NCBI GenBank assembly: GCA_964394855.1 | Contig: CAYMZD010000004.1 | Span: 8,316 to 72,315 of the forward strand | Source: an uncultured Gammaproteobacteria bacterium | GTDB lineage: Bacteria > Patescibacteriota > Microgenomatia > Daviesbacterales > UBA10151 | Direction of reading: 5' to 3' | DNA: 64,000 nucleotides | Part shown: one piece after another, positions 1-64,000 of the stretch | How positions within the stretch are numbered: position 1 is the first letter of the stretch | Layout: every line of letters begins with the position of its first letter | Notes under the pieces: model-generated | The model's input: only the letters and a program-made list of their open reading frames with translations | Databases searched by the model: none | Told to the model about the DNA's origin: nothing | Position numbers and translations under genes: made by a program

Positions 1-1
1 T

Positions 2-1174
2 TTGACTATTGCTTCAGCTCAAATAAGCGAGAGTCAAGATTATGTACCTGGTCAGGTATTGGTAAAATTTAAAGATAATACTCCGGGAAATGCCATAGCA
101 GCAGAACTAAAAAGGCACAATGCTAAAGTATTAGATAAAATTATTGACTTAAACGTTCTTGTTTTAGGCGTGCCAGAGTCCCAAGAAGGAAGGGTGATTG
201 CTGCGCTTTCTAAAAACCCCAATGTGGAATATGCAGAAGTCAATGGTTTAGCCTTTGCCCTGCTTATCCCCAATGATACCTATTTTGCTTCTAATCAATG
301 GGGACTGGAAAACACTGGTCAAGTAATCAAAGGTACAACCGGGGTAGTTGATGCCGATATTGATGGGCCAACCGCTTGGGATACAACTCAAGGTGGAGTG
401 CCAGTAGCAATTCTGGACACAGGAATTGACCAAGATCACGAAGATTTATCTTCCAAAATCGTTTTGCAGAAAAATTTTACTGACTCATTGACAATTGATG
501 ATTTATATGGACATGGCACTCATGTTGGAGGGATAGTGGCCGCTATCACTAACAACAATACAGGAGTGGCCGGGGGCTGTCCTAATTGCCAATTGATGAA
601 TGGTAAAGTGTTAAATGACAGCGGGTCAGGGGCTTATTCTTGGATTGCCAATGGTGTGACTTGGGCAGCTAACAACAATGCCAAGGTGATCAACCTTTCC
701 CTGGGCGGATCTTTTAAATCGCAAACACTGGAAAATGCCGTCAACTATGCCTGGAATAAAGGCTCTATAGTTGTTGCTGCTGCTGGAAATTGTGGCTGTC
801 AGGCAAAAATTTATCCGGCAGCTTACCAAAATGCCATTGCTGTGGCAGCCACTAATAATAAGGACCAAAAGGCTTCATTCTCAAGCTATGGTGCTAAATG
901 GGTTGATGTGGCAGCTCCTGGTCAGGATATCTTCTCAACCTTCCCCAACCACCCATACAAAATTAACAAAAGTCTTAATTATGATTTTGGTTCGGGAACT
1001 TCCATGGCCACGCCTTTTGCCTCAGCTGTAGCGGCCCTTATTTGGTCAACACCCTATGGAACTTCTGCCTCTTCGGTTCGGACCAGGCTGGAGTTAACAG
1101 CTGATAAAATTCCAGGCACAGGTAATTACTGGTCTTCCGGTCGTATTAATGCTGCCAATGCGGTTGCCCCATAA
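2..1174 (+). CDS. Subtilisin-like S8 serine peptidase (5' end truncated by window edge)
   Basis: Asp/His/Ser triad motifs DTGID, GHGTHVGG and GTSMATP. Confidence 0.85.
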   Translation: MTIASAQISESQDYVPGQVLVKFKDNTPGNAIAAELKRHNAKVLDKIIDLNVLVLGVPESQEGRVIAALSKNPNVEYAEVNGLAFALLIPNDTYFASNQWGLENTGQVIKGTTGVVDADIDGPTAWDTTQGGVPVAILDTGIDQDHEDLSSKIVLQKNFTDSLTIDDLYGHGTHVGGIVAAITNNNTGVAGGCPNCQLMNGKVLNDSGSGAYSWIANGVTWAANNNAKVINLSLGGSFKSQTLENAVNYAWNKGSIVVAAAGNCGCQAKIYPAAYQNAIAVAATNNKDQKASFSSYGAKWVDVAAPGQDIFSTFPNHPYKINKSLNYDFGSGTSMATPFASAVAALIWSTPYGTSASSVRTRLELTADKIPGTGNYWSSGRINAANAVAP

Positions 1175-1245
1175 AAAGTATTTCAATCCATTGATTAATT
1201 TAGCCCATTTTGTTATACTAGCAACTGTTCTGCTTGGCTGATATT

Positions 1246-1446
1246 ATGCAAAATCTGATTCCAAACCCCTGTATCAAATGTGGAAAAGAAAGAATTCTCT
1301 CTAAAACCTGGAAAGAATATGTGGGAGTTAGTAAAAATCTTTTAATTCACACTTTGACAGTTTGCCCGGATACTGCCTGTCAGAAATTAGTTGATGAAGA
1401 TAATCTAGCCAGGATCAATAGAAAATTTCTTTTAAAAAGACACTAG
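1246..1446 (+). CDS. Small zinc-ribbon-like protein (CxxC ... CPDTAC)
   Basis: ORF 1234-1446; the internal ATG at 1246 is the likely start; four Cys in two pairs. Confidence 0.4.
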   Translation: MQNLIPNPCIKCGKERILSKTWKEYVGVSKNLLIHTLTVCPDTACQKLVDEDNLARINRKFLLKRH

Positions 1447-1452
1447 TTAAAT

Positions 1453-2154
1453 ATGCCCCTCCACATCTTTCATGATCAAGAAAAACCCAGAATTGGTAAT
1501 TCTTTAAGAGATATCATCCTGGGAGGACAAGATGGGTTGGTTAATGTTTTGGGGGTGGTACTGGGGGTTTCTGCCGTCACTGCGGATAAATCAATTATTA
1601 TTGCCACAGGTTTAGCAGCCACTTTTGCTGAATCTATTTCCATGGGGGCTGTCGCTTATACCTCATTTTTAACAGAGAAAAACAGATACCAAAAAGAGCT
1701 TAAAAATGAGCAGGAGGAGATTAGAAACATTCCCGCAAAAGAAAAAGAGGAGATTCGCCAAATCTATGCCGCCAAAGGATTTTCCGGCCAACTTTTGGAC
1801 GAAATTGTTAATACCATCTGTTCCAATAAAAAAGTGTGGGTAAATGTCATGATGAATGAGGAACTGCATTTGGCAAAAGTTTCTACCAGCACTGTTTTAA
1901 AAACAGCAGTGGTGGTGGGGGTGGCAGCATTTTTGGGTTCCTTAATTCCTTTGTGGCCCTTTATTGTTTTTAGTCATCAGATCGCCTTTATTTTGGCTTT
2001 GGTGATCAGTGCCCTGGCTTTATTTGCGGTTGGTTCATATCAAGCAGTCACTTTGGTGGGGGATTGGAAAAAATCAGGTTTACAAATGGTCATCATTGGT
2101 CTGGGTGCCGCTTTAATAGGCTTTTCAGTAGCCAGATTATTTAATACAACTTAA
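1453..2154 (+). CDS. VIT1/CCC1-family iron/manganese transporter
   Basis: Motif GGQDGLVNVLGVVLGVSA, a central E/K-rich helix and C-terminal TM helices. Confidence 0.7.
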   Translation: MPLHIFHDQEKPRIGNSLRDIILGGQDGLVNVLGVVLGVSAVTADKSIIIATGLAATFAESISMGAVAYTSFLTEKNRYQKELKNEQEEIRNIPAKEKEEIRQIYAAKGFSGQLLDEIVNTICSNKKVWVNVMMNEELHLAKVSTSTVLKTAVVVGVAAFLGSLIPLWPFIVFSHQIAFILALVISALALFAVGSYQAVTLVGDWKKSGLQMVIIGLGAALIGFSVARLFNTT

Positions 2155-2177
2155 AAAGCAAGGGGGTGAAGTTAATG

Positions 2178-2366
2178 TATAAAAAAATTGAAAGCTATTT
2201 TGCCAAACACGTTTATTTTAATTCCACAGTGCATGTACTAGTGGGTATGGGAGCGGGGTTTTTGCTTTATAATGTACTGGCAGCTCCTCATCCAGTGCGT
2301 TGGGGAGTGTTATTTTTAAGCCTGGGGATATTAGGCCATTTATACCCGCTGATGATAAAAAAATAG
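2178..2366 (+). CDS. Small membrane protein
   Basis: Two predicted TM helices; SD AAGGGGGTGA lies 5 nt upstream of the ATG. Confidence 0.4.
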   Translation, partial: YKKIESYFAKHVYFNSTVHVLVGMGAGFLLYNVLAAPHPVRWGVLFLSLGILGHLYPLMIKK

Positions 2367-2378
2367 CTGTTTGTGTCT

Positions 2379-3983
2379 TTAAAATGAGCAATATTGAGGG
2401 ATGTTTTTTTGTAGCGATAAACACTTTTCCCTGGGGTTGGTGGAATAGGCCTTTAGCACCACCTCTCCTGTCAAATCTTTAATTTCAAACAGCAAAGTTA
2501 GTTTATGCTCCAATGCTTGTTTGCCAGAAACAGCAAGCTGGTCTCCCACTAAAATTAAGTCTTGGTAGATATCCTCCTCCCAGTTGATCGGTCTTGTTTC
2601 AATGTTGGCAAATTTATAATAACGGTCAAACTCCACCGCCTGGTAATATTGGTCAATAATTTTTGAGCCATATTCCTCTTGAAATTTAACTGGGTCATAC
2701 TTGGTATAAAAAACTAATAAGGCATGAGGAGGGCTACCTCTGCCTGTTTCAATAATAAACTGGCGTTGGGGAAACTGTTTGGTTTTTTCAGCCAGTTCTT
2801 TATAGGCAAAATCCCAATCTTTAGCCCGCTCGTATTTTAAAAGGACAAAATATGAGGAATAAAGCTGGTATACGGAAATGACAATTAAAAAAACTGCCAA
2901 CAGGATTTTGACTAATGGGAGGCGAAGCTTTTGTAAAATATCATCCAGTCCCAGCCCCACAATCACAGCAAGGCCCCACAAAGAGGGTAAGGTGCGGAAG
3001 CTGGAAAAGGGGTCTTTGGTTAGGGCTGCTAAAATTGGGCTGATGAATATTAAAAAAAGCAAGCTTTGGAACTTTTTATCTAATCGCTTTGGAACAAGAG
3101 TCAACAGCCCCCAAAAGAGGGGAATAATCATCCAAGGGTAAAATGTACTTAAATTGGGGATGGAACGTTGTCTGTCCGGATCTGGATCAAAAAATAAATT
3201 CCGGGGAGAAAAATAAGCTGTATATTGAGAAAAAAACTCCCGCACCAAATTTCCCTTTTCCAGATAGCTTTGGCCACTGAAGCGAATGGTGGCTGCTGGT
3301 GAGGTTAAAAGAATTAGCTGGGGAAGTAGCATTAAAGCAAAGATTAAAAAAGACAGAAAAAGGATTTTGGGCTGCTTTAAAAAGGTGTTTTTAAAAATAA
3401 TAAGGAAACCGATTAAAAAAAGAGTGGCCACCACTCTCTCGGCGCTGTAGCCATAAGTTGATAAGGCCAAGAAAAAGACAGCCAGAGTGATAAACCAAGT
3501 CTTTGTCAGTGATTTTAATAAAAAATAAAAGCCGATCAGTAAAAGTACCAGCCCTAAATTTGGTTCATCTACACCTCGGCTTAAAAATATGGCCCAAGGA
3601 GAAATTGCCACCACCAAAGAGGCTAAGGCGGCTTTGGCAAAGTTTTTAGGCCAAATTTCCAAAACAATTAAAAAAGTGAAAAAAGTCACTAAAACGCCGG
3701 CAAATGCCGATAAAAAGCGGATGGTAAAAATAGACAACCCCCAAAATTTAACCAGGGGTGCACTTAAATGGGCATAAAGTGGTGCTCCATAGGTGCCCAG
3801 TCCCCGTAAAAATACAGGAAAGCGCATGCCGTATTCGTCTTTGCCTGTTTGGGCAATAGAATAGGCATTGTACCCTTGGACTGCCTCATCCACATAAAAG
3901 CCCGGCGGTATTTCCTCAAGCTGATAAAAACGCCAAAAAATGGCCAGGATGATGATAAAAACCACTGTTAATGTTTTAACCAC
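2379..3983 (-). CDS. GT-C fold glycosyltransferase (GT39/ArnT/PMT-like membrane mannosyltransferase)
   Basis: N-terminal YVDEAVQGYNAYS loop with a DE motif, followed by many TM helices. Confidence 0.75.
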   Translation of the reverse strand: MVKTLTVVFIIILAIFWRFYQLEEIPPGFYVDEAVQGYNAYSIAQTGKDEYGMRFPVFLRGLGTYGAPLYAHLSAPLVKFWGLSIFTIRFLSAFAGVLVTFFTFLIVLEIWPKNFAKAALASLVVAISPWAIFLSRGVDEPNLGLVLLLIGFYFLLKSLTKTWFITLAVFFLALSTYGYSAERVVATLFLIGFLIIFKNTFLKQPKILFLSFLIFALMLLPQLILLTSPAATIRFSGQSYLEKGNLVREFFSQYTAYFSPRNLFFDPDPDRQRSIPNLSTFYPWMIIPLFWGLLTLVPKRLDKKFQSLLFLIFISPILAALTKDPFSSFRTLPSLWGLAVIVGLGLDDILQKLRLPLVKILLAVFLIVISVYQLYSSYFVLLKYERAKDWDFAYKELAEKTKQFPQRQFIIETGRGSPPHALLVFYTKYDPVKFQEEYGSKIIDQYYQAVEFDRYYKFANIETRPINWEEDIYQDLILVGDQLAVSGKQALEHKLTLLFEIKDLTGEVVLKAYSTNPREKCLSLQKNIPQYCSF

Positions 3984-4474
3984 TTGATTGCTCCTAACAT
4001 GCCCCAGACTATAGTTAACACCATAAATGGATAAAGTAGAATAGGTCCTTGGGTTCTACTCCCTAACAGGGAGCTTAATACCAGAACCAATCCATATATT
4101 AAAAGTAGTTTTGGTTTTTGTTTAAAAATGAAATAAAGACCCAACAAAAAAAATGGTAAAAATACGGCAGGGAATTTTTCAGATTCATTGAAATCTCTTC
4201 TCTCTCTGGGATGACTGGCAAAAAAATACAAATTTATATCAAGATTTTGGAAAAAATTTTGCTCTAATTTTTGCCAAGAAAATATTAATTTATTTTGAAA
4301 AACTTGCCCCCAACCATTTGGATAATAGCTTCTTCTTTGGTTAATAAGAAAAACTTCTTCTGCATCTTGTTGCCAGATAGCGTGGTCTCCTTCCAGCTTG
4401 GTGTTGGTGAGAACTTGATAGGTCCAAGGGCTTAACAAAATAACTAGTGATAAAATAATGGGTAAAAGAAACAC
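3968..4474 (-). CDS. Hypothetical polytopic membrane protein
   Basis: Hydrophobic ORF that overlaps the downstream glycosyltransferase start by 16 nt. Confidence 0.5.
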   Translation of the reverse strand: MFLLPIILSLVILLSPWTYQVLTNTKLEGDHAIWQQDAEEVFLINQRRSYYPNGWGQVFQNKLIFSWQKLEQNFFQNLDINLYFFASHPRERRDFNESEKFPAVFLPFFLLGLYFIFKQKPKLLLIYGLVLVLSSLLGSRTQGPILLYPFMVLTIVWGMLGAIKWLKH

Positions 4475-4487
4475 CTAACCATTTAAG

Positions 4488-4924
4488 TTATTGGACAACG
4501 ACTACTCCGGTTGAAGAAGGATTTAGGTGGTCATGGTATTTATAAGTGCCGGCTACTGGAAAGATGAGTAATTTTTGGTTTCCTGGCTGGATAGTACCTA
4601 AGTTAAGAGGTGGATAGATCAGATGGGTTGGGTGCACGGCTGAATTAACAGCATGAGCGCTACTATCCGAGTTCATCCAATTCACAGACTCACCCTTTTT
4701 AATAGTGATACTAGAGGGGTTAAAACCAGTAGAACTAATAGTGACCACATTTTGCGCAGCCGTAGCAGAGGTAGTGGCAGGAGACGGACTGGGGGAAGGA
4801 GAGCTGGTATAGGTTGATGAAGGTTGAGAAGGGTTATATCCACCCTGTGATTTAAAAAGCATATATCCACCCACGAGAAGTATTACCACCACCGCCAAAA
4901 TGATAATTAGGTTGTTGCGAGACA
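4488..4924 (-). CDS. Membrane-anchored cupredoxin-like domain protein
   Basis: Likely start is MSRNNL (ATG reverse complement at ~4924). It has a TM helix, an S/P/T-rich linker and a cupredoxin-like C-terminus (HAVNSAVHPTH...YKYHDH). Confidence 0.55.
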
Positions 4925-4979
4925 TAGATATTATGACTATACTTTTAAAGTAAGATCTTGTCAAGGGGGTGATCAAAAT

Positions 4980-5165
4980 ATGTGCTTTAACTGTGGGTGT
5001 GGAATGACGGATGATGATATGGGTAATCCGGATAACATTACCAATAAAACCATTGAAAAAGCTGCCAAAGCCTCCGGCCAAAGCAAAAAGCAAACCTTAA
5101 AAAATATTATTGAGTCTGCCCAAAAAGAGCTGCAAAAAGTGATTAAACAGGCAGGGAAAAGCTAA
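4980..5165 (+). CDS. Small Cys-rich protein (MCFNCGCG...), K-rich helical tail
   Basis: SD AAGGGGGTGA lies 8 nt upstream of the ATG, the same SD string as at 2178. It is convergent with the histidine kinase. Confidence 0.35.
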   Translation: MCFNCGCGMTDDDMGNPDNITNKTIEKAAKASGQSKKQTLKNIIESAQKELQKVIKQAGKS

Positions 5166-6312
5166 AAGTTGAACCTTTGCCAAGCTCGGACTCAACCCAA
5201 ATTTTGCCATGGTGCATCTCCACCAGGGATTTAGTGATATAAAGGCCTAAACCCGTACCTTTGGTGCCGCCTTCCAAAGATCCTGAAACTCGGAAAAATT
5301 TACTAAAAAGTTCAGGTACGGCTTCTGGGGGAATGCCATGGCCGGTGTCTTGAACATGAGTGATCACATCCATCCCTTTTACTTCCACCCCCACCTTAAT
5401 CTTTCCTCCGGGTTCAGTATATTTGATGGCATTAGACAGCAAGTTGGCCAAAACTTCATTGATCCTGACTTTATCAACTTTCAGCCTGGGAATGGTTTGT
5501 GAAGGGGTGTCAAATATGAGTTCCACCCCTTTTTGCTTAGCTTGATCTTCAAAAAGCTTGATAGCTTCATTTACCAGCATTGGCCAATCCACAGCTTCCA
5601 AAGTAACATTTAAAACTCCTCTTTCGATGCGGGAGACTGAAAGCAAATTTTCCACCAATGTATTAAGTTGTTCGGTAGCAGCATTAGCATTTTGCAAAAG
5701 TTGTGTCTGATCAGCCGTTAAGCGATCTTTATTTTCTTCCAAGAAAACTGATAAATAACCCTTCATGGAGGTGAGGGGAGTGCGAAGTTCGTGGGCAGCC
5801 ATGGAGACAAAGTCAAACTTCATCCGTTCCAGCTTGACCTCTTGACTAACATCATGTAAGGTGAGGATACAACTTAAACTTTCGCCTACTGGTAGTTGAC
5901 TGGATATTAAATCAACTTGGGCTTCTTTCTTACCCACAATTTTTAAATCTTCTTTGGTAAAAATTACTCCTGCAAAACCTGGTCTGATTGGGCAATAGTT
6001 TAAAAATGTCAATTCAGTTTCTTTATCATAGAGTTTGATTATTTGATCAAATGGTTTCCCCCAAGCCTCAAGGGAGCCGAAGCCAGTGATGTTTTCCGCA
6101 GCTTTATTAAAAAGTGTGATGGTACGGTCTGCCCGAACCACAATGATGCCATCGGTGGTACCAGATAGGGCAACTAATAAATTGCTTTGCTGTGTGAGTA
6201 TTTGTTGCTTTTCCTGTTCGCTTTTTTGCCAAGATAAGCGCAGACTATCCAGCTCGGTATCCAGATCACTGTTTCGGGAAGAAAATAAATTTTTTAACCA
6301 CTGGGGCAGCAT
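5143..6312 (-). CDS. PAS-domain sensor histidine kinase (cytoplasmic, orphan)
   Basis: H-box HELRTPLTSMKGY; HATPase_c N/G1/G2 boxes (NLLSNAIKYT, DTGHGIP, GTGLGL); no adjacent response regulator. Confidence 0.85.
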   Translation of the reverse strand: MLPQWLKNLFSSRNSDLDTELDSLRLSWQKSEQEKQQILTQQSNLLVALSGTTDGIIVVRADRTITLFNKAAENITGFGSLEAWGKPFDQIIKLYDKETELTFLNYCPIRPGFAGVIFTKEDLKIVGKKEAQVDLISSQLPVGESLSCILTLHDVSQEVKLERMKFDFVSMAAHELRTPLTSMKGYLSVFLEENKDRLTADQTQLLQNANAATEQLNTLVENLLSVSRIERGVLNVTLEAVDWPMLVNEAIKLFEDQAKQKGVELIFDTPSQTIPRLKVDKVRINEVLANLLSNAIKYTEPGGKIKVGVEVKGMDVITHVQDTGHGIPPEAVPELFSKFFRVSGSLEGGTKGTGLGLYITKSLVEMHHGKIWVESELGKGSTFSFSLPV

Positions 6313-6333
6313 AAGTTCATTCTAACATGAACT

Positions 6334-7038
6334 TTACTTCATGGGCCAATCATAGCCTGGGAAAAAGTCTCGTTTAAGGCGTTCATCCAAAACTTGCAGG
6401 TCTGACAGAATCTTTTCCAAGCTTTGCACCATTGGTTCAGGACCGGAAACATAGAAATAATAGTTAAGCGAGATGATTTTAGTATCAAGCATTTTTTGTA
6501 ATTTCTCTTGATCCAACTGGTTACTTTCTCCTATAAAATATTGGATTTTAAAATTGGGGTAGTTAGGAAGCAAACTCTCCAGTTCATCTTTGAATACAAT
6601 GTTTTCATCTCGGTTGGCATATAACAGAGTAATATTAATGGGTTGATTTTTATGAGCTAGATCCAAAAGAATAGACCTAAAAGGGGTAATACCAATTCCA
6701 CCAGAAATAAAAACATAAGTTTGGTTAGGATCATTTATAACAAAGCTGCCTTTGGGACCCTCGGCCTCTAAAGTTTGTCCTACCTCCAGAGCAAAAAGTG
6801 CTTTTTTAAAAGAACTGCCCGTATCTTTGGTAAAGCGGGTGGTTAACATCACCTTTTGCTCATATGGAGCGCTGGCAATGGTAAAATAACGTTTTACTCC
6901 CCGCTCATCAGGGTTAGGATGCTCTAGGGTATACTCTAAAAACTGCCCGGCTTGCCAAGAAATTGGTTGTGCCGGCTGAAAAACAAAAGAAATTACTCCA
7001 GGCACTTCTTCTTTTTTGCTTTGCAAAGTTAGTTGCAT
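6334..7038 (-). CDS. FNR-like FAD/NAD(P)-binding oxidoreductase
   Basis: Motifs RYFTIASAP (FAD binding) and GGIGITP (NAD binding). Confidence 0.7.
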   Translation of the reverse strand: MQLTLQSKKEEVPGVISFVFQPAQPISWQAGQFLEYTLEHPNPDERGVKRYFTIASAPYEQKVMLTTRFTKDTGSSFKKALFALEVGQTLEAEGPKGSFVINDPNQTYVFISGGIGITPFRSILLDLAHKNQPINITLLYANRDENIVFKDELESLLPNYPNFKIQYFIGESNQLDQEKLQKMLDTKIISLNYYFYVSGPEPMVQSLEKILSDLQVLDERLKRDFFPGYDWPMK

Positions 7039-7073
7039 GATTTTATTCCATTATAAATGTTACAATAAGTTTT

Positions 7074-7727
7074 GTGAAGATTCGGCTGTCCTTATTTTTT
7101 TTATCTTTTTTTGTCTTTTTTGTCTTTACTTTATTTTCCTATTCTGTGGCCAAAGAAGCTTGGCAACAAATTGATTTTGACTCAACAGTTAAAATTCAGG
7201 ATAAAATTCCAAGATATTGGGACGGCTACTTTTCTTATTTTTCTTTTATAGGCAGTGCAGAAGTAACCATAGGAATAGCTTTAATATTAGCTATATTAAG
7301 TATAATCAGATTAAAATTTTGGTCTTTTGTGGGCTGGCTTTTGATTTTTCCCGCTTCTTTTTTTGAAGTATTTGGCAAGTTGGTAGTTTTCCATCCGGGG
7401 CCGCCCGTGTTATTTCACAGAAACATCCTGGAAACAACGCTACCCAGTTTTTATATTCATACTAATTTTTCCTACCCTTCAGGCCATATGACCAGAACTG
7501 TTTTTTTAATCACCGTATTATTGATATTGGCCTTGACTTGGAGGAGCCTTTTCATCAAGTGGGTGGTAATTTTGGCCTTAGTCTTTTTAGGCCTGATGAT
7601 GACTTTAACCAGAGTTTATTTGGGAGAACACTGGTTATCTGATGTTTTGGGGGGAGGACTTTTGGGGTTGACGGCTGGTCTTTTTGCCTCGGGACTCATC
7701 CTTGCAAAGAAAAAAAGTTTGAGGTAA
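7074..7727 (+). CDS. PAP2-family membrane phosphatase
   Basis: Motifs YPSGH and RVYLGEHWLSDVLGG. Confidence 0.7.
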   Translation: MKIRLSLFFLSFFVFFVFTLFSYSVAKEAWQQIDFDSTVKIQDKIPRYWDGYFSYFSFIGSAEVTIGIALILAILSIIRLKFWSFVGWLLIFPASFFEVFGKLVVFHPGPPVLFHRNILETTLPSFYIHTNFSYPSGHMTRTVFLITVLLILALTWRSLFIKWVVILALVFLGLMMTLTRVYLGEHWLSDVLGGGLLGLTAGLFASGLILAKKKSLR

Positions 7728-7760
7728 CATAAAGGTGCTGCCTTAAGGGGGTGAGTATTC

Positions 7761-7994
7761 TTGTCAAGAAATGTGACCATTGTGGTGATTATTTTGATTT
7801 TGGTGGTGATTGCAGGATACCTGGTTTGGCTTCGTGGGCGTTATCAGCAGCAGATCAGCCCACAGGTGCAAACTGAAACAACATCTTCACCAACTCCGTA
7901 TTTGACTCCTTCCCCTTCTGCCACTGTGTCAGCGACCCCTTCTGCCATACCAAAAGGGACAAAAACTGGAACAGGTAGTTCTGGGGTAAGATAA
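7761..7994 (+). CDS. Small membrane protein with S/T/P-rich tail (TTG start)
   Basis: Single TM helix followed by a low-complexity region. Confidence 0.35.
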   Translation: MSRNVTIVVIILILVVIAGYLVWLRGRYQQQISPQVQTETTSSPTPYLTPSPSATVSATPSAIPKGTKTGTGSSGVR

Positions 7995-8011
7995 TTACTT
8001 AATTTGATTCT

Positions 8012-8941
8012 ATGAGAAAGTCTGGGGTTGAAAAATTAATTATTGTTGGTTCTGGGCCGGCTGGGCTAACAGCAGCTATTTATGCAGCCAGAGGGAATTT
8101 AAATCCAGTGGTTATTACTGGAAGGGAAGCTGGCGGGCAATTAATGTTAACTACAGATGTGGATGATTTTCCCGGATTTGAAAGTGGCATCCAGGGACCG
8201 GAATTGATGGCTAAAATGCGCAAACAAGCTAAAAGGTTTAGCGTCAGATTTATAGATGAAGATGTTGTATCTGTAAATTTAAAAACTCAGCCTTTTGTGA
8301 TTAAAACTGAAAGCATGATTCTTAATTCTAACAGCTTGATTCTCGCTACAGGGGCTTCAGCTATGTGGTTGGGACTTTCTTCAGAGAAGCGCCTAATCGG
8401 TCATGGAGTATCAGCCTGTGCTATCTGTGATGCTCCTTTTTTCCAAGATAAAAAGGTAATTGTGGTGGGAGGAGGGGATACCGCTATGAGGGAAGCCAAT
8501 CACTTATCCAAGTTTTGTCAGTCAGTGGCTGTTGTTCATCGCCGCGGGGAACTGCGGGCCCAAGCTGCGCTGCAGCAGTTAGTTAAATCCAAAAAGAATG
8601 TAAATTTTATCTGGAATACGGTTGTGGAAGAAGTGTTGGGACAGGAAAAAGTGACAGGAGTGAGGTTAAAAAATACTCAAGATGGGAGGATGGAAGAATT
8701 AGCAGTTGATGGAGTGTTTGTGGCCATTGGACATCGGCCCAACACCGACTTTTTAAAAGGGCAACTGCCATTGGATGAAAAAGGATATGTGGTGGTAGAA
8801 AACGAAACCCATACTAAAGTGCCTGGTGTCTTTGTGGCCGGGGATGTGGCAGATTATCATTACCGCCAAGCAGCCACAGCCGCTGGCATGGGTTGTAAAG
8901 CATCCTTTGACGTTGAAGAATATTTGGAAAATTTAAAATAG
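8012..8941 (+). CDS. trxB: Thioredoxin-disulfide reductase
   Basis: FAD site GSGPAGLTAA, redox centre CAIC, NADPH site GGGDTA. Confidence 0.9.
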   Translation: MRKSGVEKLIIVGSGPAGLTAAIYAARGNLNPVVITGREAGGQLMLTTDVDDFPGFESGIQGPELMAKMRKQAKRFSVRFIDEDVVSVNLKTQPFVIKTESMILNSNSLILATGASAMWLGLSSEKRLIGHGVSACAICDAPFFQDKKVIVVGGGDTAMREANHLSKFCQSVAVVHRRGELRAQAALQQLVKSKKNVNFIWNTVVEEVLGQEKVTGVRLKNTQDGRMEELAVDGVFVAIGHRPNTDFLKGQLPLDEKGYVVVENETHTKVPGVFVAGDVADYHYRQAATAAGMGCKASFDVEEYLENLK

Positions 8942-8958
8942 ATGATATAATTGGCTCT

Positions 8959-9405
8959 ATGAAGTCATTATTATCTCAATTCATCAAATTGCTTCCCTCA
9001 AAACCAGTTTTTGCCCATTGTGATATTCCCTGCGGGATTTATGATCCCAAGCCGGCCCAGCTGGCTGCTCAAACAGTTTTAAAAATGGTTAATTTGATGA
9101 GTGAACTGCAACCCACCACTAGTGAACCGCCGTTTGAGGAAAGAAAGAAGATCATTTCTCAAATTTCCAGATTAACCAGAGTCAAGGAAGATCATGCTGA
9201 AGCGTGCAAAAGAGAAGTGTTAATTTTGTGGACAGATTATTTTAAAAGTGAGCATTTGGAAAAATTCCCGGATTTACATGATTTGATTTGGAAAACCTGT
9301 AAACTTTGTTCTGATAATAAAAGAGCCGTGGATGAGGCTAAAGCCCAAGAATTAGTTGAGGCTGTAGATAAAATAGCAGAGGTTTTTAATCAAACTAAAA
9401 AGTGA
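8959..9405 (+). CDS. sodN: Nickel superoxide dismutase precursor
   Basis: An 18-aa propeptide is followed by the Ni-hook HCDIPCGIYDP; TGATATAAT box 7 nt upstream of the ATG. Confidence 0.85.
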   Translation: MKSLLSQFIKLLPSKPVFAHCDIPCGIYDPKPAQLAAQTVLKMVNLMSELQPTTSEPPFEERKKIISQISRLTRVKEDHAEACKREVLILWTDYFKSEHLEKFPDLHDLIWKTCKLCSDNKRAVDEAKAQELVEAVDKIAEVFNQTKK

Positions 9406-9698
9406 AATTTCCCATTTCCAAATATAAAGTTTATGGCAGCTCCATGAACCCTACTTTAAAAGAGGGTCAGGAGGTTATAACTTTTAACTGGGGTAAACCA
9501 AAAGTGGGTGATATGGTGGTGATAAAAAAGGATGGCATAGAAATGGTTAAGCGCATACAAATGTCCTCCGACCCGCTGCGCGAGGCGAGTCGTGGTACAT
9601 TTGTACAAGGAGATAACAAGAAAGAAAGCACAGATTCCAGGCATTTTGGGCCGGTGGATAAATCTCAAATTGTGGGTAAGGTAGTTAAGTGGTATTAA
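9402..9698 (+). CDS. sodX: S26 signal-peptidase-like NiSOD maturation protease
   Basis: Motifs SSMNPTL, VKRI and GDNKKESTDSRHFGPV; the gene overlaps the sodN stop. Confidence 0.75.
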   Translation: MKFPISKYKVYGSSMNPTLKEGQEVITFNWGKPKVGDMVVIKKDGIEMVKRIQMSSDPLREASRGTFVQGDNKKESTDSRHFGPVDKSQIVGKVVKWY

Positions 9699-9740
9699 AC
9701 TTAAGTTGTGGTGGAGAGTAATTTCTTCTATACTGATGTT

Positions 9741-10058
9741 ATGGAAACTGCTGCCCAACAGGATAGACAAACAGCCCAAGTAATTGCCAGAAACTTAAAT
9801 AAATTGGGTGTAGGAGTCAGCGCAGAAGATATCACTCCCCAGACCGCTGCCACAGCGATACCCAGAACTAAAGAACTGGAGGAGGCTGGAGCAGAGATTT
9901 CCGGAGAAGATATCACCCACTTGGTGGGTGAAACAGTGGGGGAGATGACTACAGGAGCCAGTAAAGTAAGGGTGGCCCGCTCAAGCAGTTTTTGGGCTAA
10001 ACTTAAAGAAAGAGTTTTAAGAAAGAAAAAACCGGACGAGGAAGTTCTCATTAAATAA
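9741..10058 (+). CDS. Hypothetical protein
   Basis: ORF 9708-10058 with an internal ATG at 9741; the opposite-strand ORF is low complexity. Confidence 0.4.
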   Translation: METAAQQDRQTAQVIARNLNKLGVGVSAEDITPQTAATAIPRTKELEEAGAEISGEDITHLVGETVGEMTTGASKVRVARSSSFWAKLKERVLRKKKPDEEVLIK

Positions 10059-10062
10059 ATTT

Positions 10063-12408
10063 ATGGAGGTTACACCATCAAACGGGCCAGACATTATTGG
10101 TTTTGCCATCACTGCAGCCATGATTTTGATTTCTGTTATGGTTATTTTGGGGCTGATGGTGTATTTTTGGCGTTTTTTTGTGGGATGGGTAAAATTTAGA
10201 GAAAGAGAGAAAACATCTTTACAATTTGTGCTTTTGCAGATTATTGTTCCCCATGACAATGAAGTCAAAATTGATGCAGCAGAGCAACTTTTTGCCACCT
10301 TCGCCTCTATTAGAAAATCAACTGGTAAGCTTTTTGGTCGTTTCAAAATACAACCCCATTTATCTTTTGAGATTGTTGCTTTACATGAGTCAATTCGTTT
10401 CTATATTTCTTGCCATAGACAATATCAAGATTTAATAGAAAAGCAGATTCATGGAGCCTATCCTGATGCTGAAGTTAAAGAGTTACCAGAATATAATATT
10501 TTTTCAGAAGAGGGTAAAACAGCTTATGCCTCTTTGAGGCTTCGTAGTCAGGATTTTTTCCCCATAAAAACTTTTAGGGATTTACCAACAGATCCACTTT
10601 CTAGCATTACTTCTGCCTTGGCTAAAATGCAGCCAGGAGAGGGTGCAGCCATACAGATGATTATTTTTCCCAGCGATAACAACTGGAAAGAGATTGGTAA
10701 AAAGTGGCTGAAAAAAGAAAAAGACCCAGGAAAACCAGATAACCCCAAACCTCCCCCTGATGCCAAGCAGATTGAAGCGGTAGAAGGGAAAATGACCAGA
10801 CCTGGTTTTTATACCACTATCAGGATTGTGGTTTCTTCCACTTCCAGCGAATCTGCCAAAGCCCATCTGGCCAATATTCGCTCAGGCTTTGAACAGTTTA
10901 ATGGTCCATATAACGGTTTTAGTGGTGAAAAAGTCAAAAGCGAAAAGAGCTTTATGACTGATTTTATCTACCGTTATCAGCCCAGATTTAGCCAAGCTGC
11001 GGTTTTAACGCCAGATGAGCTGGCTTCTGTTTTCCATTTCCCCAACAAGCAGATTGAAACGCCCTATATCTCCTGGTTAACTTCTAAACGAGCTCCTGCC
11101 CCAGAAAAAATTCCCACAGAAGGACTTTATCTTGGACGCTCTCTTTTTCGCAGCATTGTCCGCCAGGTATATGTGGCAGAGGATGATAGAAGACGTCACA
11201 TGTATATCATTGGTCGAACCGGTATTGGTAAGTCAGAGCTTTTAAAAAGCTTGATGTTGCAAGATATTTTGGCAGGTAAAGGACTATGTTTTATTGACCC
11301 ACACGGTGATGCAGCAGAGGAATTATTAGAACTGATTCCTCCACAGCGAGCAGAAGATGTGATCTATTTTGACCCAGGAGATTTAGAAAGACCCATGGGG
11401 TTAAATATGATTGAAGCCTATACTGAAGAGCAAAAGCATTTTGTGGTAGCTTCCATTATTGGTTTAATGTATAAACTTTTTGATCCCAATAAAACTGGTA
11501 TTATCGGTCCTCGTTTTGAGCATGGTGTTCGGAATGCCATGTTAACAGCCATGAGTAAACCCGGTGCCACCTTTGTGGAGGTGATGAGAATCATGACTGA
11601 TTCCAGCTTTGTGCAAGAGATATTGCCCTTGGTAGTTGATCCAGTGGTACGCCGCTATTGGACAGATCAGATTGCCCAAACTACTGACTTTCACAAGTCT
11701 GAAGTTTTGGATTATACTGTTTCCAAATTTGGTCGTTTTGTCACCAATAAAATGATGAGAAATATTATTGGACAATCGCAAAGTTCATTTGATCTTAGAA
11801 AAGTGATGGATGAAGGAAAAATCTTAATCATGAATTTATCTAAGGGAAAAATTGGTGAGGAAAATTCCAACTTTTTAGGGCTGATCCTGGTACCTAAAAT
11901 TTTGGCTGCTGCCATGTCCCGCTCTGATATACCCATGGAGCAGCGGAGAGATTTTTATCTTTATGTGGATGAGTTTCAAAACTTTGCCACGGAAACTTTT
12001 GGCGATATCCTTTCCGAAGCTCGAAAATATCGTTTAAATTTAATTGTGGCTAATCAGTTTATTGGTCAAATTGGAGAGGAATTAAAAAATGCTGTTTTTG
12101 GTAATGTGGGAACCTTAATTGCCTTTAGGGTGGGAGTCACTGATGCTAACTATTTGCAGCATGAGTTTTCACCTACTTTTTCGGAAAACGATTTGGTTAA
12201 TGTAGAAGCTTATCATGCCTATATCAAGACCATTGTTCATGGAGAGCCAGTTTCACCATTTTCTTTGGATACCACTAAAGATATGACCAAATGGAAAAGT
12301 TTGCTAAACCCCCAAATTGCTCAAGCTGTCAAGGAGCTATCTCGTCTTAAATATGGTCGGGATGCGCAAACTATTGAAGCTGACATTGCCCAGCGGGCCA
12401 GATTGTAA
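10063..12408 (+). CDS. Membrane-anchored P-loop NTPase of the type IV secretion / conjugal coupling type (TraG/VirD4/VirB4-like)
   Basis: N-terminal TM helix; Walker A IIGRTGIGKSELL; Walker B-like LYVDEFQNFAT; size 781 aa. Confidence 0.55.
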   Translation: MEVTPSNGPDIIGFAITAAMILISVMVILGLMVYFWRFFVGWVKFREREKTSLQFVLLQIIVPHDNEVKIDAAEQLFATFASIRKSTGKLFGRFKIQPHLSFEIVALHESIRFYISCHRQYQDLIEKQIHGAYPDAEVKELPEYNIFSEEGKTAYASLRLRSQDFFPIKTFRDLPTDPLSSITSALAKMQPGEGAAIQMIIFPSDNNWKEIGKKWLKKEKDPGKPDNPKPPPDAKQIEAVEGKMTRPGFYTTIRIVVSSTSSESAKAHLANIRSGFEQFNGPYNGFSGEKVKSEKSFMTDFIYRYQPRFSQAAVLTPDELASVFHFPNKQIETPYISWLTSKRAPAPEKIPTEGLYLGRSLFRSIVRQVYVAEDDRRRHMYIIGRTGIGKSELLKSLMLQDILAGKGLCFIDPHGDAAEELLELIPPQRAEDVIYFDPGDLERPMGLNMIEAYTEEQKHFVVASIIGLMYKLFDPNKTGIIGPRFEHGVRNAMLTAMSKPGATFVEVMRIMTDSSFVQEILPLVVDPVVRRYWTDQIAQTTDFHKSEVLDYTVSKFGRFVTNKMMRNIIGQSQSSFDLRKVMDEGKILIMNLSKGKIGEENSNFLGLILVPKILAAAMSRSDIPMEQRRDFYLYVDEFQNFATETFGDILSEARKYRLNLIVANQFIGQIGEELKNAVFGNVGTLIAFRVGVTDANYLQHEFSPTFSENDLVNVEAYHAYIKTIVHGEPVSPFSLDTTKDMTKWKSLLNPQIAQAVKELSRLKYGRDAQTIEADIAQRARL

Positions 12409-12422
12409 TATAATTCACTCGC

Positions 12423-12493
12423 AGGCCCGTAGCTTAGTGGTAAAGCGGGTGTCTTATACACACTTGATGAGGGTTCGATTCCTTCCGGGCCTA
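12423..12493 (+). tRNA. tRNA with anticodon UAU (Ile, AUA-reading)
   Basis: A manual cloverleaf gives acceptor AGGCCCG/CGGGCCT, D-stem GCTT/AAGC, anticodon stem GGTGT/ACACT, loop CTTATAC, T-arm GAGGG-TTCGATT-CCTTC and A73. CCA is not encoded. Confidence 0.55.
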
Positions 12494-12578
12494 CCCTTCA
12501 ACAAGCTCAGGGTAAACTGAAAGGGGGTGATGAGTTCTGAATAAGCAAATAGGAAAAGTAGTACACTATTATGATAAA

Positions 12579-12785
12579 TTGGGTGTGGCCATTGTGGATT
12601 TGGACAATGGGAGTTTAAAGGTGGGGGATAGTGTCAAGTTTAAACACGGAGAAGATGAATTTACCCAAAATGTAGAATCTCTGCAAATTGAACATGAAGC
12701 AGTGGATTCAGTTAAAAAGGGAGACTCTTTTGGTTTAAAAGTTTCACAACCCACCAAGCCGGGAACTTTAGTTTATATGTCTTAA
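12579..12785 (+). CDS. Small hypothetical beta-rich protein (TTG start; reading frame is open from ~12534)
   Basis: ORF directly downstream of the tRNA; sequence ...KVGDSVKFKHGEDEF... Confidence 0.35.
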   Translation: MGVAIVDLDNGSLKVGDSVKFKHGEDEFTQNVESLQIEHEAVDSVKKGDSFGLKVSQPTKPGTLVYMS

Positions 12786-13645
12786 AGTTCTTCCAGTTGG
12801 ACCTTGGGCCCATTGGTTTGGCCTTGAATAAATTGTAAGTATTTTTCCGTGGTGGTTAATCTTTTATGTCCAGCCAGCTTGGCCACAGTCACTAAAGACA
12901 TGCCACTTTCTAGCTGGGTTGTTACCCAAGTATGACGCAAGTCATTAACTTTAGCTTGCTTGATGCCAGCAACTTTAAAATATCTATCAATGGCAGTTCT
13001 AATATTTCTGATAAGTAAGGGTTTGCCTGTTTTAGTGATAAACAGAGTATGAGAGGGTGATTTGGGCCTTATTCCTAAATATTTTTGTACAGCCTCGGCG
13101 CCAGGTTTAGTCAGAGGAATAGTTCGCTCCACAGTGCCTTCCGCTGTTGGTACATGTAAGTTTAAATTTTGTAAATCGATATCCTCTACTCGTAAGGCTG
13201 CCAACTCGCCAATTCTCACTCCTGTTTGCAAAAGGAGCTCAATAACGGCAAAAATTCGAATATCTCCTCTGGCAGCATCTCGCAGGGCCCTATATTCTAG
13301 TTTAGATAAAATACGAGGGGGTTTGTTTTCAAACTTGGGATGCTCCAAGGCTGTGGCTGGATCTTCAGTGATAAAATTAGATATTTTTAAGAATTTAAAA
13401 AAAGTTTTGGTGGAGTTGGTTTTTCTGGAAATTGATTTGGCAGTGTAGTTTTCTTTGGTCAGACTTTCCATAAAGGCTTGTAAATCTTCCAAAAGCACAT
13501 CAAAGGTCTGTTCTCGTCCCAGCTTTTTTAAGAAGTTAACCAGTTGCTCAATATCCTTGCCATAAGCTAAAATAGTAGCATTGGCACGGTTTTTGCCTTT
13601 GAGGTGGCCAATAAATTGTTGATGGGCATCTGTTAAGTTAATCAT
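12782..13645 (-). CDS. Tyrosine recombinase, XerC/XerD-like
   Basis: Catalytic region RHTWVTTQLESGMSLVTVAKLAGHKRLTTTEKYLQF carries the R-H-R-Y residues. Confidence 0.85.
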   Translation of the reverse strand: MINLTDAHQQFIGHLKGKNRANATILAYGKDIEQLVNFLKKLGREQTFDVLLEDLQAFMESLTKENYTAKSISRKTNSTKTFFKFLKISNFITEDPATALEHPKFENKPPRILSKLEYRALRDAARGDIRIFAVIELLLQTGVRIGELAALRVEDIDLQNLNLHVPTAEGTVERTIPLTKPGAEAVQKYLGIRPKSPSHTLFITKTGKPLLIRNIRTAIDRYFKVAGIKQAKVNDLRHTWVTTQLESGMSLVTVAKLAGHKRLTTTEKYLQFIQGQTNGPKVQLEEL

Positions 13646-13700
13646 GATATCTAGCTGATATTGTAAACTTATAGGGTGCTTTTGTCAAGAGAGTTTTAAA

Positions 13701-14054
13701 ATGGGTAAGAAGATAGTGTTAATTTTAATTGGTGCTTTAACAATAATTATTGCCTACAATCTGATTGGGCAAATTTTATCTACTGTTCACTCTGGGGATA
13801 AACTGTCTCAAGCCATGGATAGGTTGCACAAACTGGAAATTAAAAATAAGGAGCTCAAAAAAAAGCTGGAGGGAGTTAAATCACCGCAGTTTTTAGAACA
13901 GCAGGCCAGAGATAAGCTGGGTTTGGTTAAAGAAGGGGAAGTGCTGGTGATTATTCCTCAGGAAAAAATTGATCAGGTGTTAGGTTTAAGTAAAAAGGTG
14001 GAAGAAGTGAAACTGCCCAATCCTCTGGGCTGGTGGAAGTTGTTTTTTAAATGA
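13701..14054 (+). CDS. FtsB/DivIC-like septum formation initiator
   Basis: N-terminal TM helix followed by a coiled coil. Confidence 0.55.
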   Translation: MGKKIVLILIGALTIIIAYNLIGQILSTVHSGDKLSQAMDRLHKLEIKNKELKKKLEGVKSPQFLEQQARDKLGLVKEGEVLVIIPQEKIDQVLGLSKKVEEVKLPNPLGWWKLFFK

Positions 14055-14055
14055 T

Positions 14056-14766
14056 TTAGGAGCTTGTTTTACAGGCCAGTATAAATACCGAATAATCGTC
14101 ACCAATTATTGAATCATCGTCAATAGGAGGCGGGAGTTGCCTGAATTGAAATCCTGCCTTATCCAGCATATCTTTTAGTTGAACACCAGTATAAAATTTA
14201 AGTGGCTGATGATGGTTTTCATAAATAAGTTCACCATCTTTTAACCACTGTTGTTCATGCAGGTAGCGGAGGTTTTCTGGTAGCTTTAACCATGTTCTAC
14301 TACGATAAATCAAAACCCCCCCATTTTTAGTAGGGTTCTGATATTCTGCCACTCTAGCTTGAAGCTTTCCATTGTGGGAGTGGCTTTGGATTAATTTATC
14401 CCCATCAGTCACATCAAATAGCAGCTTACCTCCTGGTTTTAGCACTCTTTTAATCTCGGATAGTAATCTATCTATAGATGGGGGGTCCATGGAACTGTCA
14501 AACATTGAATGGAGTAATAAAACAAAGTCAAAACTTTGTCCAAAAGGAAGTTTAAACCAACTCCCTCGCACAAATGAGATGTCTCTGGCCATGGTCAGAT
14601 CTGGTGGGGAAATATCCATACCAACTACGTTTTGAAAACCACGCCGGGTTAAATCTAAGCAGTGTAAACCAGGACCACAACCTAAATCTAAGACCCTATG
14701 ATTGGTTTGTAAGCCATTTGAGATGGCAAGATCTACTTCAGCAATGTCTTGTTCCTCTGGTAACAT
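14056..14766 (-). CDS. Class I SAM-dependent methyltransferase
   Basis: Motif I VLDLGCGPGLHCLDL. Confidence 0.75.
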   Translation of the reverse strand: MLPEEQDIAEVDLAISNGLQTNHRVLDLGCGPGLHCLDLTRRGFQNVVGMDISPPDLTMARDISFVRGSWFKLPFGQSFDFVLLLHSMFDSSMDPPSIDRLLSEIKRVLKPGGKLLFDVTDGDKLIQSHSHNGKLQARVAEYQNPTKNGGVLIYRSRTWLKLPENLRYLHEQQWLKDGELIYENHHQPLKFYTGVQLKDMLDKAGFQFRQLPPPIDDDSIIGDDYSVFILACKTSS

Positions 14767-14887
14767 TTGGCAGAAAGATTAACAGAAGTTTCCATAAAAA
14801 GCAAATAAAGGGAGTGGGATGATGCCTGCCCTGAGCTTGGTGAAGGGCCTGCCCTGAAACTATTTAGATGCTTATTCAGTTTGGCCA

Positions 14888-15136
14888 TCAGTCTACCTTC
14901 AACCTTAAAATTCTAATTTTCTTTTCTCTGCTCCATCCCTTTATCTGTTTTTCTCTTTTTAAAGCTTCTGATCGAGTTGGTAATTGTTCTTGATAAACTA
15001 ACTTAATTGGTTTATGTGATTTCGTATAATGCCCACCCTTTCCATTCTTGTGATCTAAAAAACGCTGGTCTACGTTATTGGAATATCCAGTATATAAACT
15101 TCCATCTTCACACAGTAGAATGTACACAAACCACAT
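14888..15136 (-). CDS. GIY-YIG nuclease domain protein
   Basis: Motif VYILLCEDGSLYTGYSNN...R...H. Confidence 0.8.
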   Translation of the reverse strand: MWFVYILLCEDGSLYTGYSNNVDQRFLDHKNGKGGHYTKSHKPIKLVYQEQLPTRSEALKREKQIKGWSREKKIRILRLKVD

Positions 15137-15289
15137 GATGATATTTTAGCAGAGAGTAAATATTCGAGTCCTTCGACTCTGGTTCGACTACGCTCACCAT
15201 CGCTCAGGGCACTTCGACTCTATTTGCCATCAAAAAACTCGCTCCATTCATTCAGTGCCTGCACTGAGCGAGCGAAGCGAGTCGAAGTG
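15137..15289. other. Structured or repetitive spacer with mutually exclusive inverted repeats
   Basis: cacttcgactc (~15211) pairs with gagtcgaagtg (~15279); cgctcagggcac (~15201) pairs with gtgcctgcactgagcg (~15254) in a crossing arrangement; a gagtc-cttc-gactc hairpin lies at ~15176. Confidence 0.3.
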
Positions 15290-15361
15290 TTGCGGGGGCG
15301 GGAATCGAACCCGCTGCCTCAAGATTATGAGCCTTGTGTGCAGCCATTACACTTCCCCGCG
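15290..15361 (-). tRNA. tRNA(CAU), initiator-like (C1xA72 mismatch)
   Basis: Read as the reverse complement: acceptor CGCGGGG/CCCCGCA, anticodon stem CAAGG/TCTTG, loop CTCATAA, T-arm GCGGG-TTCGATT-CCCGC. Confidence 0.6.
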
Positions 15362-15441
15362 ATATTTAAAAGAACACTTGTATTTTAAACTTTTACCCTT
15401 AATATGTCAATGTAAGTAGGATATGTTAAAATTGACCGTAA

Positions 15442-15512
15442 GGCAGTGTAGTTTAACGGTAAAACAGTGCCCTCATAAAGCACGAACGGAGGTCCGACTC
15501 CTCCCATTGCCA
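15442..15512 (+). tRNA. tRNA(CAU), elongator Met or lysidine-type Ile2
   Basis: Acceptor GGCAGTG/CATTGCC with G1-C72, loop CTCATAA, T-loop TCCGACT (C at position 55, unusual). Confidence 0.55.
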
Positions 15513-15543
15513 CACTTGTGTTATGGTTTAATATGAGGCTAAA

Positions 15544-16212
15544 ATGGAAGAAGAAATGCTTAATTCAAAATTTCAAATTCAACGCCTATCTGATATCCCC
15601 GAAGCTGATATCCCAAAGACCTTAGAAGAAGTGGTAAAAGTGGAAAAAGAGGCCTGGCCCGAAGAAATACAAGCTCCTTTAGAAAAATTTCAGGCCAGAG
15701 CGGAAGTTTTTCCTCAAGGGTTTTTATTAATTTCTCTACCTGATCTAGGTTTAGTTGGAGTTTCAACGGCTGAAATCATCAATTATGACCCACTTCATCC
15801 ACCGATTTCCTGGGAAGAGACTACGGATAACGGGTGGATTAGAAGTACTCATAATCCAGAGGGGAATGCACTCTATCTTATTTCTGTGGGGGCGAGTCCA
15901 CGCTCTGCTGGCAGAGGTGTTGGTACAAGACTGGTTCAAGAACAGCTTGATTTAGCCAGAAGATTAAACCTAGACTATCTTGTTTTAGGTTCACGCATCC
16001 CTAAATATCATGAATATCACCTTCGGCATCCTGAAATGACCATAGATCAATATTTATTGTTAACTAGATCTGGCGGGGAAGTTTTAGATCCAGAGATTCG
16101 TTTTTATACGCGTTGTGGCTTAAAAGTGATTAGGGTGGTGCCAGATTATATGGAAGATGATCCAGAAAGTGAGAATTATGGAGCGGTGATGGTTTGGGAA
16201 AATCGCACATAA
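15544..16212 (+). CDS. GNAT-like acetyltransferase
   Basis: Acetyl-CoA site RSAGRGVGTRLV matches the GNAT R/QxxGxG/A motif. Confidence 0.5.
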   Translation: MEEEMLNSKFQIQRLSDIPEADIPKTLEEVVKVEKEAWPEEIQAPLEKFQARAEVFPQGFLLISLPDLGLVGVSTAEIINYDPLHPPISWEETTDNGWIRSTHNPEGNALYLISVGASPRSAGRGVGTRLVQEQLDLARRLNLDYLVLGSRIPKYHEYHLRHPEMTIDQYLLLTRSGGEVLDPEIRFYTRCGLKVIRVVPDYMEDDPESENYGAVMVWENRT

Positions 16213-16258
16213 CTTGCAATTTTGTGGTATAATGATTTAATCCCTAAGGAAAGCTCCT

Positions 16259-16543
16259 GTGGGGGTATTTTTTTGGCCCGACAAAGGCAAGGAAAAATAT
16301 ATGAGAGATAGAGTAGAAATATACGAAGAGGCTATATTACAAGCTACCTTAATTGAAGGGGGGAAAGAAAAAGATAGATACCCTCTTAAGGTAGTTGGTA
16401 TTAATGGTCGAAAGGCCATTGTGGTTGAGGCGGATTCAGATGGGCAACAAATTCCAGGAAGAGCCCTTGAGCAAGCACCTTTAGACGAGCTTGAAAAGGG
16501 TAGATTCGGTGTGTTGCAGATTTCCAATCATAGACCGATTTGA
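16259..16543 (+). CDS. Hypothetical protein
   Basis: The plus-strand ORF is preferred over the low-complexity minus-strand ORF; an internal ATG at 16301 has an SD. Confidence 0.3.
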   Translation: MGVFFWPDKGKEKYMRDRVEIYEEAILQATLIEGGKEKDRYPLKVVGINGRKAIVVEADSDGQQIPGRALEQAPLDELEKGRFGVLQISNHRPI

Positions 16544-16624
16544 CAACAACCCATCTTTATGTTAGCCTATAAATACATGGATAAACTGAATTTAAACATT
16601 TGTAGATGGTATCGTAAACATCCA

Positions 16625-16730
16625 GCCTGAAACAGGCGGTTTTTACGTGCCTTAAGTCCATGATTTAAGAAAAATTAAATAAAATTTTAAATAAAAAAGC
16701 ACAAGGAACCGCCAAGGAGGCGGTTTTTTT
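16625..16730 (+). promoter_or_regulatory. Two tandem terminator-like hairpins; the second carries an AAGGAGG SD in its loop just before the GTG/ATG of the next gene
   Basis: First hairpin gcctg-aaa-caggc followed by ggttttta (~16625-16645); second hairpin aaccgcc-AAGGAG-gcggtt followed by ttttttt (~16707-16730). Confidence 0.4.
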
Positions 16731-16742
16731 GTGGGAAAAAAT

Positions 16743-18134
16743 ATGGAAACAATAGAAAACAAAATTACAATTAGTACAGAGAATTTAGATGATCAAGAAG
16801 CAGATAAGAGGATAACTGCTATTAGAGGAGTGGTGCATCAATCTGGCTTAGTAACAGACTCTAGACACGATTTTAGACTGACTCCGGATAGATTAGTTTT
16901 AAATTCAGAAGCAAGAAACCAATTTGAACAGATTGGAGAGTTAATATTGTCAAGTTTTTCTGCAACCAGAAGAGTGTTTCTGAGGGCTAAAAGAAGTGAA
17001 TTTCCTGAAGATTTAAACAGATTTGTGATCAGAGCTCTTGAAGCAGGAATGAGTAATGCTAATAAAAAGACCTTATCAGTAGAGATTGACCAATTGCCGC
17101 TTTTTTTCAGGGCTGATTGTATCCTGGCACAAGATGGTGGGGAATTAGCGATTAAGGCTACTGAAATAGAAGGCGAAAGATCCATTGCTTTTGGCTTTGC
17201 CAGCTTCATAGATCAAATCAATACGGCAGTAAATCAAGTGAGTATAGACCAACGATTGGGGGGTTTAGGAGTTGCAAGTGGAATAAAACAAGCGGTTGAA
17301 GAAAGTAACTTCCAAGGTAAGGGAATAGCTTTAATATTAGCGGAAGACCAGCTATTCTATTTACCTGAACAGGCGCTATTTGTTAATGAACTTAGAAGTC
17401 TAGGGATACCTGTAGAGTTAGTTAGAGAGAATGATTTTGAAATGAAACCTGGCAATCCTCCCATGGTGATTTTGCCTAGTGGAGAAGCAGCTAATGTGGC
17501 TGTAAGCCTCCCAAAGTTTAATCCTCAAAAATCAGGTCAACAATTTAGCCAAGAAAGATTAAGGATGGATTTTATTAGGGGGGCTTTTGATTTCCTTTTG
17601 CCTCCGTTCAAATTCTTTGGTACAAAATCTTCTATGGCTTTAATGCACCAGCCAATAATTCGAGACATTTTCTTTGAAGAGGGAATGAATGCAAAATTGG
17701 TAGATAAATTGATTCCGCCAACGAAAGCAATAGCCGGTCAGATTTCAGAAGTAGAACGATTACTTTTAGAAATGGGCATTCAAACAGACCCCCCAACCCT
17801 GCTTAAAGCCGTAGGTATGACTGCTGGAAGAGGCATGGCTATGCCAAATGATAGAGAAGGTATCCGAGAAATTTTGCGGATTGCCAAAGGATCGCCATTT
17901 GATTTTATAACACAACAATTTTTGGAAACAGTTGCACCGGAATTTAGAATTTTTGATTCGCAGAGTGGTGAGTTACGCAAAGAATTTCAGTTTATGAGGT
18001 TGGCAGCATTTTTTGCTAATATTAACGGGTGTTCAACTTTGCTTGGAGTGGAGGGGACTGGTTTACCCAATCCATTTGTCCACGGAAACCCTAATTGTAT
18101 TTTCTTTCCAGTAGTATTTAAGGAGGAAGTATGA
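16743..18134 (+). CDS. Hypothetical protein with an ATP-grasp-like signature in circularly permuted order
   Basis: The RADCILAQDGGELAIKATEIEGERS block resembles the ATP-grasp C-terminal R-D...G...E-N motif but sits N-terminally; there are no other recognisable motifs. Confidence 0.35.
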   Translation: METIENKITISTENLDDQEADKRITAIRGVVHQSGLVTDSRHDFRLTPDRLVLNSEARNQFEQIGELILSSFSATRRVFLRAKRSEFPEDLNRFVIRALEAGMSNANKKTLSVEIDQLPLFFRADCILAQDGGELAIKATEIEGERSIAFGFASFIDQINTAVNQVSIDQRLGGLGVASGIKQAVEESNFQGKGIALILAEDQLFYLPEQALFVNELRSLGIPVELVRENDFEMKPGNPPMVILPSGEAANVAVSLPKFNPQKSGQQFSQERLRMDFIRGAFDFLLPPFKFFGTKSSMALMHQPIIRDIFFEEGMNAKLVDKLIPPTKAIAGQISEVERLLLEMGIQTDPPTLLKAVGMTAGRGMAMPNDREGIREILRIAKGSPFDFITQQFLETVAPEFRIFDSQSGELRKEFQFMRLAAFFANINGCSTLLGVEGTGLPNPFVHGNPNCIFFPVVFKEEV

Positions 18135-18562
18135 AAGCTATAATATTTGATTTTAATAGAACCTTATTTGATCCTGAATCAGATAAACTGATTGATGGTT
18201 GTAAGGATGTATTGAGAGCATTATCTAAGGATAGGACATTAGTCCTTATAAGTAACGCTGCTGACTCAAGGGAAGATCTTATTCATAAACTTGGTATTGG
18301 GGATTTCTTTAAGAAGATAATACTTACCAAACAGAAGAATAAGAATGATTTTATTAGTATATGTCAATCACTATCTATTAGTCCAAGTGAGGTAATGGTA
18401 GTAGGAGATAGAGTAAAAGGGGAAATCTCTATAGGGAATAGTTTGGGTATGACTACGGTTCAGTTCCTAAATGGAATTTTTGCTAATGAACTGCCGAGTG
18501 ATGAGATGGAAAAGCCCAAAATCATTATTACAAATTTAAAGGAGTTATTAAAATATGGCTAA
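18131..18562 (+). CDS. HAD-superfamily hydrolase
   Basis: Motif I IIFDFNRTLFD and motif IV VVGDRVKGE. Confidence 0.7.
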   Translation: MKAIIFDFNRTLFDPESDKLIDGCKDVLRALSKDRTLVLISNAADSREDLIHKLGIGDFFKKIILTKQKNKNDFISICQSLSISPSEVMVVGDRVKGEISIGNSLGMTTVQFLNGIFANELPSDEMEKPKIIITNLKELLKYG

Positions 18563-18998
18563 GTTTGGTGAAATTAAGAAATTTTTAGAAGAAAATACTG
18601 TCCAGTTTACAGTAATAGAGCTGGCTAGTATTGCACGCTCCGTTGAAGATGTAATGAAGCTATCTAATGGCCAGGTTAAAAGTGAGGAAGTTATTAAGAC
18701 TTTAATTGTTAAAAAAGGTGGGGAGTTCCAAGGTTTAGTTCTAAGAGGCGATGACCGCTTAAAGAACAATTTTATAGATAGGTTTGCTACCAAGGATGAA
18801 GTATTGTCTATTGCTGGAGTGGAGTTTGGGGCAGTTTGCCCTGTACTTTTAGGAATACCTATTATAATTGATAAAAAAGTAATGAATTTAAAAAGAGTAA
18901 ACATGGGATCAGGGGATTTATTAAAAGGAATAGATTTAAATTTAGAAGATTTGCTAAAAGTATTACCAAACTCTACAATTGAGGTGATATCTTTATGA
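18555..18998 (+). CDS. YbaK/ProX-like aminoacyl-tRNA trans-editing domain protein
   Basis: Size and conserved K/G pattern (KTLIVKKGGEF...GAVCP); it overlaps the neighbouring genes. Confidence 0.5.
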   Translation: MAKFGEIKKFLEENTVQFTVIELASIARSVEDVMKLSNGQVKSEEVIKTLIVKKGGEFQGLVLRGDDRLKNNFIDRFATKDEVLSIAGVEFGAVCPVLLGIPIIIDKKVMNLKRVNMGSGDLLKGIDLNLEDLLKVLPNSTIEVISL

Positions 18999-19990
18999 AA
19001 AGAATTTTAACTGGGGATAGGCCCACCTCTGATAGTTTTCATTTGGGAAACTATGTGGGGTCCTTGAAAAATAGGGTCAAGCTGCAGGATGAGTACGAGA
19101 CCTTTATTGAGGTAGTAGATCTTCATGCCTTAACAACTCATTTTGATAAAACTGCTGATTTGGAAAAAAATATCCGTGGTTTGATGCTCGGGTATTTGTC
19201 TGTGGGGTTGGATCCTAAAAAGGTTACATTTATTCTGCAGTCCAAAGTACCTGAAGTTTTGGAACTGGCATATTTTCTGGGAACTTTGACCTCCAGAGCA
19301 GTCTTGGAGCGCCAGCCGGCTTTAAAAGAAAAACTTGATCAGGGAGAACAAGATACCTTTGCTTTGTTTCAATATCCGGTTTTAATGGCGGCTGATATTC
19401 TGCTTCCTAAAGCCAATCTAGTGCCTGTAGGTAAAGACCAAAAAGCTCATGTGGAATATGCCAGAGACATTGCCATGAAATTTAATAGCACATATGGTGA
19501 AGTTTTTCCTATACCAGAACCATTGATAGGGGAAGTACCCACTCTTCCAGGTACAGACGGCAGGGGGAAAATGAGCAAATCCTTAAATAATGCCATTTTT
19601 TTGACTGACTCTCCTGAAGAAGTAGAAAAAAAGGTCATGAATATGTATACCGATCCCAAAAGAATCCACCCTAACGATCCGGGAACAGTTGAAGGAAATC
19701 CGGTCTTTGTTTATCTGGATGCATTTGGCACAGAAGGTGATAAAGCTCAAATTGCCAAATTCAGAGAGCTTTACACAAAGGGCCAAGTGGGAGATATTGA
19801 GGTCAAAAAGTATCTGGTATCCGTTTTAAATAATTTTCTGGATCCCATCCGCCAGAGGAGAGAAAAGTACGAGAAAGACCCCGAGCTTGTCGAACGGATT
19901 TTGCGTGAAGGCACTGCCAAAGCCCGTCTTGAGGCCCAAAAAACTCTACAAGAAGTTAAATCTGCCATGAAACTCGATTACTTCCCATAA
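18995..19990 (+). CDS. trpS: Tryptophan--tRNA ligase
   Basis: Class I motifs FHLGNYVG (HIGH-like) and KMSKS. Confidence 0.9.
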   Translation: MKRILTGDRPTSDSFHLGNYVGSLKNRVKLQDEYETFIEVVDLHALTTHFDKTADLEKNIRGLMLGYLSVGLDPKKVTFILQSKVPEVLELAYFLGTLTSRAVLERQPALKEKLDQGEQDTFALFQYPVLMAADILLPKANLVPVGKDQKAHVEYARDIAMKFNSTYGEVFPIPEPLIGEVPTLPGTDGRGKMSKSLNNAIFLTDSPEEVEKKVMNMYTDPKRIHPNDPGTVEGNPVFVYLDAFGTEGDKAQIAKFRELYTKGQVGDIEVKKYLVSVLNNFLDPIRQRREKYEKDPELVERILREGTAKARLEAQKTLQEVKSAMKLDYFP

Positions 19991-20017
19991 TCCTTATTCT
20001 CTGGTATAATTTCCATC

Positions 20018-21859
20018 ATGGCCAATGGAAAAAAGAAATTAAATCACAAACGTTTGTGGTCTATTACCAAAGGGGTGGCTATTTATGTTTTAATAGCCCT
20101 GGCTTCTTTAATCTTCTTTTATTCATTTGCAGGTCCACCTCAACCCCAAAACCAAGTGCCAATCTCCCAAATAATTCAGGATATTAAAGATAAAAAGATA
20201 GACAAGATCATCCTGGAGGGGGATAAAATTCAGGCCAAATTAAAAGATGCTGATGAGAAGATAGTTTCCCGGAAAGAAGAAGGGGAATCAATTTATAAAA
20301 TTCTGGAAAGTTCTGGAGTTGATCCCAAGGAAGTGACCATTGAGGTCAAAGATATTTCCATGCAGCAAGCTTGGGTAAATATCTTAGGAGCTTTTTTACC
20401 AGTGATTTTAATGGTGGTACTTTTTTTCTTCATTTTCCGCCAAGCCAGAGAAGGAGCCCAGGGCATTTTTTCCTTTGCCCAGAGCCGTGCCAAGCTTTTT
20501 ACTAAAGATGCCCCTCAAATTAAATTTGGCGATGTGGCAGGAGCAGAGGAGGCCAAAAAAGAGCTTTCAGAAGTGGTAGATTTTCTAAAAAGTCCGCAAA
20601 AATATAAAGACATCGGGGCCAGAATTCCCAAGGGAGTACTTTTAGTTGGTCCTCCGGGTACAGGTAAAACCCTCTTGTCAAGAGCGGTGGCCGGCGAGGC
20701 CAATGTACCATTTTTCTCCATTGCCGGTTCAGAATTTATGGAAATGCTAGTGGGAGTGGGAGCAGCCAGAGTTCGCGATATGTTTTCCCAAGCCAAAAAA
20801 AGCGCTCCGGCCATTATTTTCATTGACGAGATTGAATCAATCGGCAGGATGCGTGGTTTTGGCATTTCCGGCGGGCATGATGAAAGAGAACAGACCTTAA
20901 ATCAAATCTTGGTGGAGATGGATGGTTTCGCTCCCAATGATCATGTGATTGTCGTCGGTGCCACTAATCGCCCTGATTTATTGGATCCGGCCCTAATTCG
21001 ACCAGGCAGATTTGATAGACGGGTGATTTTAAATATGCCTGATATAGAAGAGCGAAAGGCCATTATTGAATTGCACATGAAGGGTAAACCATTTACTAGG
21101 GAAGTTGATGTTGAAAGATTGGCCAGGCGAACTGTGGGTTTTTCCGGAGCGGATTTGGCCAATATGTTAAATGAGGCTGCCATTTTGGCTGCGCGCGAGG
21201 CTAAAAAAGCGATAGACCCCAGAGATCTGGAAGAGGCGGCCACCAAAGTTAAACTGGGGCCGCAGCGAAAAAGAATGCAAACGGAAAATGATAGGAAGCT
21301 TTCCGCCTATCATGAGGCTGGTCATGCCATAGTGGGACATCACTTACCTTTAGTTGATCCGGTCCATCGCATTTCCATAGTATCGCGCGGCATGACCGGG
21401 GGACACACCATGTTTCCCCCCACTGAAGATCGCTCTAATGAGACAAAATCGCGCCTCACACAGCAAATTACCACTGCCTTGGGAGGAAGAGCAGCAGAAG
21501 AGATGGTTTTTAGTGATATTTCAACCGGAGCGGCCAGTGATATTGAGATAGCCACCGGTATTGCCAGGGAAATGGTGGCGGAATATGGCATGTCCAGTTT
21601 AGGACCAATTAATATCAAACCTCGTTCTATGTTTGGTCTTTGGCCTACCATGGGGGAAGAAGGTGGCGGGGTTTCCCAGACCATGCAAACAAAAATTGAT
21701 ATGGAAGTTAAAAAAATTATTGACTCTTGTTACAAACAAGCTCAAGAGATTTTGCATAAAAATAAGGCCAAACTTGATAAAGTGGCCAAGGCCCTTTTGG
21801 GAAAAGAAACTTTAGATACGGATGAATTTGAAAAACTTATTGGGAAGAAGAAAACTTGA
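20018..21859 (+). CDS. ftsH: ATP-dependent zinc metalloprotease FtsH
   Basis: N-terminal TM region, Walker A GPPGTGKT, SRH region, zinc motif HEAGHA. TGGTATAAT box 7 nt upstream of the ATG. Confidence 0.95.
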   Translation: MANGKKKLNHKRLWSITKGVAIYVLIALASLIFFYSFAGPPQPQNQVPISQIIQDIKDKKIDKIILEGDKIQAKLKDADEKIVSRKEEGESIYKILESSGVDPKEVTIEVKDISMQQAWVNILGAFLPVILMVVLFFFIFRQAREGAQGIFSFAQSRAKLFTKDAPQIKFGDVAGAEEAKKELSEVVDFLKSPQKYKDIGARIPKGVLLVGPPGTGKTLLSRAVAGEANVPFFSIAGSEFMEMLVGVGAARVRDMFSQAKKSAPAIIFIDEIESIGRMRGFGISGGHDEREQTLNQILVEMDGFAPNDHVIVVGATNRPDLLDPALIRPGRFDRRVILNMPDIEERKAIIELHMKGKPFTREVDVERLARRTVGFSGADLANMLNEAAILAAREAKKAIDPRDLEEAATKVKLGPQRKRMQTENDRKLSAYHEAGHAIVGHHLPLVDPVHRISIVSRGMTGGHTMFPPTEDRSNETKSRLTQQITTALGGRAAEEMVFSDISTGAASDIEIATGIAREMVAEYGMSSLGPINIKPRSMFGLWPTMGEEGGGVSQTMQTKIDMEVKKIIDSCYKQAQEILHKNKAKLDKVAKALLGKETLDTDEFEKLIGKKKT

Positions 21860-21893
21860 CTTTTGAGAAGATCTAGCAGTAAGATAATCTTGC

Positions 21894-22664
21894 ATGCGCG
21901 TAACTTGGATTTTGGCAATTTTAGCTCTCTCTGCAATCTTTCTTTCAGGCTGTAATACTGTTTTTGCCGCGTCAAACGCCCAAGAAGATTTAACCTCTGG
22001 TTTAACCCTGGATGAAGCTGGGGCAGTGGAAATTGGTGAATCTTTAATTTATCCATCTTCACCTTTGTATTTTCTAAAAGGTATCAGAGAGCGGATTGAA
22101 CTAATGTTAAGTAGTAATAATAAAGCTAAGGCTCAAAGAGAGTTGGAGTTTGCTCAAAGGCGCCTTCGGGAAGTAAGAGCTTTAATCAAACACCAAAGGC
22201 AGGATTTAATTGACTCCACCCTAGAACGTTATAAAGCTTCATTAAACGAGGCCAGAAGTTTATCTGCCCCAGATTCTAGTCTGCAACTGCCAGTGGGGGA
22301 GGCTATTTCGCGGCATTTGGATGTGTTGCAAAGAGTCCATGACCAAGTGGGAAACCCCAGAGCTAAACAGGCCATCAGAGCAGCGCTAGAAAGGGGAATG
22401 GAGCATTTGCAAACCATGCAAAAGCGTTTGGATTTAGTGCAGCAACAAGAACTAATTCGCAAAACAGCTTTGCGCCAAGCTCTAGCTTGTAATTTGCTAG
22501 CTAGGGAAGCTTCCAATTCTGGATTAACTGATACAGACAGAGTTTATCTGACACAAAAAGTCAAAGATTGCCAGCAAAATATCAGAGAAAATCTAAAAGA
22601 TGAGCTGATGGAACTGCGGGATATGAAAAAACAACTCCGCCCTGCCACACAATCTGCCAAATAA
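21894..22664 (+). CDS. Secreted coiled-coil hypothetical protein
   Basis: Signal peptide with a lipobox-like LSGC; Q/R/L-rich helices. Confidence 0.45.
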   Translation: MRVTWILAILALSAIFLSGCNTVFAASNAQEDLTSGLTLDEAGAVEIGESLIYPSSPLYFLKGIRERIELMLSSNNKAKAQRELEFAQRRLREVRALIKHQRQDLIDSTLERYKASLNEARSLSAPDSSLQLPVGEAISRHLDVLQRVHDQVGNPRAKQAIRAALERGMEHLQTMQKRLDLVQQQELIRKTALRQALACNLLAREASNSGLTDTDRVYLTQKVKDCQQNIRENLKDELMELRDMKKQLRPATQSAK

Positions 22665-22688
22665 TCCCAAATCTGTTACAATTTGGGT

Positions 22689-24815
22689 GTGAAACTATTA
22701 GTTTTGATTGATGGTAATGCCCTGCTCTATCGTGCCTACCATGCCCTTCCTCCCATGACTACTAGAAAAGGCGAACTGGTTAATGGGGTTTATGGCTTTA
22801 CCTCGATGATTTTAAAAGCTTCCCAGGATTTGCGGCCGGATTATTGGGCCATTGCCTGGGATGAAAAAGGACCCACTTTCCGCCACCAAGCTTACAGTCA
22901 ATATAAAGCCACCAGAGCAGCAGTTGATCAGGCCTTAGATTTGCAATATAAAAGGGTTCACCAAGTTGTCCAGGCCTTTAATATTCCCGAGTTTTCTCTC
23001 AAAGGCTTCGAGGCAGATGATTTAATAGGAACTTTGGTAAAACAAGTCCCCCGATTAGATTCGTCCCGATTGAATCGGGATCGGGGTCTAGAAACAGTTG
23101 TAATAACAGGAGACAGGGATATCATGCAAATTATTGATAAAAATACCAAAGTGTTAATGCCGCGAAAAACCATTAATGATGTGGGGTTATACGGGGAAGA
23201 AGAATTTGTTGCGAGATTTGGCTTTAAACCTAAATATTTGATTGATTTTAAAGCTCTGGCAGGGGATGCATCTGATAATATTCCTGGAGTTGCTGGAGTG
23301 GGAGAGAAAACAGCCACGGACTTGATATTGAAATTTGGTCCTATCGAGAATATCTACAAACTAAAGAATTTAAAAACTTTGCCGGAGAGGATGCAAAAGC
23401 TTCTGGCAGAAGGAGCAGAAGATGCAGTGATGAGCAAAAAATTAGCCACCTTGGACCAAGATGCACCAACTAAGCTGGATTTGGCAAAATGTCAGGTTCA
23501 CGATTTTGATAAAAATGAGGTTGTTAAATTATTTGAGGAGCTGGAATTTAAGAGTTTATTTGCTAGGTTGTCTGGCCAGGCTTCAGTCAGTACCCCTGCT
23601 ACAGACTTAGACTTAGAAGTTGAACCCATTTTACAGAAAATGAGCAAAGCCGGAGTTTTAATTGACCTTAAATTTTTAAACAAGATGGGAAAAAAGTTAA
23701 AAGACAGACTTGTTAAACTTGAACAAGAAATTTACTCATATATAGGTCATCAGATTAATCTAAATAGCCCCAAACAACTACAAATTGTGCTTTTTGATGA
23801 ACTGAAACTGCCTGTTTTTAAAAAAACCAAAACCGGTCGATCAACTGATGAGGAAACCTTGCATGAACTTATCAGTGCTCATCCAGTGGTTCCCTTGCTT
23901 TTAGAATATCGACAACTTTTTAAACTGATTTCCACTTATATCGATGCTCTACCTAAATCCGTGGGTAGTGATGGCCGAGTGCATTCCACTTTTAATGTGG
24001 AAGGTGCAGCCACCGGCAGAATCAGCTCACAAGATCCTAATTTACAAAATATTCCTGTTCGGGGAGAATTAGGTGGTGAAGTGAGAAAAGCCTTTGTGGC
24101 TCCCAAAGGCAAAGTTTTACTGGCAGCAGATTATTCCCAAATTGAGCTGCGGATTATGGCCCATTTGGCTGATGATCCGGGTTTGAGAAAAGCTTTTGAA
24201 GAAGGTTTGGATATCCATGCTGCTACTGCAGCCAAGATTTTTAATGTAGCGGTTGAAAAGGTGACCAAAGAGCAAAGAGGGGTGGGTAAAACCATGAACT
24301 TTGCCACTTTGTACGGCCAGGGTCCGCATGCTTTGTCCCGCCAATTAAAAGTGCCTTTTGAAATAGCCAGATCATATATTGAGGAATATTTTGCCCAGTT
24401 TCCCAAAATTCAGGAATGGATGCAGAAAACTTTGGAGGCAGGGTTGCAACATGGATATGTTGAGACTTTAATGGGGAGAATTAGATATATTCCCGAGCTG
24501 AAAGCGGAAAATAGAATGATTCGCTCGGCTGGGGAACGGGCAGCTGTAAATATGCCTGTGCAGGGAAGTGCAGCTGATATGATTAAAAAAGCCATGGTGG
24601 AAATTGATAAGGAACTAGGTTCCTGCACCATGATTCTCCAGGTTCATGATGAGTTGTTATTTGAATGTGATGGTTCGGCAGGCTCACCACAAGTCCGAAA
24701 ACTGGCCTTGATGGTCAAGGACAAAATGGAAAAGGCTTTAAAGTTATCCGTACCAGTGGTGGTGGATCTGAAAGTCGGTCCCAACTGGGGAGAAATGGAA
24801 CAGCTTAAAGCATAA
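22689..24815 (+). CDS. polA: DNA polymerase I, compact form (5'-3' exonuclease domain plus polymerase domain, no proofreading domain evident)
   Basis: N-terminal LVLIDGNALLYRAYHA; motif A DYSQIELRIMAHL; motif C QVHDEL. Probable GTG start 6 nt after a TACAAT box. Confidence 0.9.
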   Translation: MKLLVLIDGNALLYRAYHALPPMTTRKGELVNGVYGFTSMILKASQDLRPDYWAIAWDEKGPTFRHQAYSQYKATRAAVDQALDLQYKRVHQVVQAFNIPEFSLKGFEADDLIGTLVKQVPRLDSSRLNRDRGLETVVITGDRDIMQIIDKNTKVLMPRKTINDVGLYGEEEFVARFGFKPKYLIDFKALAGDASDNIPGVAGVGEKTATDLILKFGPIENIYKLKNLKTLPERMQKLLAEGAEDAVMSKKLATLDQDAPTKLDLAKCQVHDFDKNEVVKLFEELEFKSLFARLSGQASVSTPATDLDLEVEPILQKMSKAGVLIDLKFLNKMGKKLKDRLVKLEQEIYSYIGHQINLNSPKQLQIVLFDELKLPVFKKTKTGRSTDEETLHELISAHPVVPLLLEYRQLFKLISTYIDALPKSVGSDGRVHSTFNVEGAATGRISSQDPNLQNIPVRGELGGEVRKAFVAPKGKVLLAADYSQIELRIMAHLADDPGLRKAFEEGLDIHAATAAKIFNVAVEKVTKEQRGVGKTMNFATLYGQGPHALSRQLKVPFEIARSYIEEYFAQFPKIQEWMQKTLEAGLQHGYVETLMGRIRYIPELKAENRMIRSAGERAAVNMPVQGSAADMIKKAMVEIDKELGSCTMILQVHDELLFECDGSAGSPQVRKLALMVKDKMEKALKLSVPVVVDLKVGPNWGEMEQLKA

Positions 24816-24923
24816 ATTTTTTATGAAAAGTTTTATGGGAAGAAAAATTTAATGGTAAGATAGCAGTGGTTGGTATTTTTTATATGAGGTTATTCGCCAA
24901 AAAGAGGGGTATATAATTAAATT

Positions 24924-25577
24924 ATGATAATTAAAAAATATCCTCAATCACATTTGATTATTACAGGAAATTCCACCAAACTTATTATTGACCCTGGTTC
25001 AATTACTTTTAGTGGTGGTTTTAAACCGGAGGAGTTCCAGGGAGCAGATGCTTATTTATTTACCCACACCCACCAGGACCATTTGGATACTAACACTGTT
25101 AAACAGGTGGTGGGAGAAAAGCCATGTTTTGGAAATGCTGATGTGGTTAGAGTATTTCGTGAGTTGGGATTAAATGCTACCCAGATCCATGATAGGGATA
25201 AATTTTCAGTAGGTGGGTTTGAGATAACTCCTGTTGATTTACCCCATTGCAAGATGCAGGATGGCACGGATGGTCCACCCAATACCGGTTTTTTAATTAA
25301 CCCCGATTTAATCGGGGTAAACGGAGTTTTGTTCCATCCGGGAGATGGAGACGAAGCTCCGGCCGGTTTGACTTCACAAAATGTGGCTTTGCCTATTGCC
25401 GGACCCACCATTACTATGGAGGGAGCATTGCAGTTTGCCAAGGATTTACAGGCCAAAGTGGTTGTGCCCATTCATTATGACTTTTTTAAGGCTGATCCTA
25501 ATGAATTTAAAAATATGGCAGCGCCTTTTGGCATTGAAGTTCGCCCCCTGGCTCCTGGTGAAGAAACAGAAATTTAG
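24924..25577 (+). CDS. MBL-fold metallo-hydrolase
   Basis: Motif HTHQDHLD. Confidence 0.8.
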   Translation: MIIKKYPQSHLIITGNSTKLIIDPGSITFSGGFKPEEFQGADAYLFTHTHQDHLDTNTVKQVVGEKPCFGNADVVRVFRELGLNATQIHDRDKFSVGGFEITPVDLPHCKMQDGTDGPPNTGFLINPDLIGVNGVLFHPGDGDEAPAGLTSQNVALPIAGPTITMEGALQFAKDLQAKVVVPIHYDFFKADPNEFKNMAAPFGIEVRPLAPGEETEI

Positions 25578-26044
25578 GCCTCTCTTTCTTTGGAAGAATA
25601 AGATGTGCCACTCTCTACCAGTTTAAATATTTCCCCTGGATCTTCTGTTTCTATTGCATGGATACCATAACGAAAAGCCTCAATGGGATTCAATTGGGCA
25701 ATTAATTCGGTGACCTCCCTGGCTAATTCTTGGGCAGGAATTGTGCCACTCTCCCTAGATATGATTCCTCGTACCCCTTGCATTATCCGATGAATTTCCC
25801 ACAAGGTTAATCTTGGACAAAATTGCTCAATACTTGCCTGGTATTGCTGCGGGTCAAATCGTCTTTTCTGGCCATCTGTTCCCACCAGTAAATCAATAGG
25901 TTCAGGTTTTTCGATAGTTGGGGAATTTAAACCACATTCATGGCATTTACGATAGCGGCGAAGGGTTCCATTGGGCAGATGAACTGTTTGCTGAACTCTG
26001 TTTGTTGTAATTGTAAAGCCCGTGTGCCCACAGAGTAATTGTAT
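25574..26044 (-). CDS. nrdR: NrdR-like transcriptional repressor (zinc ribbon plus ATP-cone) with a non-canonical start
   Basis: The reverse-complement frame is open from ~26047. The zinc ribbon LLCGHTGFTITTNR...RRYRKCHECG has only three Cys. The ATP-cone reads LLVGTDGQKRRFDPQQYQASIEQ. No ATG, GTG or TTG occurs before codon ~54, and the first codon is ATA. Total length ~158 codons matches NrdR. Confidence 0.55.
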   Translation of the reverse strand: MQLLCGHTGFTITTNRVQQTVHLPNGTLRRYRKCHECGLNSPTIEKPEPIDLLVGTDGQKRRFDPQQYQASIEQFCPRLTLWEIHRIMQGVRGIISRESGTIPAQELAREVTELIAQLNPIEAFRYGIHAIETEDPGEIFKLVESGTSYSSKEREA

Positions 26045-26051
26045 GCCTTAA

Positions 26052-26079
26052 ATTATACTTAAAATTCTGTTAAAATCAA
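26052..26079 (-). promoter_or_regulatory. Sigma70-like promoter for the nrdR-like gene (TTGATT-N16-TATAAT, minus strand)
   Basis: Consensus-like -35 and -10 boxes; the predicted TSS coincides with the first codon of the NrdR frame, implying a leaderless transcript. Confidence 0.45.
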
Positions 26080-26082
26080 GTC

Positions 26083-27201
26083 ATGAAGGTGGCATTAGTT
26101 CACGACTATTTAAGGGAATATGGGGGAGCAGAGCGGGTATTGGAGGCTTTGCATGAGATTTGGCCTAAAGCTCCAGTTTATGTGGCTTACTACAACCCGG
26201 CCGCTTTAGGTTCACAAGGTCGGGCCTTGCGAGGCTGGGATATCAGAACTTCTTGGTTACAAAAAATTCCTTTTGCCAATAAATTAATTTCCCCTCTTCG
26301 AATTCTGGCCCCAATGATTTTTGAAAGTTTTGACCTGTCACAATATGATCTGGTAATTTCTTCCTGCAATGTTTATTTTTCCAAAGCCGTGATAGTCAAG
26401 CCCGAAGCCTTGCACATCAGTTATATTCATACCCCCCCGCGTTATCTTTATGGCTATACCACCTCTTTTAATTATAAAAAACACTGGTGGACCAGGATAG
26501 GAGGGGAGATAATTAATCATTTTTTAAGAATTTATGATTTTGAAACTTCCCAGCGGCCGGATATTTTGGTGGCCAATTCCAAAAATGTTCAAGCTAGAAT
26601 AAAAAAGTTTTATAGAAGGGATGCAGAAGTGATTTATCCGCCAGTGGAAATTAAGAAATTCGAAATTCCCGCCAAAGGCGAGGCTCGCCAGAGGCAAGGA
26701 TATTTTCTGACGGTTGGGAGGTTGGTTAGGGGAAAGGGAATAGATATCGTTATTGAAGCTTGTGGCAGATTAGGATTATCTTTGAAAGTAGTTGGCACAG
26801 GACCTGAAAAAGAGAATTTAGAATCAAGCATTAAGAATAAAGCTTTAAAAAATATAGAGTTTTTGGGACAAGTTAGTGATGAAGAATTGGCTAAACTTTA
26901 TGCCGGGGCCAAGGCTACTATTGTGGCCTCGGAAGATGAAGATTTTGGCATTGTACCAGTGGAGTCAATGGCGGCCGGAACTCCGGTGATTGCCCCTAAA
27001 TACGGAGGCTATCTGGAAACTGTCATTGATGGGAAAACAGGGATATTATATGAAGCAGGTGAACTGATAGAGGCTATTAAAAAGTTTGAAAAGATAGTTT
27101 TTAAACCAGCAGATTGCCAAAACCAAGCTGAAAAATTTTCTAAAGAAAGATTTAAAAAAGAAATCTTAGATTTGGTTAAGGAGAATGTAAAAGATGCCTG
27201 A
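26083..27201 (+). CDS. GT4-family glycosyltransferase
   Basis: Motif EDFGIVPVESMAAGTPVIA (GT-B, EX7E-like). Confidence 0.85.
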   Translation: MKVALVHDYLREYGGAERVLEALHEIWPKAPVYVAYYNPAALGSQGRALRGWDIRTSWLQKIPFANKLISPLRILAPMIFESFDLSQYDLVISSCNVYFSKAVIVKPEALHISYIHTPPRYLYGYTTSFNYKKHWWTRIGGEIINHFLRIYDFETSQRPDILVANSKNVQARIKKFYRRDAEVIYPPVEIKKFEIPAKGEARQRQGYFLTVGRLVRGKGIDIVIEACGRLGLSLKVVGTGPEKENLESSIKNKALKNIEFLGQVSDEELAKLYAGAKATIVASEDEDFGIVPVESMAAGTPVIAPKYGGYLETVIDGKTGILYEAGELIEAIKKFEKIVFKPADCQNQAEKFSKERFKKEILDLVKENVKDA

Positions 27202-28075
27202 ATTACCTGAAGTAGAGACAATTAAATTAGTTCTCCAAAGGAGAATAGTTGGGAAAACTATTAAAGATATTCAAGTTCTATCTTCGAAATCTTTCATAGG
27301 TCAACCACAAGATATAAAAGATAAAAAAATACTTAAAATTTGGAGAAGAGCTAAGTTATTGGGAATTGATTTGAGTTCAGATAAAACCCTTCTTTTTCAT
27401 TTAAAAATGACTGGACAGTTGATCCATGAGGATGGGAAAAGGCCCGCCTTGCCCGACGCAAGTCGAGGCAGGTTTATTGGTGGGCATCCCACAGAAGATA
27501 TGAAGGGTCCCATGCCCAATTCTCATACACGAGTGATTTTTACTTTTTCGAGTGGATCAAAGCTTTATTTTAATGACCAGCGCCGCTTTGGCTGGATAAA
27601 AGTAAGTGACAAGGGAAAAATGGTAAGTGATAAATCATTAATAAATTTGGGACCAGAACCCTTGGAGAAAAATTTTACTTGGGAAGTTCTAAAGATAAAT
27701 TTGTTAAAGCATAAATCCATGCCAATTAAAGCGGCCATTATGGATCAGTCCGTGATTTCCGGGGTAGGCAATATTTATGCATCAGAGGCCTGTTTTGCCG
27801 CCAAAATCGACCCTCGCAGAAAAGTAAGTAATTTATCTGATAAAAAGTTCCGAAGTCTATTTTGGGGCATCAGAAAGGCTTTAAAGAAGGGAATTAAGTA
27901 TGGGGGATCTACCCGGGCGCATTTTGTGGACCCAGAGGGTCACAAAGGTTATTTTCTAGACTATGCCTTTGTTTACGGCCGCGATAAACACTCCTGTAAA
28001 GTTTGCCAAAGCGAAATTAAAAAAATCTCTCTAGGGGGCCGGGGAACATATTATTGCCCCAAATGCCAAAAATAA
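27194..28075 (+). CDS. mutM: Formamidopyrimidine-DNA glycosylase
   Basis: N-terminal MPELPEVET; C-terminal zinc finger CKVCQSEIKKISLGGRGTYYCPKCQK. Confidence 0.9.
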   Translation: MPELPEVETIKLVLQRRIVGKTIKDIQVLSSKSFIGQPQDIKDKKILKIWRRAKLLGIDLSSDKTLLFHLKMTGQLIHEDGKRPALPDASRGRFIGGHPTEDMKGPMPNSHTRVIFTFSSGSKLYFNDQRRFGWIKVSDKGKMVSDKSLINLGPEPLEKNFTWEVLKINLLKHKSMPIKAAIMDQSVISGVGNIYASEACFAAKIDPRRKVSNLSDKKFRSLFWGIRKALKKGIKYGGSTRAHFVDPEGHKGYFLDYAFVYGRDKHSCKVCQSEIKKISLGGRGTYYCPKCQK

Positions 28076-28085
28076 TTGATATAAT
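28037..28085 (+). repeat. Direct repeat copy 1 (fpg 3' end, ending in TTGATATAAT)
   Basis: A 32-bp core is identical to 29198-29229, and the similarity extends to ~49 bp. Confidence 0.8.
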
Positions 28086-28093
28086 AAGCTTGT

Positions 28094-28552
28094 ATGGTTA
28101 GTGAAGAAGATTCGCAAACAATAGAGATAAAAGAAAGATCTAGGCGGCAAGATGCGGCAGGAGCGGCATTTAGAGGATGTATGGATCAGATTTCAACAAC
28201 AGAGAGGTTTACCCCAGAGGAGGCAAGGCGATTGGGTGGTTTATTTCTTGCTCGTTTACTTGAATTTGAGCTGTTTGTGCAAGATGTAATTCAATTCGAG
28301 AATACAATTGGTGGTCTTCCTAGGTGGCATAATCCCCATGAAAGGGGTAAATTAGAAAAAGCTTTGTTTGATGCTCAAAAAGGAGATTATAGAAAATTTA
28401 GAGAGGCCTTATCCTTATCCAGTCAAGGAGCATGGGTGCAAAAAGGTTTAAGAGAAAAGTTGTCAGAAATAGCTCGTCTGATTCCCGACCAAGGTGAACC
28501 TTTTAGACCGCCGCCTCCAGCTTGGCAAGATCCGGAATTCACGCAATTATAA
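28094..28552 (+). CDS. Hypothetical Arg-rich protein (cassette cargo)
   Basis: GC- and Arg-rich composition that differs from the neighbouring genes. Confidence 0.45.
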   Translation: MVSEEDSQTIEIKERSRRQDAAGAAFRGCMDQISTTERFTPEEARRLGGLFLARLLEFELFVQDVIQFENTIGGLPRWHNPHERGKLEKALFDAQKGDYRKFREALSLSSQGAWVQKGLREKLSEIARLIPDQGEPFRPPPPAWQDPEFTQL

Positions 28553-28617
28553 TAACATTACGCGGGACTTGACAAAGTCTAAGAAAAATAGTAGGATAAT
28601 CTTAGGAAAATCTAATT

Positions 28618-28893
28618 ATGATAATACCGACAGCTAAAAATACCAAAACCATTACAGATTTAAGGGAAAAAGCCCTGGAAATGCTAGAACAAACAAAAAA
28701 GGCGGGCCCCACCTTTATCTTGCATCGCAGTAAACCCACAGCCGTGATGTTGTCGATTGAGGAATATGCCAACATGATGGAGATGCTGGAAGATTATTTT
28801 GATGCTTTAAAGGCCGAAGAGCTAGAAGAAGATGGTGAGAAAGGCGGAATCGGTTTAGATACTTTAATAAAAAAATATAATCTTAGGGTCTAA
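28618..28893 (+). CDS. Phd/YefM-family antitoxin
   Basis: N-terminal sequence TITDLREKALEMLEQ...PTFILHRSKPTAVMLSIEEY. Confidence 0.75.
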   Translation: MIIPTAKNTKTITDLREKALEMLEQTKKAGPTFILHRSKPTAVMLSIEEYANMMEMLEDYFDALKAEELEEDGEKGGIGLDTLIKKYNLRV

Positions 28894-29153
28894 TGTACCA
28901 AATTACTATCTCATCAAAAGCAGAAAAGCATTTTGCCAGACTACCTAAAAACTTACAAGAAAAAATCGCCAAAAAATTAAAGCAACTTGAGGAAAACCCA
29001 CTTCAGCAAGGCTTGGATATTAAAAAGTTAGCAGGTACAGAAAAAAGTTATAGATTAAGAGCAGGGGAACTGCGGATACTTTACCAAATGAAGACCGGAT
29101 TAAAAACAATTTTAGTGGTAGACATTGATTTTAGAAGGACCTCCACCTATTAA
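28893..29153 (+). CDS. RelE/ParE-family toxin
   Basis: 86 aa; overlaps the antitoxin stop; C-terminal KSYRLRAGELRILYQM... Confidence 0.75.
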   Translation: MYQITISSKAEKHFARLPKNLQEKIAKKLKQLEENPLQQGLDIKKLAGTEKSYRLRAGELRILYQMKTGLKTILVVDIDFRRTSTY

Positions 29154-29180
29154 AGGTAAATTAAAAAGATTTCCCTGGTT

Positions 29181-29229
29181 GGCCGTGGAACTTACTTTTG
29201 CCCCAAATGCCAAAAATAATTGATATAAT
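29181..29229 (+). repeat. Direct repeat copy 2 (decayed duplicate of the fpg 3' end plus -10 box)
   Basis: ggccgtggaacttacttttgccccaaatgccaaaaataattgatataat matches 28037-28085 with mismatches only in the distal part. Confidence 0.8.
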
Positions 29230-29236
29230 TTAGAAA

Positions 29237-29884
29237 ATGGCTAAAAATTTAATATTATTGCCAGGTTGGACCAGAAGTGAAAGATCTTATCGTGGTTTAA
29301 TTAATTCTTGCCCCAAAGATTATAGATTAACCATTGCCTTACATGAAAAAGTTTGTCCAAAAGGACATATTGAAGATTTTTTAATAAATTTCCCAAAATT
29401 CTTAAAAGAAAAGGGATTGAATAAAATTATTTTAGCAGGCCATTCGCTGGGTGGGGCATTGGCCATAGAGTTTGTGCTTAAATATCCCAAAAAAGTTGAT
29501 CAATTAATTTTAATTGATTCAGCCGGGGTTTATGAAGGGGAAAATATTTTTGAACTGTCCAGAAACTTTTTAAAAAACATTTTTTTAACAGGTCGCGGCA
29601 AGCTTAAGCTATGGCTGGCTTTTAGAAACTCTGCCGGTTTAGTTAGAAAATTCCCCATGCATTTAAAACTGGGACAGTATGCTTTCAAAGTTGACCTGCA
29701 AGCTCATGGATCTAAAATTCAAGTCCCGACTGTTATATTGTGGGGAGAGAAAGATCATTTAACTCCTCTTTGGCAAGGAGAAAAACTACATCAGGCCATA
29801 CCCAATTCTAAGTTTATTATCTTAAAAGATATGTACCATGATTGGATTTTATCCAACCCGGAACTTTTCTGGCAAAATATCTAG
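29237..29884 (+). CDS. Alpha/beta hydrolase
   Basis: Nucleophile elbow GHSLGG. Confidence 0.75.
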   Translation: MAKNLILLPGWTRSERSYRGLINSCPKDYRLTIALHEKVCPKGHIEDFLINFPKFLKEKGLNKIILAGHSLGGALAIEFVLKYPKKVDQLILIDSAGVYEGENIFELSRNFLKNIFLTGRGKLKLWLAFRNSAGLVRKFPMHLKLGQYAFKVDLQAHGSKIQVPTVILWGEKDHLTPLWQGEKLHQAIPNSKFIILKDMYHDWILSNPELFWQNI

Positions 29885-29933
29885 TTGTCATCTGCTGCTA
29901 TAATGATTCTTGGGCTTTATAACTTTATAACCT

Positions 29934-31292
29934 ATGATTAAGAAACCAAGTTTTTCCTCGGTTATTCAAACAAAAGGATTTCAGGTTTTGTGGGCTAATC
30001 AAATTTTGGTCCAACTTGCCTATAATATTTTAAATTTTTCTTTAATTATTTGGGTATTTAAATTAACAGATTCCAATTTAGCCGTTTCATTATTGATTTT
30101 ATCTATTTACCTGCCGGCTTTAATTTTTGGCCTTTTTGCCGGGGTATTTGTGGATTTGGTTGATAAAAGAAAAATTATCACCCTGATTGATCTATTATTT
30201 GTGGTAGCTTTTTTAATCTTTCCTTTTATCAGGAAATCATATCCTTTAATTCTGGTAAACACTTTTTTTATCAACTCCCTGGCCCAATTTTTTATGCCTG
30301 CTGAAAGTTCATCCATCCCGCAGCTTGTTTCCCAAAAACAGCTTTTTTTAGCCAACTCTCTTTTTACGGTTACTTTATACGCCGCTTTTATGGTTGGTTT
30401 TACCGCTGCTGGGCCCATCTTAGATTCATTTAGCATCAGCCCTATTTTTTATCTGGGAGCTATACTTTTATTGATGGCTGCACTTATTTCACAAAATTTA
30501 CCAGTTTTAAAAGTGGTCAGGAAAGATAACTTTTCCGGAGCTGATATCTGGTCGTTGATAGCTTCAGAGACGAAACAAACAATAACTTTTATCCGGGGAA
30601 GATTAGCCATTGTGGTATCAATAGGTCTTTTGGCAGCTTTGCAGGGAGTGATTGGGGTTTTAGCAGTTTTAACCCCATCTTACATGGAGCGAGTGCTTGG
30701 GGTTCATGCCACTGATGCTTCTTTGTATGTGATGTTACCTTTGGGCTTGGGACTTATCAGTGGAGCACTTTTTATTGGCCACTTTTTCCACCGTCTACCC
30801 AGGCGCAGGCTGGTGATTCCGGGTATCATTTTAGCTGGATTTTTACTGGCTGGGGTGGGGATTGCTCCCAAAATAGCCGTTTTACTTGATGCCACCACCT
30901 TGCCGCAAAAAATTATTCATCTGCGCTATTTTCTGAATGCGCCCTCTTTAGCTTCCACTTTTGTGATTGGGGCATTTTTGCTAGGGGTGGCGGCTATTGC
31001 CATTATTATTCCTTCTCAAACTGTCTTGCAAGAGAATACCAAAGATGAAAACAGAGGCAAAATCTTTGCGGTTTTGTTTGTTTTAATGAATGCTTTTGCT
31101 ATTTTACCTGTTCTTTTAGCAGGAATTTTGGCAGATTTATTTGGAGAGACAAAGGTATTTTTTGCCATGGGGGTAGTTATTTTTATGACTGGTCTTTTGG
31201 CCATGAAACCGGCTATGTTTTTTGCCGAGAGTCATTTACCATATAAGGTGAGACAGTTTTTGGGTTTGGGACATTGGGAAAATGGGAAATAG
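29934..31292 (+). CDS. MFS transporter
   Basis: About 12 TM helices; 452 aa. Confidence 0.75.
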   Translation: MIKKPSFSSVIQTKGFQVLWANQILVQLAYNILNFSLIIWVFKLTDSNLAVSLLILSIYLPALIFGLFAGVFVDLVDKRKIITLIDLLFVVAFLIFPFIRKSYPLILVNTFFINSLAQFFMPAESSSIPQLVSQKQLFLANSLFTVTLYAAFMVGFTAAGPILDSFSISPIFYLGAILLLMAALISQNLPVLKVVRKDNFSGADIWSLIASETKQTITFIRGRLAIVVSIGLLAALQGVIGVLAVLTPSYMERVLGVHATDASLYVMLPLGLGLISGALFIGHFFHRLPRRRLVIPGIILAGFLLAGVGIAPKIAVLLDATTLPQKIIHLRYFLNAPSLASTFVIGAFLLGVAAIAIIIPSQTVLQENTKDENRGKIFAVLFVLMNAFAILPVLLAGILADLFGETKVFFAMGVVIFMTGLLAMKPAMFFAESHLPYKVRQFLGLGHWENGK

Positions 31293-32336
31293 ATGTTTCT
31301 AAAGCAACTTAAACTTACTAACTTCAGAAATTATTCTGCCCTTAATTTAGAACTTGATAAGCGCCCGACTATTTTAGTGGGTAATAATGCTGCTGGTAAA
31401 TCCAACCTTTTGGAGGCGGTTTATTTTTTATCCACCACCAAATCAGGCAGGGTAGATGAGGAGAGTGAGCTGATTAAAAAAGGGCAAAGTGTGGCCAGGG
31501 TGGAGGGAGAGATTCTTGAAATGAAGTTGGAGGTGGCAATGCAAGTACAAGATAATGGACAATTCTCAAAAAGAATTAAGGTCAATGGTATTCCCAAGAA
31601 AGTAATAGATTATATTGGTAAGCTGCCAGTGGTGTTATTTTCTCCTGCGGATATCAATATGATGACAGGGGCACCTAGTCTTCGCAGATGGCATCTGGAT
31701 TTAAGTTTGGCTCAAGTAGATTTCCAATATAAAAAAGCCCTCACTCTTTACGAGCAGGTTTTAAGCTCCAGGAACAAAGTTTTAAAAAGAATAAAAGAAG
31801 GACAAGGTAGAGTAGATGAACTGTCCTTTTGGACTGATGAGCTGGTAAAGCACGGAGAAGTGGTTGCTGGTGGCAGAAAAGCCTTCCTGGAGTCCATGAA
31901 TAACTTTAAAAGTCCTTTGGGAGAGTTTCTTTTTGAATACAAGCAGAGTAAGTTAAGCCATGAAAGATTACAAGAATATAATGGTAGGGAAATTGCAGCC
32001 AGTGTCACTTTAATAGGTCCACACAGGGATGATTTTGTAGTCAAATTAGCTGGTAGAAACCTAGCCATTTATGGTTCAAGAGGGGAGCAGCGAACTGCCA
32101 CTCTGGCATTTAAACTGGCCCAGCTTGAATATATGGCCCTTTCTTTAGGGAAACGGCCAATTCTGCTTTTAGATGATGTTTTTTCTGAACTGGATGCAAA
32201 TCATCGAGCTGCGGTGGTGGCAGTGGTGGGACGCCAGCAAGCCATCATTGCTACAGTAGAACTGGAAAACATCCCCAAAACTTTTTTAAATCAAGCCAGG
32301 ATTTTAAGGGTAGAAGATGGGAAAGTTACGTTTTGA
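31293..32336 (+). CDS. recF: DNA replication/repair protein RecF
   Basis: N-terminal LKLTNFRNY...GNNAAGKSNLLEA (Walker A); C-terminal LLLDDVFSELD. Confidence 0.85.
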   Translation: MFLKQLKLTNFRNYSALNLELDKRPTILVGNNAAGKSNLLEAVYFLSTTKSGRVDEESELIKKGQSVARVEGEILEMKLEVAMQVQDNGQFSKRIKVNGIPKKVIDYIGKLPVVLFSPADINMMTGAPSLRRWHLDLSLAQVDFQYKKALTLYEQVLSSRNKVLKRIKEGQGRVDELSFWTDELVKHGEVVAGGRKAFLESMNNFKSPLGEFLFEYKQSKLSHERLQEYNGREIAASVTLIGPHRDDFVVKLAGRNLAIYGSRGEQRTATLAFKLAQLEYMALSLGKRPILLLDDVFSELDANHRAAVVAVVGRQQAIIATVELENIPKTFLNQARILRVEDGKVTF

Positions 32337-32373
32337 CAAAGTCAAAAGGCAAGGTTCTCGCGAAGCGAGGTTC

Positions 32374-32643
32374 TTATTTTTTAGCTCCCCATCTGGAGGC
32401 TAGTCTGGAAAGCTGGTAAGTGATAAAAACAGCAAAGCCAGTAATAATCACTGCGTAAATCAATTTGGAAATGGCTCCTGACTGGTTAGGGTAAAGTTTC
32501 TGGATGTAATCTTTGACAAAAGTTTGAATGGCCTCATTCCAAGCCAAGGCAGCTACCAACCCAAAGCCGGAAGTAGAAAGGGTAATCAGTTGATGCAGCA
32601 GTTCCCGACGAAATGATTTATCTTTTTCTGCTTTACTAGCCAT
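32374..32643 (-). CDS. Small membrane protein
   Basis: Internal start MASKAEK preferred; two TM helices. Confidence 0.4.
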   Translation of the reverse strand: MASKAEKDKSFRRELLHQLITLSTSGFGLVAALAWNEAIQTFVKDYIQKLYPNQSGAISKLIYAVIITGFAVFITYQLSRLASRWGAKK

Positions 32644-32684
32644 ATTGACATTGTAGCATATCATCAATATACTTTGTCTTTGCT

Positions 32685-33659
32685 GTGGCTGAAAAATTAA
32701 GGCATATTTTAAGTCCCATTGATTTCCCCAAAGCTTGGCTAGAAGAAGAATTCTTAAAAGAGGCGGCCAGTATGGCAAGATTGGGTAGGCAGGGTAGTAA
32801 TGCCCTGCGGGGGAAAAATATATTGGGTTGGTTTTTTGACCCCTCTGTTATTACTGTGATTTCATTTCGGACAGCAGTAGAGCGGTTAGGTGGAAGATTT
32901 ATAGAAGAAGGTAGTGCGCTCACCACCACCGGCGTGACCAGTGAACAAGCTCTCCAAGATGCCGTTAAAAACTTGGAGGATAACAGTGACATTGATTGCT
33001 TGGTGCTGCGCTATCATCAAACAGGAGGGGTAATCGTGGCAGCAGCGGTTGCCAATAGAATAAGAATGATTAATGCCGGTGAGGGTAGACAGGATTTATC
33101 TCACCAAGCTGTACCCCACCATCCTACTCAATTTTTAGCAGATTTTCTAACCATCCAGCATCATTTTCCTGATTTGAATGATTGGAAAAATTTAAGAATA
33201 CTGGTGGCAGGAGATTTACAATGGGATCGGGTTAACTCATTGGTGATGGGGCTAGCCCAATTTAGGGTACGTTTTGATTTTATCTCGTCAGCAGTACTTC
33301 CTCTAGATAATAGAGTGGTGAGTTATTTGAGAGATTTGGGGGTCAGATTTACTACTGATAGAACATTAAAGGGATTGTTGCCGCAAGTTGATATAGTTTA
33401 TTTAACCAAGCAACGTACATTTAGAGGTGGCAATCACAATCTGACCTACGGAGTTAATGTTGAAGTGGGTCCCCAGGAAATTGATCGGATGAAAGAAGGA
33501 GCTATTGTGATGCATCCTATGCCAAGAGGAGAAGAGCTATCTCCGGAAACGGATGATTATCCCAGGATAGTCTGGCGAGAACAGGCTAAAAATGGCACTA
33601 TCGCCAGGATGGCCCTTTTAAGAATGCTCTTGACAAGTTCAACTGACAGGTGTTATTAA
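32685..33659 (+). CDS. Aspartate/ornithine carbamoyltransferase family protein (divergent)
   Basis: SFRT (compare STRTR), HPTQ and HPMPRG (compare HPLPR) motifs. Confidence 0.5.
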   Translation: MAEKLRHILSPIDFPKAWLEEEFLKEAASMARLGRQGSNALRGKNILGWFFDPSVITVISFRTAVERLGGRFIEEGSALTTTGVTSEQALQDAVKNLEDNSDIDCLVLRYHQTGGVIVAAAVANRIRMINAGEGRQDLSHQAVPHHPTQFLADFLTIQHHFPDLNDWKNLRILVAGDLQWDRVNSLVMGLAQFRVRFDFISSAVLPLDNRVVSYLRDLGVRFTTDRTLKGLLPQVDIVYLTKQRTFRGGNHNLTYGVNVEVGPQEIDRMKEGAIVMHPMPRGEELSPETDDYPRIVWREQAKNGTIARMALLRMLLTSSTDRCY

Positions 33660-33669
33660 ATTACTAATT

Positions 33670-33966
33670 ATGGATCGAGAACCGAGTAGGTATTTATGCG
33701 AGTGGTTAACTGTTCAAGATAGATGGTATATCAGAAGTATTGGTAATCCAGAAGGGGAGGGTGTGACTTCCGAACAATGGTCAGAAGTAGTGAAAGAAGT
33801 TCAAAGATTAAATACAGACCCAAGAAATTGGGAAATAATTGAAGGTGAAATGCCGGTTGGATTTTTAAGTTTTAGGGAAAATTTACGCCGGCAAGATCCA
33901 TCCATTACTACTCCGGAAGCAGTTCATAGATATCTAGATAGACTTTTTGCGGGAATTGTGCAATAA
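33670..33966 (+). CDS. Hypothetical protein
   Basis: ORF only. Confidence 0.35.
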   Translation: MDREPSRYLCEWLTVQDRWYIRSIGNPEGEGVTSEQWSEVVKEVQRLNTDPRNWEIIEGEMPVGFLSFRENLRRQDPSITTPEAVHRYLDRLFAGIVQ

Positions 33967-33974
33967 TCACCCCA

Positions 33975-34673
33975 ATGAGGGCTGCTCTAAAGTTTTTTAG
34001 ACTCATTTTTTCAGCTTCAATGCTGATTCCTTTAATCTTAATCAGCCTTTATGTGGCTATTTTTGTCTTTTTAAGAGGAGCTCTGCCCACATCACAGGAG
34101 CTACTGGAACATTTGACTGCTCTTTATTCCAGATTTGGCTATGAGGTGGTCTTCTTGGGAGCTTTTTTGGAAGCTTTGATCTTAATCAATCTTTTTGTGC
34201 CAGGTACTCTGGCTGCAGGTTTGGGAGCAGTTTTTGCCAGAGTGGGCGAGCTGGATTTAACTTTGGTGGTGTTAGTGGCAACTTTGGGAGCCACCCTTGG
34301 CTATAGTCTGGATTTTTTGCTGGGTTATTTTGGCTTTGCCGAGATTTTTAAAAGATTTGGTTTTGGCAGAATTTTAACTCAAGCCAGAACTCAAATTGAA
34401 AAATCCAAAGTAAAGACTTTTGCCATAGGCTTTATCCATACCAGCACAGGTTCGTTGCTATCTGTGGCAACTGGTACTTTGAAGGTGGGCTTCTTCAGTT
34501 TTTTACCATTAGCTCTTCTTTCCACCTTAGCCTGGGTGTCTTTTTGGGGACTGTTGATTTTTGCCATAGGAGAGGTACTTTTGATCATTTTGGCCAAATA
34601 TGCCTGGGTGCTGGTTTTACTAGCAGTTTCTGTTTGGATTTTGACAGTAATTTATGGAAAATCACAAAAATAA
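33975..34673 (+). CDS. DedA/TVP38-family membrane protein
   Basis: Motif GAFLEALILINLFVPGT. Confidence 0.75.
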   Translation: MRAALKFFRLIFSASMLIPLILISLYVAIFVFLRGALPTSQELLEHLTALYSRFGYEVVFLGAFLEALILINLFVPGTLAAGLGAVFARVGELDLTLVVLVATLGATLGYSLDFLLGYFGFAEIFKRFGFGRILTQARTQIEKSKVKTFAIGFIHTSTGSLLSVATGTLKVGFFSFLPLALLSTLAWVSFWGLLIFAIGEVLLIILAKYAWVLVLLAVSVWILTVIYGKSQK

Positions 34674-34676
34674 TCC

Positions 34677-35753
34677 ATGTTCATACCAAAGTACTCAATA
34701 ACTAATAAGATATTAAAGTCTATCGGAGTGATTGATGCCTCCAAAGAGGTGATTATGAATGCTCCGCTGGTGCCTGCATGGGAAGCAAAATTTAGAAAAG
34801 AGGCCACAGAGCGAGCAGTTCATCATGGTACTCATCTTGAAGGAAACCCGCTGTCTGAAGAAGAAGTTAAGGATGTTTTAGAAGGACAAGAGGTGATAGC
34901 CAGAGATAGAGATATTCAAGAGATTTTAAATTATCGGGATGTCTTGAAGTTTATAGATGGAGTAGCTGCTCAAATTGGTACTGGTGCACCCTATACATTA
35001 ACTATGGAGACCATACTGGAAATCCACCGCATCACTACGGAGCGGATTTTACCTCCCGAGACAGGTGGACATTTTAGAGTGCGTCAGGTGGTAGTAAAAA
35101 ACTCTCGCACAGGACAAATTTCATATACTCCACCTGTGGCGGCCGAGGTACCTTATTTGGTAGAAGATTTGGTGCATTGGGTCAATTCTGATGAAGCCAA
35201 AGAGACGCATCCTGTCATCAAAGCTGGAATTATCCATTATGAACTTTCTCGAATCCATCCTTTTACTGATGGCAATGGACGGGTGGCCAGAGCTGTTGCC
35301 ACCCTGATTATGTTTTTGGACGGCTATGATATCAGAAAATTTTTCTCTTTGGAGGAATATTTTGATGAAAACCCCATGAACTATTACTTAACATTACAAG
35401 CCGTATCAAACCAGCTCGTAATAGATACTCACGAGAGGGATCTTACTCCCTGGCTGGACTATTTTGTGGAAGGTTTGGCTATTGAACTAAATAGAGTCAA
35501 AGAAAGGGTGCAGCGGATTTCGGTTGATGCCAGAGTGAAAGATAAACTGGGAGAACAGTTGGTATTAAATGAGCGACAGATGATGATTATGGAATATTTG
35601 CACCGACATAAAGCTATGAGCAATAGAGATTTTCGCAAAATTTTTCCTGATTTCTCCGATGATACGGTTTTGCGGGAGCTAATGTTCCTCCGGAAAAAGG
35701 GCCTGGTAAAAAAATCAGGCGGTACCAAAAAAGCAGAATATGTATTGAAATAA
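34677..35753 (+). CDS. Fic-family protein (AMPylase-type) with C-terminal wHTH
   Basis: Fic motif HPFTDGNGRVARA. Confidence 0.85.
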   Translation: MFIPKYSITNKILKSIGVIDASKEVIMNAPLVPAWEAKFRKEATERAVHHGTHLEGNPLSEEEVKDVLEGQEVIARDRDIQEILNYRDVLKFIDGVAAQIGTGAPYTLTMETILEIHRITTERILPPETGGHFRVRQVVVKNSRTGQISYTPPVAAEVPYLVEDLVHWVNSDEAKETHPVIKAGIIHYELSRIHPFTDGNGRVARAVATLIMFLDGYDIRKFFSLEEYFDENPMNYYLTLQAVSNQLVIDTHERDLTPWLDYFVEGLAIELNRVKERVQRISVDARVKDKLGEQLVLNERQMMIMEYLHRHKAMSNRDFRKIFPDFSDDTVLRELMFLRKKGLVKKSGGTKKAEYVLK

Positions 35754-36371
35754 TTATTTCAATACTATTTTATTTCTTTCTTTTTTGGCTTCAGATAAAG
35801 CTTTATCTGCCCGTTCACGCAAGCTTTCTGCGCCATCACCATCTTTCATCTGGGTAATACCAATGGAGATTGTTTGTTGCCAGGGAAATTTGGGAAAATT
35901 TTTGGCAATCTGCGCAGTAATAGAGGTTCTAATTCGCTCTGCAACGTCTTTAGCATCATCAATGTTGGCTCCCACCAAAAATAAAGCAAATTCATCTCCA
36001 CCTAAACGGCCTTTTAAATCCGAAGTTCTGGATGCTGAATCTATCACTAGCGCATAAGCTTTAATCAGCTTATCTCCGGCCACATGACCTAGATGATCGT
36101 TAAACCTTTTTAGTTGATCGATATCCAAGGCTAAAAGTGTACCAGGTTGAGCCAATCTTTTTAAGTGAGCCATTTCTCTTTCCAGCTCTTGACTAAAACC
36201 TTGATTATTTAAAAAATCTTTTACCAGCCCATCATGGTCAGCTCTTTTTTCAAGGTCTAAATGGGTTTTAGTTAATTTCCCAGCAAACTCTTCTCTGGTA
36301 ATGGTTTGATGCAGTAGCTTGGTGGCTAATGTTTGATAATGCTTAAGTAAATATTTTTTGTGTTGGTCCAT
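35754..36371 (-). CDS. GGDEF-domain diguanylate cyclase
   Basis: Active site RLGGDEFAL; start likely at MDQHKKY. Confidence 0.8.
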   Translation of the reverse strand: MDQHKKYLLKHYQTLATKLLHQTITREEFAGKLTKTHLDLEKRADHDGLVKDFLNNQGFSQELEREMAHLKRLAQPGTLLALDIDQLKRFNDHLGHVAGDKLIKAYALVIDSASRTSDLKGRLGGDEFALFLVGANIDDAKDVAERIRTSITAQIAKNFPKFPWQQTISIGITQMKDGDGAESLRERADKALSEAKKERNKIVLK

Positions 36372-36383
36372 CTTTGGTAGTAT

Positions 36384-38106
36384 AATCCAAATAATGATAT
36401 TTGCCAACTTAAGCTTATACTTTGAAAAATTAGAAAAAACCTCCTCCAGACTCTCCTTAATAGATATTTTGGTAAATCTTTTTTCTCGGGTTAAAAAAGA
36501 TGAAGTGGCTCGAGTTTGTTATCTACTACAAGGTAGAGTAGCCCCTTTTTGGCAACCCTTAGAAATTGGCATGAGTGAAAAATTGGTGGCAAAAGCTATA
36601 GCGCGTGCCTATGAGGTGAAATCGGAAGAGGTATTAAAGCTCTATGGGAAGTTGGGGGATATGGGTTTGGTGGCGAAGCAGCTGAATGATGAATTAAGAA
36701 TTAAGAATTATGAATTAAGAATAGAAGAAGTTTTTGATACTTTAACTGAAATTGCCAAAACTTCTGGTGAAGGGACAGTGGAGAAGAAAATCTTGTTACT
36801 TTCTGGATTGCTGCAAAAAACAGATGGAGTTTCTGCCAAACATTTAGTTAGAGTGCCTTTGGGAGTATCCCGTTTAGGAGTAGGTGATCCAACAATTCTT
36901 GATGCCTTTGCTAAATTAAAATTGGGTGATAAATCCAAAAGAAAACTTTTGGAAGGAGCATATAACAGAGTGTCTGATTTAGGATTAATCGGGGAAACTT
37001 TATGGCAGGGGGGACTGCAGGCAGTGAACAAGTTACGGGTGACAGTGGGTAGGCCCATCAGGTCACAACTGGCAGAAAGATTGCCCACACCCGAAAAAGT
37101 CATAGAAAAAATGTCCAAAGTCAATGCCCAGCGTAAACTGGATGGATTCAGGGTACAGATTCATAAGGATGGAGAGAATATCAGGTTATTTTCAAGAAAT
37201 TTAGAGGAAACTACTCCTATGTTTCCGGAAATTGCTAGAGCTGCCACAAAACAAATTAAGGCTAAATCTGCTATTTTAGATTGCGAGGCCATTGGTTTTA
37301 ATCCTGTATCCGGCGAATTTTTGCCCTTTCAGGAAACCACTACTAGGCGGCGAAAATATGGCATTGCAGAGCTGGCCCAAAAAATCCCCTTAAAAGCTTT
37401 TTGTTTTGATATTTTGTATAAGAATGGGACATCCTTGATTGACCAGCCCTTGGCTACTCGATTAAAAACATTAAATGATACGATCAAGGACAAAGAGGTG
37501 TTGGTAGTGGAAAAAGGAGAGACGGTTGATAGGGTGGATAGGCTGCAAGTCATGCTGGATGAGGCCATATCCAAAGGTTTGGAAGGCTTGGTGGTCAAGC
37601 GCTTGGATTCCAAATACGAGGCAGGAGCCAGAAATTTTAACTGGGTCAAGCTAAAAAGGCACTCTTCGGGAGAGCTGCAAGATACCATAGACTGCGTTAT
37701 TTTAGGTTATATTTTTGGCAAGGGAAAAAGAGCTTCTTTTGGGGCAGGAGCGCTGTTGGTGGGAGTTTATGACGGCGAAAAAGATGAATTTGTGACTGTT
37801 TCCAAGATTGGGACAGGGTTAACAGATGAAGAATGGAGAGAGATTTACAAGAGAGCAGATAAAATAAAAGTGGATAAAAGACCTGCCCGGGTAAATTCCA
37901 AAATTACTCCCAGCGTGTGGGTGGAGCCCAAAATCGTGATTGAGGTGTTGGCAGATGAGATAACCAAATCACCACTTCATACAGCAGGTTTAGCCCTTCG
38001 TTTTCCCCGTTTGGTTAAATTCCGGGAAGCAGACAAAAAAGCCGAAGATGCTACAACAGTTAAAGAACTTGAGGAAATGTATCAGGGGCAATTTAAAAAA
38101 TTATAA
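36384..38106 (+). CDS. lig: ATP-dependent DNA ligase
   Basis: Adenylation motif KLDGFRVQIHKDG (KxDGxR); conserved N-terminal LYFEKLEKTSSRL. ATG lies ~10 nt after a TATAAT box. Confidence 0.85.
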
Positions 38107-38123
38107 CAGTTATTATAATTATA

Positions 38124-38617
38124 ATGGTTATACTAAAAACAGAATCCGGCGGTTACAAATCTCTTCCTTTTTTCAAACAATCAGAGATTATTTATGATTT
38201 TACGGTGAAGTTTGTCAAAAAATATATTGACTACAAATCCAGAACCAAAGACCAGATGGAACAGGCTGCCCGCTCTGGCAAACAGAACATTCCTGAAGGA
38301 TATTTACAGAAAAGTATAGAGGGAAGAATGATTATTTGGATTTTCTCCGTCAGCATGGTTACAAGCTTTGGGATAAGGATGACCCTCGAGCAAAAGCTGT
38401 AAGACAGCTTGCGTATAACAATTATAAAAGTTATAACGATTATAAAAATTATATGAATGATCCAGAAACTGCGGCTAATGCCATGGTTTGTCTAATTAAC
38501 CAAACTAATGCTCTTTTGGATCAAAAACTGCGTTGGTTAGAGGAAAAATTTGTGAATGAGGGAGGGTTTAGAGAAAATTTGTTTAAAAAGAGGATGGAAA
38601 AAAGAAAGGGGACATAG
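38124..38617 (+). pseudogene. Four-helix-bundle protein (TIGR02436-like) split by a -1 frameshift near 38360
   Basis: ORFs 38124-38402 and 38336-38617 lie in adjacent frames. Joined, they read ...NIPEGYLQKSIEGR/KNDYLDFLRQHGY..., which matches the family order. Confidence 0.45.
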
Positions 38618-38629
38618 TAAAATCCAACT

Positions 38630-39913
38630 ATGCCATATGTAGCTGATTTACATATTCATTCCAGGTTTTCCCGGGCTTGTTCTCCTGCCTTAAATGTTCC
38701 CAATCTGGTGGAATGGGCCAAGTTAAAAGGGATTGACCTTTTAGCAACAGGGGATTTTCTACATCCTTTGTGGCTGACAGAGCTTAAAGCTAACTTAAAA
38801 GAAGATGGATCTGGGTTCATGACTCACAATTCCTCTGAAATAAAGTTTGTTTTATCTGTAGAGATTGCCTCAATTTATTCCCACCAAGGAAGAGTCAGAA
38901 GAGTTCATAACCTGATACTTTTGCCTAGTTTTGAGACAGCAGAAAAATTCCAAAAGGCACTTTTAACAAGGCATGCTACCTTAGCTTCAGACGGACGCCC
39001 AATAGTGGGTATATCTTCTAAGGAAATTCTATCCATGGCACTAGAGGTTTCAGAAAAAGCTTTGGTTATTCCAGCTCATGTCTGGACCCCTTGGTTTGGT
39101 ATTTTGGGATCTGAAAGTGGTTATGACTCTCTGTCTGATTGTTTTGAAGACTTGGTAGATAAAATTTATGCCATAGAGACGGGTTTATCTTCTGATCCAG
39201 CCATGAACTGGAGAATCTCCGAGCTTGATGGCCGCTCGATTGTGTCATCTTCTGATGCCCATTCTTTGCCCAATTTAGGCAGGGAGGCTACTGTGATAGA
39301 TGAAGATACAAATAAAGGTTTTGGGGGCCTTTGGGAGGCTCTAGCGCAACAAAAAATTACTACCACTATAGAATTTTATCCAGAGGAGGGAAAGTATCAT
39401 TTTACCGGGCATCGAAACTGTGGAGTAAGGTACAATCCAGAGGAGGAGAAACAAAACGGTGTAGTTTGTCCAAAATGTGGTAGGGGTTTAACTGTGGGGG
39501 TCATGAGCAGGGTGGAAGAGTTGGCTAATCGCCAACAACAAGAATTAAGAATTAAGAATCAAGGAGGAATAATAACAACAGAAATGTTTTCCAAAAGGCC
39601 GGGATACCAGATGCTGGTACCGCTTTTACAAATTATTGCAGAGGCCATGCACTCAACCCCTACAAGCCAAAAAGTTCTAAATGAGTACAAAAAGTTAACA
39701 CAAAATCTGGGAGGAGAAATAAAAGTTTTAACTAAAGTAGATTTGGCAGAAATTGCCAGATTAGTTGGACCTAAAATAGCAGAAGGTGTGGGCAGGATGA
39801 GGCAGGGGAAACTAGTAATTGACCCGGGATATGATGGAGTTTATGGCATAGTGAAAATTTGGCCGGATGGGGAGGAAATAATGGAAGCTCCCCAGTTGGG
39901 GCTGTTTGAATGA
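38630..39913 (+). CDS. PHP-domain protein, endonuclease Q-like
   Basis: N-terminal DLHIHSRFSRACS; C-terminal zinc finger CPKCGRGLTVGV. Confidence 0.5.
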   Translation: MPYVADLHIHSRFSRACSPALNVPNLVEWAKLKGIDLLATGDFLHPLWLTELKANLKEDGSGFMTHNSSEIKFVLSVEIASIYSHQGRVRRVHNLILLPSFETAEKFQKALLTRHATLASDGRPIVGISSKEILSMALEVSEKALVIPAHVWTPWFGILGSESGYDSLSDCFEDLVDKIYAIETGLSSDPAMNWRISELDGRSIVSSSDAHSLPNLGREATVIDEDTNKGFGGLWEALAQQKITTTIEFYPEEGKYHFTGHRNCGVRYNPEEEKQNGVVCPKCGRGLTVGVMSRVEELANRQQQELRIKNQGGIITTEMFSKRPGYQMLVPLLQIIAEAMHSTPTSQKVLNEYKKLTQNLGGEIKVLTKVDLAEIARLVGPKIAEGVGRMRQGKLVIDPGYDGVYGIVKIWPDGEEIMEAPQLGLFE

Positions 39914-40542
39914 AAATTTTTAAAGACCGATATGCTGCAGGACAAGTTTTAGCTAACAGATTAAAAGATATCAAAGCTGATTTAGTGCTAGGGATTCCCA
40001 GAGGTGGGGTGGTAGTGGCCTCTGCAGTGGCAGAATCTTTAAGGTTGCCTCTCGACATCGTAATTACCCGTAAAATTGGAGCTCCCACCCAGCCTGAACT
40101 AGCTTTGGGAGCAGTTGATCCGGACGGAGAAGTGGTGTGGGATAGTAAGCTGCTTTCGCAGCTCAAATTGACAATGTACAATGTACAATTAACAATTGAA
40201 GTTGAAAGACAAAAACAAGAAATAAAAAGAAGAGAGAATCTTTATAGGCACGAAAGGTCGGGCCTTGCGAAGCTGGTAAATGGGAAAACAGTCATATTGA
40301 TAGATGATGGTATGGCCACAGGATCCACAGTGGGAGCAGCTGTTAACTACTTAAAAAGGCATGGAGTGAAAAAGATTATTTTAGGCTTACCTGTTGCTTC
40401 CAAAGAGGCTTTAAAGAGGGTGGTTGAGGAATGTGAAGAGGTAGTTGTTTTGGATACTCCAGAATATTTCCAAGCTGTGGGACAGTTTTATCAGGAATTT
40501 CAACCCGTATCTGATTCAGAGGTGGTAAAATTACTGCAATGA
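39910..40542 (+). CDS. Phosphoribosyltransferase
   Basis: PRPP loop VILIDDGMATGSTV. Confidence 0.75.
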   Translation: MKIFKDRYAAGQVLANRLKDIKADLVLGIPRGGVVVASAVAESLRLPLDIVITRKIGAPTQPELALGAVDPDGEVVWDSKLLSQLKLTMYNVQLTIEVERQKQEIKRRENLYRHERSGLAKLVNGKTVILIDDGMATGSTVGAAVNYLKRHGVKKIILGLPVASKEALKRVVEECEEVVVLDTPEYFQAVGQFYQEFQPVSDSEVVKLLQ

Positions 40543-41114
40543 AATTAATAGTTGGTTTGGGTAATCCTGGGGAGAAGTATCAAAGTTCCAGGCATAATCT
40601 GGGATTTAGGGTAGTGGATGAGTTAGCAAAAAGAATTAAGCAGCAAGAATCAAGCTGGGAATATAAAGATAAATTAAAATCAGAAATTTTACAACTAAGC
40701 TTAATTCTTAATTCTTATAGCTTATCGCTGATTTTTGCCAAACCATTAACTTTTATGAATAATTCCGGTTTGGCTGTGAAATTGCTTACTACATACTACA
40801 AACTACCAGCTACTGATTTAATAATTATTTATGATGATTTGGATTTAAGGCTGGGGCAGATTAAAGTTAGAACAGGAGGGGCTGCTGCAGGACACCATGG
40901 GGTGGAATCAATTATCCAAGCTTTGGGAACTGACCAGTTTACCAGGGTTCGTTTGGGAATTGGTAATCAAAAATCCCATTCTGGGGAACACCAAAGAGTT
41001 CATTTTGATGCAGACAAATTTGTGATGGAGCCATTTGAGCCAGATGAAAAATCTCAAGTTAAACACATGATTAAACAGGTAGTTGACATATTGATGTCGG
41101 AACAGTTATTGTAA
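40539..41114 (+). CDS. pth: Peptidyl-tRNA hydrolase
   Basis: N-terminal MKLIVGLGNPGEKYQSSRHNLGF; motifs NNSG and GHHG. Confidence 0.9.
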   Translation: MKLIVGLGNPGEKYQSSRHNLGFRVVDELAKRIKQQESSWEYKDKLKSEILQLSLILNSYSLSLIFAKPLTFMNNSGLAVKLLTTYYKLPATDLIIIYDDLDLRLGQIKVRTGGAAAGHHGVESIIQALGTDQFTRVRLGIGNQKSHSGEHQRVHFDADKFVMEPFEPDEKSQVKHMIKQVVDILMSEQLL

Positions 41115-41120
41115 AAAGAC

Positions 41121-41864
41121 ATGAAATCACTTAATCCTTTATATTCCACTCCAGCGGCTATTTTAGTAGGATCTTTGATTGTGGCTGTGGCCATTTTAAC
41201 CAGTGGAGGTATTATTAAATTTGGTAAAGTAGCTAAGACTACCACACCAACAGCCCAGGCTCCCTCGCAACCTAGTCCGCCCACTGGCGGACAGGCCAAA
41301 ACCGAAGCTGATATTGTGGCAAATCTTAAAACTTATGCAAGTAAAGTAGGGCTTGACCAAAACAAATTCAATTCTTGTTTGGATTCGGGAGAGAAGGCAT
41401 CTTTGGTGAAGAAAGACTTGGATGAAGGAACAACTGCCGGAGTCAACGGTACCCCGGCTTTCTTTATCAATGGTAGGCTTTTGCCTGGAGCCCAGCCATT
41501 TACTTCATTTAAACAGGTGATTGATGAGGAACTCTCTGGCAGCGTGGCAGGAACAGTAACCAGACAAACTGTGGGAGTGGGAGATTTACCGGTTTTAGGT
41601 AGCGCCGCAGCCAAAGTAACTTTGATTGAATTTTCCGACTATCAGTGCCCGTTTTGCGAAAGGTACTTTACTCAAACAGAGGGTCAAATTAAAAAAGAAT
41701 ATATAGATACAGGTAAGGTCAAATTCTACTACAGAGATTATCCCCTGTCCCAAATTCATCCGGGAGCACAGAAAGCAGCCGAGGCAGCCAGATGTGCGGG
41801 GGACCAAGGCAAATATTGGGAATATCATGACCTCATTTTCCAAAACCAGCAAAACATTTTCTAA
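41121..41864 (+). CDS. DsbA-like thiol:disulfide oxidoreductase (membrane anchored)
   Basis: Active site CPFC; N-terminal TM helix. Confidence 0.8.
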   Translation: MKSLNPLYSTPAAILVGSLIVAVAILTSGGIIKFGKVAKTTTPTAQAPSQPSPPTGGQAKTEADIVANLKTYASKVGLDQNKFNSCLDSGEKASLVKKDLDEGTTAGVNGTPAFFINGRLLPGAQPFTSFKQVIDEELSGSVAGTVTRQTVGVGDLPVLGSAAAKVTLIEFSDYQCPFCERYFTQTEGQIKKEYIDTGKVKFYYRDYPLSQIHPGAQKAAEAARCAGDQGKYWEYHDLIFQNQQNIF

Positions 41865-41867
41865 TTT

Positions 41868-42410
41868 ATGAATAAATGGGTGATTGGTGGAATAGTTACT
41901 GCCTTGTTAGTAGCTTTTTTAGTGTGGCTTTTTAATGCTTCATCCAAGCCTTTGACGGGCACAAAACAAGCTGATTTGGGCAGAAAGCATGTGACATCTT
42001 TAGCCAGTCCCAGCGCTGATTTGGCAACATCAGGAGATCATTACGAGAACTGGATTCGGGCCGGAGTCTATGAAACCCCCCAAGATGATGGAAATTTAAT
42101 TCATTCTTTGGAACATGGGTATGTAGTGATGAGTTACAGATGTTCGGAACAACTCGGAAAAACTCAACAAGCCAGTGAATCAGCTTCTGAGTTTTCTGAA
42201 GAGTGTCGCCAAATAAAAGATCAACTAAAAGGAGTTTATGAGAAAAAAGGGAAAGATAAGCTAATAATAGTTCCCAGACCGCAAATGGATACAAAAATTA
42301 CTCTTTCTGCCTGGAATTATATGGATAAACTTGATTTATTCGATGAACAAAGAATAGAAAATTTTATTGATTCTCACCGTGATCAGGGTCCAGAAAAAAC
42401 CAAGGAATAA
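41868..42410 (+). CDS. DUF3105-like membrane-anchored protein
   Basis: HSLEHGYVV motif; N-terminal TM helix. Confidence 0.45.
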   Translation: MNKWVIGGIVTALLVAFLVWLFNASSKPLTGTKQADLGRKHVTSLASPSADLATSGDHYENWIRAGVYETPQDDGNLIHSLEHGYVVMSYRCSEQLGKTQQASESASEFSEECRQIKDQLKGVYEKKGKDKLIIVPRPQMDTKITLSAWNYMDKLDLFDEQRIENFIDSHRDQGPEKTKE

Positions 42411-42412
42411 AA

Positions 42413-43123
42413 TCACTTACCAAAGTTTCTTTTTTGGATTTGATACCAGGTAATGGCTTTCTTTAAATCTTCAGCTGCAAAATCAGGCCAAAGTTTATTA
42501 GTAAAATATAGTTCACTGTAAGCTGTCTGCCAAAGCAGAAAATTAGATAATCTAATTCTTCCTCCAGTCCGAATAACCAGTTCAGGATCAGGTTGACCAT
42601 TGGTATAAAGGTGCCTTTCCACTATTCTTTCATTGACTTTATCCAGTTCAACTCCTTCTTTAATGATGTCCTTAATGGTTTCCAGCAGCTCTTTTTTACC
42701 ACCATAATTTAAGGCAATATTAAGTTTAATAGATTCGTTTTTGATATAAGTTTTACGGATACGTTCAATAATACGTTTGATTGATTGTGGCAAGCCCTGC
42801 AGTTCTCCCAAGACATTCACCTTGACACCATTTTGCATCATTTTTTTCAACCTGGTTTGATAACCCTCTCGCATTAGGTTAAAAAGTCCCCAAACTTCTC
42901 TTTTGGCCCGTTCTTTAATATTTTCCGTGGAAAGAGCATAAACAGTCACATTTTTTACACCAAGTTTGGTTGCAGCCTCGACTATTTTTTCCAGAGTATC
43001 AGCTCCAGCCTCATGACCCTTGATATCAGCCTGATGGTGCTTGCGGGCCCAACGCCTATTCCCATCCATAATAATGGCGATATGTTGGGGTATATTTTTG
43101 TGATCCAGACCATTGGTTGACAT
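42413..43123 (-). CDS. uppS: Undecaprenyl-diphosphate synthase
   Basis: Motif HIAIIMDGNRRWA. Confidence 0.9.
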   Translation of the reverse strand: MSTNGLDHKNIPQHIAIIMDGNRRWARKHHQADIKGHEAGADTLEKIVEAATKLGVKNVTVYALSTENIKERAKREVWGLFNLMREGYQTRLKKMMQNGVKVNVLGELQGLPQSIKRIIERIRKTYIKNESIKLNIALNYGGKKELLETIKDIIKEGVELDKVNERIVERHLYTNGQPDPELVIRTGGRIRLSNFLLWQTAYSELYFTNKLWPDFAAEDLKKAITWYQIQKRNFGK

Positions 43124-43147
43124 AGCTTAAGTAGAAATTATAACAGA

Positions 43148-43951
43148 TTACTGAATTTCTGACCACTTTTGCAATGCATCGGCAAAGACGTTCCTTAAAA
43201 TGACCAGATATTTGGGTTCGTAATGAATTTTTTCCGCCGGTTGGGTATTGTCTGTTAGCTGGCGGCGGAATTTAATTGGTTTGGTAGAATCAAGGCTAAT
43301 TAAACTGCCATTGATTAGAAGTTGAGGGGCATTAATATTAGCAGCCGGGCAGCCTCCGGCTTCATAGGCAGTGCAAATTGTACCCTGGGAAATCAAAACT
43401 GCATCAATTCGATCAGCATCCTTACTGATATTAATATCACCCCCAACCACGAAAACTACTCCCGAATTTGGACCACCATAGGTGATATTTTGGTTAATAG
43501 ACAAATTTTCTTTAACAAATACTACTCCGGATTCTCCAGTTCCACTCAAATTAGCGTCAATGTTGAGGTTATTTGGGATAAAATATAGACGGTTTAAGCC
43601 TCCGGTCATGGGAATATTCGACTGGGTACAGGGATTACAGGTTAAAGCGGTTTTATTAAGTGGGGGATCGGAGGGATTGGCCTGGTCATAATAAATGGAT
43701 TTTAAATCATCATAAGTGGGCAGTTTATAAGAAACAAAGGCGGCCTGATCTGTTTCTTTAATACACACAGCCTGGCCATTCACAGTATTGCCAAATTTGG
43801 TAATAGTATCCTTAGCACTAACCAGCCCGGTGGCTCTATCACCAATTTGACAACTACTAGGTTGGGCAAGTATTTGAGAAACGGTTAAAAGAATAAAGAC
43901 TAATCCCCCCATCACAAATAATACATAATGCTTAATGCTAGTTTTTTTCAT
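43148..43951 (-). CDS. Secreted hypothetical protein (N-rich, beta-helix-like)
   Basis: Signal peptide; overlaps the upstream giant protein gene. Confidence 0.4.
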   Translation of the reverse strand: MKKTSIKHYVLFVMGGLVFILLTVSQILAQPSSCQIGDRATGLVSAKDTITKFGNTVNGQAVCIKETDQAAFVSYKLPTYDDLKSIYYDQANPSDPPLNKTALTCNPCTQSNIPMTGGLNRLYFIPNNLNIDANLSGTGESGVVFVKENLSINQNITYGGPNSGVVFVVGGDINISKDADRIDAVLISQGTICTAYEAGGCPAANINAPQLLINGSLISLDSTKPIKFRRQLTDNTQPAEKIHYEPKYLVILRNVFADALQKWSEIQ

Positions 43952-46281
43952 GGTCCTCCCGGAGTATTTATTCTGGTATTAGAATGAACATCACCACCAA
44001 TAGTTTGAATCCATGATTGGACAGGTAGGGTATAACTCCAGCGCAAAGAGGCCCTGGCATCACCCCCGTTTTCATAATAATCAATCTCCACTAAATGGAC
44101 TCCTGCTGTGGCAAAGCTGCGACTGAAAGATCTCTCAAAATAGCCCGTGTCTCTCCAATCATCTAACACAGTTACTCCATCAATTCTCACTCTCACTCCA
44201 TCATCTGCCCCGGCATAAAAGGTATAAGTACCTGCTTTAAAGGTGAAGTTTCCTCTCCATCTGGCAGAAAAGGTATCAGCTCCCACAAAGGAATTAGGCT
44301 GACCTGTTCCCCAATCTTGATTTAAGGCATAAATTGTATCAGGAACAGGGGAGGGTAAAGATACACCATCAGGTGCATTGCCATCAGGGGTATTAAAGTT
44401 CACCCCGTCCCATAAACAGCCTGTCAGCTGATTGGTACCAGGACTGGTGTTGGTACAAGGGGGAGGAGGAATTAAACCAAACCAGCGGTGTTCAGAAACG
44501 CCCGCTGTTAAATTAACAGTGATAGCAGCAGGTTTTATCCAGCCAGCTGGGGCAATAGGATCAACAGTATAACTGCCGGGAGGAATAGCTCCAGTATCAT
44601 AGTAAGGGTCAGGATTACAAAGATTGGGTAGTTTAGTGCCTGACCAAGGCCCGGCAAAGTTAACCCAAGCATTGTCGCTGGTATATCCTCCGCAGGCAGC
44701 AGCTGAATTTCTGATTAATTGTTCTCCTCCATCCCATACTCCATTGCCGTTATCATCCTTCCACAACCTACCCAAAATGTTACCTGGACAAAAAGGCGCG
44801 ATAAAACTGGGACCTACTGTATGCACAGAACCATTCCACAGCCTCCATTGGTAGGTAGTATTGGGATTTAAAGTTAGGCCAGGGTTAAATCCCGCAGGTG
44901 CAGCAGTGGAGGTTTGATTACTAACATTTTTATTGGAGTAGCTGGCAAAACCATTAGTGGAGATGTCAGCCCACAAGGTGGAGTTGGTATTGGTCCAGCT
45001 CAAGGTCACATTAAACGGACCGCTGGCACAGGCGGGAACTCCTGATACCTGTAAGTTAGAAGGAGTGATGTTTTGGGTGGTAAAGTTTTGGGTGGGCGTA
45101 CAAGAGTATCTTGATCGGCCACTTGGTTGAACAGTAAAAGCTAGATTATGTGTACCACTGGTACCGCTTGGGACACAGTTATAGATAAAAGTGGGCCAGG
45201 GATTGGTAATACCTCCCCAGCAATAGTCTGCAGTTGCGCCATCACGATATAGCGCTACATTTGGCCAACCGTTGGGATCAGAGATACCTGTCACACGAGC
45301 TTGAATGGTGGAACTGGGTGGGGGATTGGAATTGGATAAGTTCCAGGAAACACTGCAAGAGCCTGGAGGAGGGGGAGGAGCACTACAGGCCCCGCCACAG
45401 CTGGGATCAGTGGTGGTACCGGCAGCATCATCTCTAATACAAGAACCACTGCTACATCTGTATCTGGCCAGAGGAGCACTACAGGCCCCGCCACAGCTGG
45501 GATCAGTGGTGGTACCGGCAGCATCATCATGAATACAAAGAGAAACGTCACATCGATACCTGTGGGTATGGGAGTAACAGCTAGAAGATGGATCTGAAAT
45601 GGTACTGCAGCTGGTGGAGCATTGAGGATACTGATTAACTGTTGACCAGCCACTCCAGCCGCTCCATCCACCACAATCCGCATTACAGGTTCTGGTTCTT
45701 TGCTGTTGGGTAACTGTTTCAGAACAATAATTTTCTATGCCGGGACAACTCCCACCATTGATAGAAGAATTACAAGAAGTTAAATATTGTGTTTCAGTTT
45801 GAGTTTCTCCACGGGTACAAATACCACAAGCCGGTACTGTTGTGCAGTCATGACTAACGGTATTGACCTCACTTCGTCTAACACACTCACAACTTGAATT
45901 CCAGTAATAGAAATATTGGAAATTACAAACATTATTACCTTTAGGGTTGGGTGTCCATTGCTGGTAAACATTGTTGCAACACCAGTTGCCGCTAAAATTT
46001 GATTCCCGGCATTCAGTAAATGGTGTACATGAAGGAGGTGGTGGAGGTGGATCACAGGCGCTGTCGCGGATGTTACATGAATCCTCCCAACAATAACCAC
46101 TACCATCATCCCATTCATAAACCATTTTACTGTAATAGTCAGCGCAACATTCGGTATAGCTGGGAACACATGATTGAGCATCAACTGACTTAACACTGAA
46201 AAAGAAAAAAACAGTTAACCCCAAAAAGATAAAAATAGCAATTAAAGCTTTAGAAAGGTAGGGCATATACTCATCGTACAA
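43948..46281 (-). CDS. Large secreted Cys-rich surface protein with C-terminal PA14 domain
   Basis: PA14 motif FSARWRGNFTF...GADDGVRVRIDG; many Cys; internal duplicated block ...DDAAGTTTDPSCGGACSAP. Confidence 0.6.
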   Translation of the reverse strand: MYDEYMPYLSKALIAIFIFLGLTVFFFFSVKSVDAQSCVPSYTECCADYYSKMVYEWDDGSGYCWEDSCNIRDSACDPPPPPPSCTPFTECRESNFSGNWCCNNVYQQWTPNPKGNNVCNFQYFYYWNSSCECVRRSEVNTVSHDCTTVPACGICTRGETQTETQYLTSCNSSINGGSCPGIENYCSETVTQQQRTRTCNADCGGWSGWSGWSTVNQYPQCSTSCSTISDPSSSCYSHTHRYRCDVSLCIHDDAAGTTTDPSCGGACSAPLARYRCSSGSCIRDDAAGTTTDPSCGGACSAPPPPPGSCSVSWNLSNSNPPPSSTIQARVTGISDPNGWPNVALYRDGATADYCWGGITNPWPTFIYNCVPSGTSGTHNLAFTVQPSGRSRYSCTPTQNFTTQNITPSNLQVSGVPACASGPFNVTLSWTNTNSTLWADISTNGFASYSNKNVSNQTSTAAPAGFNPGLTLNPNTTYQWRLWNGSVHTVGPSFIAPFCPGNILGRLWKDDNGNGVWDGGEQLIRNSAAACGGYTSDNAWVNFAGPWSGTKLPNLCNPDPYYDTGAIPPGSYTVDPIAPAGWIKPAAITVNLTAGVSEHRWFGLIPPPPCTNTSPGTNQLTGCLWDGVNFNTPDGNAPDGVSLPSPVPDTIYALNQDWGTGQPNSFVGADTFSARWRGNFTFKAGTYTFYAGADDGVRVRIDGVTVLDDWRDTGYFERSFSRSFATAGVHLVEIDYYENGGDARASLRWSYTLPVQSWIQTIGGDVHSNTRINTPGGP
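45378..45569. repeat. In-frame tandem duplication (2 x 96 bp) inside the PA14 surface protein gene
   Basis: gagcactacaggccccgccacagctgggatcagtggtggtaccggcagcatcatc occurs at ~45378 and again at ~45474. Confidence 0.8.
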
Positions 46282-46314
46282 AGCCCTGCTTTCATTGTCA
46301 AATAAAATGATAGT

Positions 46315-47166
46315 TTATCTTGAAGCTTGAGGAGGTAGTTCACCTACATACTTTGCAAGGCGCTCTTTGACCATGGTTTCTCTAGTTGCATCTGTGTATA
46401 ATCCAGCCTTTTCATATGATCTAATAACGGCTTTCGTAAAAGTATCCGGGCCATTGCCCACAAATTTTAGTTTAAAAGGGATATTTTGGGCATCGCATAC
46501 AGAATCAGGAGGAATTATTAGTCTGCCTGAAATAGATCGTTGTTGTGGATCGTAGGTGGGATCAATAGAATCTCTAAATTGCCCTCGTTTAAAACCAGGC
46601 TTCAGGAAAGTTTCTAGGTTAAGACTAATCAGACCAGATCCATAATTCATCTTACCTGCTGAACACTTTAGCAGACCATTTAAATATGTAAATATGGCAC
46701 CCATCTTTTCATCCAAAGGGGTAGTCATAACCATATAACTTGTTTGTGTTCCGTCAGAAAATTCTCCTTCCCAGACACCATATTTGGGAAATGGGGATTC
46801 TATTTCAGGAGGTTTAGGTATAGCAGTTGGTTCTTTTGTAGCAGTGGCTGTGGGCTCCTGTTTTGGTTCAGGAGTGTCGGTAGGTTGTGGGGTATTGGTT
46901 GGTTCTAGCTTTGGAGTAGATGATTCAACTAATGGTTCAATAGGTTGTTCATTTGTTTGAGGGGCAATAGGAGGAGCACTATGTGAAGTGGCTTCTTTAG
47001 GAGGTTGTGGTGCACAGGCAGCCAAGATAGCAGCACCTACTGGAATTAAAAATCTTGGTAATCTTTTACCTAATGATTTAAACCACCCCGGTGAGACTGT
47101 TTTGTCCACCCCTTTTTTATATTCAGTTTCTGTCCCAGTATCAGTTGACATATGTTCTACTAACAT
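46315..47166 (-). CDS. Putative lipoprotein with P/T-rich linker
   Basis: Signal peptide with LAAC lipobox. Confidence 0.5.
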   Translation of the reverse strand: MLVEHMSTDTGTETEYKKGVDKTVSPGWFKSLGKRLPRFLIPVGAAILAACAPQPPKEATSHSAPPIAPQTNEQPIEPLVESSTPKLEPTNTPQPTDTPEPKQEPTATATKEPTAIPKPPEIESPFPKYGVWEGEFSDGTQTSYMVMTTPLDEKMGAIFTYLNGLLKCSAGKMNYGSGLISLNLETFLKPGFKRGQFRDSIDPTYDPQQRSISGRLIIPPDSVCDAQNIPFKLKFVGNGPDTFTKAVIRSYEKAGLYTDATRETMVKERLAKYVGELPPQASR

Positions 47167-47209
47167 ATACCTTATAGGATATCATAAAATTCAACTTGTG
47201 TCAAATTTA

Positions 47210-47767
47210 TTACTCAACAATATTAAAAGAACTACCAACAAGCTCATTTTTTCTATGGGGAAACACAAAAAAGTCACCATGTAATTTAGTGCTTAAGGGG
47301 ATTTTATCAACAGTAACCTCTGTAAACCGTTTGCCATCTTTATCTGGTATGGCTTCTGGCTTATAAAATTTTGTGCCGTAAATTTCTTTCGAGCTGCCTT
47401 GTACGAAAATAACTATCTTATTTCCTTTATCATCCGAGATAGTGATAGACCCTTCATCCTTGGCCACTAGAGTTCCTACAACTGATCCTCTCCATTCATA
47501 AACCAGGGGGTTTTTAAGGATATCAAAAGCTATGGGGGACTCACTTTCATCAAGAGTTTTTCCTGATAGGCTGGCTGATGGGGTGGAGGTGGGAGTAGCT
47601 GGCTGGAAGGGGTTAGCCAATAAGTTTAGCTTAATACCAAAGTAGTTTAATAAAAAAAGTTCCACTAAAGTTAAAATTACCACCATTACTAAAAGATAAA
47701 ATATTTTTTTACTATAAAAAGGGGAAGGGGACATTAAAATTTGAGGCTTGGGGATATTACCATTCAT
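47210..47767 (-). CDS. Membrane-anchored hypothetical protein
   Basis: Its N-terminus and promoter lie inside direct repeat A; TTGACA-N17-TGATAAT box 6 nt before the ATG. Confidence 0.5.
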   Translation of the reverse strand: MNGNIPKPQILMSPSPFYSKKIFYLLVMVVILTLVELFLLNYFGIKLNLLANPFQPATPTSTPSASLSGKTLDESESPIAFDILKNPLVYEWRGSVVGTLVAKDEGSITISDDKGNKIVIFVQGSSKEIYGTKFYKPEAIPDKDGKRFTEVTVDKIPLSTKLHGDFFVFPHRKNELVGSSFNIVE

Positions 47768-47809
47768 AATTTAATTATCAAATTTTTACGGTTTATTTGT
47801 CAAGTCAAG
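47695..47809. repeat. Direct repeat A (115 bp) bounding the AsnB-like/PqqD-like cassette
   Basis: Near-identical to 49963-50084 (3 mismatches and one 9-bp indel). Confidence 0.85.
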
Positions 47810-47869
47810 TTTGACTATTAAAGGATAAAGTGCTATAAAATATTCTTATCATAAGAGGAGGTGAGGTAT

Positions 47870-48019
47870 TTTGAACACAGCAATTAAAGAAATTACTACT
47901 AATGAAGTAATACGAACTGAACCGGACCAGCTTCCTAAGGCAGAGATAATAAAAAGAAAAAGAGGAGCTAGCATGAGAAAGTATAGCTATTATCCAGATG
48001 GGGCAATAACACTTTACTA
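47870..48019 (+). CDS. Candidate 49-aa precursor-like peptide (MNTAIKEITTNEVIRTEPDQLPKAEIIKRKRGASMRKYSYYPDGAITLY)
   Basis: TTG start 6 nt after the strong SD AAGAGGAGGTGAGG. A nested ATG (MRKYSYYPDGAITLY) also has the SD AAGAGGAG. Located immediately upstream of the PqqD-like gene. Coordinates may be off by 1. Confidence 0.3.
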
Positions 48020-48058
48020 GGTTTAAAGTCTAAAACTCTGTGATTTTATCGAAAGTTT

Positions 48059-48346
48059 ATGAACCAAAAATATTGGCTTAATCAGTATTGTGTCTTTTTT
48101 CATCCCAAGTTAGATCAACAAAATAATTTTAATACTATTGTTAGAAATCCCGGTGGCGATTTTATTAAAGTAAATAAAAGCGGTTATTTTATCTTAAAAG
48201 CCATTAATGATAATCCTGGAATAAGTTTAGAAGGTGTCGCTAAGCAGATAAGAGCTACTTTAGATACTTCACAAATGTCCCTTAAAAATATTGAGCAGTT
48301 TGTAAGTTCAATGATGATTGGCGGTGTGATTGAAATCAATGAATAA
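48059..48346 (+). CDS. PqqD-like RiPP recognition element protein
   Basis: Size 95 aa; GDFIKVNKSGYFILKAINDNPGISLEGVAKQI is typical of PqqD/RRE; overlaps the next gene. Confidence 0.6.
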   Translation: MNQKYWLNQYCVFFHPKLDQQNNFNTIVRNPGGDFIKVNKSGYFILKAINDNPGISLEGVAKQIRATLDTSQMSLKNIEQFVSSMMIGGVIEINE

Positions 48347-49928
48347 ACATTTATTAATCCAAATAGACAAAAATAGCTGGAAATTAGATATAAATTTGCC
48401 CGATAGAAAGATACCGAGGAGTTTTAGGTTAGACCGAAATGGTTATATTTGTTTGGGATATTTTATTAGTTGGGAAGAGGATCTAACAGATCAGCAGATT
48501 TTTCAGTATTGTAAAGACAGAGACTTTGAAACGTTAGCCAATTTAACCGCCGATTTTTTAATAATATTTATCGATCAAAGTAATAAAAAAGTAACTGTAC
48601 TTAACAGCCAAACAGGAACCTTTCCATGTTATTTTGCTTTCATAGAGGACAATTTAATTATCTCAACCTCGTTTTACGAGATTAAAAAAAGGTTAAAATA
48701 TCTAACTTTAAATTTAAATCAAGCCTTTGATTATTTTATATTTGAATTTTTCAATTTTCCACAAGATGAAACGATATTAGAGGAGATAAACCAGGTTCCG
48801 CCAGCGGCGCTATTAGAAGTTAAACCGACTTTCGAATATAGAATTAGTTCTTTACTAAAGTACAGAGAATTTTATGGAGAAGGGGTTACACCTCTGGAAT
48901 CAACTGAAGATTTTACTAATCAAGTTGCTACTTTAATAGAAATAATCACTCGGGAACGCTTGACAAGACTTAAACAATTTTCTAAGGCTGGTGAATTAAG
49001 CTCTGGCTATGATAGTGGATTAGTAGCCTCCGCGATTGCTAATATAGATCCCCAAAGTGCTCAATTTTATACTTGGAATTCAGAGTTGGATCAACTTGAT
49101 AGCGATCCCGCTGTTGTAAAAAAGTTCGCTTTAAAACATGAATTAAAAGTTAATTTTTGGGAGAAAGATGCCTACTTTCCTTTTGCGGCAGAAGAAGACT
49201 TGAAGCTATCGGAAGATAATTTTTATCCAGCGACATTTGCTCAAAATTTAATTTTAGAATTCTACAAGTATCTTTCAGCGGAGGACAAAGAGGTTGTTTT
49301 TAACGGAACTGGAGGAGATGAAATTTATATGGTACATGAAATGGATGATTTATATCCATATTTTGTTCATCTTGATTATTTTGATACTGTTAGAGCTCTA
49401 GATTGGGATATAGATAGGATATTAACTTCAAAAGGTATAGATATTTTGATGGATAGAGATCGTTTTTCGAAAAGAAATCTCTATCCTGTGATTTTATCTA
49501 CGTCATCATTGGAAAAAAATTATTTCCCAATTTATTGGGAATATAATCTTTGGCCAGTATCTCCTTTAACAGATCCTAGATTAATTAAATTAGCTCGTAG
49601 AATGCCTAAAAAAGATCCAGAGCAATTGCGGAAAGAGCATATCTGGAAACACAGAACAGATATTTTCCTGCCCGAGCAACTAAAGCCCAAGCATAGATTT
49701 GGAACTTTAAATTTTGTTAAACAATATGTTAAAAAGAGAAAAGATTTTATTATTGAGGTACTTAGAAATTCAGTCTTGGCTAAAAAAGGTTTAATTAAGG
49801 CAGATGAAATTATAAAAAATCTACAAGAGGACAAATTTGATTTATATTCTGACAAAAATAATTTGTTTTTCCATAATGTAATTAGGCTTGAATATTTTAT
49901 CCAAAAAAATTTAGTTAAAGTTTTGTGA
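48330..49928 (+). CDS. Asparagine-synthetase-B-like amidotransferase without the N-terminal Cys nucleophile (lasso-cyclase-like)
   Basis: PP-loop SSGYDSGLVASAI (compare SGGLDSS); N-terminus MKSMNK lacks Cys2; TTG start; 532 aa. Confidence 0.7.
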   Translation: MKSMNKHLLIQIDKNSWKLDINLPDRKIPRSFRLDRNGYICLGYFISWEEDLTDQQIFQYCKDRDFETLANLTADFLIIFIDQSNKKVTVLNSQTGTFPCYFAFIEDNLIISTSFYEIKKRLKYLTLNLNQAFDYFIFEFFNFPQDETILEEINQVPPAALLEVKPTFEYRISSLLKYREFYGEGVTPLESTEDFTNQVATLIEIITRERLTRLKQFSKAGELSSGYDSGLVASAIANIDPQSAQFYTWNSELDQLDSDPAVVKKFALKHELKVNFWEKDAYFPFAAEEDLKLSEDNFYPATFAQNLILEFYKYLSAEDKEVVFNGTGGDEIYMVHEMDDLYPYFVHLDYFDTVRALDWDIDRILTSKGIDILMDRDRFSKRNLYPVILSTSSLEKNYFPIYWEYNLWPVSPLTDPRLIKLARRMPKKDPEQLRKEHIWKHRTDIFLPEQLKPKHRFGTLNFVKQYVKKRKDFIIEVLRNSVLAKKGLIKADEIIKNLQEDKFDLYSDKNNLFFHNVIRLEYFIQKNLVKVL

Positions 49929-49962
49929 TGTTGGTATGTGATTATTTTGCTAAAATAATCAG

Positions 49963-50084
49963 ATAAAATATTTTTTTACTATAAAAATATAAAAAGGGGA
50001 AGGGGACATTAAAATTTGAGGCTTGGGGATATTACCATCCATAATTTAATTATCAAATTTTTACGCTTTATTTGTCAAGTCAAG
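49963..50084. repeat. Direct repeat B, with a truncated 27-codon copy of the 47767 gene N-terminus on the minus strand
   Basis: Minus strand reads MDGNIPKPQILMSPSPFYIFIVKKYFI-stop. Confidence 0.85.
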
Positions 50085-50190
50085 GAAATTGACAAGCATG
50101 ATAGTTTTTGTTATATTCTTATTCATTCTGTCATTTTGTACAAATACAGTTTAGCCTTCTTTGTCTGGTCAATCAGACCATGGCGGAGGA

Positions 50191-50880
50191 TTAGCTCCGA
50201 TAACTAATATATTCACGAGCATTAATATCTAATCCTGAATCTAATATATATTTTTCTTGAGCGAAATCCTTAATTAAAACGGCTATTTTTTCAGGTAGAA
50301 TTCCTTGAAAATTTTTCATTTGGGTAGCAACTCCTCCAGATATGAAATTATATATTTTTAAAGTGGGAGTTTCCTTTGCCAAAGCTTGAGTAAAACCTCG
50401 CACACCCCATTTTGAAGCTCCATAAACTGATTGTTTTTCATATCCTCCTATACTGGCAGCACTTCCCATATTTATAATCATGTCTTGAATATATGGTAAG
50501 CAAGCAATAGTCATTTTAATCAATCCCTCCAAGTTAACTCTTAATTGATTTTCAACTTCATTATTAGTATGTTCTCTCGCCATTTTCCAAAAAATTACTC
50601 CGGAGTTATTAATTAAGATAGATATTTTTCCTAATTGTTTTATTATTTTAGCAACCGTCCTTTTTATAGAATCATTATTTGTGAGATCTAAATATAATAA
50701 CAAAACTTTAGGAGACCCCAATTCTAGGCACCTTCTTTTTACTAACTCTCCTTCTTTATATCCCTTATAATAAGTTAAAATCAGTATACTTTTTTGTTTG
50801 GCAAATTCATAAGCACATTCTTTCCCGATACCACGACTTGCTCCAGTTATAAACACAACTCTATTTTCTAAAGAATACAT
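50191..50880 (-). CDS. Short-chain dehydrogenase/reductase
   Basis: TGASRGIG cofactor site; YxxxK. Confidence 0.85.
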   Translation of the reverse strand: MYSLENRVVFITGASRGIGKECAYEFAKQKSILILTYYKGYKEGELVKRRCLELGSPKVLLLYLDLTNNDSIKRTVAKIIKQLGKISILINNSGVIFWKMAREHTNNEVENQLRVNLEGLIKMTIACLPYIQDMIINMGSAASIGGYEKQSVYGASKWGVRGFTQALAKETPTLKIYNFISGGVATQMKNFQGILPEKIAVLIKDFAQEKYILDSGLDINAREYISYRS

Positions 50881-50910
50881 ATCACTTCTTTCATATCAAC
50901 TTTATTAATA

Positions 50911-52155
50911 TTATCTTCTTGTTACAAAATCTAAAAATTGAGCATTAATTTTGGCTGGTGAAAATTTATCTAAGGTAATTGTTTGGGCTAATTCAGATAA
51001 GTACTGTCGGTATCGAGAAGGTGCAGAAATAAGATCTTTAATTTTTTGGGCTAACTGATAATAACCAATTTCATTTGGCTCTTGGGCTAGAAAACCAGCT
51101 TCACCAAATTGAGATATAGCCTCTCCTGATCCCCGTGAATTAAAGCCCATTAAAGGTAGCCCATGACTAGCAGCTTCGGTAAATACTAAACTTAGACCTT
51201 CTATGGTTGATGGCTGAAAGAAGAGATCAGCGTTTGTATATGCCTTACATAAAAAATCACCATCTGGAATACATCCTCTTAAATCAAACTGGCAATGAGA
51301 GAAACTTTTATTTAATTCTTCAGTTTGTTGAGAAAACCATTGACCATATGGATTATTAAGATCGCCCACAACAACGAACTTTGCTAGACTATCACTACCT
51401 TTCAATATACGGTCTAGCATAACCGCAAGTTCCAATAATCTACCAGTACCTTTTTTAGCAGTAATACGACCTACACTTAAAATTGTATATTCGTTAGTAT
51501 CAGTTTTTCTTTGCTGGGGACATTTATGGCAAAATTCTCCAACTGGTGGAATAACTATCCATTCAGCGGGAGTATCTTTAGGAAAAACATTATCGAATGA
51601 GGATTTGATCGAATATGAATTAAATATAGCTGATGTATTTGTTATTCCTCTTTGAGATAACATCATATTTCTAAGGTGATATAAGGGGTGCGAAAGTAGA
51701 TAGATATAATAGTCCACCAAAGATGCGGAATCGACATCAGAAAGTCCTATGTCTAATGGACAATTCCATACGACAGTAGTTTTTCGTTTTTGCTTAGGTA
51801 TTAATCGATCGTAGACACTCATACCTATCATATCAGGGCTATATATTACTATATTACCCATGCTTTGCTGAACTAAAGAAGATAACTTTCGTTTAGAAGC
51901 TGGGGTAGGCAGTTTTTCAAGAATTGGTATGCTCGCTATGGTATGGAGAGGCTCATAAGCTAAAGAAGGATAAGGTGATGGAGGGTGAACTAAAGATTTT
52001 CGTCTTTTGATTGGATAAGCCCATATTACTTCTTGATTGCCTTGACTTGCGGCAAATTCCGCGAATGAAGCAACTGTTCGTTGTATACCTCCTGTAGTAT
52101 TTGGGGCATATTCAGATGTAAGTAGCAGGCTATTTTTCGCTTCTTCCTTTAGCAT
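50911..52155 (-). CDS. GT4-like glycosyltransferase
   Basis: C-terminal GT-B region with FTEAASHGLPLMGF. Confidence 0.7.
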   Translation of the reverse strand: MLKEEAKNSLLLTSEYAPNTTGGIQRTVASFAEFAASQGNQEVIWAYPIKRRKSLVHPPSPYPSLAYEPLHTIASIPILEKLPTPASKRKLSSLVQQSMGNIVIYSPDMIGMSVYDRLIPKQKRKTTVVWNCPLDIGLSDVDSASLVDYYIYLLSHPLYHLRNMMLSQRGITNTSAIFNSYSIKSSFDNVFPKDTPAEWIVIPPVGEFCHKCPQQRKTDTNEYTILSVGRITAKKGTGRLLELAVMLDRILKGSDSLAKFVVVGDLNNPYGQWFSQQTEELNKSFSHCQFDLRGCIPDGDFLCKAYTNADLFFQPSTIEGLSLVFTEAASHGLPLMGFNSRGSGEAISQFGEAGFLAQEPNEIGYYQLAQKIKDLISAPSRYRQYLSELAQTITLDKFSPAKINAQFLDFVTRR

Positions 52156-52682
52156 TATATTTTAAATGTTTTTGTTGTTAATTGGTTTTTTATAAGAAAA
52201 AATAATAGCCACGCTAAAGTTAAAGGATTTTTTAGTTGATTAAGTAATTCAGACCATTTATTGATGAAGTCAAGTCGAATGATTATTTTATTATTAAATG
52301 CAAGAAAATCGTTTATTTTTTTTGTATCATATAATGAAATAGGAGTAGGTAAATTATAAAAATTAGCCCATTTAATATTCCTCACTTCTGAAGATTCCTT
52401 TAGTGTAGTGGGGTTAATTAGTTGCCCAGAGAATAAATATTTCTTTATATTACCATTTTTAGCATAATACTTGGCAATTAAATTAACTTTTTTTATCTTT
52501 ATTCCAGTTTCTTCATAAAGTTCTCTTAAAGCTGCAACTTTAGGAGATTCTTTTTTATTAATATGCCCTCCAGGGATAACCCAGAAAGGAACGTCTTGTC
52601 TCTGGGTTAAAAGAATTCTTCCTTCTCTATTGATAATAATTGTATGAACACTTTGATCCTTATAAGTATTTTGCTGTCTCAT
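52155..52682 (-). CDS. NUDIX hydrolase
   Basis: Nudix box GGHINKKESPKVAALRELYEETGI. Confidence 0.8.
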   Translation of the reverse strand: MRQQNTYKDQSVHTIIINREGRILLTQRQDVPFWVIPGGHINKKESPKVAALRELYEETGIKIKKVNLIAKYYAKNGNIKKYLFSGQLINPTTLKESSEVRNIKWANFYNLPTPISLYDTKKINDFLAFNNKIIIRLDFINKWSELLNQLKNPLTLAWLLFFLIKNQLTTKTFKI

Positions 52683-53841
52683 TTATTGTCTTGCTAAAAT
52701 AGTAAAAGTATTTTAACAGATCTTTGTTAGTTATTTCTAAAAAAAGGGTTTCATAATCAAGCTCTCTTTTTAATATTTTTAATTTAAAGTTGAACTCTTG
52801 GTTACGGCACAAGCGGTCTTTAGAAATAGTTATTTTTCTAGACTTATTTTTTGGATGAGTAAAAATCAGATCAGGTAATCTTGAGCAGTAGTAGTCTGAA
52901 CAATATAAGCTTAACAGGAGAGCCTTCAACTTTCTTTCCATCTTGGAAAAGTTGTACTTATTAATTGTACTCTGTAATGCACTATTGCTCCATTTATAAT
53001 CTTCTTCATGCCCCACATGGACTTTGGTTAAATTTAGTACAGGAATGTTTGATTCACCTTGAAAGTAATCGTCCAGAAAGCAATCATTTATTCCTTCTTT
53101 TATTAAGGAGTCTTGCAATAACTTCCACCTCGTGATTGATGAAACATCATTCTTGTTATTTTTTGTATAAGCATTTAAGACAAGTGCTTCTAAGTCAATT
53201 CGAGCTAATAAAGCTTTACCTTCTGCAAATTTTGAATAATTTTCTTTAATTGCAGAGATCACAGTGTCTATAGTGGTATCTTCCCTTAAATATTGATGGA
53301 AACAATCGCGGTATTCAAACTTACGTCGAGATAAATATGCTTTGATACTATGTTGCTGATTAGTAATATTAAAAATTGGTGGATACTTTTCCCATGATAA
53401 GTTATCAATCTTAATACGTGTTTCACCTAGTATAATTCCATCCCAGACTTTAGTTATTTCTGTGAGTATTTTTTTAGGAAACAGATCTGCTTCAGATGAA
53501 TAGCCGATATTGGTTAGCTTGTCTTTACTAATTAAATCATTAATAATCTGCTTACCTAGCTTTGCTTCAAGTAAGAACTTAGAGGGGAAACATTGAGGAA
53601 TAGTATGAGTATGAAATGGTAAAAGAAACTTTATTTTGGGATGATTAATTAGTTGGTAAAAACATTCAGGATTCCAAGCTTTCAAAAGTAATAAATCTTC
53701 AGTGCAAATTGAAACTGTTGAATTAATAACTAAGGAATTTAAAATTAATGGAAGATACTTTTCTATATAAAGAGTCCGCTGGGAAAATGATAATGAAAGA
53801 TGGTTAAAATTAATATGGTAAAGAACGGATAGATTAATCAT
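52660..53841 (-). CDS. Hypothetical protein (393 aa), possibly a carbohydrate-active fold
   Basis: Operon member with an overlapping start/stop; HTHTIP motif. Confidence 0.4.
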   Translation of the reverse strand: MINLSVLYHINFNHLSLSFSQRTLYIEKYLPLILNSLVINSTVSICTEDLLLLKAWNPECFYQLINHPKIKFLLPFHTHTIPQCFPSKFLLEAKLGKQIINDLISKDKLTNIGYSSEADLFPKKILTEITKVWDGIILGETRIKIDNLSWEKYPPIFNITNQQHSIKAYLSRRKFEYRDCFHQYLREDTTIDTVISAIKENYSKFAEGKALLARIDLEALVLNAYTKNNKNDVSSITRWKLLQDSLIKEGINDCFLDDYFQGESNIPVLNLTKVHVGHEEDYKWSNSALQSTINKYNFSKMERKLKALLLSLYCSDYYCSRLPDLIFTHPKNKSRKITISKDRLCRNQEFNFKLKILKRELDYETLFLEITNKDLLKYFYYFSKTINETAKYL

Positions 53842-54865
53842 GAGTTAATAATTGTTGCACTAAGTTTTTTTGTTTATATTCTGCCCATTTTTGAAACCAT
53901 GAAAGATCTTGTGGAGAAACTACTTCTGCTAGTTGAGCAATTGAGTCTCGGTAACAGTCAGCAATTCTTGCTAATGTGTTTCGTAGAACATTACTTTTTG
54001 TAACTAATTCATTAATTACCATTGAATCGGTCGGTGTAATTGTTCCTTTTCCAAAGAATGCTAATAGGGTACTTCTATCAGTAGGAGATAGCAAATTATA
54101 TAGATAGGATAAAGGTATGGTTGGTACACCTCGTCGAATGTCACTAAATGAACGACCATAAAGGTCCCCATCTGTAAAGTCTTTCAGGTCATTGATTAAT
54201 TGTCCTCCTTGATTAAATAATCTTAGACCAGAGATTGCTAATTTAAATTTTTGATCTTCTTGTGATTCTGTCCACATCGCACTTAGCTGAAATGTTCCGT
54301 GAAAATCACATCTATTTTCGTAGTTACGCGTAATTATTCCTACTGGTGTTTCTAAATCCATAAGTCGATGTTCCCTAAGTGATCTAAGTCCGATCTGAAT
54401 ATATCTTGTACATGAGCTTGCAACAGTAGAGTTACCAACTTTTTCTGTTAAGTATTCTAATAATTTTTTAGTTCCATTTAAGGCTGCTGCAAGGGTTTGC
54501 TGTTTACCAAATTTTACCCAGCAGGTTTGAAGGTTACCTCGCATTGTGTCCTCATCTTCAATATCATCAAACATTAAAGAAATTGCCCAAAGCATATCTG
54601 CGGAGACTGCTAATGGTTTTCGGATATCACTATTTATTCCTAAATTTTTGCCCAGTACTTCAACAAATAGTCCTTTTTCTTTATGTACATGGGTAACAAA
54701 ACTGTGGTGTATGGGAATTGCTGTTTCGGGTTCAAGTCGACCTAGAAACTCTTGAGTTAGGAATAAAAGTCCTCGGTTTTTCCATTCCTCAAAAACTGAT
54801 AAAACAGTTGGGGCATTAATTCTTGCGTAAATTGCAGTGTCTAATTCAGGGATCATAAAAGTCAT
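53834..54865 (-). CDS. Isoprenoid synthase-like protein (class I terpenoid synthase/prenyltransferase fold)
   Basis: First Asp-rich motif LMFDDIEDEDTMRGN; second acidic cluster NDLKDFTDGD. Confidence 0.45.
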   Translation of the reverse strand: MTFMIPELDTAIYARINAPTVLSVFEEWKNRGLLFLTQEFLGRLEPETAIPIHHSFVTHVHKEKGLFVEVLGKNLGINSDIRKPLAVSADMLWAISLMFDDIEDEDTMRGNLQTCWVKFGKQQTLAAALNGTKKLLEYLTEKVGNSTVASSCTRYIQIGLRSLREHRLMDLETPVGIITRNYENRCDFHGTFQLSAMWTESQEDQKFKLAISGLRLFNQGGQLINDLKDFTDGDLYGRSFSDIRRGVPTIPLSYLYNLLSPTDRSTLLAFFGKGTITPTDSMVINELVTKSNVLRNTLARIADCYRDSIAQLAEVVSPQDLSWFQKWAEYKQKNLVQQLLTHD

Positions 54866-54954
54866 TATATCAATCTATATCAGTACTTACCAACTTTATA
54901 AGAATTTTAACGAATATGAATAGGTAAATTACAAAGTTTTTTTAAGTAAATGAT

Positions 54955-55383
54955 TTATTCAAAAGCTTTATCTATGACTTCTTGTGATAAATACTTCCAA
55001 GATAATCTGGGATCAGTATAGTGTCTGGCTCTTTGAATTTTATCGTTCTTTATTTCAAATACTCCAACTATCGGAGTTCTAAATTTTTGGCCGGTTAATT
55101 CATCAATATAGCTTTCTACCCACTCAACTATTACTATACCTTTTTCCTCATCAGCTAAGATATTTTTAAACTGATACTCTCTGCCTTTAATTTGATAAAC
55201 TTTTTTGATGTTTTCTTCAACTGCCTTACCAGAAATAGTAGGAAAGGGCTGATCATTTTTATCTAAATACATTTCAATAACCTGATAGTTAGGGCTAATT
55301 AAGTTTAGCCCCTTTTTAGTATTACCCTCTTGTTCAGCTCTAAAAGAGTCCAGTACTAATTGAATCAATTGTTGTTTGTTCAT
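54955..55383 (-). CDS. SnoaL/NTF2-like protein
   Basis: Size 142 aa and a fold-typical pattern (limonene-epoxide-hydrolase/SnoaL-like). Confidence 0.5.
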   Translation of the reverse strand: MNKQQLIQLVLDSFRAEQEGNTKKGLNLISPNYQVIEMYLDKNDQPFPTISGKAVEENIKKVYQIKGREYQFKNILADEEKGIVIVEWVESYIDELTGQKFRTPIVGVFEIKNDKIQRARHYTDPRLSWKYLSQEVIDKAFE

Positions 55384-55461
55384 TAAATTAAGTTTATTGT
55401 TTAATTTTGCTTAAAGCAAATGAAGTTAAATTATTTCTTGAATTTAAGTCAAGATCTAATA

Positions 55462-56082
55462 TCAGCCAAATAACTGATCTAAACTTTTCTTTAGCAGTTT
55501 AATATTCTCTTTGTTCTTGGCTCTAGTAAAAAGAGTATTAAAATTTTTATAATAAGACTTAGCTTTTTCTAGTTTATTCTCTTCAAAATAAAAGTAGGTT
55601 AAATTAAAATAAATACTAATTTTTTCATCTAAATTTTTAGCTAATTTTTTAGCCTCCAGATAATAATTTTCTGCCTGTTTTGTTTCACCAATTCTTCTAT
55701 AAGCATTACCCAAATTTAAGCTAGATTGGTATCTATCTAGTCCTAGATTGCGAGCTTTTTGGTAAGATTTTATAGCTTTAAGGCCAGATTTAAGGTTTTG
55801 AAGATCTGTTTGGTGGTGATAAACATGCCCTAAATATGAATGGGTGATAGGATCTTTACTGCTCAACTTCAAAGATCTACTTAGATAATTAATCGCTTTA
55901 TTTTGCAAAAGCAACCTTTTCTTACCAGGAGACATAGCTGCTTTTTGATCATATAAAAGCCCCAATAAATTTAAAATTTGAGGTAGATTTTTTGAATATT
56001 CATTAAGTAACTTTTCTGCCTCATCATATTTTTGATTTGATATTAAATCTTTTATTTTTTCAAGATTTTTATCATCATTCAT
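55462..56082 (-). CDS. TPR-repeat protein
   Basis: Repeated A/Y/L TPR pattern. Confidence 0.7.
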   Translation of the reverse strand: MNDDKNLEKIKDLISNQKYDEAEKLLNEYSKNLPQILNLLGLLYDQKAAMSPGKKRLLLQNKAINYLSRSLKLSSKDPITHSYLGHVYHHQTDLQNLKSGLKAIKSYQKARNLGLDRYQSSLNLGNAYRRIGETKQAENYYLEAKKLAKNLDEKISIYFNLTYFYFEENKLEKAKSYYKNFNTLFTRAKNKENIKLLKKSLDQLFG

Positions 56083-56164
56083 ACATCTGGATTATACTAC
56101 TTAGGAGGGCCTTTGAAGATATTAATATAAATAAGGATTCAATCATAACGTAATTTTACCATTT

Positions 56165-56764
56165 TTGTATGGTAGAATCATGACTATGATTAAATTAAAT
56201 GCTAAACAGCTGCGAGGGGGTCCCACTTCGCTAAAGCTTCGCGGACTAAAGTCAAAAGTCAAACATAATGAGATATATATTGTTTTGGATAATGTCTTGG
56301 ATACATATAATATTGGCTCTATTTTCAGATTGGCAGATGCCGTTTCTGCCAAAAAGATCTATCTTTGTGGGGAAACTGCCACCCCTCCTAATCATCGGAT
56401 TAAAAAAGCCTCCATTAATACCACCGAATGGGTAGAGTGGGAATATTGCGAATCTGCGGTAGAGGCAATATCTAAGATCACCTCCGAGGTGAAAAAAATG
56501 CGATTACACCTCGGAGGTGGAGGATCAATACAAATTATAGCAATAGAACAGAGCCCTAAATCAATCCATTATAACAAATTTGAGTACAAATTGCCTATAT
56601 GTTTGGTAGTAGGACATGAAACAAATGGAGTATCCAAAGAAGTGCTGGAAAAAGTGGATGGGATAGTGGAACTGCCCATGTTTGGGATAAATAAATCCTT
56701 AAATGTTATGGTTTCTTTGGGAATAGTGCTTTACAAGGTACTGGAAAAAAAGTTAGATTTGTGA
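56165..56764 (+). CDS. SpoU/TrmH-class RNA 2'-O-methyltransferase
   Basis: Motifs NIGSIFRLADA and LVVGHETNGVS...SLNVMVSLGIVLY. Confidence 0.8.
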   Translation: MYGRIMTMIKLNAKQLRGGPTSLKLRGLKSKVKHNEIYIVLDNVLDTYNIGSIFRLADAVSAKKIYLCGETATPPNHRIKKASINTTEWVEWEYCESAVEAISKITSEVKKMRLHLGGGGSIQIIAIEQSPKSIHYNKFEYKLPICLVVGHETNGVSKEVLEKVDGIVELPMFGINKSLNVMVSLGIVLYKVLEKKLDL

Positions 56765-56770
56765 TATGTT

Positions 56771-58162
56771 GTGCCCAAGATGTTCGGAGAAAAAGATTCC
56801 GAAGAAGTGCTCTTTCCTTATAGAAAAATTTATTATCAACTTAAAGAAGGTATTTATTTCGTTCCCGGAGTCAAAGGAACTGCAATCTGTGATACTACCA
56901 CCGGTAATGTTTATAGCATCAACGAAGCTGGTAAAAGAGCTCTCTTGGGGCAACAAGAAGAACCTGATTACCTACAACAACTAAAAGAGCTTGGCCTTGT
57001 CGATGGCCAACCACAGCCGATTGAACTACAAAAACCTAAATTCGCTCTTGATTTTGTCTGGTTTGAACTAACTGAAGATTGTAATGAACGTTGTGCCCAC
57101 TGTTATGCCAACAGCATGCCGCCAAGATTGCGTAGACTTCTACCTATGGCTCAAACTACAGGATACGAAACAAATGGTCGGGTTAAACTGACTGCAGAAA
57201 GGTGGCGCGAGTTAATCCGCGAATCATACGATCTGGGTTGCCGTGAGTGTCAGTTTATTGGCGGCGAACCATTTTTCTGGCATGGTGAAAATAAAGAAAC
57301 TATGCTTGATTTGGCAACTTATGCTAAGGGGATGGGTTATCTTTCAATAGAGATTTTTACCAATGCCACACTGATTCATCCAGAAGACATTCAAAGGATT
57401 AAGGAGTTAGATTTGCATATTGCGGTTTCTCTCTACTCTGACGATGAAGAGGTTCACGACACTATTACCAAAACACCCGGCAGTTTTGCCAGAACCACGC
57501 AGGCTCTTGAACGGCTCAAAGAAGCTGGCGTCCAAACCCGTGTTGAGACTGTACTCATGCGTCCCAATCAACACACTGTTGAAAGCACCAACCAATTTAT
57601 CCAACAAATGGGTTTTAACCATCGCTCACCGGATGTTTTGCGACCCAAAGGACGCGGTGACAATCTTGAACTTATACCAGATCCGGAATCACTTGTTAAA
57701 TATGGTTTAATTCTGGGACCGGATTTTTCTGCTTCGCCTGATTTTTTCCAGAGAAGCGTAGATGGACATAACTGTTTGGCTGGAAAAATTACCATAACTG
57801 ATAATGGAAACGTATTACCCTGTATTTTCTCAAGAGAGCAAATTGTAGGAAATGTTAGACAGAAATCACTTGAGGAAGTACTTGAAGATAAAATCCAACA
57901 AATTTGGGGTTTAACCAAAGATGATGTTTTGGTTTGTCAGGATTGCCAGTATCGTTACGTTTGTTTTGATTGTCGCCCGCTTTCTGAAGGCGCTACCAGT
58001 GGTAACGGGAAATACGCAAGCGCTCCTTATCCCCGCTGTACCCACAACCCCTATGAGGATCGTTGGGGTAACGGAACTTGGAAGCTGGATGGAAACGGCC
58101 AACCATATTACGATGAAACATTAAAACCAATTATAGAAAAAGTAAGAAGTGAGGGGAGGTGA
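56771..58162 (+). CDS. Radical SAM / SPASM-domain peptide maturase with N-terminal RRE-like domain
   Basis: Motif CNERCAHC (CxxxCxxC); a C-terminal Cys cluster (CLAGK...LPC...CQDCQYRYVCFDCRP); about 100 aa of PqqD-like N-terminal extension. Confidence 0.85.
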   Translation: MPKMFGEKDSEEVLFPYRKIYYQLKEGIYFVPGVKGTAICDTTTGNVYSINEAGKRALLGQQEEPDYLQQLKELGLVDGQPQPIELQKPKFALDFVWFELTEDCNERCAHCYANSMPPRLRRLLPMAQTTGYETNGRVKLTAERWRELIRESYDLGCRECQFIGGEPFFWHGENKETMLDLATYAKGMGYLSIEIFTNATLIHPEDIQRIKELDLHIAVSLYSDDEEVHDTITKTPGSFARTTQALERLKEAGVQTRVETVLMRPNQHTVESTNQFIQQMGFNHRSPDVLRPKGRGDNLELIPDPESLVKYGLILGPDFSASPDFFQRSVDGHNCLAGKITITDNGNVLPCIFSREQIVGNVRQKSLEEVLEDKIQQIWGLTKDDVLVCQDCQYRYVCFDCRPLSEGATSGNGKYASAPYPRCTHNPYEDRWGNGTWKLDGNGQPYYDETLKPIIEKVRSEGR

Positions 58163-58389
58163 GAAAAATAACAGAAAATAGTGAAGTCTTAGCACAACAA
58201 GCGAGATCGGCCGTGACACAGGATGGTTCTGGACCCACGATAGAATTGGTTACGTCTGGGGCTAGAAAAATGGAGGCAAGCAAGATTATCTGTCCTCCAA
58301 ATTGTATTGTGATTTGTAATCCATCGTGTGAACCGACAATCTTTAAACCACCACCGCCCAAACCGCCACCACCAAAGCCACCAAACTAG
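58159..58389 (+). CDS. Candidate RiPP precursor peptide (76 aa; core IICPPNCIVICNPSCEPTIF plus tail KPPPPKPPPPKPPN)
   Basis: GTG start overlaps the rSAM TGA stop (GTGA) with GAGGGGAGG directly upstream, suggesting translational coupling; Cx3Cx3Cx3C core. Confidence 0.5.
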   Translation: MRKITENSEVLAQQARSAVTQDGSGPTIELVTSGARKMEASKIICPPNCIVICNPSCEPTIFKPPPPKPPPPKPPN

Positions 58390-59282
58390 GATGGAATATG
58401 TAATATATTGGGAGTGGGAGCAATCAGAACTTGCGGCCAAGTTTTAGGGTACAAAGTCAGAATGATTTTGCTAAAAACAAAGGCGAAATCATGAGGGTAT
58501 TTGCTTGGCTCTAATACAGAATCTTCCTGATCAAGATTTTTAACTTCCTCGAGCTTTAGCAGATATTCTATTCTGTTGGCAGTAAATATATCAAGGTTTC
58601 GTTTATGGGTTGGCCAAAAAATCAGACTTGCCTGGTATTCGGCACAAAAAGCAAAAAGCTCGCTCATGCCTTCCATGCCTTCGAAAATAGGAAACCGGAT
58701 CAACACTTTTGGCAGTTTTCCACCCTTGGTATAAAGCCGTTTGGATATTCTAAGCAGCAGCAGGTTTTCCTTCTTATTGGAGTAATACCAAAGTTTGTGT
58801 TGATGCCAGTAAACATGTCCGAATTCATGGACAATAGTAGCCAGGTAACTTTCGCGGGTGATGTAGGGATTGTCTTTACGTCTTTTCTTTTGCAGTTCAA
58901 TAAAAGGTGTAAGTAATCCACCGCTTATTCGTGGAACTTCAAAGATAGTTTTTTGTTTTATTGACTTGGGAAGGTATTTTTCTATTTTTCTATCCAACAA
59001 TCCCGCACACCATCCAGATTGCCATTCATCTTTAATTTTTGATTTATGAGGAATTTTGTAAAGGTGGTATTGTTCCAAACCACATTCTAATGTATCTAAA
59101 CCATTTATTCCTTTTGGACTCCAAATGTAAATAAATTGACTATCATAGGAAATTACTACTACAGTTTTCTCGATTTTAGATTTATCCGCAAATATGAACT
59201 TTAGCTTTGGGTTCCAAACAAAGTTTATTCCCTCCTCTATTACCAGAAGATCTTGTTTTGTTGCTTTGTAGTCTTCAAACAT
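58386..59282 (-). CDS. HExxH zinc metallopeptidase-like protein
   Basis: Motif ATIVHEFGHVYWH; convergent with, and overlapping, the precursor peptide's 3' end. Confidence 0.55.
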   Translation of the reverse strand: MFEDYKATKQDLLVIEEGINFVWNPKLKFIFADKSKIEKTVVVISYDSQFIYIWSPKGINGLDTLECGLEQYHLYKIPHKSKIKDEWQSGWCAGLLDRKIEKYLPKSIKQKTIFEVPRISGGLLTPFIELQKKRRKDNPYITRESYLATIVHEFGHVYWHQHKLWYYSNKKENLLLLRISKRLYTKGGKLPKVLIRFPIFEGMEGMSELFAFCAEYQASLIFWPTHKRNLDIFTANRIEYLLKLEEVKNLDQEDSVLEPSKYPHDFAFVFSKIILTLYPKTWPQVLIAPTPNILHIPS

Positions 59283-59355
59283 ATGGCTAAATGATAGCAG
59301 ATTTATAAAAAAGGTGCTTTACAAAGTAATAGGGCATGTTACATGATTAAGCTAT

Positions 59356-60144
59356 ATGACAGGTCTTTTGAATTTAGTTTCCTTAAGACTTTGGCAAATT
59401 GATTTTACCAAACCTTTGGTTTATTTCGATCTTTTTTTAGCCTCATTTTTGATCATAGCTTTTCTGGTTTATATTCGTCGCTTCCCAGTTTTTAGAGTAT
59501 TTTTAGGACTACTGTTTTTGCTGGTGGCTGCCTCTTTATTTTTTCTAACTGGTTTTATTTTTACTGCTTTGGTTTTTGGTGTGGTCAGTAATTTAATCTT
59601 AATTGCCATGCCCCTTATTTTTGCCCCGGAAATTCGTCATTACCTAGAAAAATTGGGGCGTTTCCCTTTTTTACATATTCCAGCAGTGGGTGAGAAACGG
59701 ACGAAAGATCAATTAATTCGTAACCTGGTAGGAGCGATATTTGATCTGGCAGCACACAGCAAAGGAGCAATCGTGGTATTGCAGCGGCAAACAGGCTTGG
59801 GTGAAATTGTGGAGACAGGAGCAATCATTGATGCCAGATTGGGAACAAAGCTACTGCAGAATATCTTTTTCCCCAAAAGTCCTTTGCATGATGGGGCAGT
59901 GGTCATCAAAGATGGTCGGATTTTGGCTGCAGGTTGTATCATACCTCTTCATCCTGAAGTCAAGCTTGATCCACCTTTTGGCTTAAGACATCGGGCTGGG
60001 CTTTCCATCACCAAAGACACAGATGCCATCAGCATTATGGTGTCAGAACAAAGAGGAGAGGTCTCTCTGGCTGAAAATGGGAAACTCAATATAAATTTAA
60101 ATAGAGCTGAATTAACTTCAAACTTGCAAAAATTATGGCAATAA
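59356..60144 (+). CDS. cdaA: Diadenylate cyclase CdaA
   Basis: Three N-terminal TM helices plus a DAC domain (HDGAVVI, GLRHRAG). Confidence 0.85.
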   Translation: MTGLLNLVSLRLWQIDFTKPLVYFDLFLASFLIIAFLVYIRRFPVFRVFLGLLFLLVAASLFFLTGFIFTALVFGVVSNLILIAMPLIFAPEIRHYLEKLGRFPFLHIPAVGEKRTKDQLIRNLVGAIFDLAAHSKGAIVVLQRQTGLGEIVETGAIIDARLGTKLLQNIFFPKSPLHDGAVVIKDGRILAAGCIIPLHPEVKLDPPFGLRHRAGLSITKDTDAISIMVSEQRGEVSLAENGKLNINLNRAELTSNLQKLWQ

Positions 60145-60160
60145 GTTAAAATCCGCCCAT

Positions 60161-60697
60161 ATGGTTAAGGAAATTAGTTCTTCTGCCGTGGCAGTGCGAC
60201 GTGTGGAGATGACAGTGGTGACAGGAATTCCCCAATCAAGCATACCAAGCAGTAATTATCAGGTTTCCAAACAAGCGGCAGAACTGGTGGCGGGAACAAG
60301 CATACCCCAAACTGCTGTGGCCAAGGCTTTACATGAAGGGCATGGTTATCCCTTAGCTAAAATTTCCACCAATCAGCCATTTAAAGTGAGGGAAGACTCT
60401 CCTGTTAGCGCCGTAGGAGTGCACCAGGGGACAGGGGCGGTGGTGTTATATGAGGTCCAAAGGGCAGAGGCTCCTTTATTGAGTACTCCCCAGGAAGAGT
60501 TAGCTTTGGTTCAAAGGCCACAAACCTTGGTAGCTAAAGGTGGAGAAGGTGAAGAAAAAATGGTAAGTCTGGTGGTGGTGATGCCAGATCAGCCAGAAAA
60601 ATTAGCGGCAGCCAATGAAGTTAGTGCAGTAACAGAAGAAGCAGATAGAGATAGAGAAAGATCAGCATGGGCAGAGGCTATCTTAAGAAAATATTAG
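60161..60697 (+). CDS. Hypothetical protein; compositionally atypical (GC-rich)
   Basis: Long ORF with A/V/G-rich product immediately downstream of cdaA (where a CdaR-like partner would be expected); no YbbR motif recognised. Confidence 0.35.
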   Translation: MVKEISSSAVAVRRVEMTVVTGIPQSSIPSSNYQVSKQAAELVAGTSIPQTAVAKALHEGHGYPLAKISTNQPFKVREDSPVSAVGVHQGTGAVVLYEVQRAEAPLLSTPQEELALVQRPQTLVAKGGEGEEKMVSLVVVMPDQPEKLAAANEVSAVTEEADRDRERSAWAEAILRKY

Positions 60698-60698
60698 G

Positions 60699-60727
60699 TT
60701 GACAATTTGAACTTTTTAGGTTAAAAT
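60699..60727 (+). promoter_or_regulatory. Putative 16S rRNA promoter (TTGACA-N17-TAAAAT)
   Basis: Consensus -35 box ~275 nt upstream of the mature 16S 5' end. Confidence 0.4.
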
Positions 60728-60837
60728 AATTGTGTCTTAAAAAAAGACAGACAGGAGAAAGTCACGTACCAGAGGTGTACATGATACTACTTTCAGAAAT
60801 ATGTAAAGCATATTTTTAAATTTAATAGCTCTTTAAC

Positions 60838-60880
60838 AACCGAAGAAGTGAAATAAAAAACCATTCTTCGGTTTTTTAGT
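60838..60880 (+). terminator. Hairpin plus U-run in the 16S leader (terminator or antiterminator-like)
   Basis: accgaagaa pairs with ttcttcggt across a 17-nt loop, followed by tttttta. Confidence 0.35.
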
Positions 60881-60974
60881 GGTGAGCGAAGTCGTACATT
60901 CGATAAACTCAGTACGACACTGAGTACAATCGAAGTGTCGAACCATTGACTCCGAAGAAGTGGTGGGAGATTCT

Positions 60975-62461
<1,487 letters not shown>

Positions 62462-62675
62462 TGGAGTATTTGATTAAACTTTATGATTTCTTAAATCCCG
62501 AGCGATCCCGAGTTTATCGAGGGAGAGTAGAAGGAAAGATAGCAGGAGTTTAATCCATGTTCAATCTCACGATTGGACGAGCCCCGTAGATGGCGGGGCG
62601 AAAAGCGCTGATAATACGCTGTTCCAATAAGTCAATTTGGAATAATTACTATCCCCACCACTTCTTTGGAGTTAA

Positions 62676-62708
62676 GAAAAAACCCCCATTTATCTGGGGG
62701 TTTTTTTG
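62676..62708 (+). terminator. Rho-independent terminator after the 16S trailer
   Basis: aaaaaa-ccccc-atttatct-ggggg-ttttttt. Confidence 0.65.
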
Positions 62709-62728
62709 TGCTAAAATTTACCTTGTCT

Positions 62729-62801
62729 GGCCACGTACCCAAGTAGCTAAGGGAACGGTCTGCAAAACCGTGATTCGTCGGTGCAAGTCCGATCGTGGCC
62801 T
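62729..62801 (+). tRNA. Putative tRNA-Cys(GCA), atypical
   Basis: Acceptor GGCCACG/CGTGGCC, anticodon stem ACGGT/ACCGT, loop CTGCAAA, U73. The D-arm has 3 bp and lacks GG, and the T-loop reads TGCAAGT. Confidence 0.45.
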
Positions 62802-62817
62802 CCCAAGCAAATAACAT

Positions 62818-62892
62818 GGGCATTTAGTTCAGCGGTAGAACGCTTCTCTGATAAAGAAGAGGTGGATGGTTCAACTCCATCAGTGCCCACCA
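62818..62892 (+). tRNA. tRNA-Ile(GAU)
   Basis: Acceptor GGGCATT/AGTGCCC, loop CTGATAA, T-arm GATGG-TTCAACT-CCATC, A73, CCA encoded. Confidence 0.85.
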
Positions 62893-63890
62893 TGAACGTT
62901 GTTTCTGCCCAATTTGTTAAGGATAAAAAAGTTTTGCTTCGTTTGGATCTTGATGTCTCTATTGAAGATGGCAAAGTAACAGAAGATTTTAGGTTAAAAG
63001 CTGCACTATCCAACCTTAATTTATGTCTTCAAAATGCGCCGGAGGTTATCATAATGGGTCATATTGGCAGGCCCACCTTTGCCGAGGCTACGGTGGGCAA
63101 GCCTTCGGTTGCTCCCATTTGGGATTGGCTGGTGGAGCAAGGATATGGTGCGGTGCTGAAAAGTGGCAAATTAAAGTTACTGGAAAATTTAAGATTTGAA
63201 CCTGGTGAAGATTCTAGGGACTTAGATTATGCCAAAGAGCTAGCTTCGTATGGAGAATTTTATGTCAATGAGGCTTTTGCCGCTTATCACCCCAGTGCCT
63301 CCACCACTATTTTACCCACCCTTTTGCCTCACGCAGCAGGACTTCACTTTGCCAAGGAGGTGGAGAAATTAACTAAAGTCCATGCCAACCCCAAAAGACC
63401 ACTGGTAGTGATAATTGGCGGAGTTAAGGCAGAAGACAAATTGCCAGCAATTTCGGCCATGGCTAAAATTGCTGATACGGTTTTGGTAGGGGGAAAAATA
63501 ATTTCTGAAACTCATCTAATTGGTCAAATTAGCCCCAATATATTAGTAGGGAAATTAAATGTGGGGGGGGATGATATATCGGTAGAAACAATAAGTTTAT
63601 GGAAGTCAGTGATTAAAAGTGCAGGTATGGTGGTGTGGAATGGACCCTTGGGTAAAATTGACAATGGACAATTGACAATGGACACTTTGGGAAGTGCTAA
63701 AGGTACATCTGAAATAGCTAGGGCTGTTATAGAATCAGGAGCAGAAAGTATTGTTGGCGGCGGGGATACAATTAGCCTATTAGACCAATTAGACTTATTG
63801 GACAAATTTGATTTTGTTTCTGTGGGCGGTGGAGCCATGCTGAAGTTTTTAGCAGAAGGAACTTTACCCACTATTGAAGCCTTGACTTAA
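62892..63890 (+). CDS. pgk: Phosphoglycerate kinase (compact form, 332 aa)
   Basis: Motifs GHIGRP, LLENLRFEPGE, YVNEAFAAYH and FVSVGGGAML; the ATG overlaps the last A of the tRNA-Ile CCA. Confidence 0.85.
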   Translation: MNVVSAQFVKDKKVLLRLDLDVSIEDGKVTEDFRLKAALSNLNLCLQNAPEVIIMGHIGRPTFAEATVGKPSVAPIWDWLVEQGYGAVLKSGKLKLLENLRFEPGEDSRDLDYAKELASYGEFYVNEAFAAYHPSASTTILPTLLPHAAGLHFAKEVEKLTKVHANPKRPLVVIIGGVKAEDKLPAISAMAKIADTVLVGGKIISETHLIGQISPNILVGKLNVGGDDISVETISLWKSVIKSAGMVVWNGPLGKIDNGQLTMDTLGSAKGTSEIARAVIESGAESIVGGGDTISLLDQLDLLDKFDFVSVGGGAMLKFLAEGTLPTIEALT

Positions 63891-63909
63891 AGGTCTCACA
63901 AGTGTTTTA

Positions 63910-64000
63910 CTTAAATTAGATGCCCAAAAACCAAAAGGGATTTGCCCATATTTTGTTGCTTATTTTACTGCTGGCAGGTATTGCCCTGGGAGTTTATCTG
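63910..64000 (+). CDS. Start of a membrane or secreted protein (3' end truncated by window edge)
   Basis: Begins MPKNQKGFAHILLLILLLAGIALGVYL... Confidence 0.35.

Follow-up and report, generated by a model that had tools for sequence, protein, structure and literature searches.

A three-gene cassette in a Candidatus Daviesbacteria genome that may encode protease-free macrolactam formation on a ribosomal peptide

To characterize a cassette of three genes lying between direct repeats in a Candidatus Daviesbacteria genome, we analysed the 64,000-nucleotide stretch of DNA that contains it (the window). The insert is about 2.2 kb long (2.15 kb from repeat to repeat) and encodes a 49-aa peptide, a 95-aa PqqD-like RRE, a 529- or 532-aa asparagine synthetase (AS)-like enzyme and nothing else. 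NCBI labels the enzyme and RRE genes hypothetical, and the GC content of the cassette is 31.3%, compared with 39.6% for the window. The features of the locus, in window coordinates, are as follows.

47210-47767, minus strand: neighbour gene for a membrane-anchored protein of 185 aa outside any Pfam family; its promoter and 5' end make up the duplicated sequence
47694-47809: direct repeat copy A, 116 nt (repeat search and global alignment)
47811-47839, plus strand: near-consensus cassette promoter-like site TTGACT-17-TATAAA, starting 2 bases past repeat A (sequence reading)
47853-47866, plus strand: strong Shine-Dalgarno sequence AAGAGGAGGTGAGG, its last base 4 bases 5' of the TTG start (sequence reading)
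47871-48020, plus strand: precursor peptide gene, 49 aa (ORF and family comparison)
47979-47999, plus strand: proposed ring codons K37-Y-S-Y-Y-P-D43 (family-wide K-x(4,5)-[DE] motif)
48059-48346, plus strand: putative PqqD-like RRE gene, 95 aa (sub-threshold Pfam PqqD match), its 3' end overlapping the start of the enzyme gene
48339-49928, plus strand: AS-like enzyme gene, 529 aa from ATG 48339 (NCBI annotation) or 532 aa from TTG 48330
48999-49016, plus strand: PP-loop variant SSGYDS (motif located in the enzyme ORF)
49305-49328, plus strand: GTGGDEIY motif, counterpart of the AsnB GEGSDE Mg/ATP site
49959-50042, minus strand: 27-codon frameshifted stub of the neighbour gene's N-terminus, MDGNIPKPQILMSPSPFYIFIVKKYFI and a stop codon, within copy B
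49961-50084: direct repeat copy B, 124 nt (repeat search and global alignment)
50089-50117, plus strand: second promoter-like site TTGACA-17-TATATT, directly after repeat B (promoter scan)

The automated promoter scan omitted the site at 47811-47839 because its -10 hexamer ends in A. The site after repeat B is directed into the 3' end of a convergent SDR gene. The overlap of the RRE and enzyme genes suggests that the two may be translationally coupled.

Global alignment showed that 114 of 116 bases are identical between the repeat copies, with an extra 8-bp tandem duplication, TATAAAAA, in copy B. A 43-nt core of the repeat occurs exactly twice in the window and never in 100 shuffles, and an independent Logan unitig (SRR12113430, L010) terminates at the 31-mers by which the copies can be told apart, indicating that both are real in the raw reads. 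On its minus strand, copy A carries a promoter-like TTGACA-18-GATAAT (47803..47774) and the first 24 codons of the neighbour gene; copy B carries an identical promoter-like site and the frameshifted stub. A preliminary description of this DNA had proposed the bracketing repeats, with the neighbour's promoter and first codons in copy A and a truncated 27-codon N-terminus in copy B, and both observations hold, the boundaries being refined to 47694-47809 and 49961-50084. What flanks the cassette is a fairly recent duplication of the neighbour's promoter and 5' end. Gene order shared with related Daviesbacteria (L116-L118) stops at repeat A, and the repeats and cassette lie at the edge of a low-GC island and at a gene-order break relative to related genomes. 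Taken with the duplication, this fits acquisition by insertion or recombination through an unresolved mechanism. The earlier proposal of insertion with target duplication remains plausible but is not demonstrated: a search among relatives of the neighbour gene found no empty-site allele, because the closest of them have a different adjacent gene, and 116 bp far exceeds the size of a transposase target duplication. We rejected a transposon or integrative element, as neither transposase nor integrase is encoded in the 2.15 kb between the repeats (the only ORFs there are the three cassette genes), the repeat search found no inverted repeat at the cassette ends and the duplication is 116 bp long. 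Repeats around the cassettes of other loci are locus-specific and are absent in six of the ten loci scanned. No relative was found in viral contigs.

The enzyme pairs a degenerate N-terminal Ntn domain with a PP-loop synthetase domain. As the preliminary description had read, it lacks the Cys (position 2), an absence observed in 55 of 56 family members, and keeps a PP-loop, which takes the variant form SSGYDS. TIGR01536 positions 111-368 align to enzyme residues 59-330, so that HMM positions 1-110 correspond to just 58 residues and roughly the first 50 glutaminase-domain positions are missing. With scores of 35 bits on TIGR01536 (cut-off 267) and 17.3 on PF00733 (cut-off 21), no Cys and an incomplete glutaminase domain, we excluded a housekeeping asparagine synthetase B. 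A profile search recovered about 76 clusters (50% identity) of full-length proteins at E<=1e-30 before dropping to generic AsnB; the enzymes form a separate family and do not group with housekeeping AsnB, which would have refuted the preliminary description. Full length, catalytic motifs and a confident fold are retained down to about 20% identity. PP-loop residues G223 and D225, together with G323, G325, G326 and E328, vary little or not at all across the family; the position that we take to be equivalent to AsnB Glu348 is variable. An AF2 model of the enzyme (pLDDT 93.6) gave as best PDB matches in Foldseek TsnB9, beta-lactam synthetase, carbapenam synthetase (CarA) and AsnB (E 7e-16 to 2.6e-11 and query-normalised TM-scores 0.51-0.66 over the four), TsnB9 being the best. 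On the basis of this model, the enzyme is assigned to the AsnB superfamily, with predicted Ntn-type and PP-loop ATP pyrophosphatase domains and Mg/ATP motifs. The lasso-cyclase likeness noted earlier did not extend to the curated lasso-cyclase models, whose cut-offs (525 bits for NF033535, 300 bits for NF033561) were missed by a wide margin: on NF033561 the window enzyme obtains 12.8 bits, and to NF033535 it has no match at E<=0.1. Even the family's best match to NF033535 (E=3.5e-15) lies far under the cut-off, and a genuine AsnB (216 bits) outscores every family member on that model, indicating that the family's match to it is non-discriminating.

The 95-aa protein matches Pfam PqqD at E=7e-4, below the gathering score. 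PqqD is the commonest family among RRE members: 16 of 23 match it at E<=0.1, none of them reaching the gathering score. The assignment as a PqqD-like RRE, already made in the preliminary description and supported here, rests on these sub-threshold matches. Apart from L093-L095, the one lineage in which no RRE gene lies beside the precursor, all loci with sufficient upstream sequence have the RRE gene immediately next to the enzyme gene or overlapping it. RRE dependence is therefore not universal.

The leader motif EPxxExLG is found in all 23 precursors, as is an invariant Lys with Asp or Glu five or six residues on; in the window peptide the leader motif takes the local form LPKAEIIK and the core region reads RKYSYYPDGAITLY. 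The pattern K-x(4,5)-[DE] was observed near the C-terminus (last 20 residues) in 21 of 21 peptides, against a mean of 4.2 and a maximum of 11 in 2000 shuffles, and is also present in L120 and in L121, where gene order is reversed. Many precursors are mutually related, and the 23 cases amount to perhaps 15 independent ones. The distance from leader motif to Lys, about 9 residues, is also kept; that from Lys to acid is five or six. Lys, never Arg, fills the aligned basic position throughout, contrary to what a generic trypsin-type cleavage site would lead one to expect, and the variability of the C-terminal residues (Y, G, I, F, Q, S, V, K, R, A, D) speaks against C-terminal chemistry. Cores are very short (12-19 residues from Lys onward), and nearly all the tails of 5-11 residues contain a bulky Arg, Tyr, Trp or Phe. 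Neither a Thr (as at lasso position -2) nor a small residue (G/A/S/C) is conserved at any position fitting a 7-9-residue ring. The 49-aa peptide is thus one of a set in which leader and core are conserved across related loci, contrary to the possibility, raised at the outset, that the small ORF might not be conserved. The nested second SD-ATG pointed out with it does exist (GAGGAG-N5-ATG, Met35); Met35 is conserved in no relative, and Lys/Arg/Gly codons probably create the signal incidentally.

More than 20 metagenomic loci with unrelated gene contexts carry the three-gene unit, and a small ORF lies alongside every family enzyme gene with enough flank. Tandem cassettes with differing peptides occur in L006, L096 and L109, and one sequence cluster holds a fragment annotated as DPANN archaeal. 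No family is present in more than four of 65 neighbours, and no conserved partner of the unit was observed; the surroundings are variable and non-housekeeping, not the conserved housekeeping context that would have spoken against the preliminary description. As that description had stated, the window contains neither a B2 protease (PF13471) nor an ABC exporter in Pfam records within about 10 kb on either side of the cassette. B2 was likewise not seen in the surroundings of L001, L091, L120 and L121, a transglutaminase-like protease was found among none of the 20 immediate neighbours of eight further loci, and B2 is not among the 25 commonest families of the 65 neighbours; this check covers immediate neighbours and the top-25 family census, not whole genomes. 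A broken or incomplete lasso cluster was rejected, given conservation of the unit in more than 20 independent loci and no B2 among the neighbours scanned. Of the two alternatives offered previously, the incomplete lasso system is thereby ruled out and a different AsnB/RRE-dependent modification is favoured. In L091 an ABC exporter comes after the cassette, and GNAT acetyltransferases lie beside it in L001 and L101, pointing toward a secreted or toxic product. ATP-grasp genes account for only three of the 65 neighbours (for example L106 4921-6249) and none is in the conserved unit. The two L096 cassettes are separated by a gene for a spermidine-synthase-like methyltransferase.

We interpret the cassette as a complete RiPP-type unit whose enzyme closes a small macrolactam on Asp or Glu, with the Lys epsilon-amine as favoured nucleophile, a reading to which we give about even credence. 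The 49-aa peptide would be the substrate, and the PqqD-like protein would bind its leader through the EPxxExLG-type motif (LPKAEIIK here) and present the C-terminal region to the enzyme. Having no glutaminase nucleophile, the enzyme should be unable to supply ammonia from glutamine; with PP-loop and Mg/ATP motifs kept, it may adenylate the invariant acidic residue (Asp43 here) at its side-chain carboxylate, which an amine of the same peptide would attack to give a small macrolactam. If that amine is the epsilon-amine of the invariant Lys five or six residues upstream (Lys37 here), the reaction would yield a side-chain-to-side-chain isopeptide ring with no need of a leader protease. The activated carboxylate, the attacking amine and the formation of any product are all inferred; no chemistry was measured. 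Counting against the favoured mechanism, we know of no AS-like enzyme that uses a Lys side chain as nucleophile. Known RiPP reactions of AS-like enzymes are lasso closure on the alpha-amine, C-terminal amidation, and nitrile and hydrazide formation (PMC13060819, PMC13622209). Alternatively, the leader/core boundary may lie at the Lys, whose distance from the leader motif is likewise kept. The Lys-acid spacing is not fixed, and L093-L095 lack an adjacent RRE gene.

Were the favoured mechanism right, the product chemistry would be that of graspetides, the microviridin-type omega-ester/omega-amide peptides made by ATP-grasp ligases: an ATP-dependent Lys-Asp/Glu isopeptide formed with the leader kept and without prior proteolysis. 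Both strictly conserve Lys and acidic residues a short distance apart. The fold of the enzyme differs, however, the cassette having a PP-loop AS-like adenylating enzyme in place of an acyl-phosphate-forming ATP-grasp ligase, and recognition would fall to a discrete RRE. Membership of the graspetides was rejected, as the unit contains no ATP-grasp ligase. Beta-lactam and carbapenam synthetases are not known to have the glutaminase Cys, and they adenylate a carboxylate to close an intramolecular amide. They are among the top structural matches at 10-12% sequence identity, but, unlike the cassette, they act on small-molecule substrates, form four-membered lactams and have no precursor peptide or RRE.

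The main rival to the Lys-Asp/Glu isopeptide is lasso-like closure on a new N-terminus, which we think unlikely. An unlinked or housekeeping protease would cut at or beside the Lys, and the enzyme would join the new alpha-amine to Asp/Glu in a minimal lasso or lariat, with a ring size set by where the core begins: 7 or 8 residues if the position ahead of Lys comes first, 6 or 7 if Lys itself does, and 5 or 6 if cleavage is after Lys. Lasso biosynthesis uses a precursor A, an RRE B1, a transglutaminase-like protease B2 and an AS-like cyclase C, and published accounts describe the cyclases as AS-like, without the glutaminase Cys and partnered by a PqqD-like RRE (PMC13060819; PMC9266682). Shared with the cassette are a small precursor that begins with a leader, a discrete PqqD-like RRE whose gene lies beside that of a Cys-less AS-like enzyme, and an acidic residue standing some 6 to 16 residues short of the C-terminus, ahead of a bulky-residue-rich tail resembling lasso plugs; an ABC exporter or GNAT is occasionally nearby. 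Family members reach E=3.5e-15 on NF033535, and the fosfazinomycin AS-like RiPP pathway can depend on housekeeping peptidases (PMC13622209). By contrast, no B2 is found among the scanned neighbours of about a dozen loci, eight of them with multi-kb flanks; there is neither Thr at -2 nor a small residue at candidate position 1; the leader motif is EPxxExLG and not YxxP; and the core is very short. The enzymes fall far below the NF033535 and NF033561 cut-offs, on the first of which genuine AsnB scores higher. Finally, a position-1 or P1 role would not demand the strict Lys, never Arg, that precedes the acid.

A linear product is also conceivable, with the enzyme activating Asp/Glu or the C-terminus and transferring ammonia, a polyamine or an amino acid, but we consider this improbable. 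Precedents exist in AS-like enzymes acting on ribosomal peptides: TsrC and ScdTA amidate C-termini, PesC forms nitriles and FzmA hydrazides (PMC13060819, PMC13622209). In addition, the top structural match, TsnB9, is a hydroxyamidotransferase, and the methyltransferase between the L096 cassettes is spermidine-synthase-like. FzmA even resembles the cassette in using an RRE without a dedicated peptidase (PMC13622209, PMC13060819). The RRE here is discrete, in contrast to the enzyme-fused RRE of AS-like C-terminal modifiers. Use of a glutamine-type donor by AsnB-type enzymes requires the N-terminal Cys, which 55 of 56 family members lack together with the beginning of the domain. It is from such a donor that FzmA and PesC take their nitrogen, acting on conserved C-terminal residues (PMC13622209, PMC13060819). 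The conserved C-terminal motifs of PesA (R(V/T)DN) and FzmZ (VR) have no counterpart in the cassette precursors, whose conserved element is the internal Lys/acid pair. With no Cys at position 2 and C-terminal residues differing among the 23 precursors, a TsrC/PesC/FzmA-type C-terminal modifier was rejected. Conversion of Asp to Asn by ammonia would moreover be purposeless in a genetically encoded peptide, and transfer of this kind leaves the invariant Lys unexplained. Hardly credible is a non-functional origin, in which a decaying asparagine synthetase paralogue sits among incidental small ORFs and repeats. The window's Pfam and NCBIfam matches do all fall under curated cut-offs, the genes are hypothetical in NCBI and a pseudogene-like stub adjoins the cassette, but the enzymes retain full length, catalytic motifs and a confident fold to about 20% identity, the leader and K...D/E motifs are kept across 23 loci and a gene-order rearrangement, and the RRE/enzyme overlap suggests translational coupling.

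We did not find this three-gene family described in the searchable literature; we judge it a variant on RiPP chemistry not seen before, perhaps even a class of its own. Only tentatively do we propose the fuller form of the latter: a CPR RiPP class in which a leader-bearing precursor receives an RRE-guided, AS-like-catalysed Lys-Asp/Glu isopeptide without a dedicated protease, encoded by a mobile, tandem-duplicating cassette in ultra-small groundwater Patescibacteria/CPR hosts, where tandem duplication would diversify the peptides. Graspetide chemistry would then have been attained with the fold of the lasso cyclases. AS-like enzymes are a current frontier of RiPP enzymology. A survey that began from PF00733 counted about 3,800 RiPP-associated members and, among them, about 300 candidates outside the lasso group that are uncharacterised (PMC13060819). 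With a sub-gathering PF00733 score, hypothetical annotation and no B2, the cassette would be expected to escape PF00733 surveys and lasso-rule mining, although this is an expectation only. If the proposal is true, the Lys-Asp/Glu ring adds a new reaction to the AS-like repertoire, and two proteins of about 620 residues together would constitute a minimal, protease-free peptide cyclisation system attractive for engineering. It would also suggest that reduced-genome CPR bacteria keep and exchange compact peptide-natural-product cassettes, an exchange that would bear on the interactions of these episymbionts with hosts and competitors.

Two direct repeats enclose a near-consensus promoter, a strong SD and three ORFs, the last two overlapping. 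The features of the region are as follows.

47210-47767, minus strand: intact 185-aa neighbour gene, continuing from repeat A
47694-47809: repeat A
47871-48020: 49-aa precursor gene
48059-48346: 95-aa PqqD-like RRE gene
48339-49928: asparagine-synthetase (AS)-like enzyme gene, 529 aa (532 aa from TTG 48330)
49961-50084: repeat B
Each repeat copy, minus strand: promoter-like site, TTGACA-18-GATAAT
Within the window, minus strand: frameshifted 27-codon stub, continuing from repeat B
Island 47810-55383, minus-strand genes: SDR, GT4 glycosyltransferase, NUDIX hydrolase, 393-aa protein without a Pfam family, polyprenyl synthetase, 142-aa protein

In its 529-aa form (48339-49928) the enzyme has the same sequence as the hypothetical protein HY386_02035 of a Candidatus Daviesbacteria bacterium (GCA_016198205.1, JACQIZ010000003.1), a member of the Candidate Phyla Radiation (CPR; Patescibacteria). 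It lies under every curated cut-off (PF00733, 17.3 vs 21 bits; TIGR01536, 35 vs 267 bits), and a word-indexed search with it found only five relatives. A profile search of 1.84 billion representatives, with the family cut at E<=1e-30, delimited ~76 clusters, nearly all of 525-550 aa and matching end to end, past which scores fall to those of ordinary AsnB proteins, 600-650 aa long and aligned only over profile positions ~50-340. The closest solved structures to an AlphaFold2 model built from a 56-sequence alignment (pLDDT 93.6) are the hydroxyamidotransferase TsnB9, beta-lactam synthetase, carbapenam synthetase and AsnB; searching PDB sequences with the enzyme and RRE profiles gave only weak AsnB matches, and none for the RRE.

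As the preliminary description had proposed, the enzyme is AsnB-like with a PP-loop and no N-terminal Cys nucleophile: the PP-loop (SSGYDS) and a GxGGDE motif are conserved across the family, and Cys is absent after the initiator Met in 55 of 56 members. The enzyme covers the first ~110 positions of the AsnB model with only 58 residues and lacks the Cys, so its glutaminase half is truncated and inactive. Family members match two models about equally well, the AsnB one with 8e-18 at best and the lasso-cyclase one with 3.5e-15 at best, in both cases far below cut-off. The lasso-cyclase model also gives 216 bits to a genuine AsnB, so a match to it signifies the AsnB superfamily and nothing narrower. 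Relatives recovered from genome contigs of Streptomyces, Actinomadura and others are unclassified AS-like proteins, not lasso cyclases. That the enzyme might be a housekeeping asparagine synthetase, which would have refuted the initial interpretation, was rejected on the curated scores, the absent Cys and the constant linkage to a peptide gene and, with one exception, to an RRE gene.

Matches to the enzyme also occur in 20 Rhizobium plasmids, 17 of them typed as conjugative, the best two covering 91% of the enzyme at ~22% identity (E=7e-22 against the family profile). One such cousin is:

Locus L122 4655-6485 (Rhizobium ruizarguesonis plasmid NZ_CP084700.1, 198451-200281): enzyme cousin annotated 'asparagine synthase-related protein'

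On this plasmid, the only one of the 20 whose annotation was consulted, a 52-aa ORF ending ...MIKGGKPGDMDKLDV precedes the cousin, and an AHL synthase and a LuxR regulator adjoin; the 11.5-kb locus has no RRE gene. The Rhizobium cousin is distant, but cultured and tractable. Another distant relative, of 538 aa (E=8e-53 against the family profile), lies in a Patescibacteria MAG (JAMCRD010000003.1, locus L011 7776-9392) between fusA (EF-G) and tuf (EF-Tu); it has a canonical SGGVDS PP-loop, with no RRE gene and no obvious precursor beside it.

Inspection of the surroundings of family members in at least 30 contigs revealed a recurrent three-gene unit. Wherever upstream sequence suffices, a ~95-aa gene directly adjoins the enzyme gene, usually overlapping it, and the ~95-aa proteins match one another at E 1e-12 to 1e-45; Pfam PqqD is the family they match most often (16 of 23, below gathering score), followed by winged-helix families. 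Upstream of the ~95-aa gene stands a 34-67-aa ORF with an SD, and the SD-driven 49-aa peptide first picked out from the window is thus one instance of a small ORF conserved across family loci. The order varies at one locus (L121: enzyme, RRE, peptide), and three loci (L006, L096 and L109) each carry two tandem cassettes with differing peptides. The exception in linkage is the lineage of L093, L094 and L095 (for instance L094 5700-7536), where the enzyme gene directly follows the precursor (…EPTIELLGGISERFDKYGPLGEPSFRRPA) and there is no RRE gene. Its close relative in L096 has an RRE gene, and in the L093-L095 lineage the RRE may act in trans or be dispensable. One 90%-identity enzyme cluster, that of P0021 (locus L120 6526-8608), holds a 194-aa fragment assigned by NCBI to a Candidatus Aenigmatarchaeota (DPANN) MAG, which points to transfer between domains or else to a binning error; PilM/PilN-like proteins are encoded on the 108-kb contig with the full cassette.

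The precursors share a leader motif close to EP[TSK][AV]Ex[LI]G (18 of 21). A Lys stands about 9 residues past it in every peptide, with Asp (15 cases) or Glu (8 cases) another 5 or 6 residues on, and then comes a 5-11-residue tail that varies in sequence and in its last residue. All 21 peptides contain the pattern K-x(4,5)-[DE] within their last 20 residues (2000 shuffles: mean 4.2, maximum 11), and the peptides of two more loci also conform, the gene order being rearranged in one of them. The Lys position is never Arg, despite Arg being common around it. In the window precursor the motif is K37-YSYYP-D43. The same gene contains, at 47956-47975, an internal SD-like GAGGAG 5 nt before an ATG (Met35), from which translation would yield MRKYSYYPDGAITLY, exactly the core region. 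This nested SD-ATG, already remarked upon, is real as sequence, but Met35 is absent from all relatives, and it was rejected as the start of an alternative leaderless precursor; the site is probably coincidental.

The enzyme retains the motifs for carboxylate adenylation and has lost the means of making ammonia from glutamine, and the internal Asp/Glu is the only carboxylate conserved in its substrates, the C-terminus not being conserved; an intramolecular amine would therefore be the likeliest acceptor. Lasso cyclases and beta-lactam synthetase use such an acceptor. Either the invariant Lys could supply the nucleophile, through its epsilon-amine, or proteolysis near it could free an alpha-amine that does so. 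We favor the former, because it would account in one step for a Lys that is never Arg, for the short, near-fixed spacing and for the lack of a travelling protease; an enzyme of lasso-cyclase-like fold would then close an isopeptide ring like that of graspetides. Closure on the alpha-amine, giving a lasso or lariat, is still a possibility: bulky residues abound in the tails, and reliance on housekeeping peptidases has precedent in at least one AS-like RiPP pathway (PMC13622209). A canonical lasso cluster, by contrast, was rejected on the cyclase model scores, the lack of Thr at -2 and the absence of a B2 protease among scanned neighbours. The ring chemistry, the carboxylate and amine chosen, and product formation itself are inferred; no chemistry was measured. 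Known reactions of AS-like enzymes on RiPPs are lasso cyclisation, C-terminal amidation, nitrile formation and hydrazide formation (PMC13060819, PMC13622209), and the substrates of PesC (R(V/T)DN) and FzmA (VR) have conserved C-terminal residues, unlike the variable C-termini of the cassette precursors (PMC13060819, PMC13622209).

Neighbouring genes offered no constant partner. None of the Pfam families present appears more than four times across the 65 neighbouring ORFs of eight loci. Toxin-antitoxin toxins (AbiEii, HicA), CysRS, a nuclease and GNAT are found among the 20 immediate neighbours, none of which is a transglutaminase-like protease. An ABC exporter lies downstream of one cassette (L091), and GNATs flank two others (L001 and L101). 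In triculamin-type lasso systems a GNAT acetylates a Lys, inactivating the antimicrobial activity of the lasso peptide (PMC13178200), a parallel that may serve as a lead but not as a test. At L096 (1586-8230), an 82-84-nt intergenic element, composed of a GGCAA…TTGCC hairpin, a TGnTATAAT -10 box, a conserved leader and a CCCC…GGGG hairpin, recurs in three to four copies between cassette 1, a spermidine-synthase-like methyltransferase, cassette 2, hicA and a LysM protein, with AbiEii and HicA toxin genes nearby. At L094 (3678-9286), a promoter, a ~120-nt G+C-rich leader and a small ORF starting MAKAEI… recur up to six times in 6 kb (two copies 90-96% identical); a family of small-protein genes may here be preceded by a structured 5' leader.

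The two repeats that had been described as bracketing the cassette are identical at 114 of 116 bases, repeat B having one 8-bp tandem duplication, and their 43-nt core has two exact copies in the window (0 in 100 shuffles). A separately assembled 2,284-bp Logan unitig (L010) ends on the 31-mers that tell the copies apart, so both exist in reads; such ends are de Bruijn graph behaviour, and the contig is an assembly-graph fragment, not a circular excision product. The duplicated 116 bp comprise the neighbour gene's promoter and first 24 codons, and repeat B does carry the 27-codon N-terminal copy previously noted, as a frameshifted stub. The reading of the repeat as a structured RNA was rejected: it has no Rfam match and folding z-scores of ~-0.2 on both strands. 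Five bases past repeat B begins a near-consensus promoter-like site (50089-50190, plus strand; TTGACA-17-TATATT with TG) from which transcription would run antisense into the SDR gene at its 3' end. Immediately past its -10 box comes a sequence (ATATTCTTAT) that matches the one past the cassette's own promoter, and the site could be what is left of a second cassette promoter.

The cassette has a GC content of 31.3% against 39.6% for the window, and with the adjoining SDR/glycosyltransferase/NUDIX/polyprenyl-synthase block (32.5%) it forms a low-GC island (31-33%; 47810-55383) whose gene order is unlike that of related Daviesbacteria. In two other Daviesbacteria lineages, homologues of the neighbour gene (59% and 46% identity) keep the same downstream neighbours, a ~266-aa protein and then a PA14 protein. 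Upstream they adjoin a pseudouridine synthase, not the SDR block, so conserved gene order stops exactly at repeat A and the insertion site cannot be compared base by base. The PA14 protein of the window (43948-46281, minus strand; 777 aa) has Cys-rich and poly-Pro segments and an internal near-repeat (…DDAAGTTTDPSCGGACSAP… present twice); related Daviesbacteria keep its gene adjoining the 185-aa and 283-aa genes.

Low GC and the break in gene order would fit acquisition of the cassette, as first suggested, but the proposed insertion with target duplication fared less well: a search through neighbour-gene homologues in other Daviesbacteria found no empty-site allele, the cassette region contains no recombinase gene, and a target duplication of 116 bp is not of the transposase type. 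Candidate mechanisms are recombination of promoter-containing repeats with one another, template switching, and the loss of a second cassette that once stood in tandem. Flanking repeats also occur at L103 (39 nt), L096 (84 nt) and L094 (~120 nt). Each of these is specific to its locus and resembles a promoter, leader or hairpin element present in several copies in that genome. With none at six of ten loci scanned (L001, L101, L105, L109, L098, L091), repeats are not a hallmark of the cassette. Phage carriage was rejected, as no relative was found on the viral contigs searched.

The preliminary description had left a choice between an incomplete or unusual lasso-type system and a different AsnB/RRE-dependent modification. 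That hedged reading is supported, without the canonical lasso cluster and with the addition that the cassette is a complete, recurrent and apparently mobile RiPP-type unit. In the open-access literature we found no description of the enzyme family, of a B2-less RRE/AS-like unit or of AS-like RiPP clusters in CPR bacteria; ~300 non-lasso AS-like RiPP candidates are still uncharacterised (PMC13060819, PMC13622209). If the Lys-Asp/Glu ring is confirmed, the cassette would become a new RiPP class.

What the first reader, a model, noticed from the sequence alone, without database searches (positions are those of the whole stretch)
50191..56082. Minus-strand operon (TPR, SnoaL-like, isoprenoid-synthase-like, hypothetical, NUDIX, GT4, SDR) lying between the two peptide-modification modules
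Seven genes with overlapping or abutting starts and stops form a probable operon. An isoprenoid-synthase-like protein with DDxxD-type motifs sits beside an NTF2/SnoaL-like protein (the fold of limonene-epoxide hydrolases and polyketide cyclases). A NUDIX hydrolase is also present and could dephosphorylate prenyl diphosphates or nucleotide sugars. A GT4 glycosyltransferase and an SDR complete the set. Together with the flanking RiPP-like modules, the region 47.7-59.3 kb looks like a contiguous accessory or biosynthetic island between housekeeping genes (lipoprotein/surface protein genes on one side, cdaA and 16S on the other). A terpenoid or glycolipid-type pathway would be unusual for a reduced CPR-like genome.
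Basis: partly seen in the sequence, partly recalled or inferred. Interest (0 to 1): 0.55.

Follow-up and report, generated by a model that had tools for sequence, protein, structure and literature searches.

The report
Prenyltransferase-like and GH57-like sugar module
The seven genes are real, and five of them form a rare gene module of ultra-small (CPR) bacteria that pairs an atypical prenyl-transfer enzyme with a previously unrecognised amylase-like enzyme, probably to make or remodel a lipid-tagged sugar, though no chemistry has been tested.

Summary
All seven minus-strand ORFs exist exactly at 50191-56082. They are not one unit of equal standing. The conserved core is three overlapping genes: an isoprenoid-synthase-like protein ("PT-like"), the 393-aa "hypothetical", and a NUDIX hydrolase. 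In this lineage GT4 and SDR genes extend the core. The TPR and SnoaL-like genes are local add-ons.

The 393-aa protein is a new GH57-like (β/α)7-barrel. It keeps a Glu and an Asp at the positions of the GH57 nucleophile and proton donor.

The 343-aa protein has the trans-isoprenyl-diphosphate-synthase fold and an intact first DDxxD. Its second motif is an invariant QxxNDxxD, the "pseudo-SARM" of ComQ-type prenyl transferases, and the canonical IPP-binding residues are replaced. It belongs to an isolated clade and is not an ordinary polyprenyl synthase.

PT-like and GH57-like genes sit together in 14 of 16 loci, all from CPR-type metagenomes. They come with a diphosphatase (NUDIX or a YfcE-type phosphoesterase) and variable GT4, SDR, methyltransferase or PIG-L deacetylase genes. 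The module is very rare and lies in a low-GC island (48.06-56.08 kb only).

Best guess, inferred only: metabolism of a prenylated (amino)sugar or isoprenoid glycoside. Links to the flanking RiPP-like modules are not conserved.

The parts
53834..54865 (-). PT-like: a divergent protein with the trans-isoprenyl-diphosphate-synthase fold (343 aa). Motifs: HVHKEKG at aa 59-65 in place of GKRxR; FARM DDIEDEDTMRG at aa 100-110 (nt 54536-54568); RCDFHG at aa 185-190 in place of the KT region; pseudo-SARM GQLINDLKD at aa 221-229 (nt 54179-54205).
   Evidence: PF00348 at 41.1 bits. AF2 model with pLDDT 91.9. Foldseek TM 0.72-0.80 to deca-, octa- and solanesyl-PP synthases at 14-17% identity. Motif conservation in 13 homologues. 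hhalign to a canonical synthase. Motif coordinates.
52660..53841 (-). GH57-like (β/α)7-barrel protein (393 aa), previously annotated as hypothetical. Invariant E117 follows strand β4 (nt 53482-53502 motif YSSEADL). Invariant D216/E218 follow the last barrel strand (RIDLEAL, nt 53182-53202). A CSDYYC motif (aa 314-319) resembles GH57 conserved region 5. The start overlaps the PT-like stop by 8 nt.
   Evidence: AF2 pLDDT 86.2, pTM 0.88. Foldseek PDB: GH57 4-α-glucanotransferase 1k1w at E=1.5e-7, further GH57 amylases, pullulanases and branching enzymes, and GH38 mannosidases. hhalign to a PF03065 protein gives probability 84%. Residues invariant across 28 members.
52155..52682 (-). NUDIX hydrolase (175 aa) with an intact Nudix box (aa 38-61) and a conserved C-terminal hydrophobic tail ending in FKI (aa 152-175).
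   Evidence: PF00293 at 67 bits. Nudix box read from the sequence. Tail conserved in 8 orthologues. Orthologues follow the GH57-like gene in 9 or more loci.
50911..52155 (-). Highly divergent GT4 retaining glycosyltransferase (414 aa) with an EX7E motif (EGLSLVFTE, aa 319-327).
   Evidence: PF00534 at 57.6 bits and PF13692 at 47.7 bits. Orthologues in L002, L006 and L007 at the same position, and in L009 divergently transcribed. Best PDB sequence match is only E=2e-4.
50191..50880 (-). Classical SDR oxidoreductase (229 aa) with TGASRGIG, NNSG and YGASK motifs.
   Evidence: PF00106 at 132 bits. Motifs. Orthologues follow GT4 in L002 (partial), L006 and L007.
54955..55383 (-). Small NTF2/SnoaL-like protein (142 aa). 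It is a lineage-specific add-on separated from PT-like by an 89-nt gap.
   Evidence: SnoaL_2 at 22.9 bits and LEH at 21.6 bits, both below Pfam cutoffs. Conserved only in L006 (85% identity).
55462..56082 (-). TPR-repeat protein (206 aa). It is co-directional, but no conserved link to the module was found.
   Evidence: TPR_12, TPR_1 and TPR_2 hits. No homologue in any fetched locus.
48059..56082 (.). Low-GC compositional island of nine genes: the PqqD-like/Asn-synthase-like pair plus the seven-gene string.
   Evidence: Mean GC 31.2% and GC3 22.6%, against 40.2±3.1% and 34.5±3.9% for 49 other ORFs. Mann-Whitney p≈5e-6.

Best explanation
The functional unit is a rare accessory module restricted to CPR-type bacteria. 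Its invariant heart is a translationally coupled pair, PT-like and GH57-like, plus a diphosphatase (here NUDIX). In this lineage a GT4 glycosyltransferase and an SDR extend it.

Proposed mechanism (all chemistry is inferred, none shown):
1. PT-like binds a prenyl diphosphate through its intact FARM/Mg2+ site. Its IPP and second-metal site is remodelled to the QxxNDxxD pseudo-SARM of ComQ/StheQ-type enzymes, so it acts as a prenyl transferase to a non-IPP acceptor, or as an irregular coupling enzyme. It does not act as a chain-elongating synthase.
2. The acceptor or product is carbohydrate-derived. The GH57-like enzyme keeps the Glu/Asp pair and makes or breaks an α-glycosyl bond on it.
3. NUDIX cleaves a P-O-P bond, either in a nucleotide-sugar or in a prenyl diphosphate. 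Its conserved hydrophobic tail may place it at the membrane or on a partner protein.
4. GT4 adds a hexose or HexNAc, and the SDR performs a redox tailoring step.

The predicted product is a small prenylated (amino)sugar or isoprenoid glycoside, that is, a glycolipid.

Shown: gene order, protein folds, motif conservation, co-occurrence, rarity and the GC island.
For: - Folds and motifs.
- PT-like lies within one gene of the GH57-like gene in 14 of 16 distinct loci. This holds down to about 23% (GH57-like) and 28% (PT-like) identity.
- A diphosphatase is present in 13 of those 14 loci. It is swapped between non-homologous types: the trio-type NUDIX, another NUDIX in L022, and YfcE-type Metallophos in L012 and L021. 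This argues for an obligatory P-O-P or phosphoester hydrolysis step.
- The variable partners are all sugar or small-molecule tailoring enzymes. They are GT4 (window, L002, L006, L007, L009), a BshB-like PIG-L GlcNAc-type deacetylase inserted between PT-like and GH57-like (L020, L021, L022; also L012), a UbiE-like methyltransferase (L001, L005, L009), and the SDR.
- In L012 the GH57-like protein is fused to a nucleotidyltransferase-like domain.
- ComQ requires NDxxx in its pseudo-SARM, and an N-to-D change cripples transfer (PMC5331326). StheQ has Q212...N215-D216-x-x-D219 and no metal at that motif (preprint 10.64898/2026.08.29.745113). Ord1 and XiaM show the same fold transferring to a non-IPP acceptor (PMC12510300).
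- GH57 is defined by a (β/α)7-barrel with a helix bundle, a Glu nucleophile at β4 and an Asp donor at β7 (PMC6037648).
Against: - No enzyme activity is shown, and the acceptor is unknown.
- The NDxxD signature is best documented for peptide (Trp) prenylation, not for sugars.
- No trans-IPPS-fold enzyme is known to me to prenylate a carbohydrate.
- The 64-kb window holds no source of prenyl diphosphate. No second IPPS was found, and CPR genomes often lack precursor pathways (general knowledge).
- The GH57-like protein does not reach any Pfam threshold. Only 2 of 28 family members hit PF03065, so its substrate could be something other than a glycoside.
- GT4 and SDR are absent from many loci.
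- No transporter or flippase is present.
- Two clades of the GH57-like family (L011, L019) occur without PT-like.
Confidence: 0.38

Rival explanations
1. RiPP tailoring. PT-like is a ComQ/PalQ-type peptide (Trp) prenyltransferase and GT4 glycosylates the peptide. The operon then decorates products of the neighbouring lasso-like (PqqD-like plus Asn-synthase-like) or rSAM/SPASM modules.
For: - PT-like has a QxxNDxxD pseudo-SARM identical in form to StheQ and ComQ.
- The lasso-like pair shares the same low-GC island.
- rSAM genes lie near the module in L001, L002 and L004.
Against: - None of the other loci (more than 10) carries a lasso-like pair, a short precursor ORF after PT-like, or a conserved RiPP enzyme.
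- The gene that always follows PT-like is the GH57-like barrel or a PIG-L deacetylase.
- The two candidate peptides in the window contain no Trp.
- A 116-124-bp direct repeat brackets the lasso-like module. This suggests it arrived separately.
Confidence: 0.12
2. Salvage or catabolism of lipid-linked sugars. The module takes apart scavenged polyprenyl-PP-α-GlcNAc-type carriers. PIG-L deacetylates, the GH57-like enzyme releases the α-linked sugar, and NUDIX or the metallophosphoesterase cleaves the diphosphate. PT-like binds or re-extends the polyprenyl diphosphate.
For: - PT-like retains the prenyl-PP-binding FARM but has lost its elongation residues.
- The metallophosphoesterase/PT-like/PIG-L/GH57-like operon in L021 and L022 contains no glycosyltransferase.
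- The NUDIX protein has a hydrophobic tail.
- The CPR lifestyle depends on scavenging (general knowledge).
Against: - GT4, methyltransferase and SDR partners look biosynthetic.
- The module is far too rare to be a general salvage route.
- No uptake system is present.
Confidence: 0.12
3. α-Glucan or oligosaccharide metabolism of the glycogen or methylglucose-polysaccharide type. GT4 acts as the glucan synthase, the GH57-like enzyme as a branching or transfer enzyme, NUDIX as an NDP-glucose pyrophosphatase, and the methyltransferase as a sugar methylase. PT-like is only a lipid-anchor supplier or a non-catalytic partner.
For: - The best structural matches of the 393-aa protein are α-glucan-active GH57 enzymes.
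- GH57 plus GT4 plus methyltransferase (plus an acetyltransferase in L001) recalls the mycobacterial MGLP locus (from memory).
- Searches show these gene combinations.
Against: - PT-like, not GT4, is the invariant partner.
- PIG-L variants point to HexNAc rather than glucose.
- The GH57-like protein lacks GH57 sequence membership and the C-terminal domains of real GH57 enzymes (TMt 0.3-0.4).
Confidence: 0.1
4. An ordinary housekeeping locus: a polyprenyl-diphosphate synthase for the cell's lipid carrier together with envelope glycan genes.
For: - PT-like passes the PF00348 gathering threshold, and NCBI names it a "polyprenyl synthetase family protein".
- Its structure is closest to medium- and long-chain synthases.
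- No other IPPS is present in the window.
Against: - The clade is isolated and rare.
- The SARM and IPP-site residues are replaced.
- Only 3 of 185,579 species genomes carry the partner gene, and none is labelled Daviesbacteria.
- The locus is a low-GC island.
- Mobile-element genes lie beside the module in L005, L008 and L009.
Confidence: 0.07
5. A defence or conflict system that makes or destroys a modified nucleotide or nucleotide-sugar.
For: - The module is small, rare and mobile-looking, and sits near toxin-antitoxin and integrase genes.
- NUDIX matches PADLOC candidate PDC-S07 at E=8e-12.
- GT4 gives a weak PF20706 "GT4-conflict" hit.
- MoaA/viperin-like rSAM genes lie nearby in L001 and L004.
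Against: - PADLOC has no hit for the PT-like, GH57-like, GT4 or SDR proteins.
- The PF20706 hit (28.9 bits) is weaker than the generic GT4 hits. The contexts described for it, STAND NTPases and similar (PMC8195603), are absent here.
- The module is absent from phage, plasmid and viral-contig collections.
Confidence: 0.07

Closest known systems
ComQ / StheQ / PalQ and Ord1 / XiaM "all-α-helical prenyltransferases" (trans-IPPS superfamily)
   Same: They share the all-α IPPS fold and an intact FARM for the prenyl-PP donor. The second motif is degenerated to NDxx(D), preceded by Q at position -3. The chain-elongation (IPP) machinery is lost.
   Different: No precursor-peptide gene or indole pathway is present. 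The conserved partners are a GH57-like barrel, a diphosphatase and sugar-tailoring enzymes. Family-specific invariant motifs (HKEK, RxDxFH) are present. No sequence-level grouping with ComQ or Ord1 was seen: the best PDB matches are canonical synthases.
Chain-elongating trans-isoprenyl diphosphate synthases (IspA/IspB/GGPPS, PF00348)
   Same: The fold matches (TM 0.72-0.80). The FARM DDxxD...RG is present, as is Q before the second motif. The Pfam hit is above threshold.
   Different: Identity is only 14-17%. GKRxR is replaced by HKEKG, RRG by xRG, KT by RCDFHG, DDxxD by NDxxD, and GKxT by GVPT. Scores drop from 299 bits or more within the clade to 42 bits or less for canonical enzymes.
Glycoside hydrolase family 57 (4-α-glucanotransferase, branching enzyme, amylopullulanase)
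   Same: It has a (β/α)7-barrel followed by helices. A Glu follows β4 and a D-x-E follows the last strand. It carries CSR-1-like HxNxNH and CSR-5-like CSDYY motifs.
   Different: It has no Pfam or PDB sequence-level match. At 393 aa it lacks the C-terminal domains. The CSR-2 Glu is not kept. It is always coupled to a PT-like gene, which is not known for GH57.
GT4 plus PIG-L "GlcNAc transfer then deacetylate" logic of mycothiol, bacillithiol, GPI and 2-deoxystreptamine aminoglycoside pathways (from general knowledge)
   Same: GT4 and BshB-like PIG-L enzymes are the recurrent accessory partners of the module.
   Different: GT4 and PIG-L have not yet been seen in the same module. There is no Cys ligase or cyclitol synthase. 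The aglycone would be an isoprenoid.
Nudix-dependent dephosphorylation of prenyl diphosphates (plant NUDX1-type geraniol route; from general knowledge)
   Same: A NUDIX is coupled to an isoprenoid-fold enzyme. Arabidopsis NUDX1 structures are among the PDB matches.
   Different: The matches are generic for MutT-like Nudix proteins, so no substrate-specific signature is evident. The C-terminal hydrophobic tail is unique to this family.

Membership tests
Chain-elongating trans-IPPS (PF00348) | All-α isoprenoid-synthase fold | tested here: met
   AF2 pLDDT 91.9. Foldseek TM 0.72-0.80 to deca-, octa- and solanesyl-PP synthases. PF00348 at 41.1 bits, above the 27-bit cutoff.
Chain-elongating trans-IPPS (PF00348) | First aspartate-rich motif DDxx(xx)D | tested here: met
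   DDIED at aa 100-104. D97, D98 and D101 (P0001 numbering) are invariant in 13 homologues.
Chain-elongating trans-IPPS (PF00348) | Second aspartate-rich motif DDxxD | tested here: not met
   NDLKD, with N invariant in all 13 close homologues. The distant L012, L021 and L022 PT-like proteins also have N.
Chain-elongating trans-IPPS (PF00348) | IPP- and diphosphate-binding basic residues (GKRxR, RRG, KT, GK...GKxT) | tested here: not met
   hhalign to a canonical octaprenyl-PP synthase gives GKRLR↔EKGLF, RR↔MR and GKTT↔GVPT. The KT region is replaced by the invariant RCDFHG. This rests on alignment only, not on a superposition of structures.
ComQ-type all-α prenyltransferases | FARM plus pseudo-SARM NDxxx or GDxxx | tested here: met
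   QLINDLKD compared with StheQ Q212/N215/D216/D219 and the ComQ NDxxx rule.
ComQ-type all-α prenyltransferases | Adjacent gene for a Trp-containing precursor peptide (comX-like) | tested here: not met
   The next gene is always the GH57-like gene or PIG-L. The small ORFs in the window lack Trp.
ComQ-type all-α prenyltransferases | Sequence grouping with ComQ, PalQ or Ord1 | tested here: inconclusive
   No ComQ or Ord1 entry appears among the top PDB sequence or fold matches or among the NCBIfam hits. No ComQ sequence was available for a direct comparison.
GH57 | (β/α)7-barrel followed by a helical bundle | tested here: met
   The model has seven barrel strands and C-terminal helices. Top Foldseek hits are GH57 enzymes at E=1.5e-7 to 1e-3, then GH38. 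The family definition is from PMC6037648.
GH57 | Glu nucleophile at β4 and Asp proton donor at β7 | tested here: met
   E117 directly follows strand 109-114. D216 directly follows strand 210-215. Both are invariant in 28 diverse members and align with E and D-x-E of a PF03065 protein. This is a positional inference with no activity data.
GH57 | Sequence membership (PF03065 / five CSRs) | tested here: not met
   The window protein has no Pfam hit. Only 2 of 28 family members reach PF03065. There is no PDB sequence hit. The CSR-2 Glu is not conserved.
GH57 | Activity on α-glucans | not testable with these tools
   This needs enzyme assays.
NUDIX hydrolases | Nudix box GX5EX7REUXEEXGU | tested here: met
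   GHINKKESPKVAALRELYEETGI, within aa 38-61. PF00293 at 67 bits.
GT4 glycosyltransferases | GT-B C-terminal domain with EX7E | tested here: met
   PF00534 at 57.6 bits. EGLSLVFTE at aa 319-327.
Classical SDR | TGxxxGxG, NNAG-like and YxxxK motifs | tested here: met
   TGASRGIG, NNSG and YGASK. PF00106 at 132 bits.
SnoaL/NTF2-like (limonene-epoxide-hydrolase-like) | Pfam membership | tested here: inconclusive
   SnoaL_2 at 22.9 bits (cutoff 27) and LEH at 21.6 bits (cutoff 24). No structure was predicted.
Known anti-phage defence systems (PADLOC) | Match of the system's proteins to PADLOC models | tested here: not met
   Only the NUDIX protein matches a candidate model (PDC-S07). The other six proteins give nothing.

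The most novel reading that the evidence does not exclude
The PT-like/GH57-like pair is the first trans-IPPS-fold system that prenylates a carbohydrate such as UDP-GlcNAc or GlcN-1-P. The route would be an isoprenoid counterpart of the early lipid A (Raetz) steps:
- prenyl transfer, corresponding to LpxA
- N-deacetylation by PIG-L or an LpxC-like enzyme
- UDP-sugar pyrophosphate cleavage by NUDIX or a YfcE-type phosphoesterase, corresponding to LpxH
- glycosyl transfer by the GH57-like enzyme

The product would be a prenyl-glucosamine-type glycolipid unique to CPR bacteria.
Probability: 0.12. Interest if true: 0.8.

Novelty: new variant of a known kind. Interest (0 to 1): 0.55.

Why it matters
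CPR bacteria have minimal biosynthetic capacity and their envelope chemistry is almost unknown. A conserved, mobile module that couples a ComQ-like prenyl-transfer enzyme to a new GH57-like family would matter in three ways. It would point to a lineage-specific isoprenoid-sugar metabolite, possibly acting at the host-symbiont interface. It would extend the acceptor range of IPPS-fold prenyltransferases beyond IPP, indoles and peptides. It would also define a new glycoside-hydrolase-like family. The module is only 3-5 genes, so it can be tested directly by heterologous expression.

Tried and rejected
Searches that failed or found nothing:
- PDB sequence searches with the GH57-like profiles found nothing.
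- Alignment A3 was too diverse for a locus scan.
- The promoter and terminator scan did not exceed shuffled expectation in this AT-rich DNA.
- Phage, plasmid and viral-contig collections hold no relative of the GH57-like protein, and viral contigs hold no relative of PT-like.
- Literature searches found no description of a PT-like/GH57-like/Nudix module.

Interpretations rejected:
- "GT4 in conflict systems". The PF20706 hit is weaker than the generic GT4 hits, and the published contexts (STAND NTPases, TRADD-N and similar) are absent here.
- PADLOC gives only a generic NUDIX match.
- A Nudix substrate assignment from motifs or PDB neighbours. The matches are generic for MutT-like proteins.
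- One contiguous island from 47.7 to 59.3 kb. GC and the intervening SpoU gene argue against it.
- General low GC of the module as evidence of horizontal transfer. In most other loci the module's GC matches its flanks. Only the window, L010 and L022 deviate.

Full report
OBSERVATION. The window comes from a Candidatus Daviesbacteria (CPR/Patescibacteria) contig, according to the names NCBI gives the identical proteins.

The junctions fall into two groups:
- PT-like/393-aa overlap by 8 nt, 393-aa/NUDIX by 23 nt, and NUDIX/GT4 by 1 nt. GT4/SDR are 30 nt apart.
- TPR/SnoaL-like and SnoaL-like/PT-like are separated by 78 and 89 nt.

Pfam confirms TPR, PF00348 (41 bits), NUDIX, GT4 and SDR. The SnoaL_2 and LEH hits are below Pfam's cutoffs, and the 393-aa protein has no hit. 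Sequence motifs show an intact Nudix box, the GT4 EX7E motif and the SDR TGxxxGxG/YxxxK motifs.

THE "HYPOTHETICAL" IS A GH57-LIKE BARREL.
- The 393-aa protein has only 7 close homologues among 5.8 billion proteins. A profile search finds 51 representatives among 1.84 billion.
- An AlphaFold2 model is confident (pLDDT 86, pTM 0.88).
- Foldseek against the PDB returns GH57 enzymes at the top: 4-α-glucanotransferase 1k1w at E=1.5e-7, then maltose-forming amylase, amylopullulanases and a branching enzyme. GH38 α-mannosidases follow.
- Distant family members reach Pfam GH57 (P0043 at 6e-7, P0065 at 1e-22). hhalign of the family against P0065 gives 84% probability. UniRef names P0038 a "GH57 N-terminal domain-containing protein".
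- GH57 is defined by a (β/α)7-barrel plus a helix bundle, with a Glu nucleophile on β4 and an Asp proton donor on β7 (PMC6037648). In the model, E117 directly follows the fourth barrel strand (109-114) and D216 the last one (210-215).
- E117, D216 and E218, together with N11, H14, H79, S315 and D316, are invariant in 28 sequences that share as little as 16% identity. They align with the E and D-x-E of P0065.
- The protein is not a sequence member of GH57. I call it GH57-like with a complete catalytic pair. The assignment of catalytic roles is positional inference.

THE ISOPRENOID-SYNTHASE-LIKE PROTEIN IS NOT AN ORDINARY SYNTHASE.
- Its model (pLDDT 92) superposes on deca-, octa- and solanesyl-diphosphate synthases at TM 0.72-0.80, but at only 14-17% identity.
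- The family is isolated. About 16 sequences score 299 bits or more against its profile. The next hit is a canonical octaprenyl-PP synthase at 42 bits.
- Across the family the FARM is invariant (DDIEDxDxxRG). The other canonical elements are replaced:

| Canonical element | In this family |
|---|---|
| GKRxR | HKEKG |
| RRG | xRG |
| KT region | invariant RCDFHG |
| FQxxDDxxD | GQLINDLKD |
| GKxT | GVPT |

- The more distant PT-like proteins of L012, L021 and L022 (27-34% identity) keep HKEK, RxDxFH and NDxxD.
- QxxNDxxD is the "pseudo-SARM" of ComQ-family prenyltransferases. ComQ requires NDxxx, and an N-to-D change sharply lowers Trp prenylation (PMC5331326). StheQ has Q212/N215/D216/D219 and binds no metal there. 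Ord1 and XiaM use the same fold to prenylate indole.
- I therefore infer a prenyl transferase, or an irregular coupling enzyme, rather than a chain elongator.

COMPARATIVE GENOMICS DEFINES THE MODULE. I fetched the contexts of homologues and re-scanned all loci with family HMMs.

| Loci | Gene arrangement |
|---|---|
| window, L001, L002, L006, L007, L008/L013, L009, L010/L014, L015 | PT-like → GH57-like → trio-type NUDIX |
| fragments L016, L017 | GH57-like → NUDIX |
| L002, L006, L007 | GT4 and SDR orthologues follow, as in the window |
| L009 | GT4 orthologue (36% identity) and a methyltransferase, divergently transcribed |
| L001, L005 | UbiE-like methyltransferase follows |
| L021 (seen on 24 contigs) | YfcE-type metallophosphoesterase → PT-like → BshB-like PIG-L deacetylase → GH57-like |
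| L022 | NUDIX → PT-like → PIG-L → GH57-like |
| L020 | PT-like → PIG-L → GH57-like |
| L012 | PIG-L → GH57-like fused to a nucleotidyltransferase-like domain → metallophosphoesterase, with PT-like next door |

- PT-like lies within one gene of the GH57-like gene in 14 of 16 distinct loci. L011 and L019 are the exceptions.
- A diphosphatase is present in 13 of those 14 loci, and it is exchanged between non-homologous families.
- SnoaL-like recurs only in the 88%-identical L006. TPR recurs nowhere.
- The trio-type NUDIX carries a conserved C-terminal hydrophobic tail (…NPLTFxWLLFFLIKNQLTTKTFKI) that the L022 NUDIX lacks.

RARITY, ISLAND AND MOBILITY.
- A scan of one genome for each of 185,579 species found the GH57-like gene in three: a WWE3, a Patescibacteria and a MAG labelled Gammaproteobacteria. 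None is labelled Daviesbacteria. The metagenome scan added few loci.
- Phage, plasmid and viral-contig collections hold no relative of the GH57-like protein, and viral contigs hold no relative of PT-like.
- In the window, the nine genes from 48059 to 56082 have GC 31.2% and GC3 22.6%. The other 49 ORFs have 40.2±3.1% and 34.5±3.9% (p≈5e-6).
- The adjacent SpoU methylase (56165-56764) and the rSAM/SPASM gene have host-like GC.
- In most other loci the module's GC equals that of its flanks. This fits a CPR-internal module acquired here fairly recently.
- Integrase, recombinase and toxin-antitoxin genes lie beside it in L005, L008, L009 and L022.
- A 116-124-bp direct repeat, 98% identical, brackets the lasso-like pair (47694-47809 and 49961-50084). 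That pair probably arrived independently of the seven-gene string.

MECHANISM. What is shown: the folds, retained and lost catalytic motifs, tight gene coupling, partner substitution patterns, rarity and the compositional island. What is inferred:
1. PT-like binds a prenyl diphosphate at the FARM and transfers the prenyl group to a non-IPP acceptor.
2. The acceptor or product is carbohydrate-derived. The invariant partner is a GH57-like enzyme, and the variable partners are GT4, a GlcNAc-type deacetylase, a methyltransferase, an SDR and a nucleotidyltransferase-like domain.
3. A P-O-P cleavage by NUDIX or the metallophosphoesterase is obligatory. It acts either on a nucleotide-sugar or on the prenyl diphosphate.
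4. The product is a prenylated (amino)sugar or isoprenoid glycoside.

I give this general reading about 0.38. The rivals are RiPP tailoring (0.12), salvage of lipid-linked sugars (0.12), α-glucan or MGLP-like metabolism (0.10), a housekeeping synthase (0.07) and a defence system (0.07). The remainder is unassigned.

The main weaknesses are these. No activity data exist. NDxxD is documented for peptide and indole acceptors only. No prenyl-PP source is visible in the window. The GH57-like protein lacks sequence membership in GH57.

COMPARISON AND NOVELTY. In mechanism, the closest systems are the ComQ/StheQ/Ord1 all-α prenyltransferases for PT-like and GH57 retaining enzymes for its partner. The GT4 and PIG-L partners recall the GlcNAc-transfer-then-deacetylate logic of mycothiol, bacillithiol and aminoglycoside pathways (general knowledge). 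Membership fails for canonical IPPS (SARM and IPP-site residues), for ComQ systems (no precursor peptide) and for GH57 at the sequence level. I found no description of this gene combination in the searchable literature.

I rate it a new variant of known kinds: an isoprenoid-glycoside-type cluster built on a non-canonical IPPS-fold transferase and a new GH57-like family. Interest is 0.55. The genomic pattern is solid and unusual for CPR, but the chemistry is untested.

Noticed in passing
window 47694-47809 and 49961-50084: A 116-124-bp direct repeat, 98% identical, brackets the PqqD-like/Asn-synthase-like (lasso-like) module. The repeat duplicates the promoter region and about the first 25 codons of the 185-aa gene at 47210-47767. 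It looks like an insertion or duplication junction, which implies the lasso-like module arrived separately from the seven-gene string.
   Followed up: partly
window 47873-48022 (+): A 49-aa ORF lies just upstream of the PqqD-like gene and is preceded by AGGAGG. Its sequence is MNTAIKEITTNEVIRTEPDQLPKAEIIKRKRGASMRKYSYYPDGAITLY. It is a candidate precursor peptide. It has no Trp and no obvious Asp/Glu at core positions 7-9 as expected for a lasso peptide.
   Followed up: no
window 56165-56764 (+): A SpoU-family RNA methylase (PF00588, 107 bits; GC 38%) sits between the operon and the rSAM/SPASM gene at 56771-58162 (GC 42.7%). The two "peptide-modification modules" and the operon are therefore not one compositional island.
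   Followed up: yes
window 52158-52229 (NUDIX aa 152-175); L001, L002, L006-L010: The trio-type NUDIX proteins share a conserved C-terminal hydrophobic segment and an FK[IL]/FR[VI] end. The segment is too short for a classical transmembrane helix. It could be a membrane anchor or a docking peptide for a partner protein.
   Followed up: partly
L012 871-2748 (P0034): Here the GH57-like domain is fused to a C-terminal Pol-β-type nucleotidyltransferase-like region (PF18765, E=0.005). The gene is flanked by a PIG-L gene and a YfcE-type phosphoesterase gene, which hints at nucleotide-linked intermediates.
   Followed up: partly
L002 1-6891: An aminosugar-type cluster lies next to the module. It comprises an rSAM, an MshA/BshA-like GT4, an rSAM/SPASM, a UDP-GlcNAc-3-dehydrogenase-like enzyme, a PseC-like aminotransferase and a PIG-L-like protein. 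A DNA methyltransferase gene separates it from the module.
   Followed up: partly
L004 3720-5676: An LpxC-like deacetylase (136 bits, below the 187-bit cutoff) and a MoaA/viperin-like rSAM lie upstream of a PT-like gene in a Patescibacteria MAG. This is unexpected in a lineage without lipid A.
   Followed up: no
window 60973-62892 and 12423-12495: The 16S rRNA gene is followed by tRNA-Cys(GCA) and tRNA-Ile(GAU) rather than the usual Ile/Ala pair. A tRNA-Ile with anticodon UAU lies at 12423-12495. An ORF at 62781-63890 overlaps the tRNA region.
   Followed up: no
window 43948-46281 (-): A 777-aa Cys-rich protein has proline-rich linkers, duplicated Cys-containing repeats and a C-terminal PA14 domain. 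It is a probable surface adhesin just outside the island.
   Followed up: no

Follow-up and report, generated by a model that had tools for sequence, protein, structure and literature searches.

The window, i.e., the whole 64-kb stretch of DNA that was analyzed, belongs to a member of the Daviesbacteria (candidate phyla radiation, CPR), and four of its open reading frames (ORFs) are considered here. A SpoU methyltransferase ORF (56165-56764, + strand) is followed by a gene for a radical SAM/SPASM peptide maturase (56771..58162, + strand), which spans 463 aa from a GTG start and is annotated by NCBI as a 460-aa protein with an ATG start at 56780. Its TGA stop overlaps the GTG of a small precursor peptide ORF (58159..58389, + strand) of 76 aa, or 73 aa when counted from an ATA codon. 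The fourth ORF (58386..59282, - strand; 298 aa) encodes an HExxH gluzincin-fold zinc metallopeptidase, a candidate leader peptidase, and is convergent with the 76-aa ORF, the stop codons overlapping. When the ORF coordinates were rechecked, the positions given in an earlier sequence-only reading of this DNA proved exact and the overlaps were as described there. The GC3 of the cassette (0.34) is typical of the window and lends no support to a recent horizontal acquisition. Promoter and terminator scans gave counts near those of shuffled controls.

The SpoU gene is unrelated to the cassette. Its product is a SpoU methylase (PF00588, SpoU_methylase; 107 bits, 8e-31 in Pfam), tblastn detected no such gene beside the radical SAM homologues in the first 29 loci, and SpoU is missing from the families co-occurring with the radical SAM gene across all loci; it is never a conserved neighbor. 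The sequence-only reading had proposed either a resistance gene or an unrelated housekeeping gene. We retain an unrelated gene and reject a resistance function, since conserved linkage with the radical SAM gene is missing. Neither a linked exporter nor an immunity gene occurs among the neighbor families of the radical SAM loci, and no ATP-grasp gene was found among their neighbors.

The radical SAM enzyme and the peptidase

The enzyme is a member of the radical SAM superfamily and of its SPASM-domain subfamily. It matches PF04055 (Radical_SAM) with 75.9 bits (cutoff 29.5; 5e-21) and PF13186 (SPASM) with 29.3 bits (cutoff 21.5; 1e-6) in Pfam. The CX3CX2C radical SAM cluster motif (C104/C108/C111; 57080..57103, + strand) is invariant in 117 homologues. 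SPASM domains follow the pattern CX9-15GX4C ... CX2CX5CX2-3C ... C, with two auxiliary clusters. In the SPASM domain found here by Pfam and alignment (57773..58039, + strand), the seven cysteines (C335, G346-x4-C351, C389-x2-C392-x5-C398-x2-C401, and C423) are all invariant in the 117 homologues. Both the radical SAM site and a seven-Cys SPASM-like cluster had been recognized from the letters, and the family alignment bears them out. Exactly seven cysteines are invariant besides those of the CX3CX2C motif, with no eighth in the C-terminal half of the 117 homologues. It could be that D288, an invariant Asp, or some residue other than Cys serves as the remaining ligand of the auxiliary cluster. 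A phmmer comparison of the SPASM region with solved SPASM enzymes for cluster ligands returned chance matches only.

No NCBIfam or Pfam family model reached threshold for the enzyme as a specific maturase, and no equivalog reached its cutoff. An orthologue of a non-RiPP SPASM enzyme, which the sequence-only reading had allowed for, is not indicated by the models: the equivalogs for PqqE (TIGR02109; 46.8 bits, cutoff 381), AhbD (86.8 bits, cutoff 500), NirJ2 (80.5 bits, cutoff 500), and anSME all score below cutoff. The AF2 model of the enzyme is of moderate quality (pLDDT 63), and a fold search places SuiB, PqqE, EpeE, and TigE among its structural neighbors, which include C-C cyclases, epimerases, and cyclopropyl synthases.

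Ahead of the radical SAM motif lies an N-terminal domain of about 75 aa (aa 20-95; 56828..57055, + strand) with G33, D41, N51, and L71 invariant across the family. Family conservation and the AF2 model suggest a candidate leader-binding (RRE-like) domain. RREs are PqqD-like, leader-binding domains with a three-stranded sheet and three helices, and the model predicts four strands with two helices after them (pLDDT 58-84). Residues 1-100 gave no match in Pfam at E<=10, a profile of 18 N-terminal domains retrieved chance matches only from all PDB sequences, and the fold search with the enzyme yielded no RRE assignment for this domain.

The peptidase carries an HExxH zinc-binding motif (H152, E153, H156; 58815..58829, - strand) that is invariant in 24 homologues, alongside an equally invariant E208 as candidate Glu ligand. 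The protein has no Pfam match, and a profile of its family found chance matches only among PDB sequences. The structure model, placed by fold search, predicts a gluzincin metallopeptidase, i.e., an HExxH motif with a downstream Glu on a thermolysin-like catalytic fold. The gene, described earlier as metallopeptidase-like, convergent, and slightly overlapping, is co-conserved in 49 of 71 loci. M1-family gluzincins include leader peptidases of class III lanthipeptides. We rejected membership of peptidase family M1: besides the lack of a Pfam match, no GxMEN motif is present, and 51 residues separate H156 from the candidate E208, whereas M1 enzymes have about 18 between the second His and the Glu. 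Compared with M1 and thermolysin-like gluzincins, the protein is only 298 aa long and without the M1 N- and C-terminal domains.

The precursor peptide and its family

The 76-aa ORF represents a genuine gene, far beyond chance, because it is conserved beside radical SAM genes, evolves with a dN/dS of 0.30-0.40 against its relatives (13-19 synonymous-only codons per comparison), and is the sole CxP-dense ORF of the window, a scan of the 64 kb revealing no further precursors. A homologous small ORF directly follows the radical SAM gene in about 80 of 90 testable related loci, and most of the others carry one elsewhere in the locus. The conservation that the sequence-only reading had wished to see checked is present, and the ORF is under purifying selection. 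The precursor is missing from the GenBank record; it is called in a Logan assembly and not in GCA_016198205.1. Annotation-based surveys would therefore miss it here and in similar records. The peptide fits none of the NCBIfam or Pfam models; the earlier reading had recognized neither its tail nor its Cys spacing from any described family. NCBIfam precursor models gave no match to 21 precursors at E<=1.

The leader contains the recognition motif PTIELVT (58234..58254, + strand), identified from the precursor alignment, close relatives, and a window scan; the family consensus is E-P-x-I-x-L-V-T/S, with GPTIELVT in the window copy. A linker of about 12 residues leads to the core CPPNCIVICNPSCEPTIF (58291..58344, + strand), in which three of the four cysteines lie in C-x-P triplets. 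The core is followed by the Pro/Lys tail KPPPPKPPPPKPPN (58345..58386, + strand), the C-terminus IICPPNCIVICNPSCEPTIFKPPPPKPPPPKPPN being as given earlier. A tail of this kind is common to a subgroup of precursors, and each of the 32 loci concerned also has the HExxH gene.

Across the precursor cores, which contain 25-28% Pro, 588 of 608 cysteines (97%) stand within C-x-P triplets. Position +3 after the Cys is enriched in D/N/T/S and depleted in Pro, with Ala at 10%. Arg at +4 amounts to 4%, equal to background.

The enzyme clade comprises about 350 clusters at 50% identity, and CxP partners are kept down to about 28% enzyme identity. The pairing of enzyme and CxP ORF is maintained in at least 100 loci despite changes in gene order. 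No CxP ORF was found in the locus DNA examined near one homologue of 515 aa that adjoins an ABC transporter (37% identity), nor near two others (33% identity). The host range is centered on CPR Microgenomates, many of which keep all three genes with enzymes more than 50% identical. The locus has the makeup of a RiPP cassette: the precursor is short, its leader is conserved and its core variable, and it is encoded beside the enzyme and co-inherited with it. We found no description of the CxP family in the literature on radical SAM/SPASM, RiPP, and ranthipeptide systems in CPR, Patescibacteria, or Microgenomates. No BGCs were reported for the Patescibacteria MAGs in a paper on ranthipeptides and Patescibacteria (PMC11613949).

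Proposed maturation and alternative readings

We are highly confident that the three genes form a self-contained cassette for a peptide that is made on the ribosome and modified afterward, and the overall picture of a radical SAM maturase with a Cys-rich peptide substrate, as first drawn from the letters, is supported. As to how this cassette operates, we lean, with modest confidence, toward leader-guided thioether cross-linking followed by leader removal. The precursor leader, with its strand-like motif GPTIELVT, would dock on the N-terminal domain of the enzyme, which would then act on each CxP cysteine of the core. A 5'-deoxyadenosyl radical would remove a hydrogen atom from a neighboring residue, most likely the D/N/T/S/A at +3, and the Cys sulfur, held on an auxiliary Fe-S cluster with only three Cys ligands, would join that carbon. 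Small Pro-containing rings of the sacti-/ranthipeptide type would result, and the convergent cytoplasmic gluzincin peptidase would then remove or trim the leader.

The data show what the genes are, that the three are conserved together, that the CxP rule holds, and that selection is purifying; leader docking, the thioether chemistry with its acceptor, the task of the peptidase, and the biological function we infer, and for thioether formation at the CxP cysteines taken by itself we consider the case evenly balanced. In sactipeptides the Cys sulfur is bonded to the alpha carbon of an acceptor residue, in ranthipeptides to the beta or gamma carbon. The seven-Cys SPASM domain and the D/N/T/S residues at +3 lend indirect support to the sacti-/ranthipeptide class. 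Pro at +2 is nearly invariant, which brings to mind the C-x-P in the sulfatase motif used by anSME, and to our knowledge it has no precedent among sacti-/ranthipeptide sites. The conservation of position +3 is too loose to establish it as the acceptor, with Ala at 10% and with Ile at +3 of C49 in the window copy.

A bolder reading, which we regard as tentative, takes the C-x-P triplet as the recognition and reaction unit of an undescribed radical SAM transformation. The family would then be a new RiPP class and the main peptide-modification system of the Microgenomates, with branches in Chloroflexota and Clostridia and versions decorating proteins of 130-210 aa. Its products might be proline-locked four-residue Cys-to-(i+3) thioether micro-rings or contain a cross-link involving proline itself. 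Such a class would more likely serve the physiology of the cell or its dealings with a host than act as an antibiotic, because no exporter or immunity gene is linked.

The same cassette might perform another chemistry on the triplet, namely a Cys-to-Pro or C-C cross-link within C-x-P, epimerization, or proline modification. We hold this to be rather doubtful, even though Pro at +2 (97%) is stricter than any acceptor candidate at +3. SPASM enzymes catalyze many reaction types, and the structural neighbors named above represent several of them. The enrichment of D/N/T/S and depletion of Pro at +3 fit known thioether acceptors, the seven-Cys SPASM domain argues for thiolate binding, and we know of no precedent for proline as a cross-link partner. 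A cross-link within C-x-P would be the sulfur analogue of three-residue cyclophane motifs.

The state of the window copy itself bears on whether the cassette is active here. A Shine-Dalgarno sequence (GGAGG, 58155-58159) is retained upstream of the ATA codon (58168-58170; 58155..58170 in all, + strand) in the aligned start regions, and six relatives have an ATG 8 nt after GGAGG at this very position. The ancestral start is therefore probably not the GTG at 58159, whose position overlaps the Shine-Dalgarno sequence. In addition, this copy has lost a CxP site: of the 72 cysteines in the 15 closest precursors, C49 (CIV) alone lies outside a CxP triplet. With ATA in place of the ancestral ATG and a CxP site gone, this copy may be weakly expressed. 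It is nevertheless unlikely that the copy is decaying or silent in a family functional elsewhere. The bacterial code permits initiation at ATA, albeit weakly, and three codons before it stands a GTG in the same frame; the ORF is intact, as are the enzyme and the peptidase; the sequence is identical in independent assemblies; and the cassette has a GC3 typical of the genome.

We consider it quite improbable that the enzyme acts like an anSME, in which case oxidation of every C-x-P cysteine would yield formylglycine, or a product derived from a thioaldehyde, and hence a poly-aldehyde peptide. Arg at +4 is no more frequent than background, the anSME model reaches 52 bits (cutoff 349), and anSME auxiliary clusters are fully Cys-ligated, whereas this family has only seven invariant cysteines. 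A leader peptide and an N-terminal domain are moreover traits of RiPP maturases, not of anSME. Least probable is that the small ORF is an unmodified metal-binding or redox peptide and that the enzyme works on a substrate that is no peptide or is unlinked: a high Cys content could bind metals, but precursors with one or two cysteines cannot form a metal site, the widely kept pairing speaks against it, a conserved leader set apart from the core is a RiPP hallmark, and no non-RiPP SPASM equivalog matches.

Under the thioether reading as under its alternatives, the strict Cys-x-Pro rule offers a clear experimental handle, leading either to another thioether peptide or to a new radical SAM reaction. 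The genomes of CPR bacteria are tiny, and these organisms are commonly portrayed as almost without secondary metabolism; even so, many Microgenomates keep the three-gene cassette. The family supplies a new leader motif, a compact and uncharacterized family of zinc peptidases, and some 90 natural variants of the core, all of use for genome mining and peptide engineering.

Comparison with known systems

CPR graspetide loci are RiPP-type, and a zincin peptidase and a SPASM enzyme can be among their genes (Makarova et al., 2022; PMC8939145). Their central component is an ATP-grasp ligase and their cores are T/D-rich; we reject a link to them because no ATP-grasp gene adjoins the cassette. The SPASM region of the enzyme resembles TIGR04193 (80 bits, below the cutoff of 175).

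The anSMEs share with our enzyme the radical SAM/SPASM architecture, a similar structure, and a target Cys in C-x-P(-x-R). They differ in acting on folded sulfatases without a leader, in requiring an Arg at +4 that is absent here, and in having eight Cys ligands for the auxiliary clusters instead of seven. An assignment to anSME (TIGR03942; 51.7 bits, cutoff 349) was rejected accordingly, the motif (C/S)-x-(P/A)-x-R not being matched. Sactipeptide maturases (SkfB, AlbA, StsB) are likewise distant, the enzyme scoring well short of the cutoffs for these families (625 and 850 bits; 92.5 bits against 625 for the StsB family, NF045574), and sactipeptide cores are neither Pro-rich nor subject to a C-x-P rule.

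The sequence-only reading had called the arrangement typical of sactipeptide, ranthipeptide, and SCIFF systems. This stands for the cassette architecture; at the level of families, no SCIFF or StsB model is reached: the 21 precursors match no NCBIfam precursor model (E<=1), and no maturase equivalog attains its cutoff. The C-x-P rule has not been described for SCIFFs, the leader motif differs, and the cassette adds Pro-rich cores, a dedicated co-conserved gluzincin peptidase, and hosts centered on CPR Microgenomates. The auxiliary cluster of CteB has an open site (PMC8326336). The SCIFF/ranthipeptide systems CteA-CteB, Tte1186a, and freyrasin (PapA-PapB) resemble our locus in their short Cys-rich precursor beside a single radical SAM/SPASM maturase with an N-terminal extension, and in being widespread in a single bacterial lineage with no exporter linked to them. 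Their known acceptors, Asp, Asn, and Thr, are residues enriched at +3 in the cores described here.

Genomic setting and identity of the enzyme

The locus comprises four open reading frames, all exactly where the sequence-only reading had placed them. A SpoU methyltransferase gene (56165-56764, +) is followed by the radical SAM (rSAM) gene (56771-58162, +; 463 aa) and by a small ORF of 76 aa (58159-58389, +), the GTG of which overlaps the TGA of the rSAM gene. The fourth, encoding a 298-aa HExxH protein (58386-59282, -), is convergent and its stop overlaps the stop of the small ORF. In NCBI record GCA_016198205.1 (Candidatus Daviesbacteria MAG, contig JACQIZ010000003.1) the exact rSAM protein is annotated as ‘radical SAM protein’ and the exact HExxH protein as ‘hypothetical protein’. 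The 76-aa ORF is unannotated there, whereas a gene caller identified it in a Logan assembly from that population. The three cassette genes (rSAM, small ORF and HExxH) have a GC3 of 0.34-0.35, which is typical of the window and thus gives no sign of recent acquisition.

Directly upstream of the SpoU and rSAM genes lies a gene run (48330-56082, including a polyprenyl synthase, a SnoaL-like protein and a TPR protein) with a GC3 of 0.20-0.27 versus 0.34-0.41 elsewhere in the window, possibly a fast-evolving island or one of foreign origin. Beyond the HExxH gene, a DAC-domain (diadenylate cyclase, CdaA-like) membrane protein and a 178-aa ORF of high GC (0.47) without Pfam match (59356-60697; both annotated in the NCBI record) are found just upstream of the 16S rRNA gene (60973-62460). 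The latter is followed by two tRNAs (62729-62892), identified by ARAGORN as tRNA-Cys(GCA) and tRNA-Ile(GAT). The usual rRNA spacer pair is Ile and Ala, making a Cys tRNA unusual at this site.

The enzyme matches the Pfam models Radical_SAM (5e-21) and SPASM (1e-6). The Cys residues invariant in 117 homologues are C104, C108 and C111 (CX3CX2C) and exactly seven in the C-terminal half, without an eighth: C335, C351 (preceded by GX4), C389-x2-C392-x5-C398-x2-C401 and C423. These form a complete SPASM motif, which bears out the radical SAM site and seven-Cys cluster initially described. None of the NCBIfam families comes near its curated cutoff: the enzyme scores 92 bits against StsB (cutoff 625), 87 against AhbD (500), 80 against TIGR04193 (175) and 62 against AlbA (850). 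It is therefore an orthologue of no named SPASM enzyme. Orthology to a non-RiPP SPASM enzyme, previously considered, was rejected with 52 bits for anSME (cutoff 349) and 47 bits for PqqE (cutoff 381). In a fold comparison, the best structural match is a sactisynthase.

The precursor and its Cys-x-Pro core

We gathered 109 loci with enzyme relatives from species-representative genomes and metagenomes. A small ORF with at least two C-x-P triplets is located immediately downstream of the rSAM gene in 79 of the 90 loci that extend at least 200 nt past the rSAM stop. Most apparent exceptions have a CxP ORF elsewhere in the locus, namely upstream of the rSAM gene (L006, divergent; L077), at the contig end (L048) or on the other strand downstream (L083). 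Locus L083 contains two such ORFs (2620-3190, -), possibly tandem precursors, and is the only multi-precursor locus seen. Compared with the near-identical L016, the precursor of L053 (~5359-5530) is divided between two reading frames, by either a frameshift or a sequencing error. No further ORF of this kind was found in the 64-kb window. Codon comparison of the small ORF with L030, L092 and L084 gave a dN/dS of 0.30-0.40, with 13-19 synonymous-only codons per comparison. The small ORF is thus a real gene, kept beside homologous rSAM genes in relatives.

The precursors have the leader consensus E-P-x-I-x-L-V-T/S in common, represented in the window by GPTIELVT (aa 25-32). Common to the 15 closest precursors are MKENSEVLAQQARSA...GSGPTIELVTP, 8-13 spacer residues, the core IICPPNC(L/I)PxCxPSCxPTIF and a Pro/Lys/Arg tail. 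Among 608 Cys in 90 non-identical cores, 588 (96.7%) are followed by x-Pro, versus 25% Pro among core residues. Position +1 after the Cys is variable. Position +3 is enriched in D/N/T/S/E (55% versus 24% background; D 17%, N 16%, A 10%, T 10%, S 9%) and nearly devoid of Pro (1.4% versus 25%). Cys-Cys spacing peaks at 4 and 6, and the number of Cys per precursor ranges from one (L033, CLPNN) or two (L004) up to 12-16. Such a range speaks for CxP sites that are modified independently of one another and against a disulfide fold or a fixed metal site.

Of the four core Cys in the window, three obey C-x-P; C49 (CIV) alone departs from it among 72 Cys of the 15 closest relatives, in which this position reads C(L/I)P. 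In six relatives, the precursor starts with ATG 8 nt after GGAGG. Alignment of the start regions shows that the window retains the GGAGG (58155-58159), yet has ATA (58168) instead of ATG; the Shine-Dalgarno sequence runs into the in-frame GTG (58159). Hence, translation would have to begin at ATA or GTG, both weak start codons; otherwise expression of this copy would be poor. The ATA and the lost Pro mildly hint at relaxed constraint in this genome, despite which the enzyme and peptidase genes are intact.

A scan across all 1.84 billion cluster representatives delimited an enzyme clade of 350 clusters (E<=1e-30), many aligning over residues 20-434, including the N-terminal domain. At 28-37% identity, most sampled members still have a CxP partner. 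L114 (32%) encodes MATIVCVTT... followed by eleven CxP triplets, mainly CxPD, L116 (31%) RPEFVNVS... followed by four CxP, and L115 (28%) a 33-aa peptide ending in CGPD. The partners in L096-L100 (34-37%; beginning with MTEEPTIELLEP in L096) are 76-176 aa long, with all Cys in CxP and a C-terminal amphipathic helix, while L113 (36%) encodes a 213-aa protein with tandem CNPCNPCSPD(Q/E)xRGGSQ repeats. No CxP ORF was found within the locus sequences of L117 (37%), L101 and L104 (both 33%). The motif thus travels with the enzyme clade despite altered gene order and architecture; no other evidence speaks as strongly for CxP as the site of enzyme action.

The partners of L096 (121-537), L098 (3305-3931) and L100 (3-278) lie directly upstream of the rSAM gene, have up to 16 Cys, all in CxP, and share the conserved helix ...KLTAEVEELKKKV. 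In L113 (1873-5828), the repeat protein, with a C-terminal domain of about 100 aa lacking a Pfam match, precedes three radical SAM genes, the first of them that of the clade.

By record titles, the cassette occurs in Daviesbacteria, Levybacteria, Woesebacteria, Roizmanbacteria, Amesbacteria, Curtissbacteria, other Microgenomates and WWE3, and outside CPR in two Chloroflexota and two gut Clostridia MAGs. Several TPA metagenome bins with a CPR-type cassette (L001, L006, L008, L010, L016, L021, L023) bear the titles ‘uncultured Gammaproteobacteria’ or ‘Pseudomonadales’ and are probably mislabelled.

The metallopeptidase and other neighbors

ORFs up to 3.5 kb away from the rSAM gene were compared all-against-all in 105 loci. 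The HExxH protein is the only co-occurring neighbor family, every other family being present in at most seven loci. Of the 71 loci that extend 1300 nt or more downstream, 49 have its gene; among those with an enzyme of at least 50% identity, the figure is 39/45. The convergent arrangement noticed in the window recurs in 47 of these 49, with the gene starting 200-436 nt past the rSAM match, directly after the precursor. It accompanies all 32 Pro/Lys(Arg)-tailed precursors versus 16/32 untailed ones, in loci that are not phylogenetically independent; strongly acidic CxPD-type cores mostly occur without it. In the two gut Clostridia loci (L020, 1731-2156; L022, 6556-7086), the peptidase is replaced after the precursor by a weak, below-cutoff match to GNAT acetyltransferases (Pfam E 4e-4 and 6e-3).

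Among the loci surveyed, SpoU, the TPR protein, the DAC-domain protein and other flanking genes were never conserved neighbors, and no linked transporter, immunity gene or second enzyme was found. SpoU, proposed earlier as a resistance or unrelated housekeeping gene, is separated from the rSAM gene by only 6-15 nt and may be co-transcribed with it in the window; its neighborhood nevertheless places it outside the cassette, in line with the unrelated role.

Proposed maturation and relation to known systems

The precursor, with its leader and core, is inherited together with an rSAM/SPASM enzyme and a protein of zinc peptidase fold, and what is conserved in the core is Cys-x-Pro. The CteA leader docks on the RRE of CteB (PMC8326336); similarly, the strand-like leader motif would dock on the N-terminal domain of the enzyme, which would then process each CxP site. 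Pro at +2 would enforce a turn bringing the +3 residue near the thiolate, and the peptidase would afterwards remove the leader. [quoted passage not shown] Another cross-link, involving the proline, seems rather unlikely. An anSME-like oxidation of the CxP cysteines is improbable because the full sulfatase motif CxPxR is absent, Arg at +4 being at background level (4%).

No described family was found to have the C-x-P rule, this leader motif, cores and tails rich in Pro, or a dedicated gluzincin peptidase. Full-text searches returned nothing on the cassette; they mostly did not cover subscription journals, and a mention in a large rSAM survey is possible. The only CPR RiPP study found describes graspetide loci (PMC8939145), which are ATP-grasp-centered and of a different type. 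In its way of working, the cassette comes closest to SCIFF/ranthipeptide and sactipeptide systems. As with SCIFFs, it lacks an exporter and is spread lineage-wide; the wide distribution of SCIFFs in Clostridia has been taken as an argument against an antibiotic role (PMC8326336). The cassette belongs to neither by membership, since no NCBIfam precursor model matches and no maturase equivalog cutoff is reached. Pairs of an rSAM/SPASM enzyme and a Cys-rich peptide are a familiar theme, so the cassette is no categorical surprise; it is a well-supported lead, readily open to testing, in organisms that are thought to be without such systems. It would represent a known kind, the rSAM/SPASM-modified Cys-rich peptide, with a new substrate motif and possibly a new chemistry.
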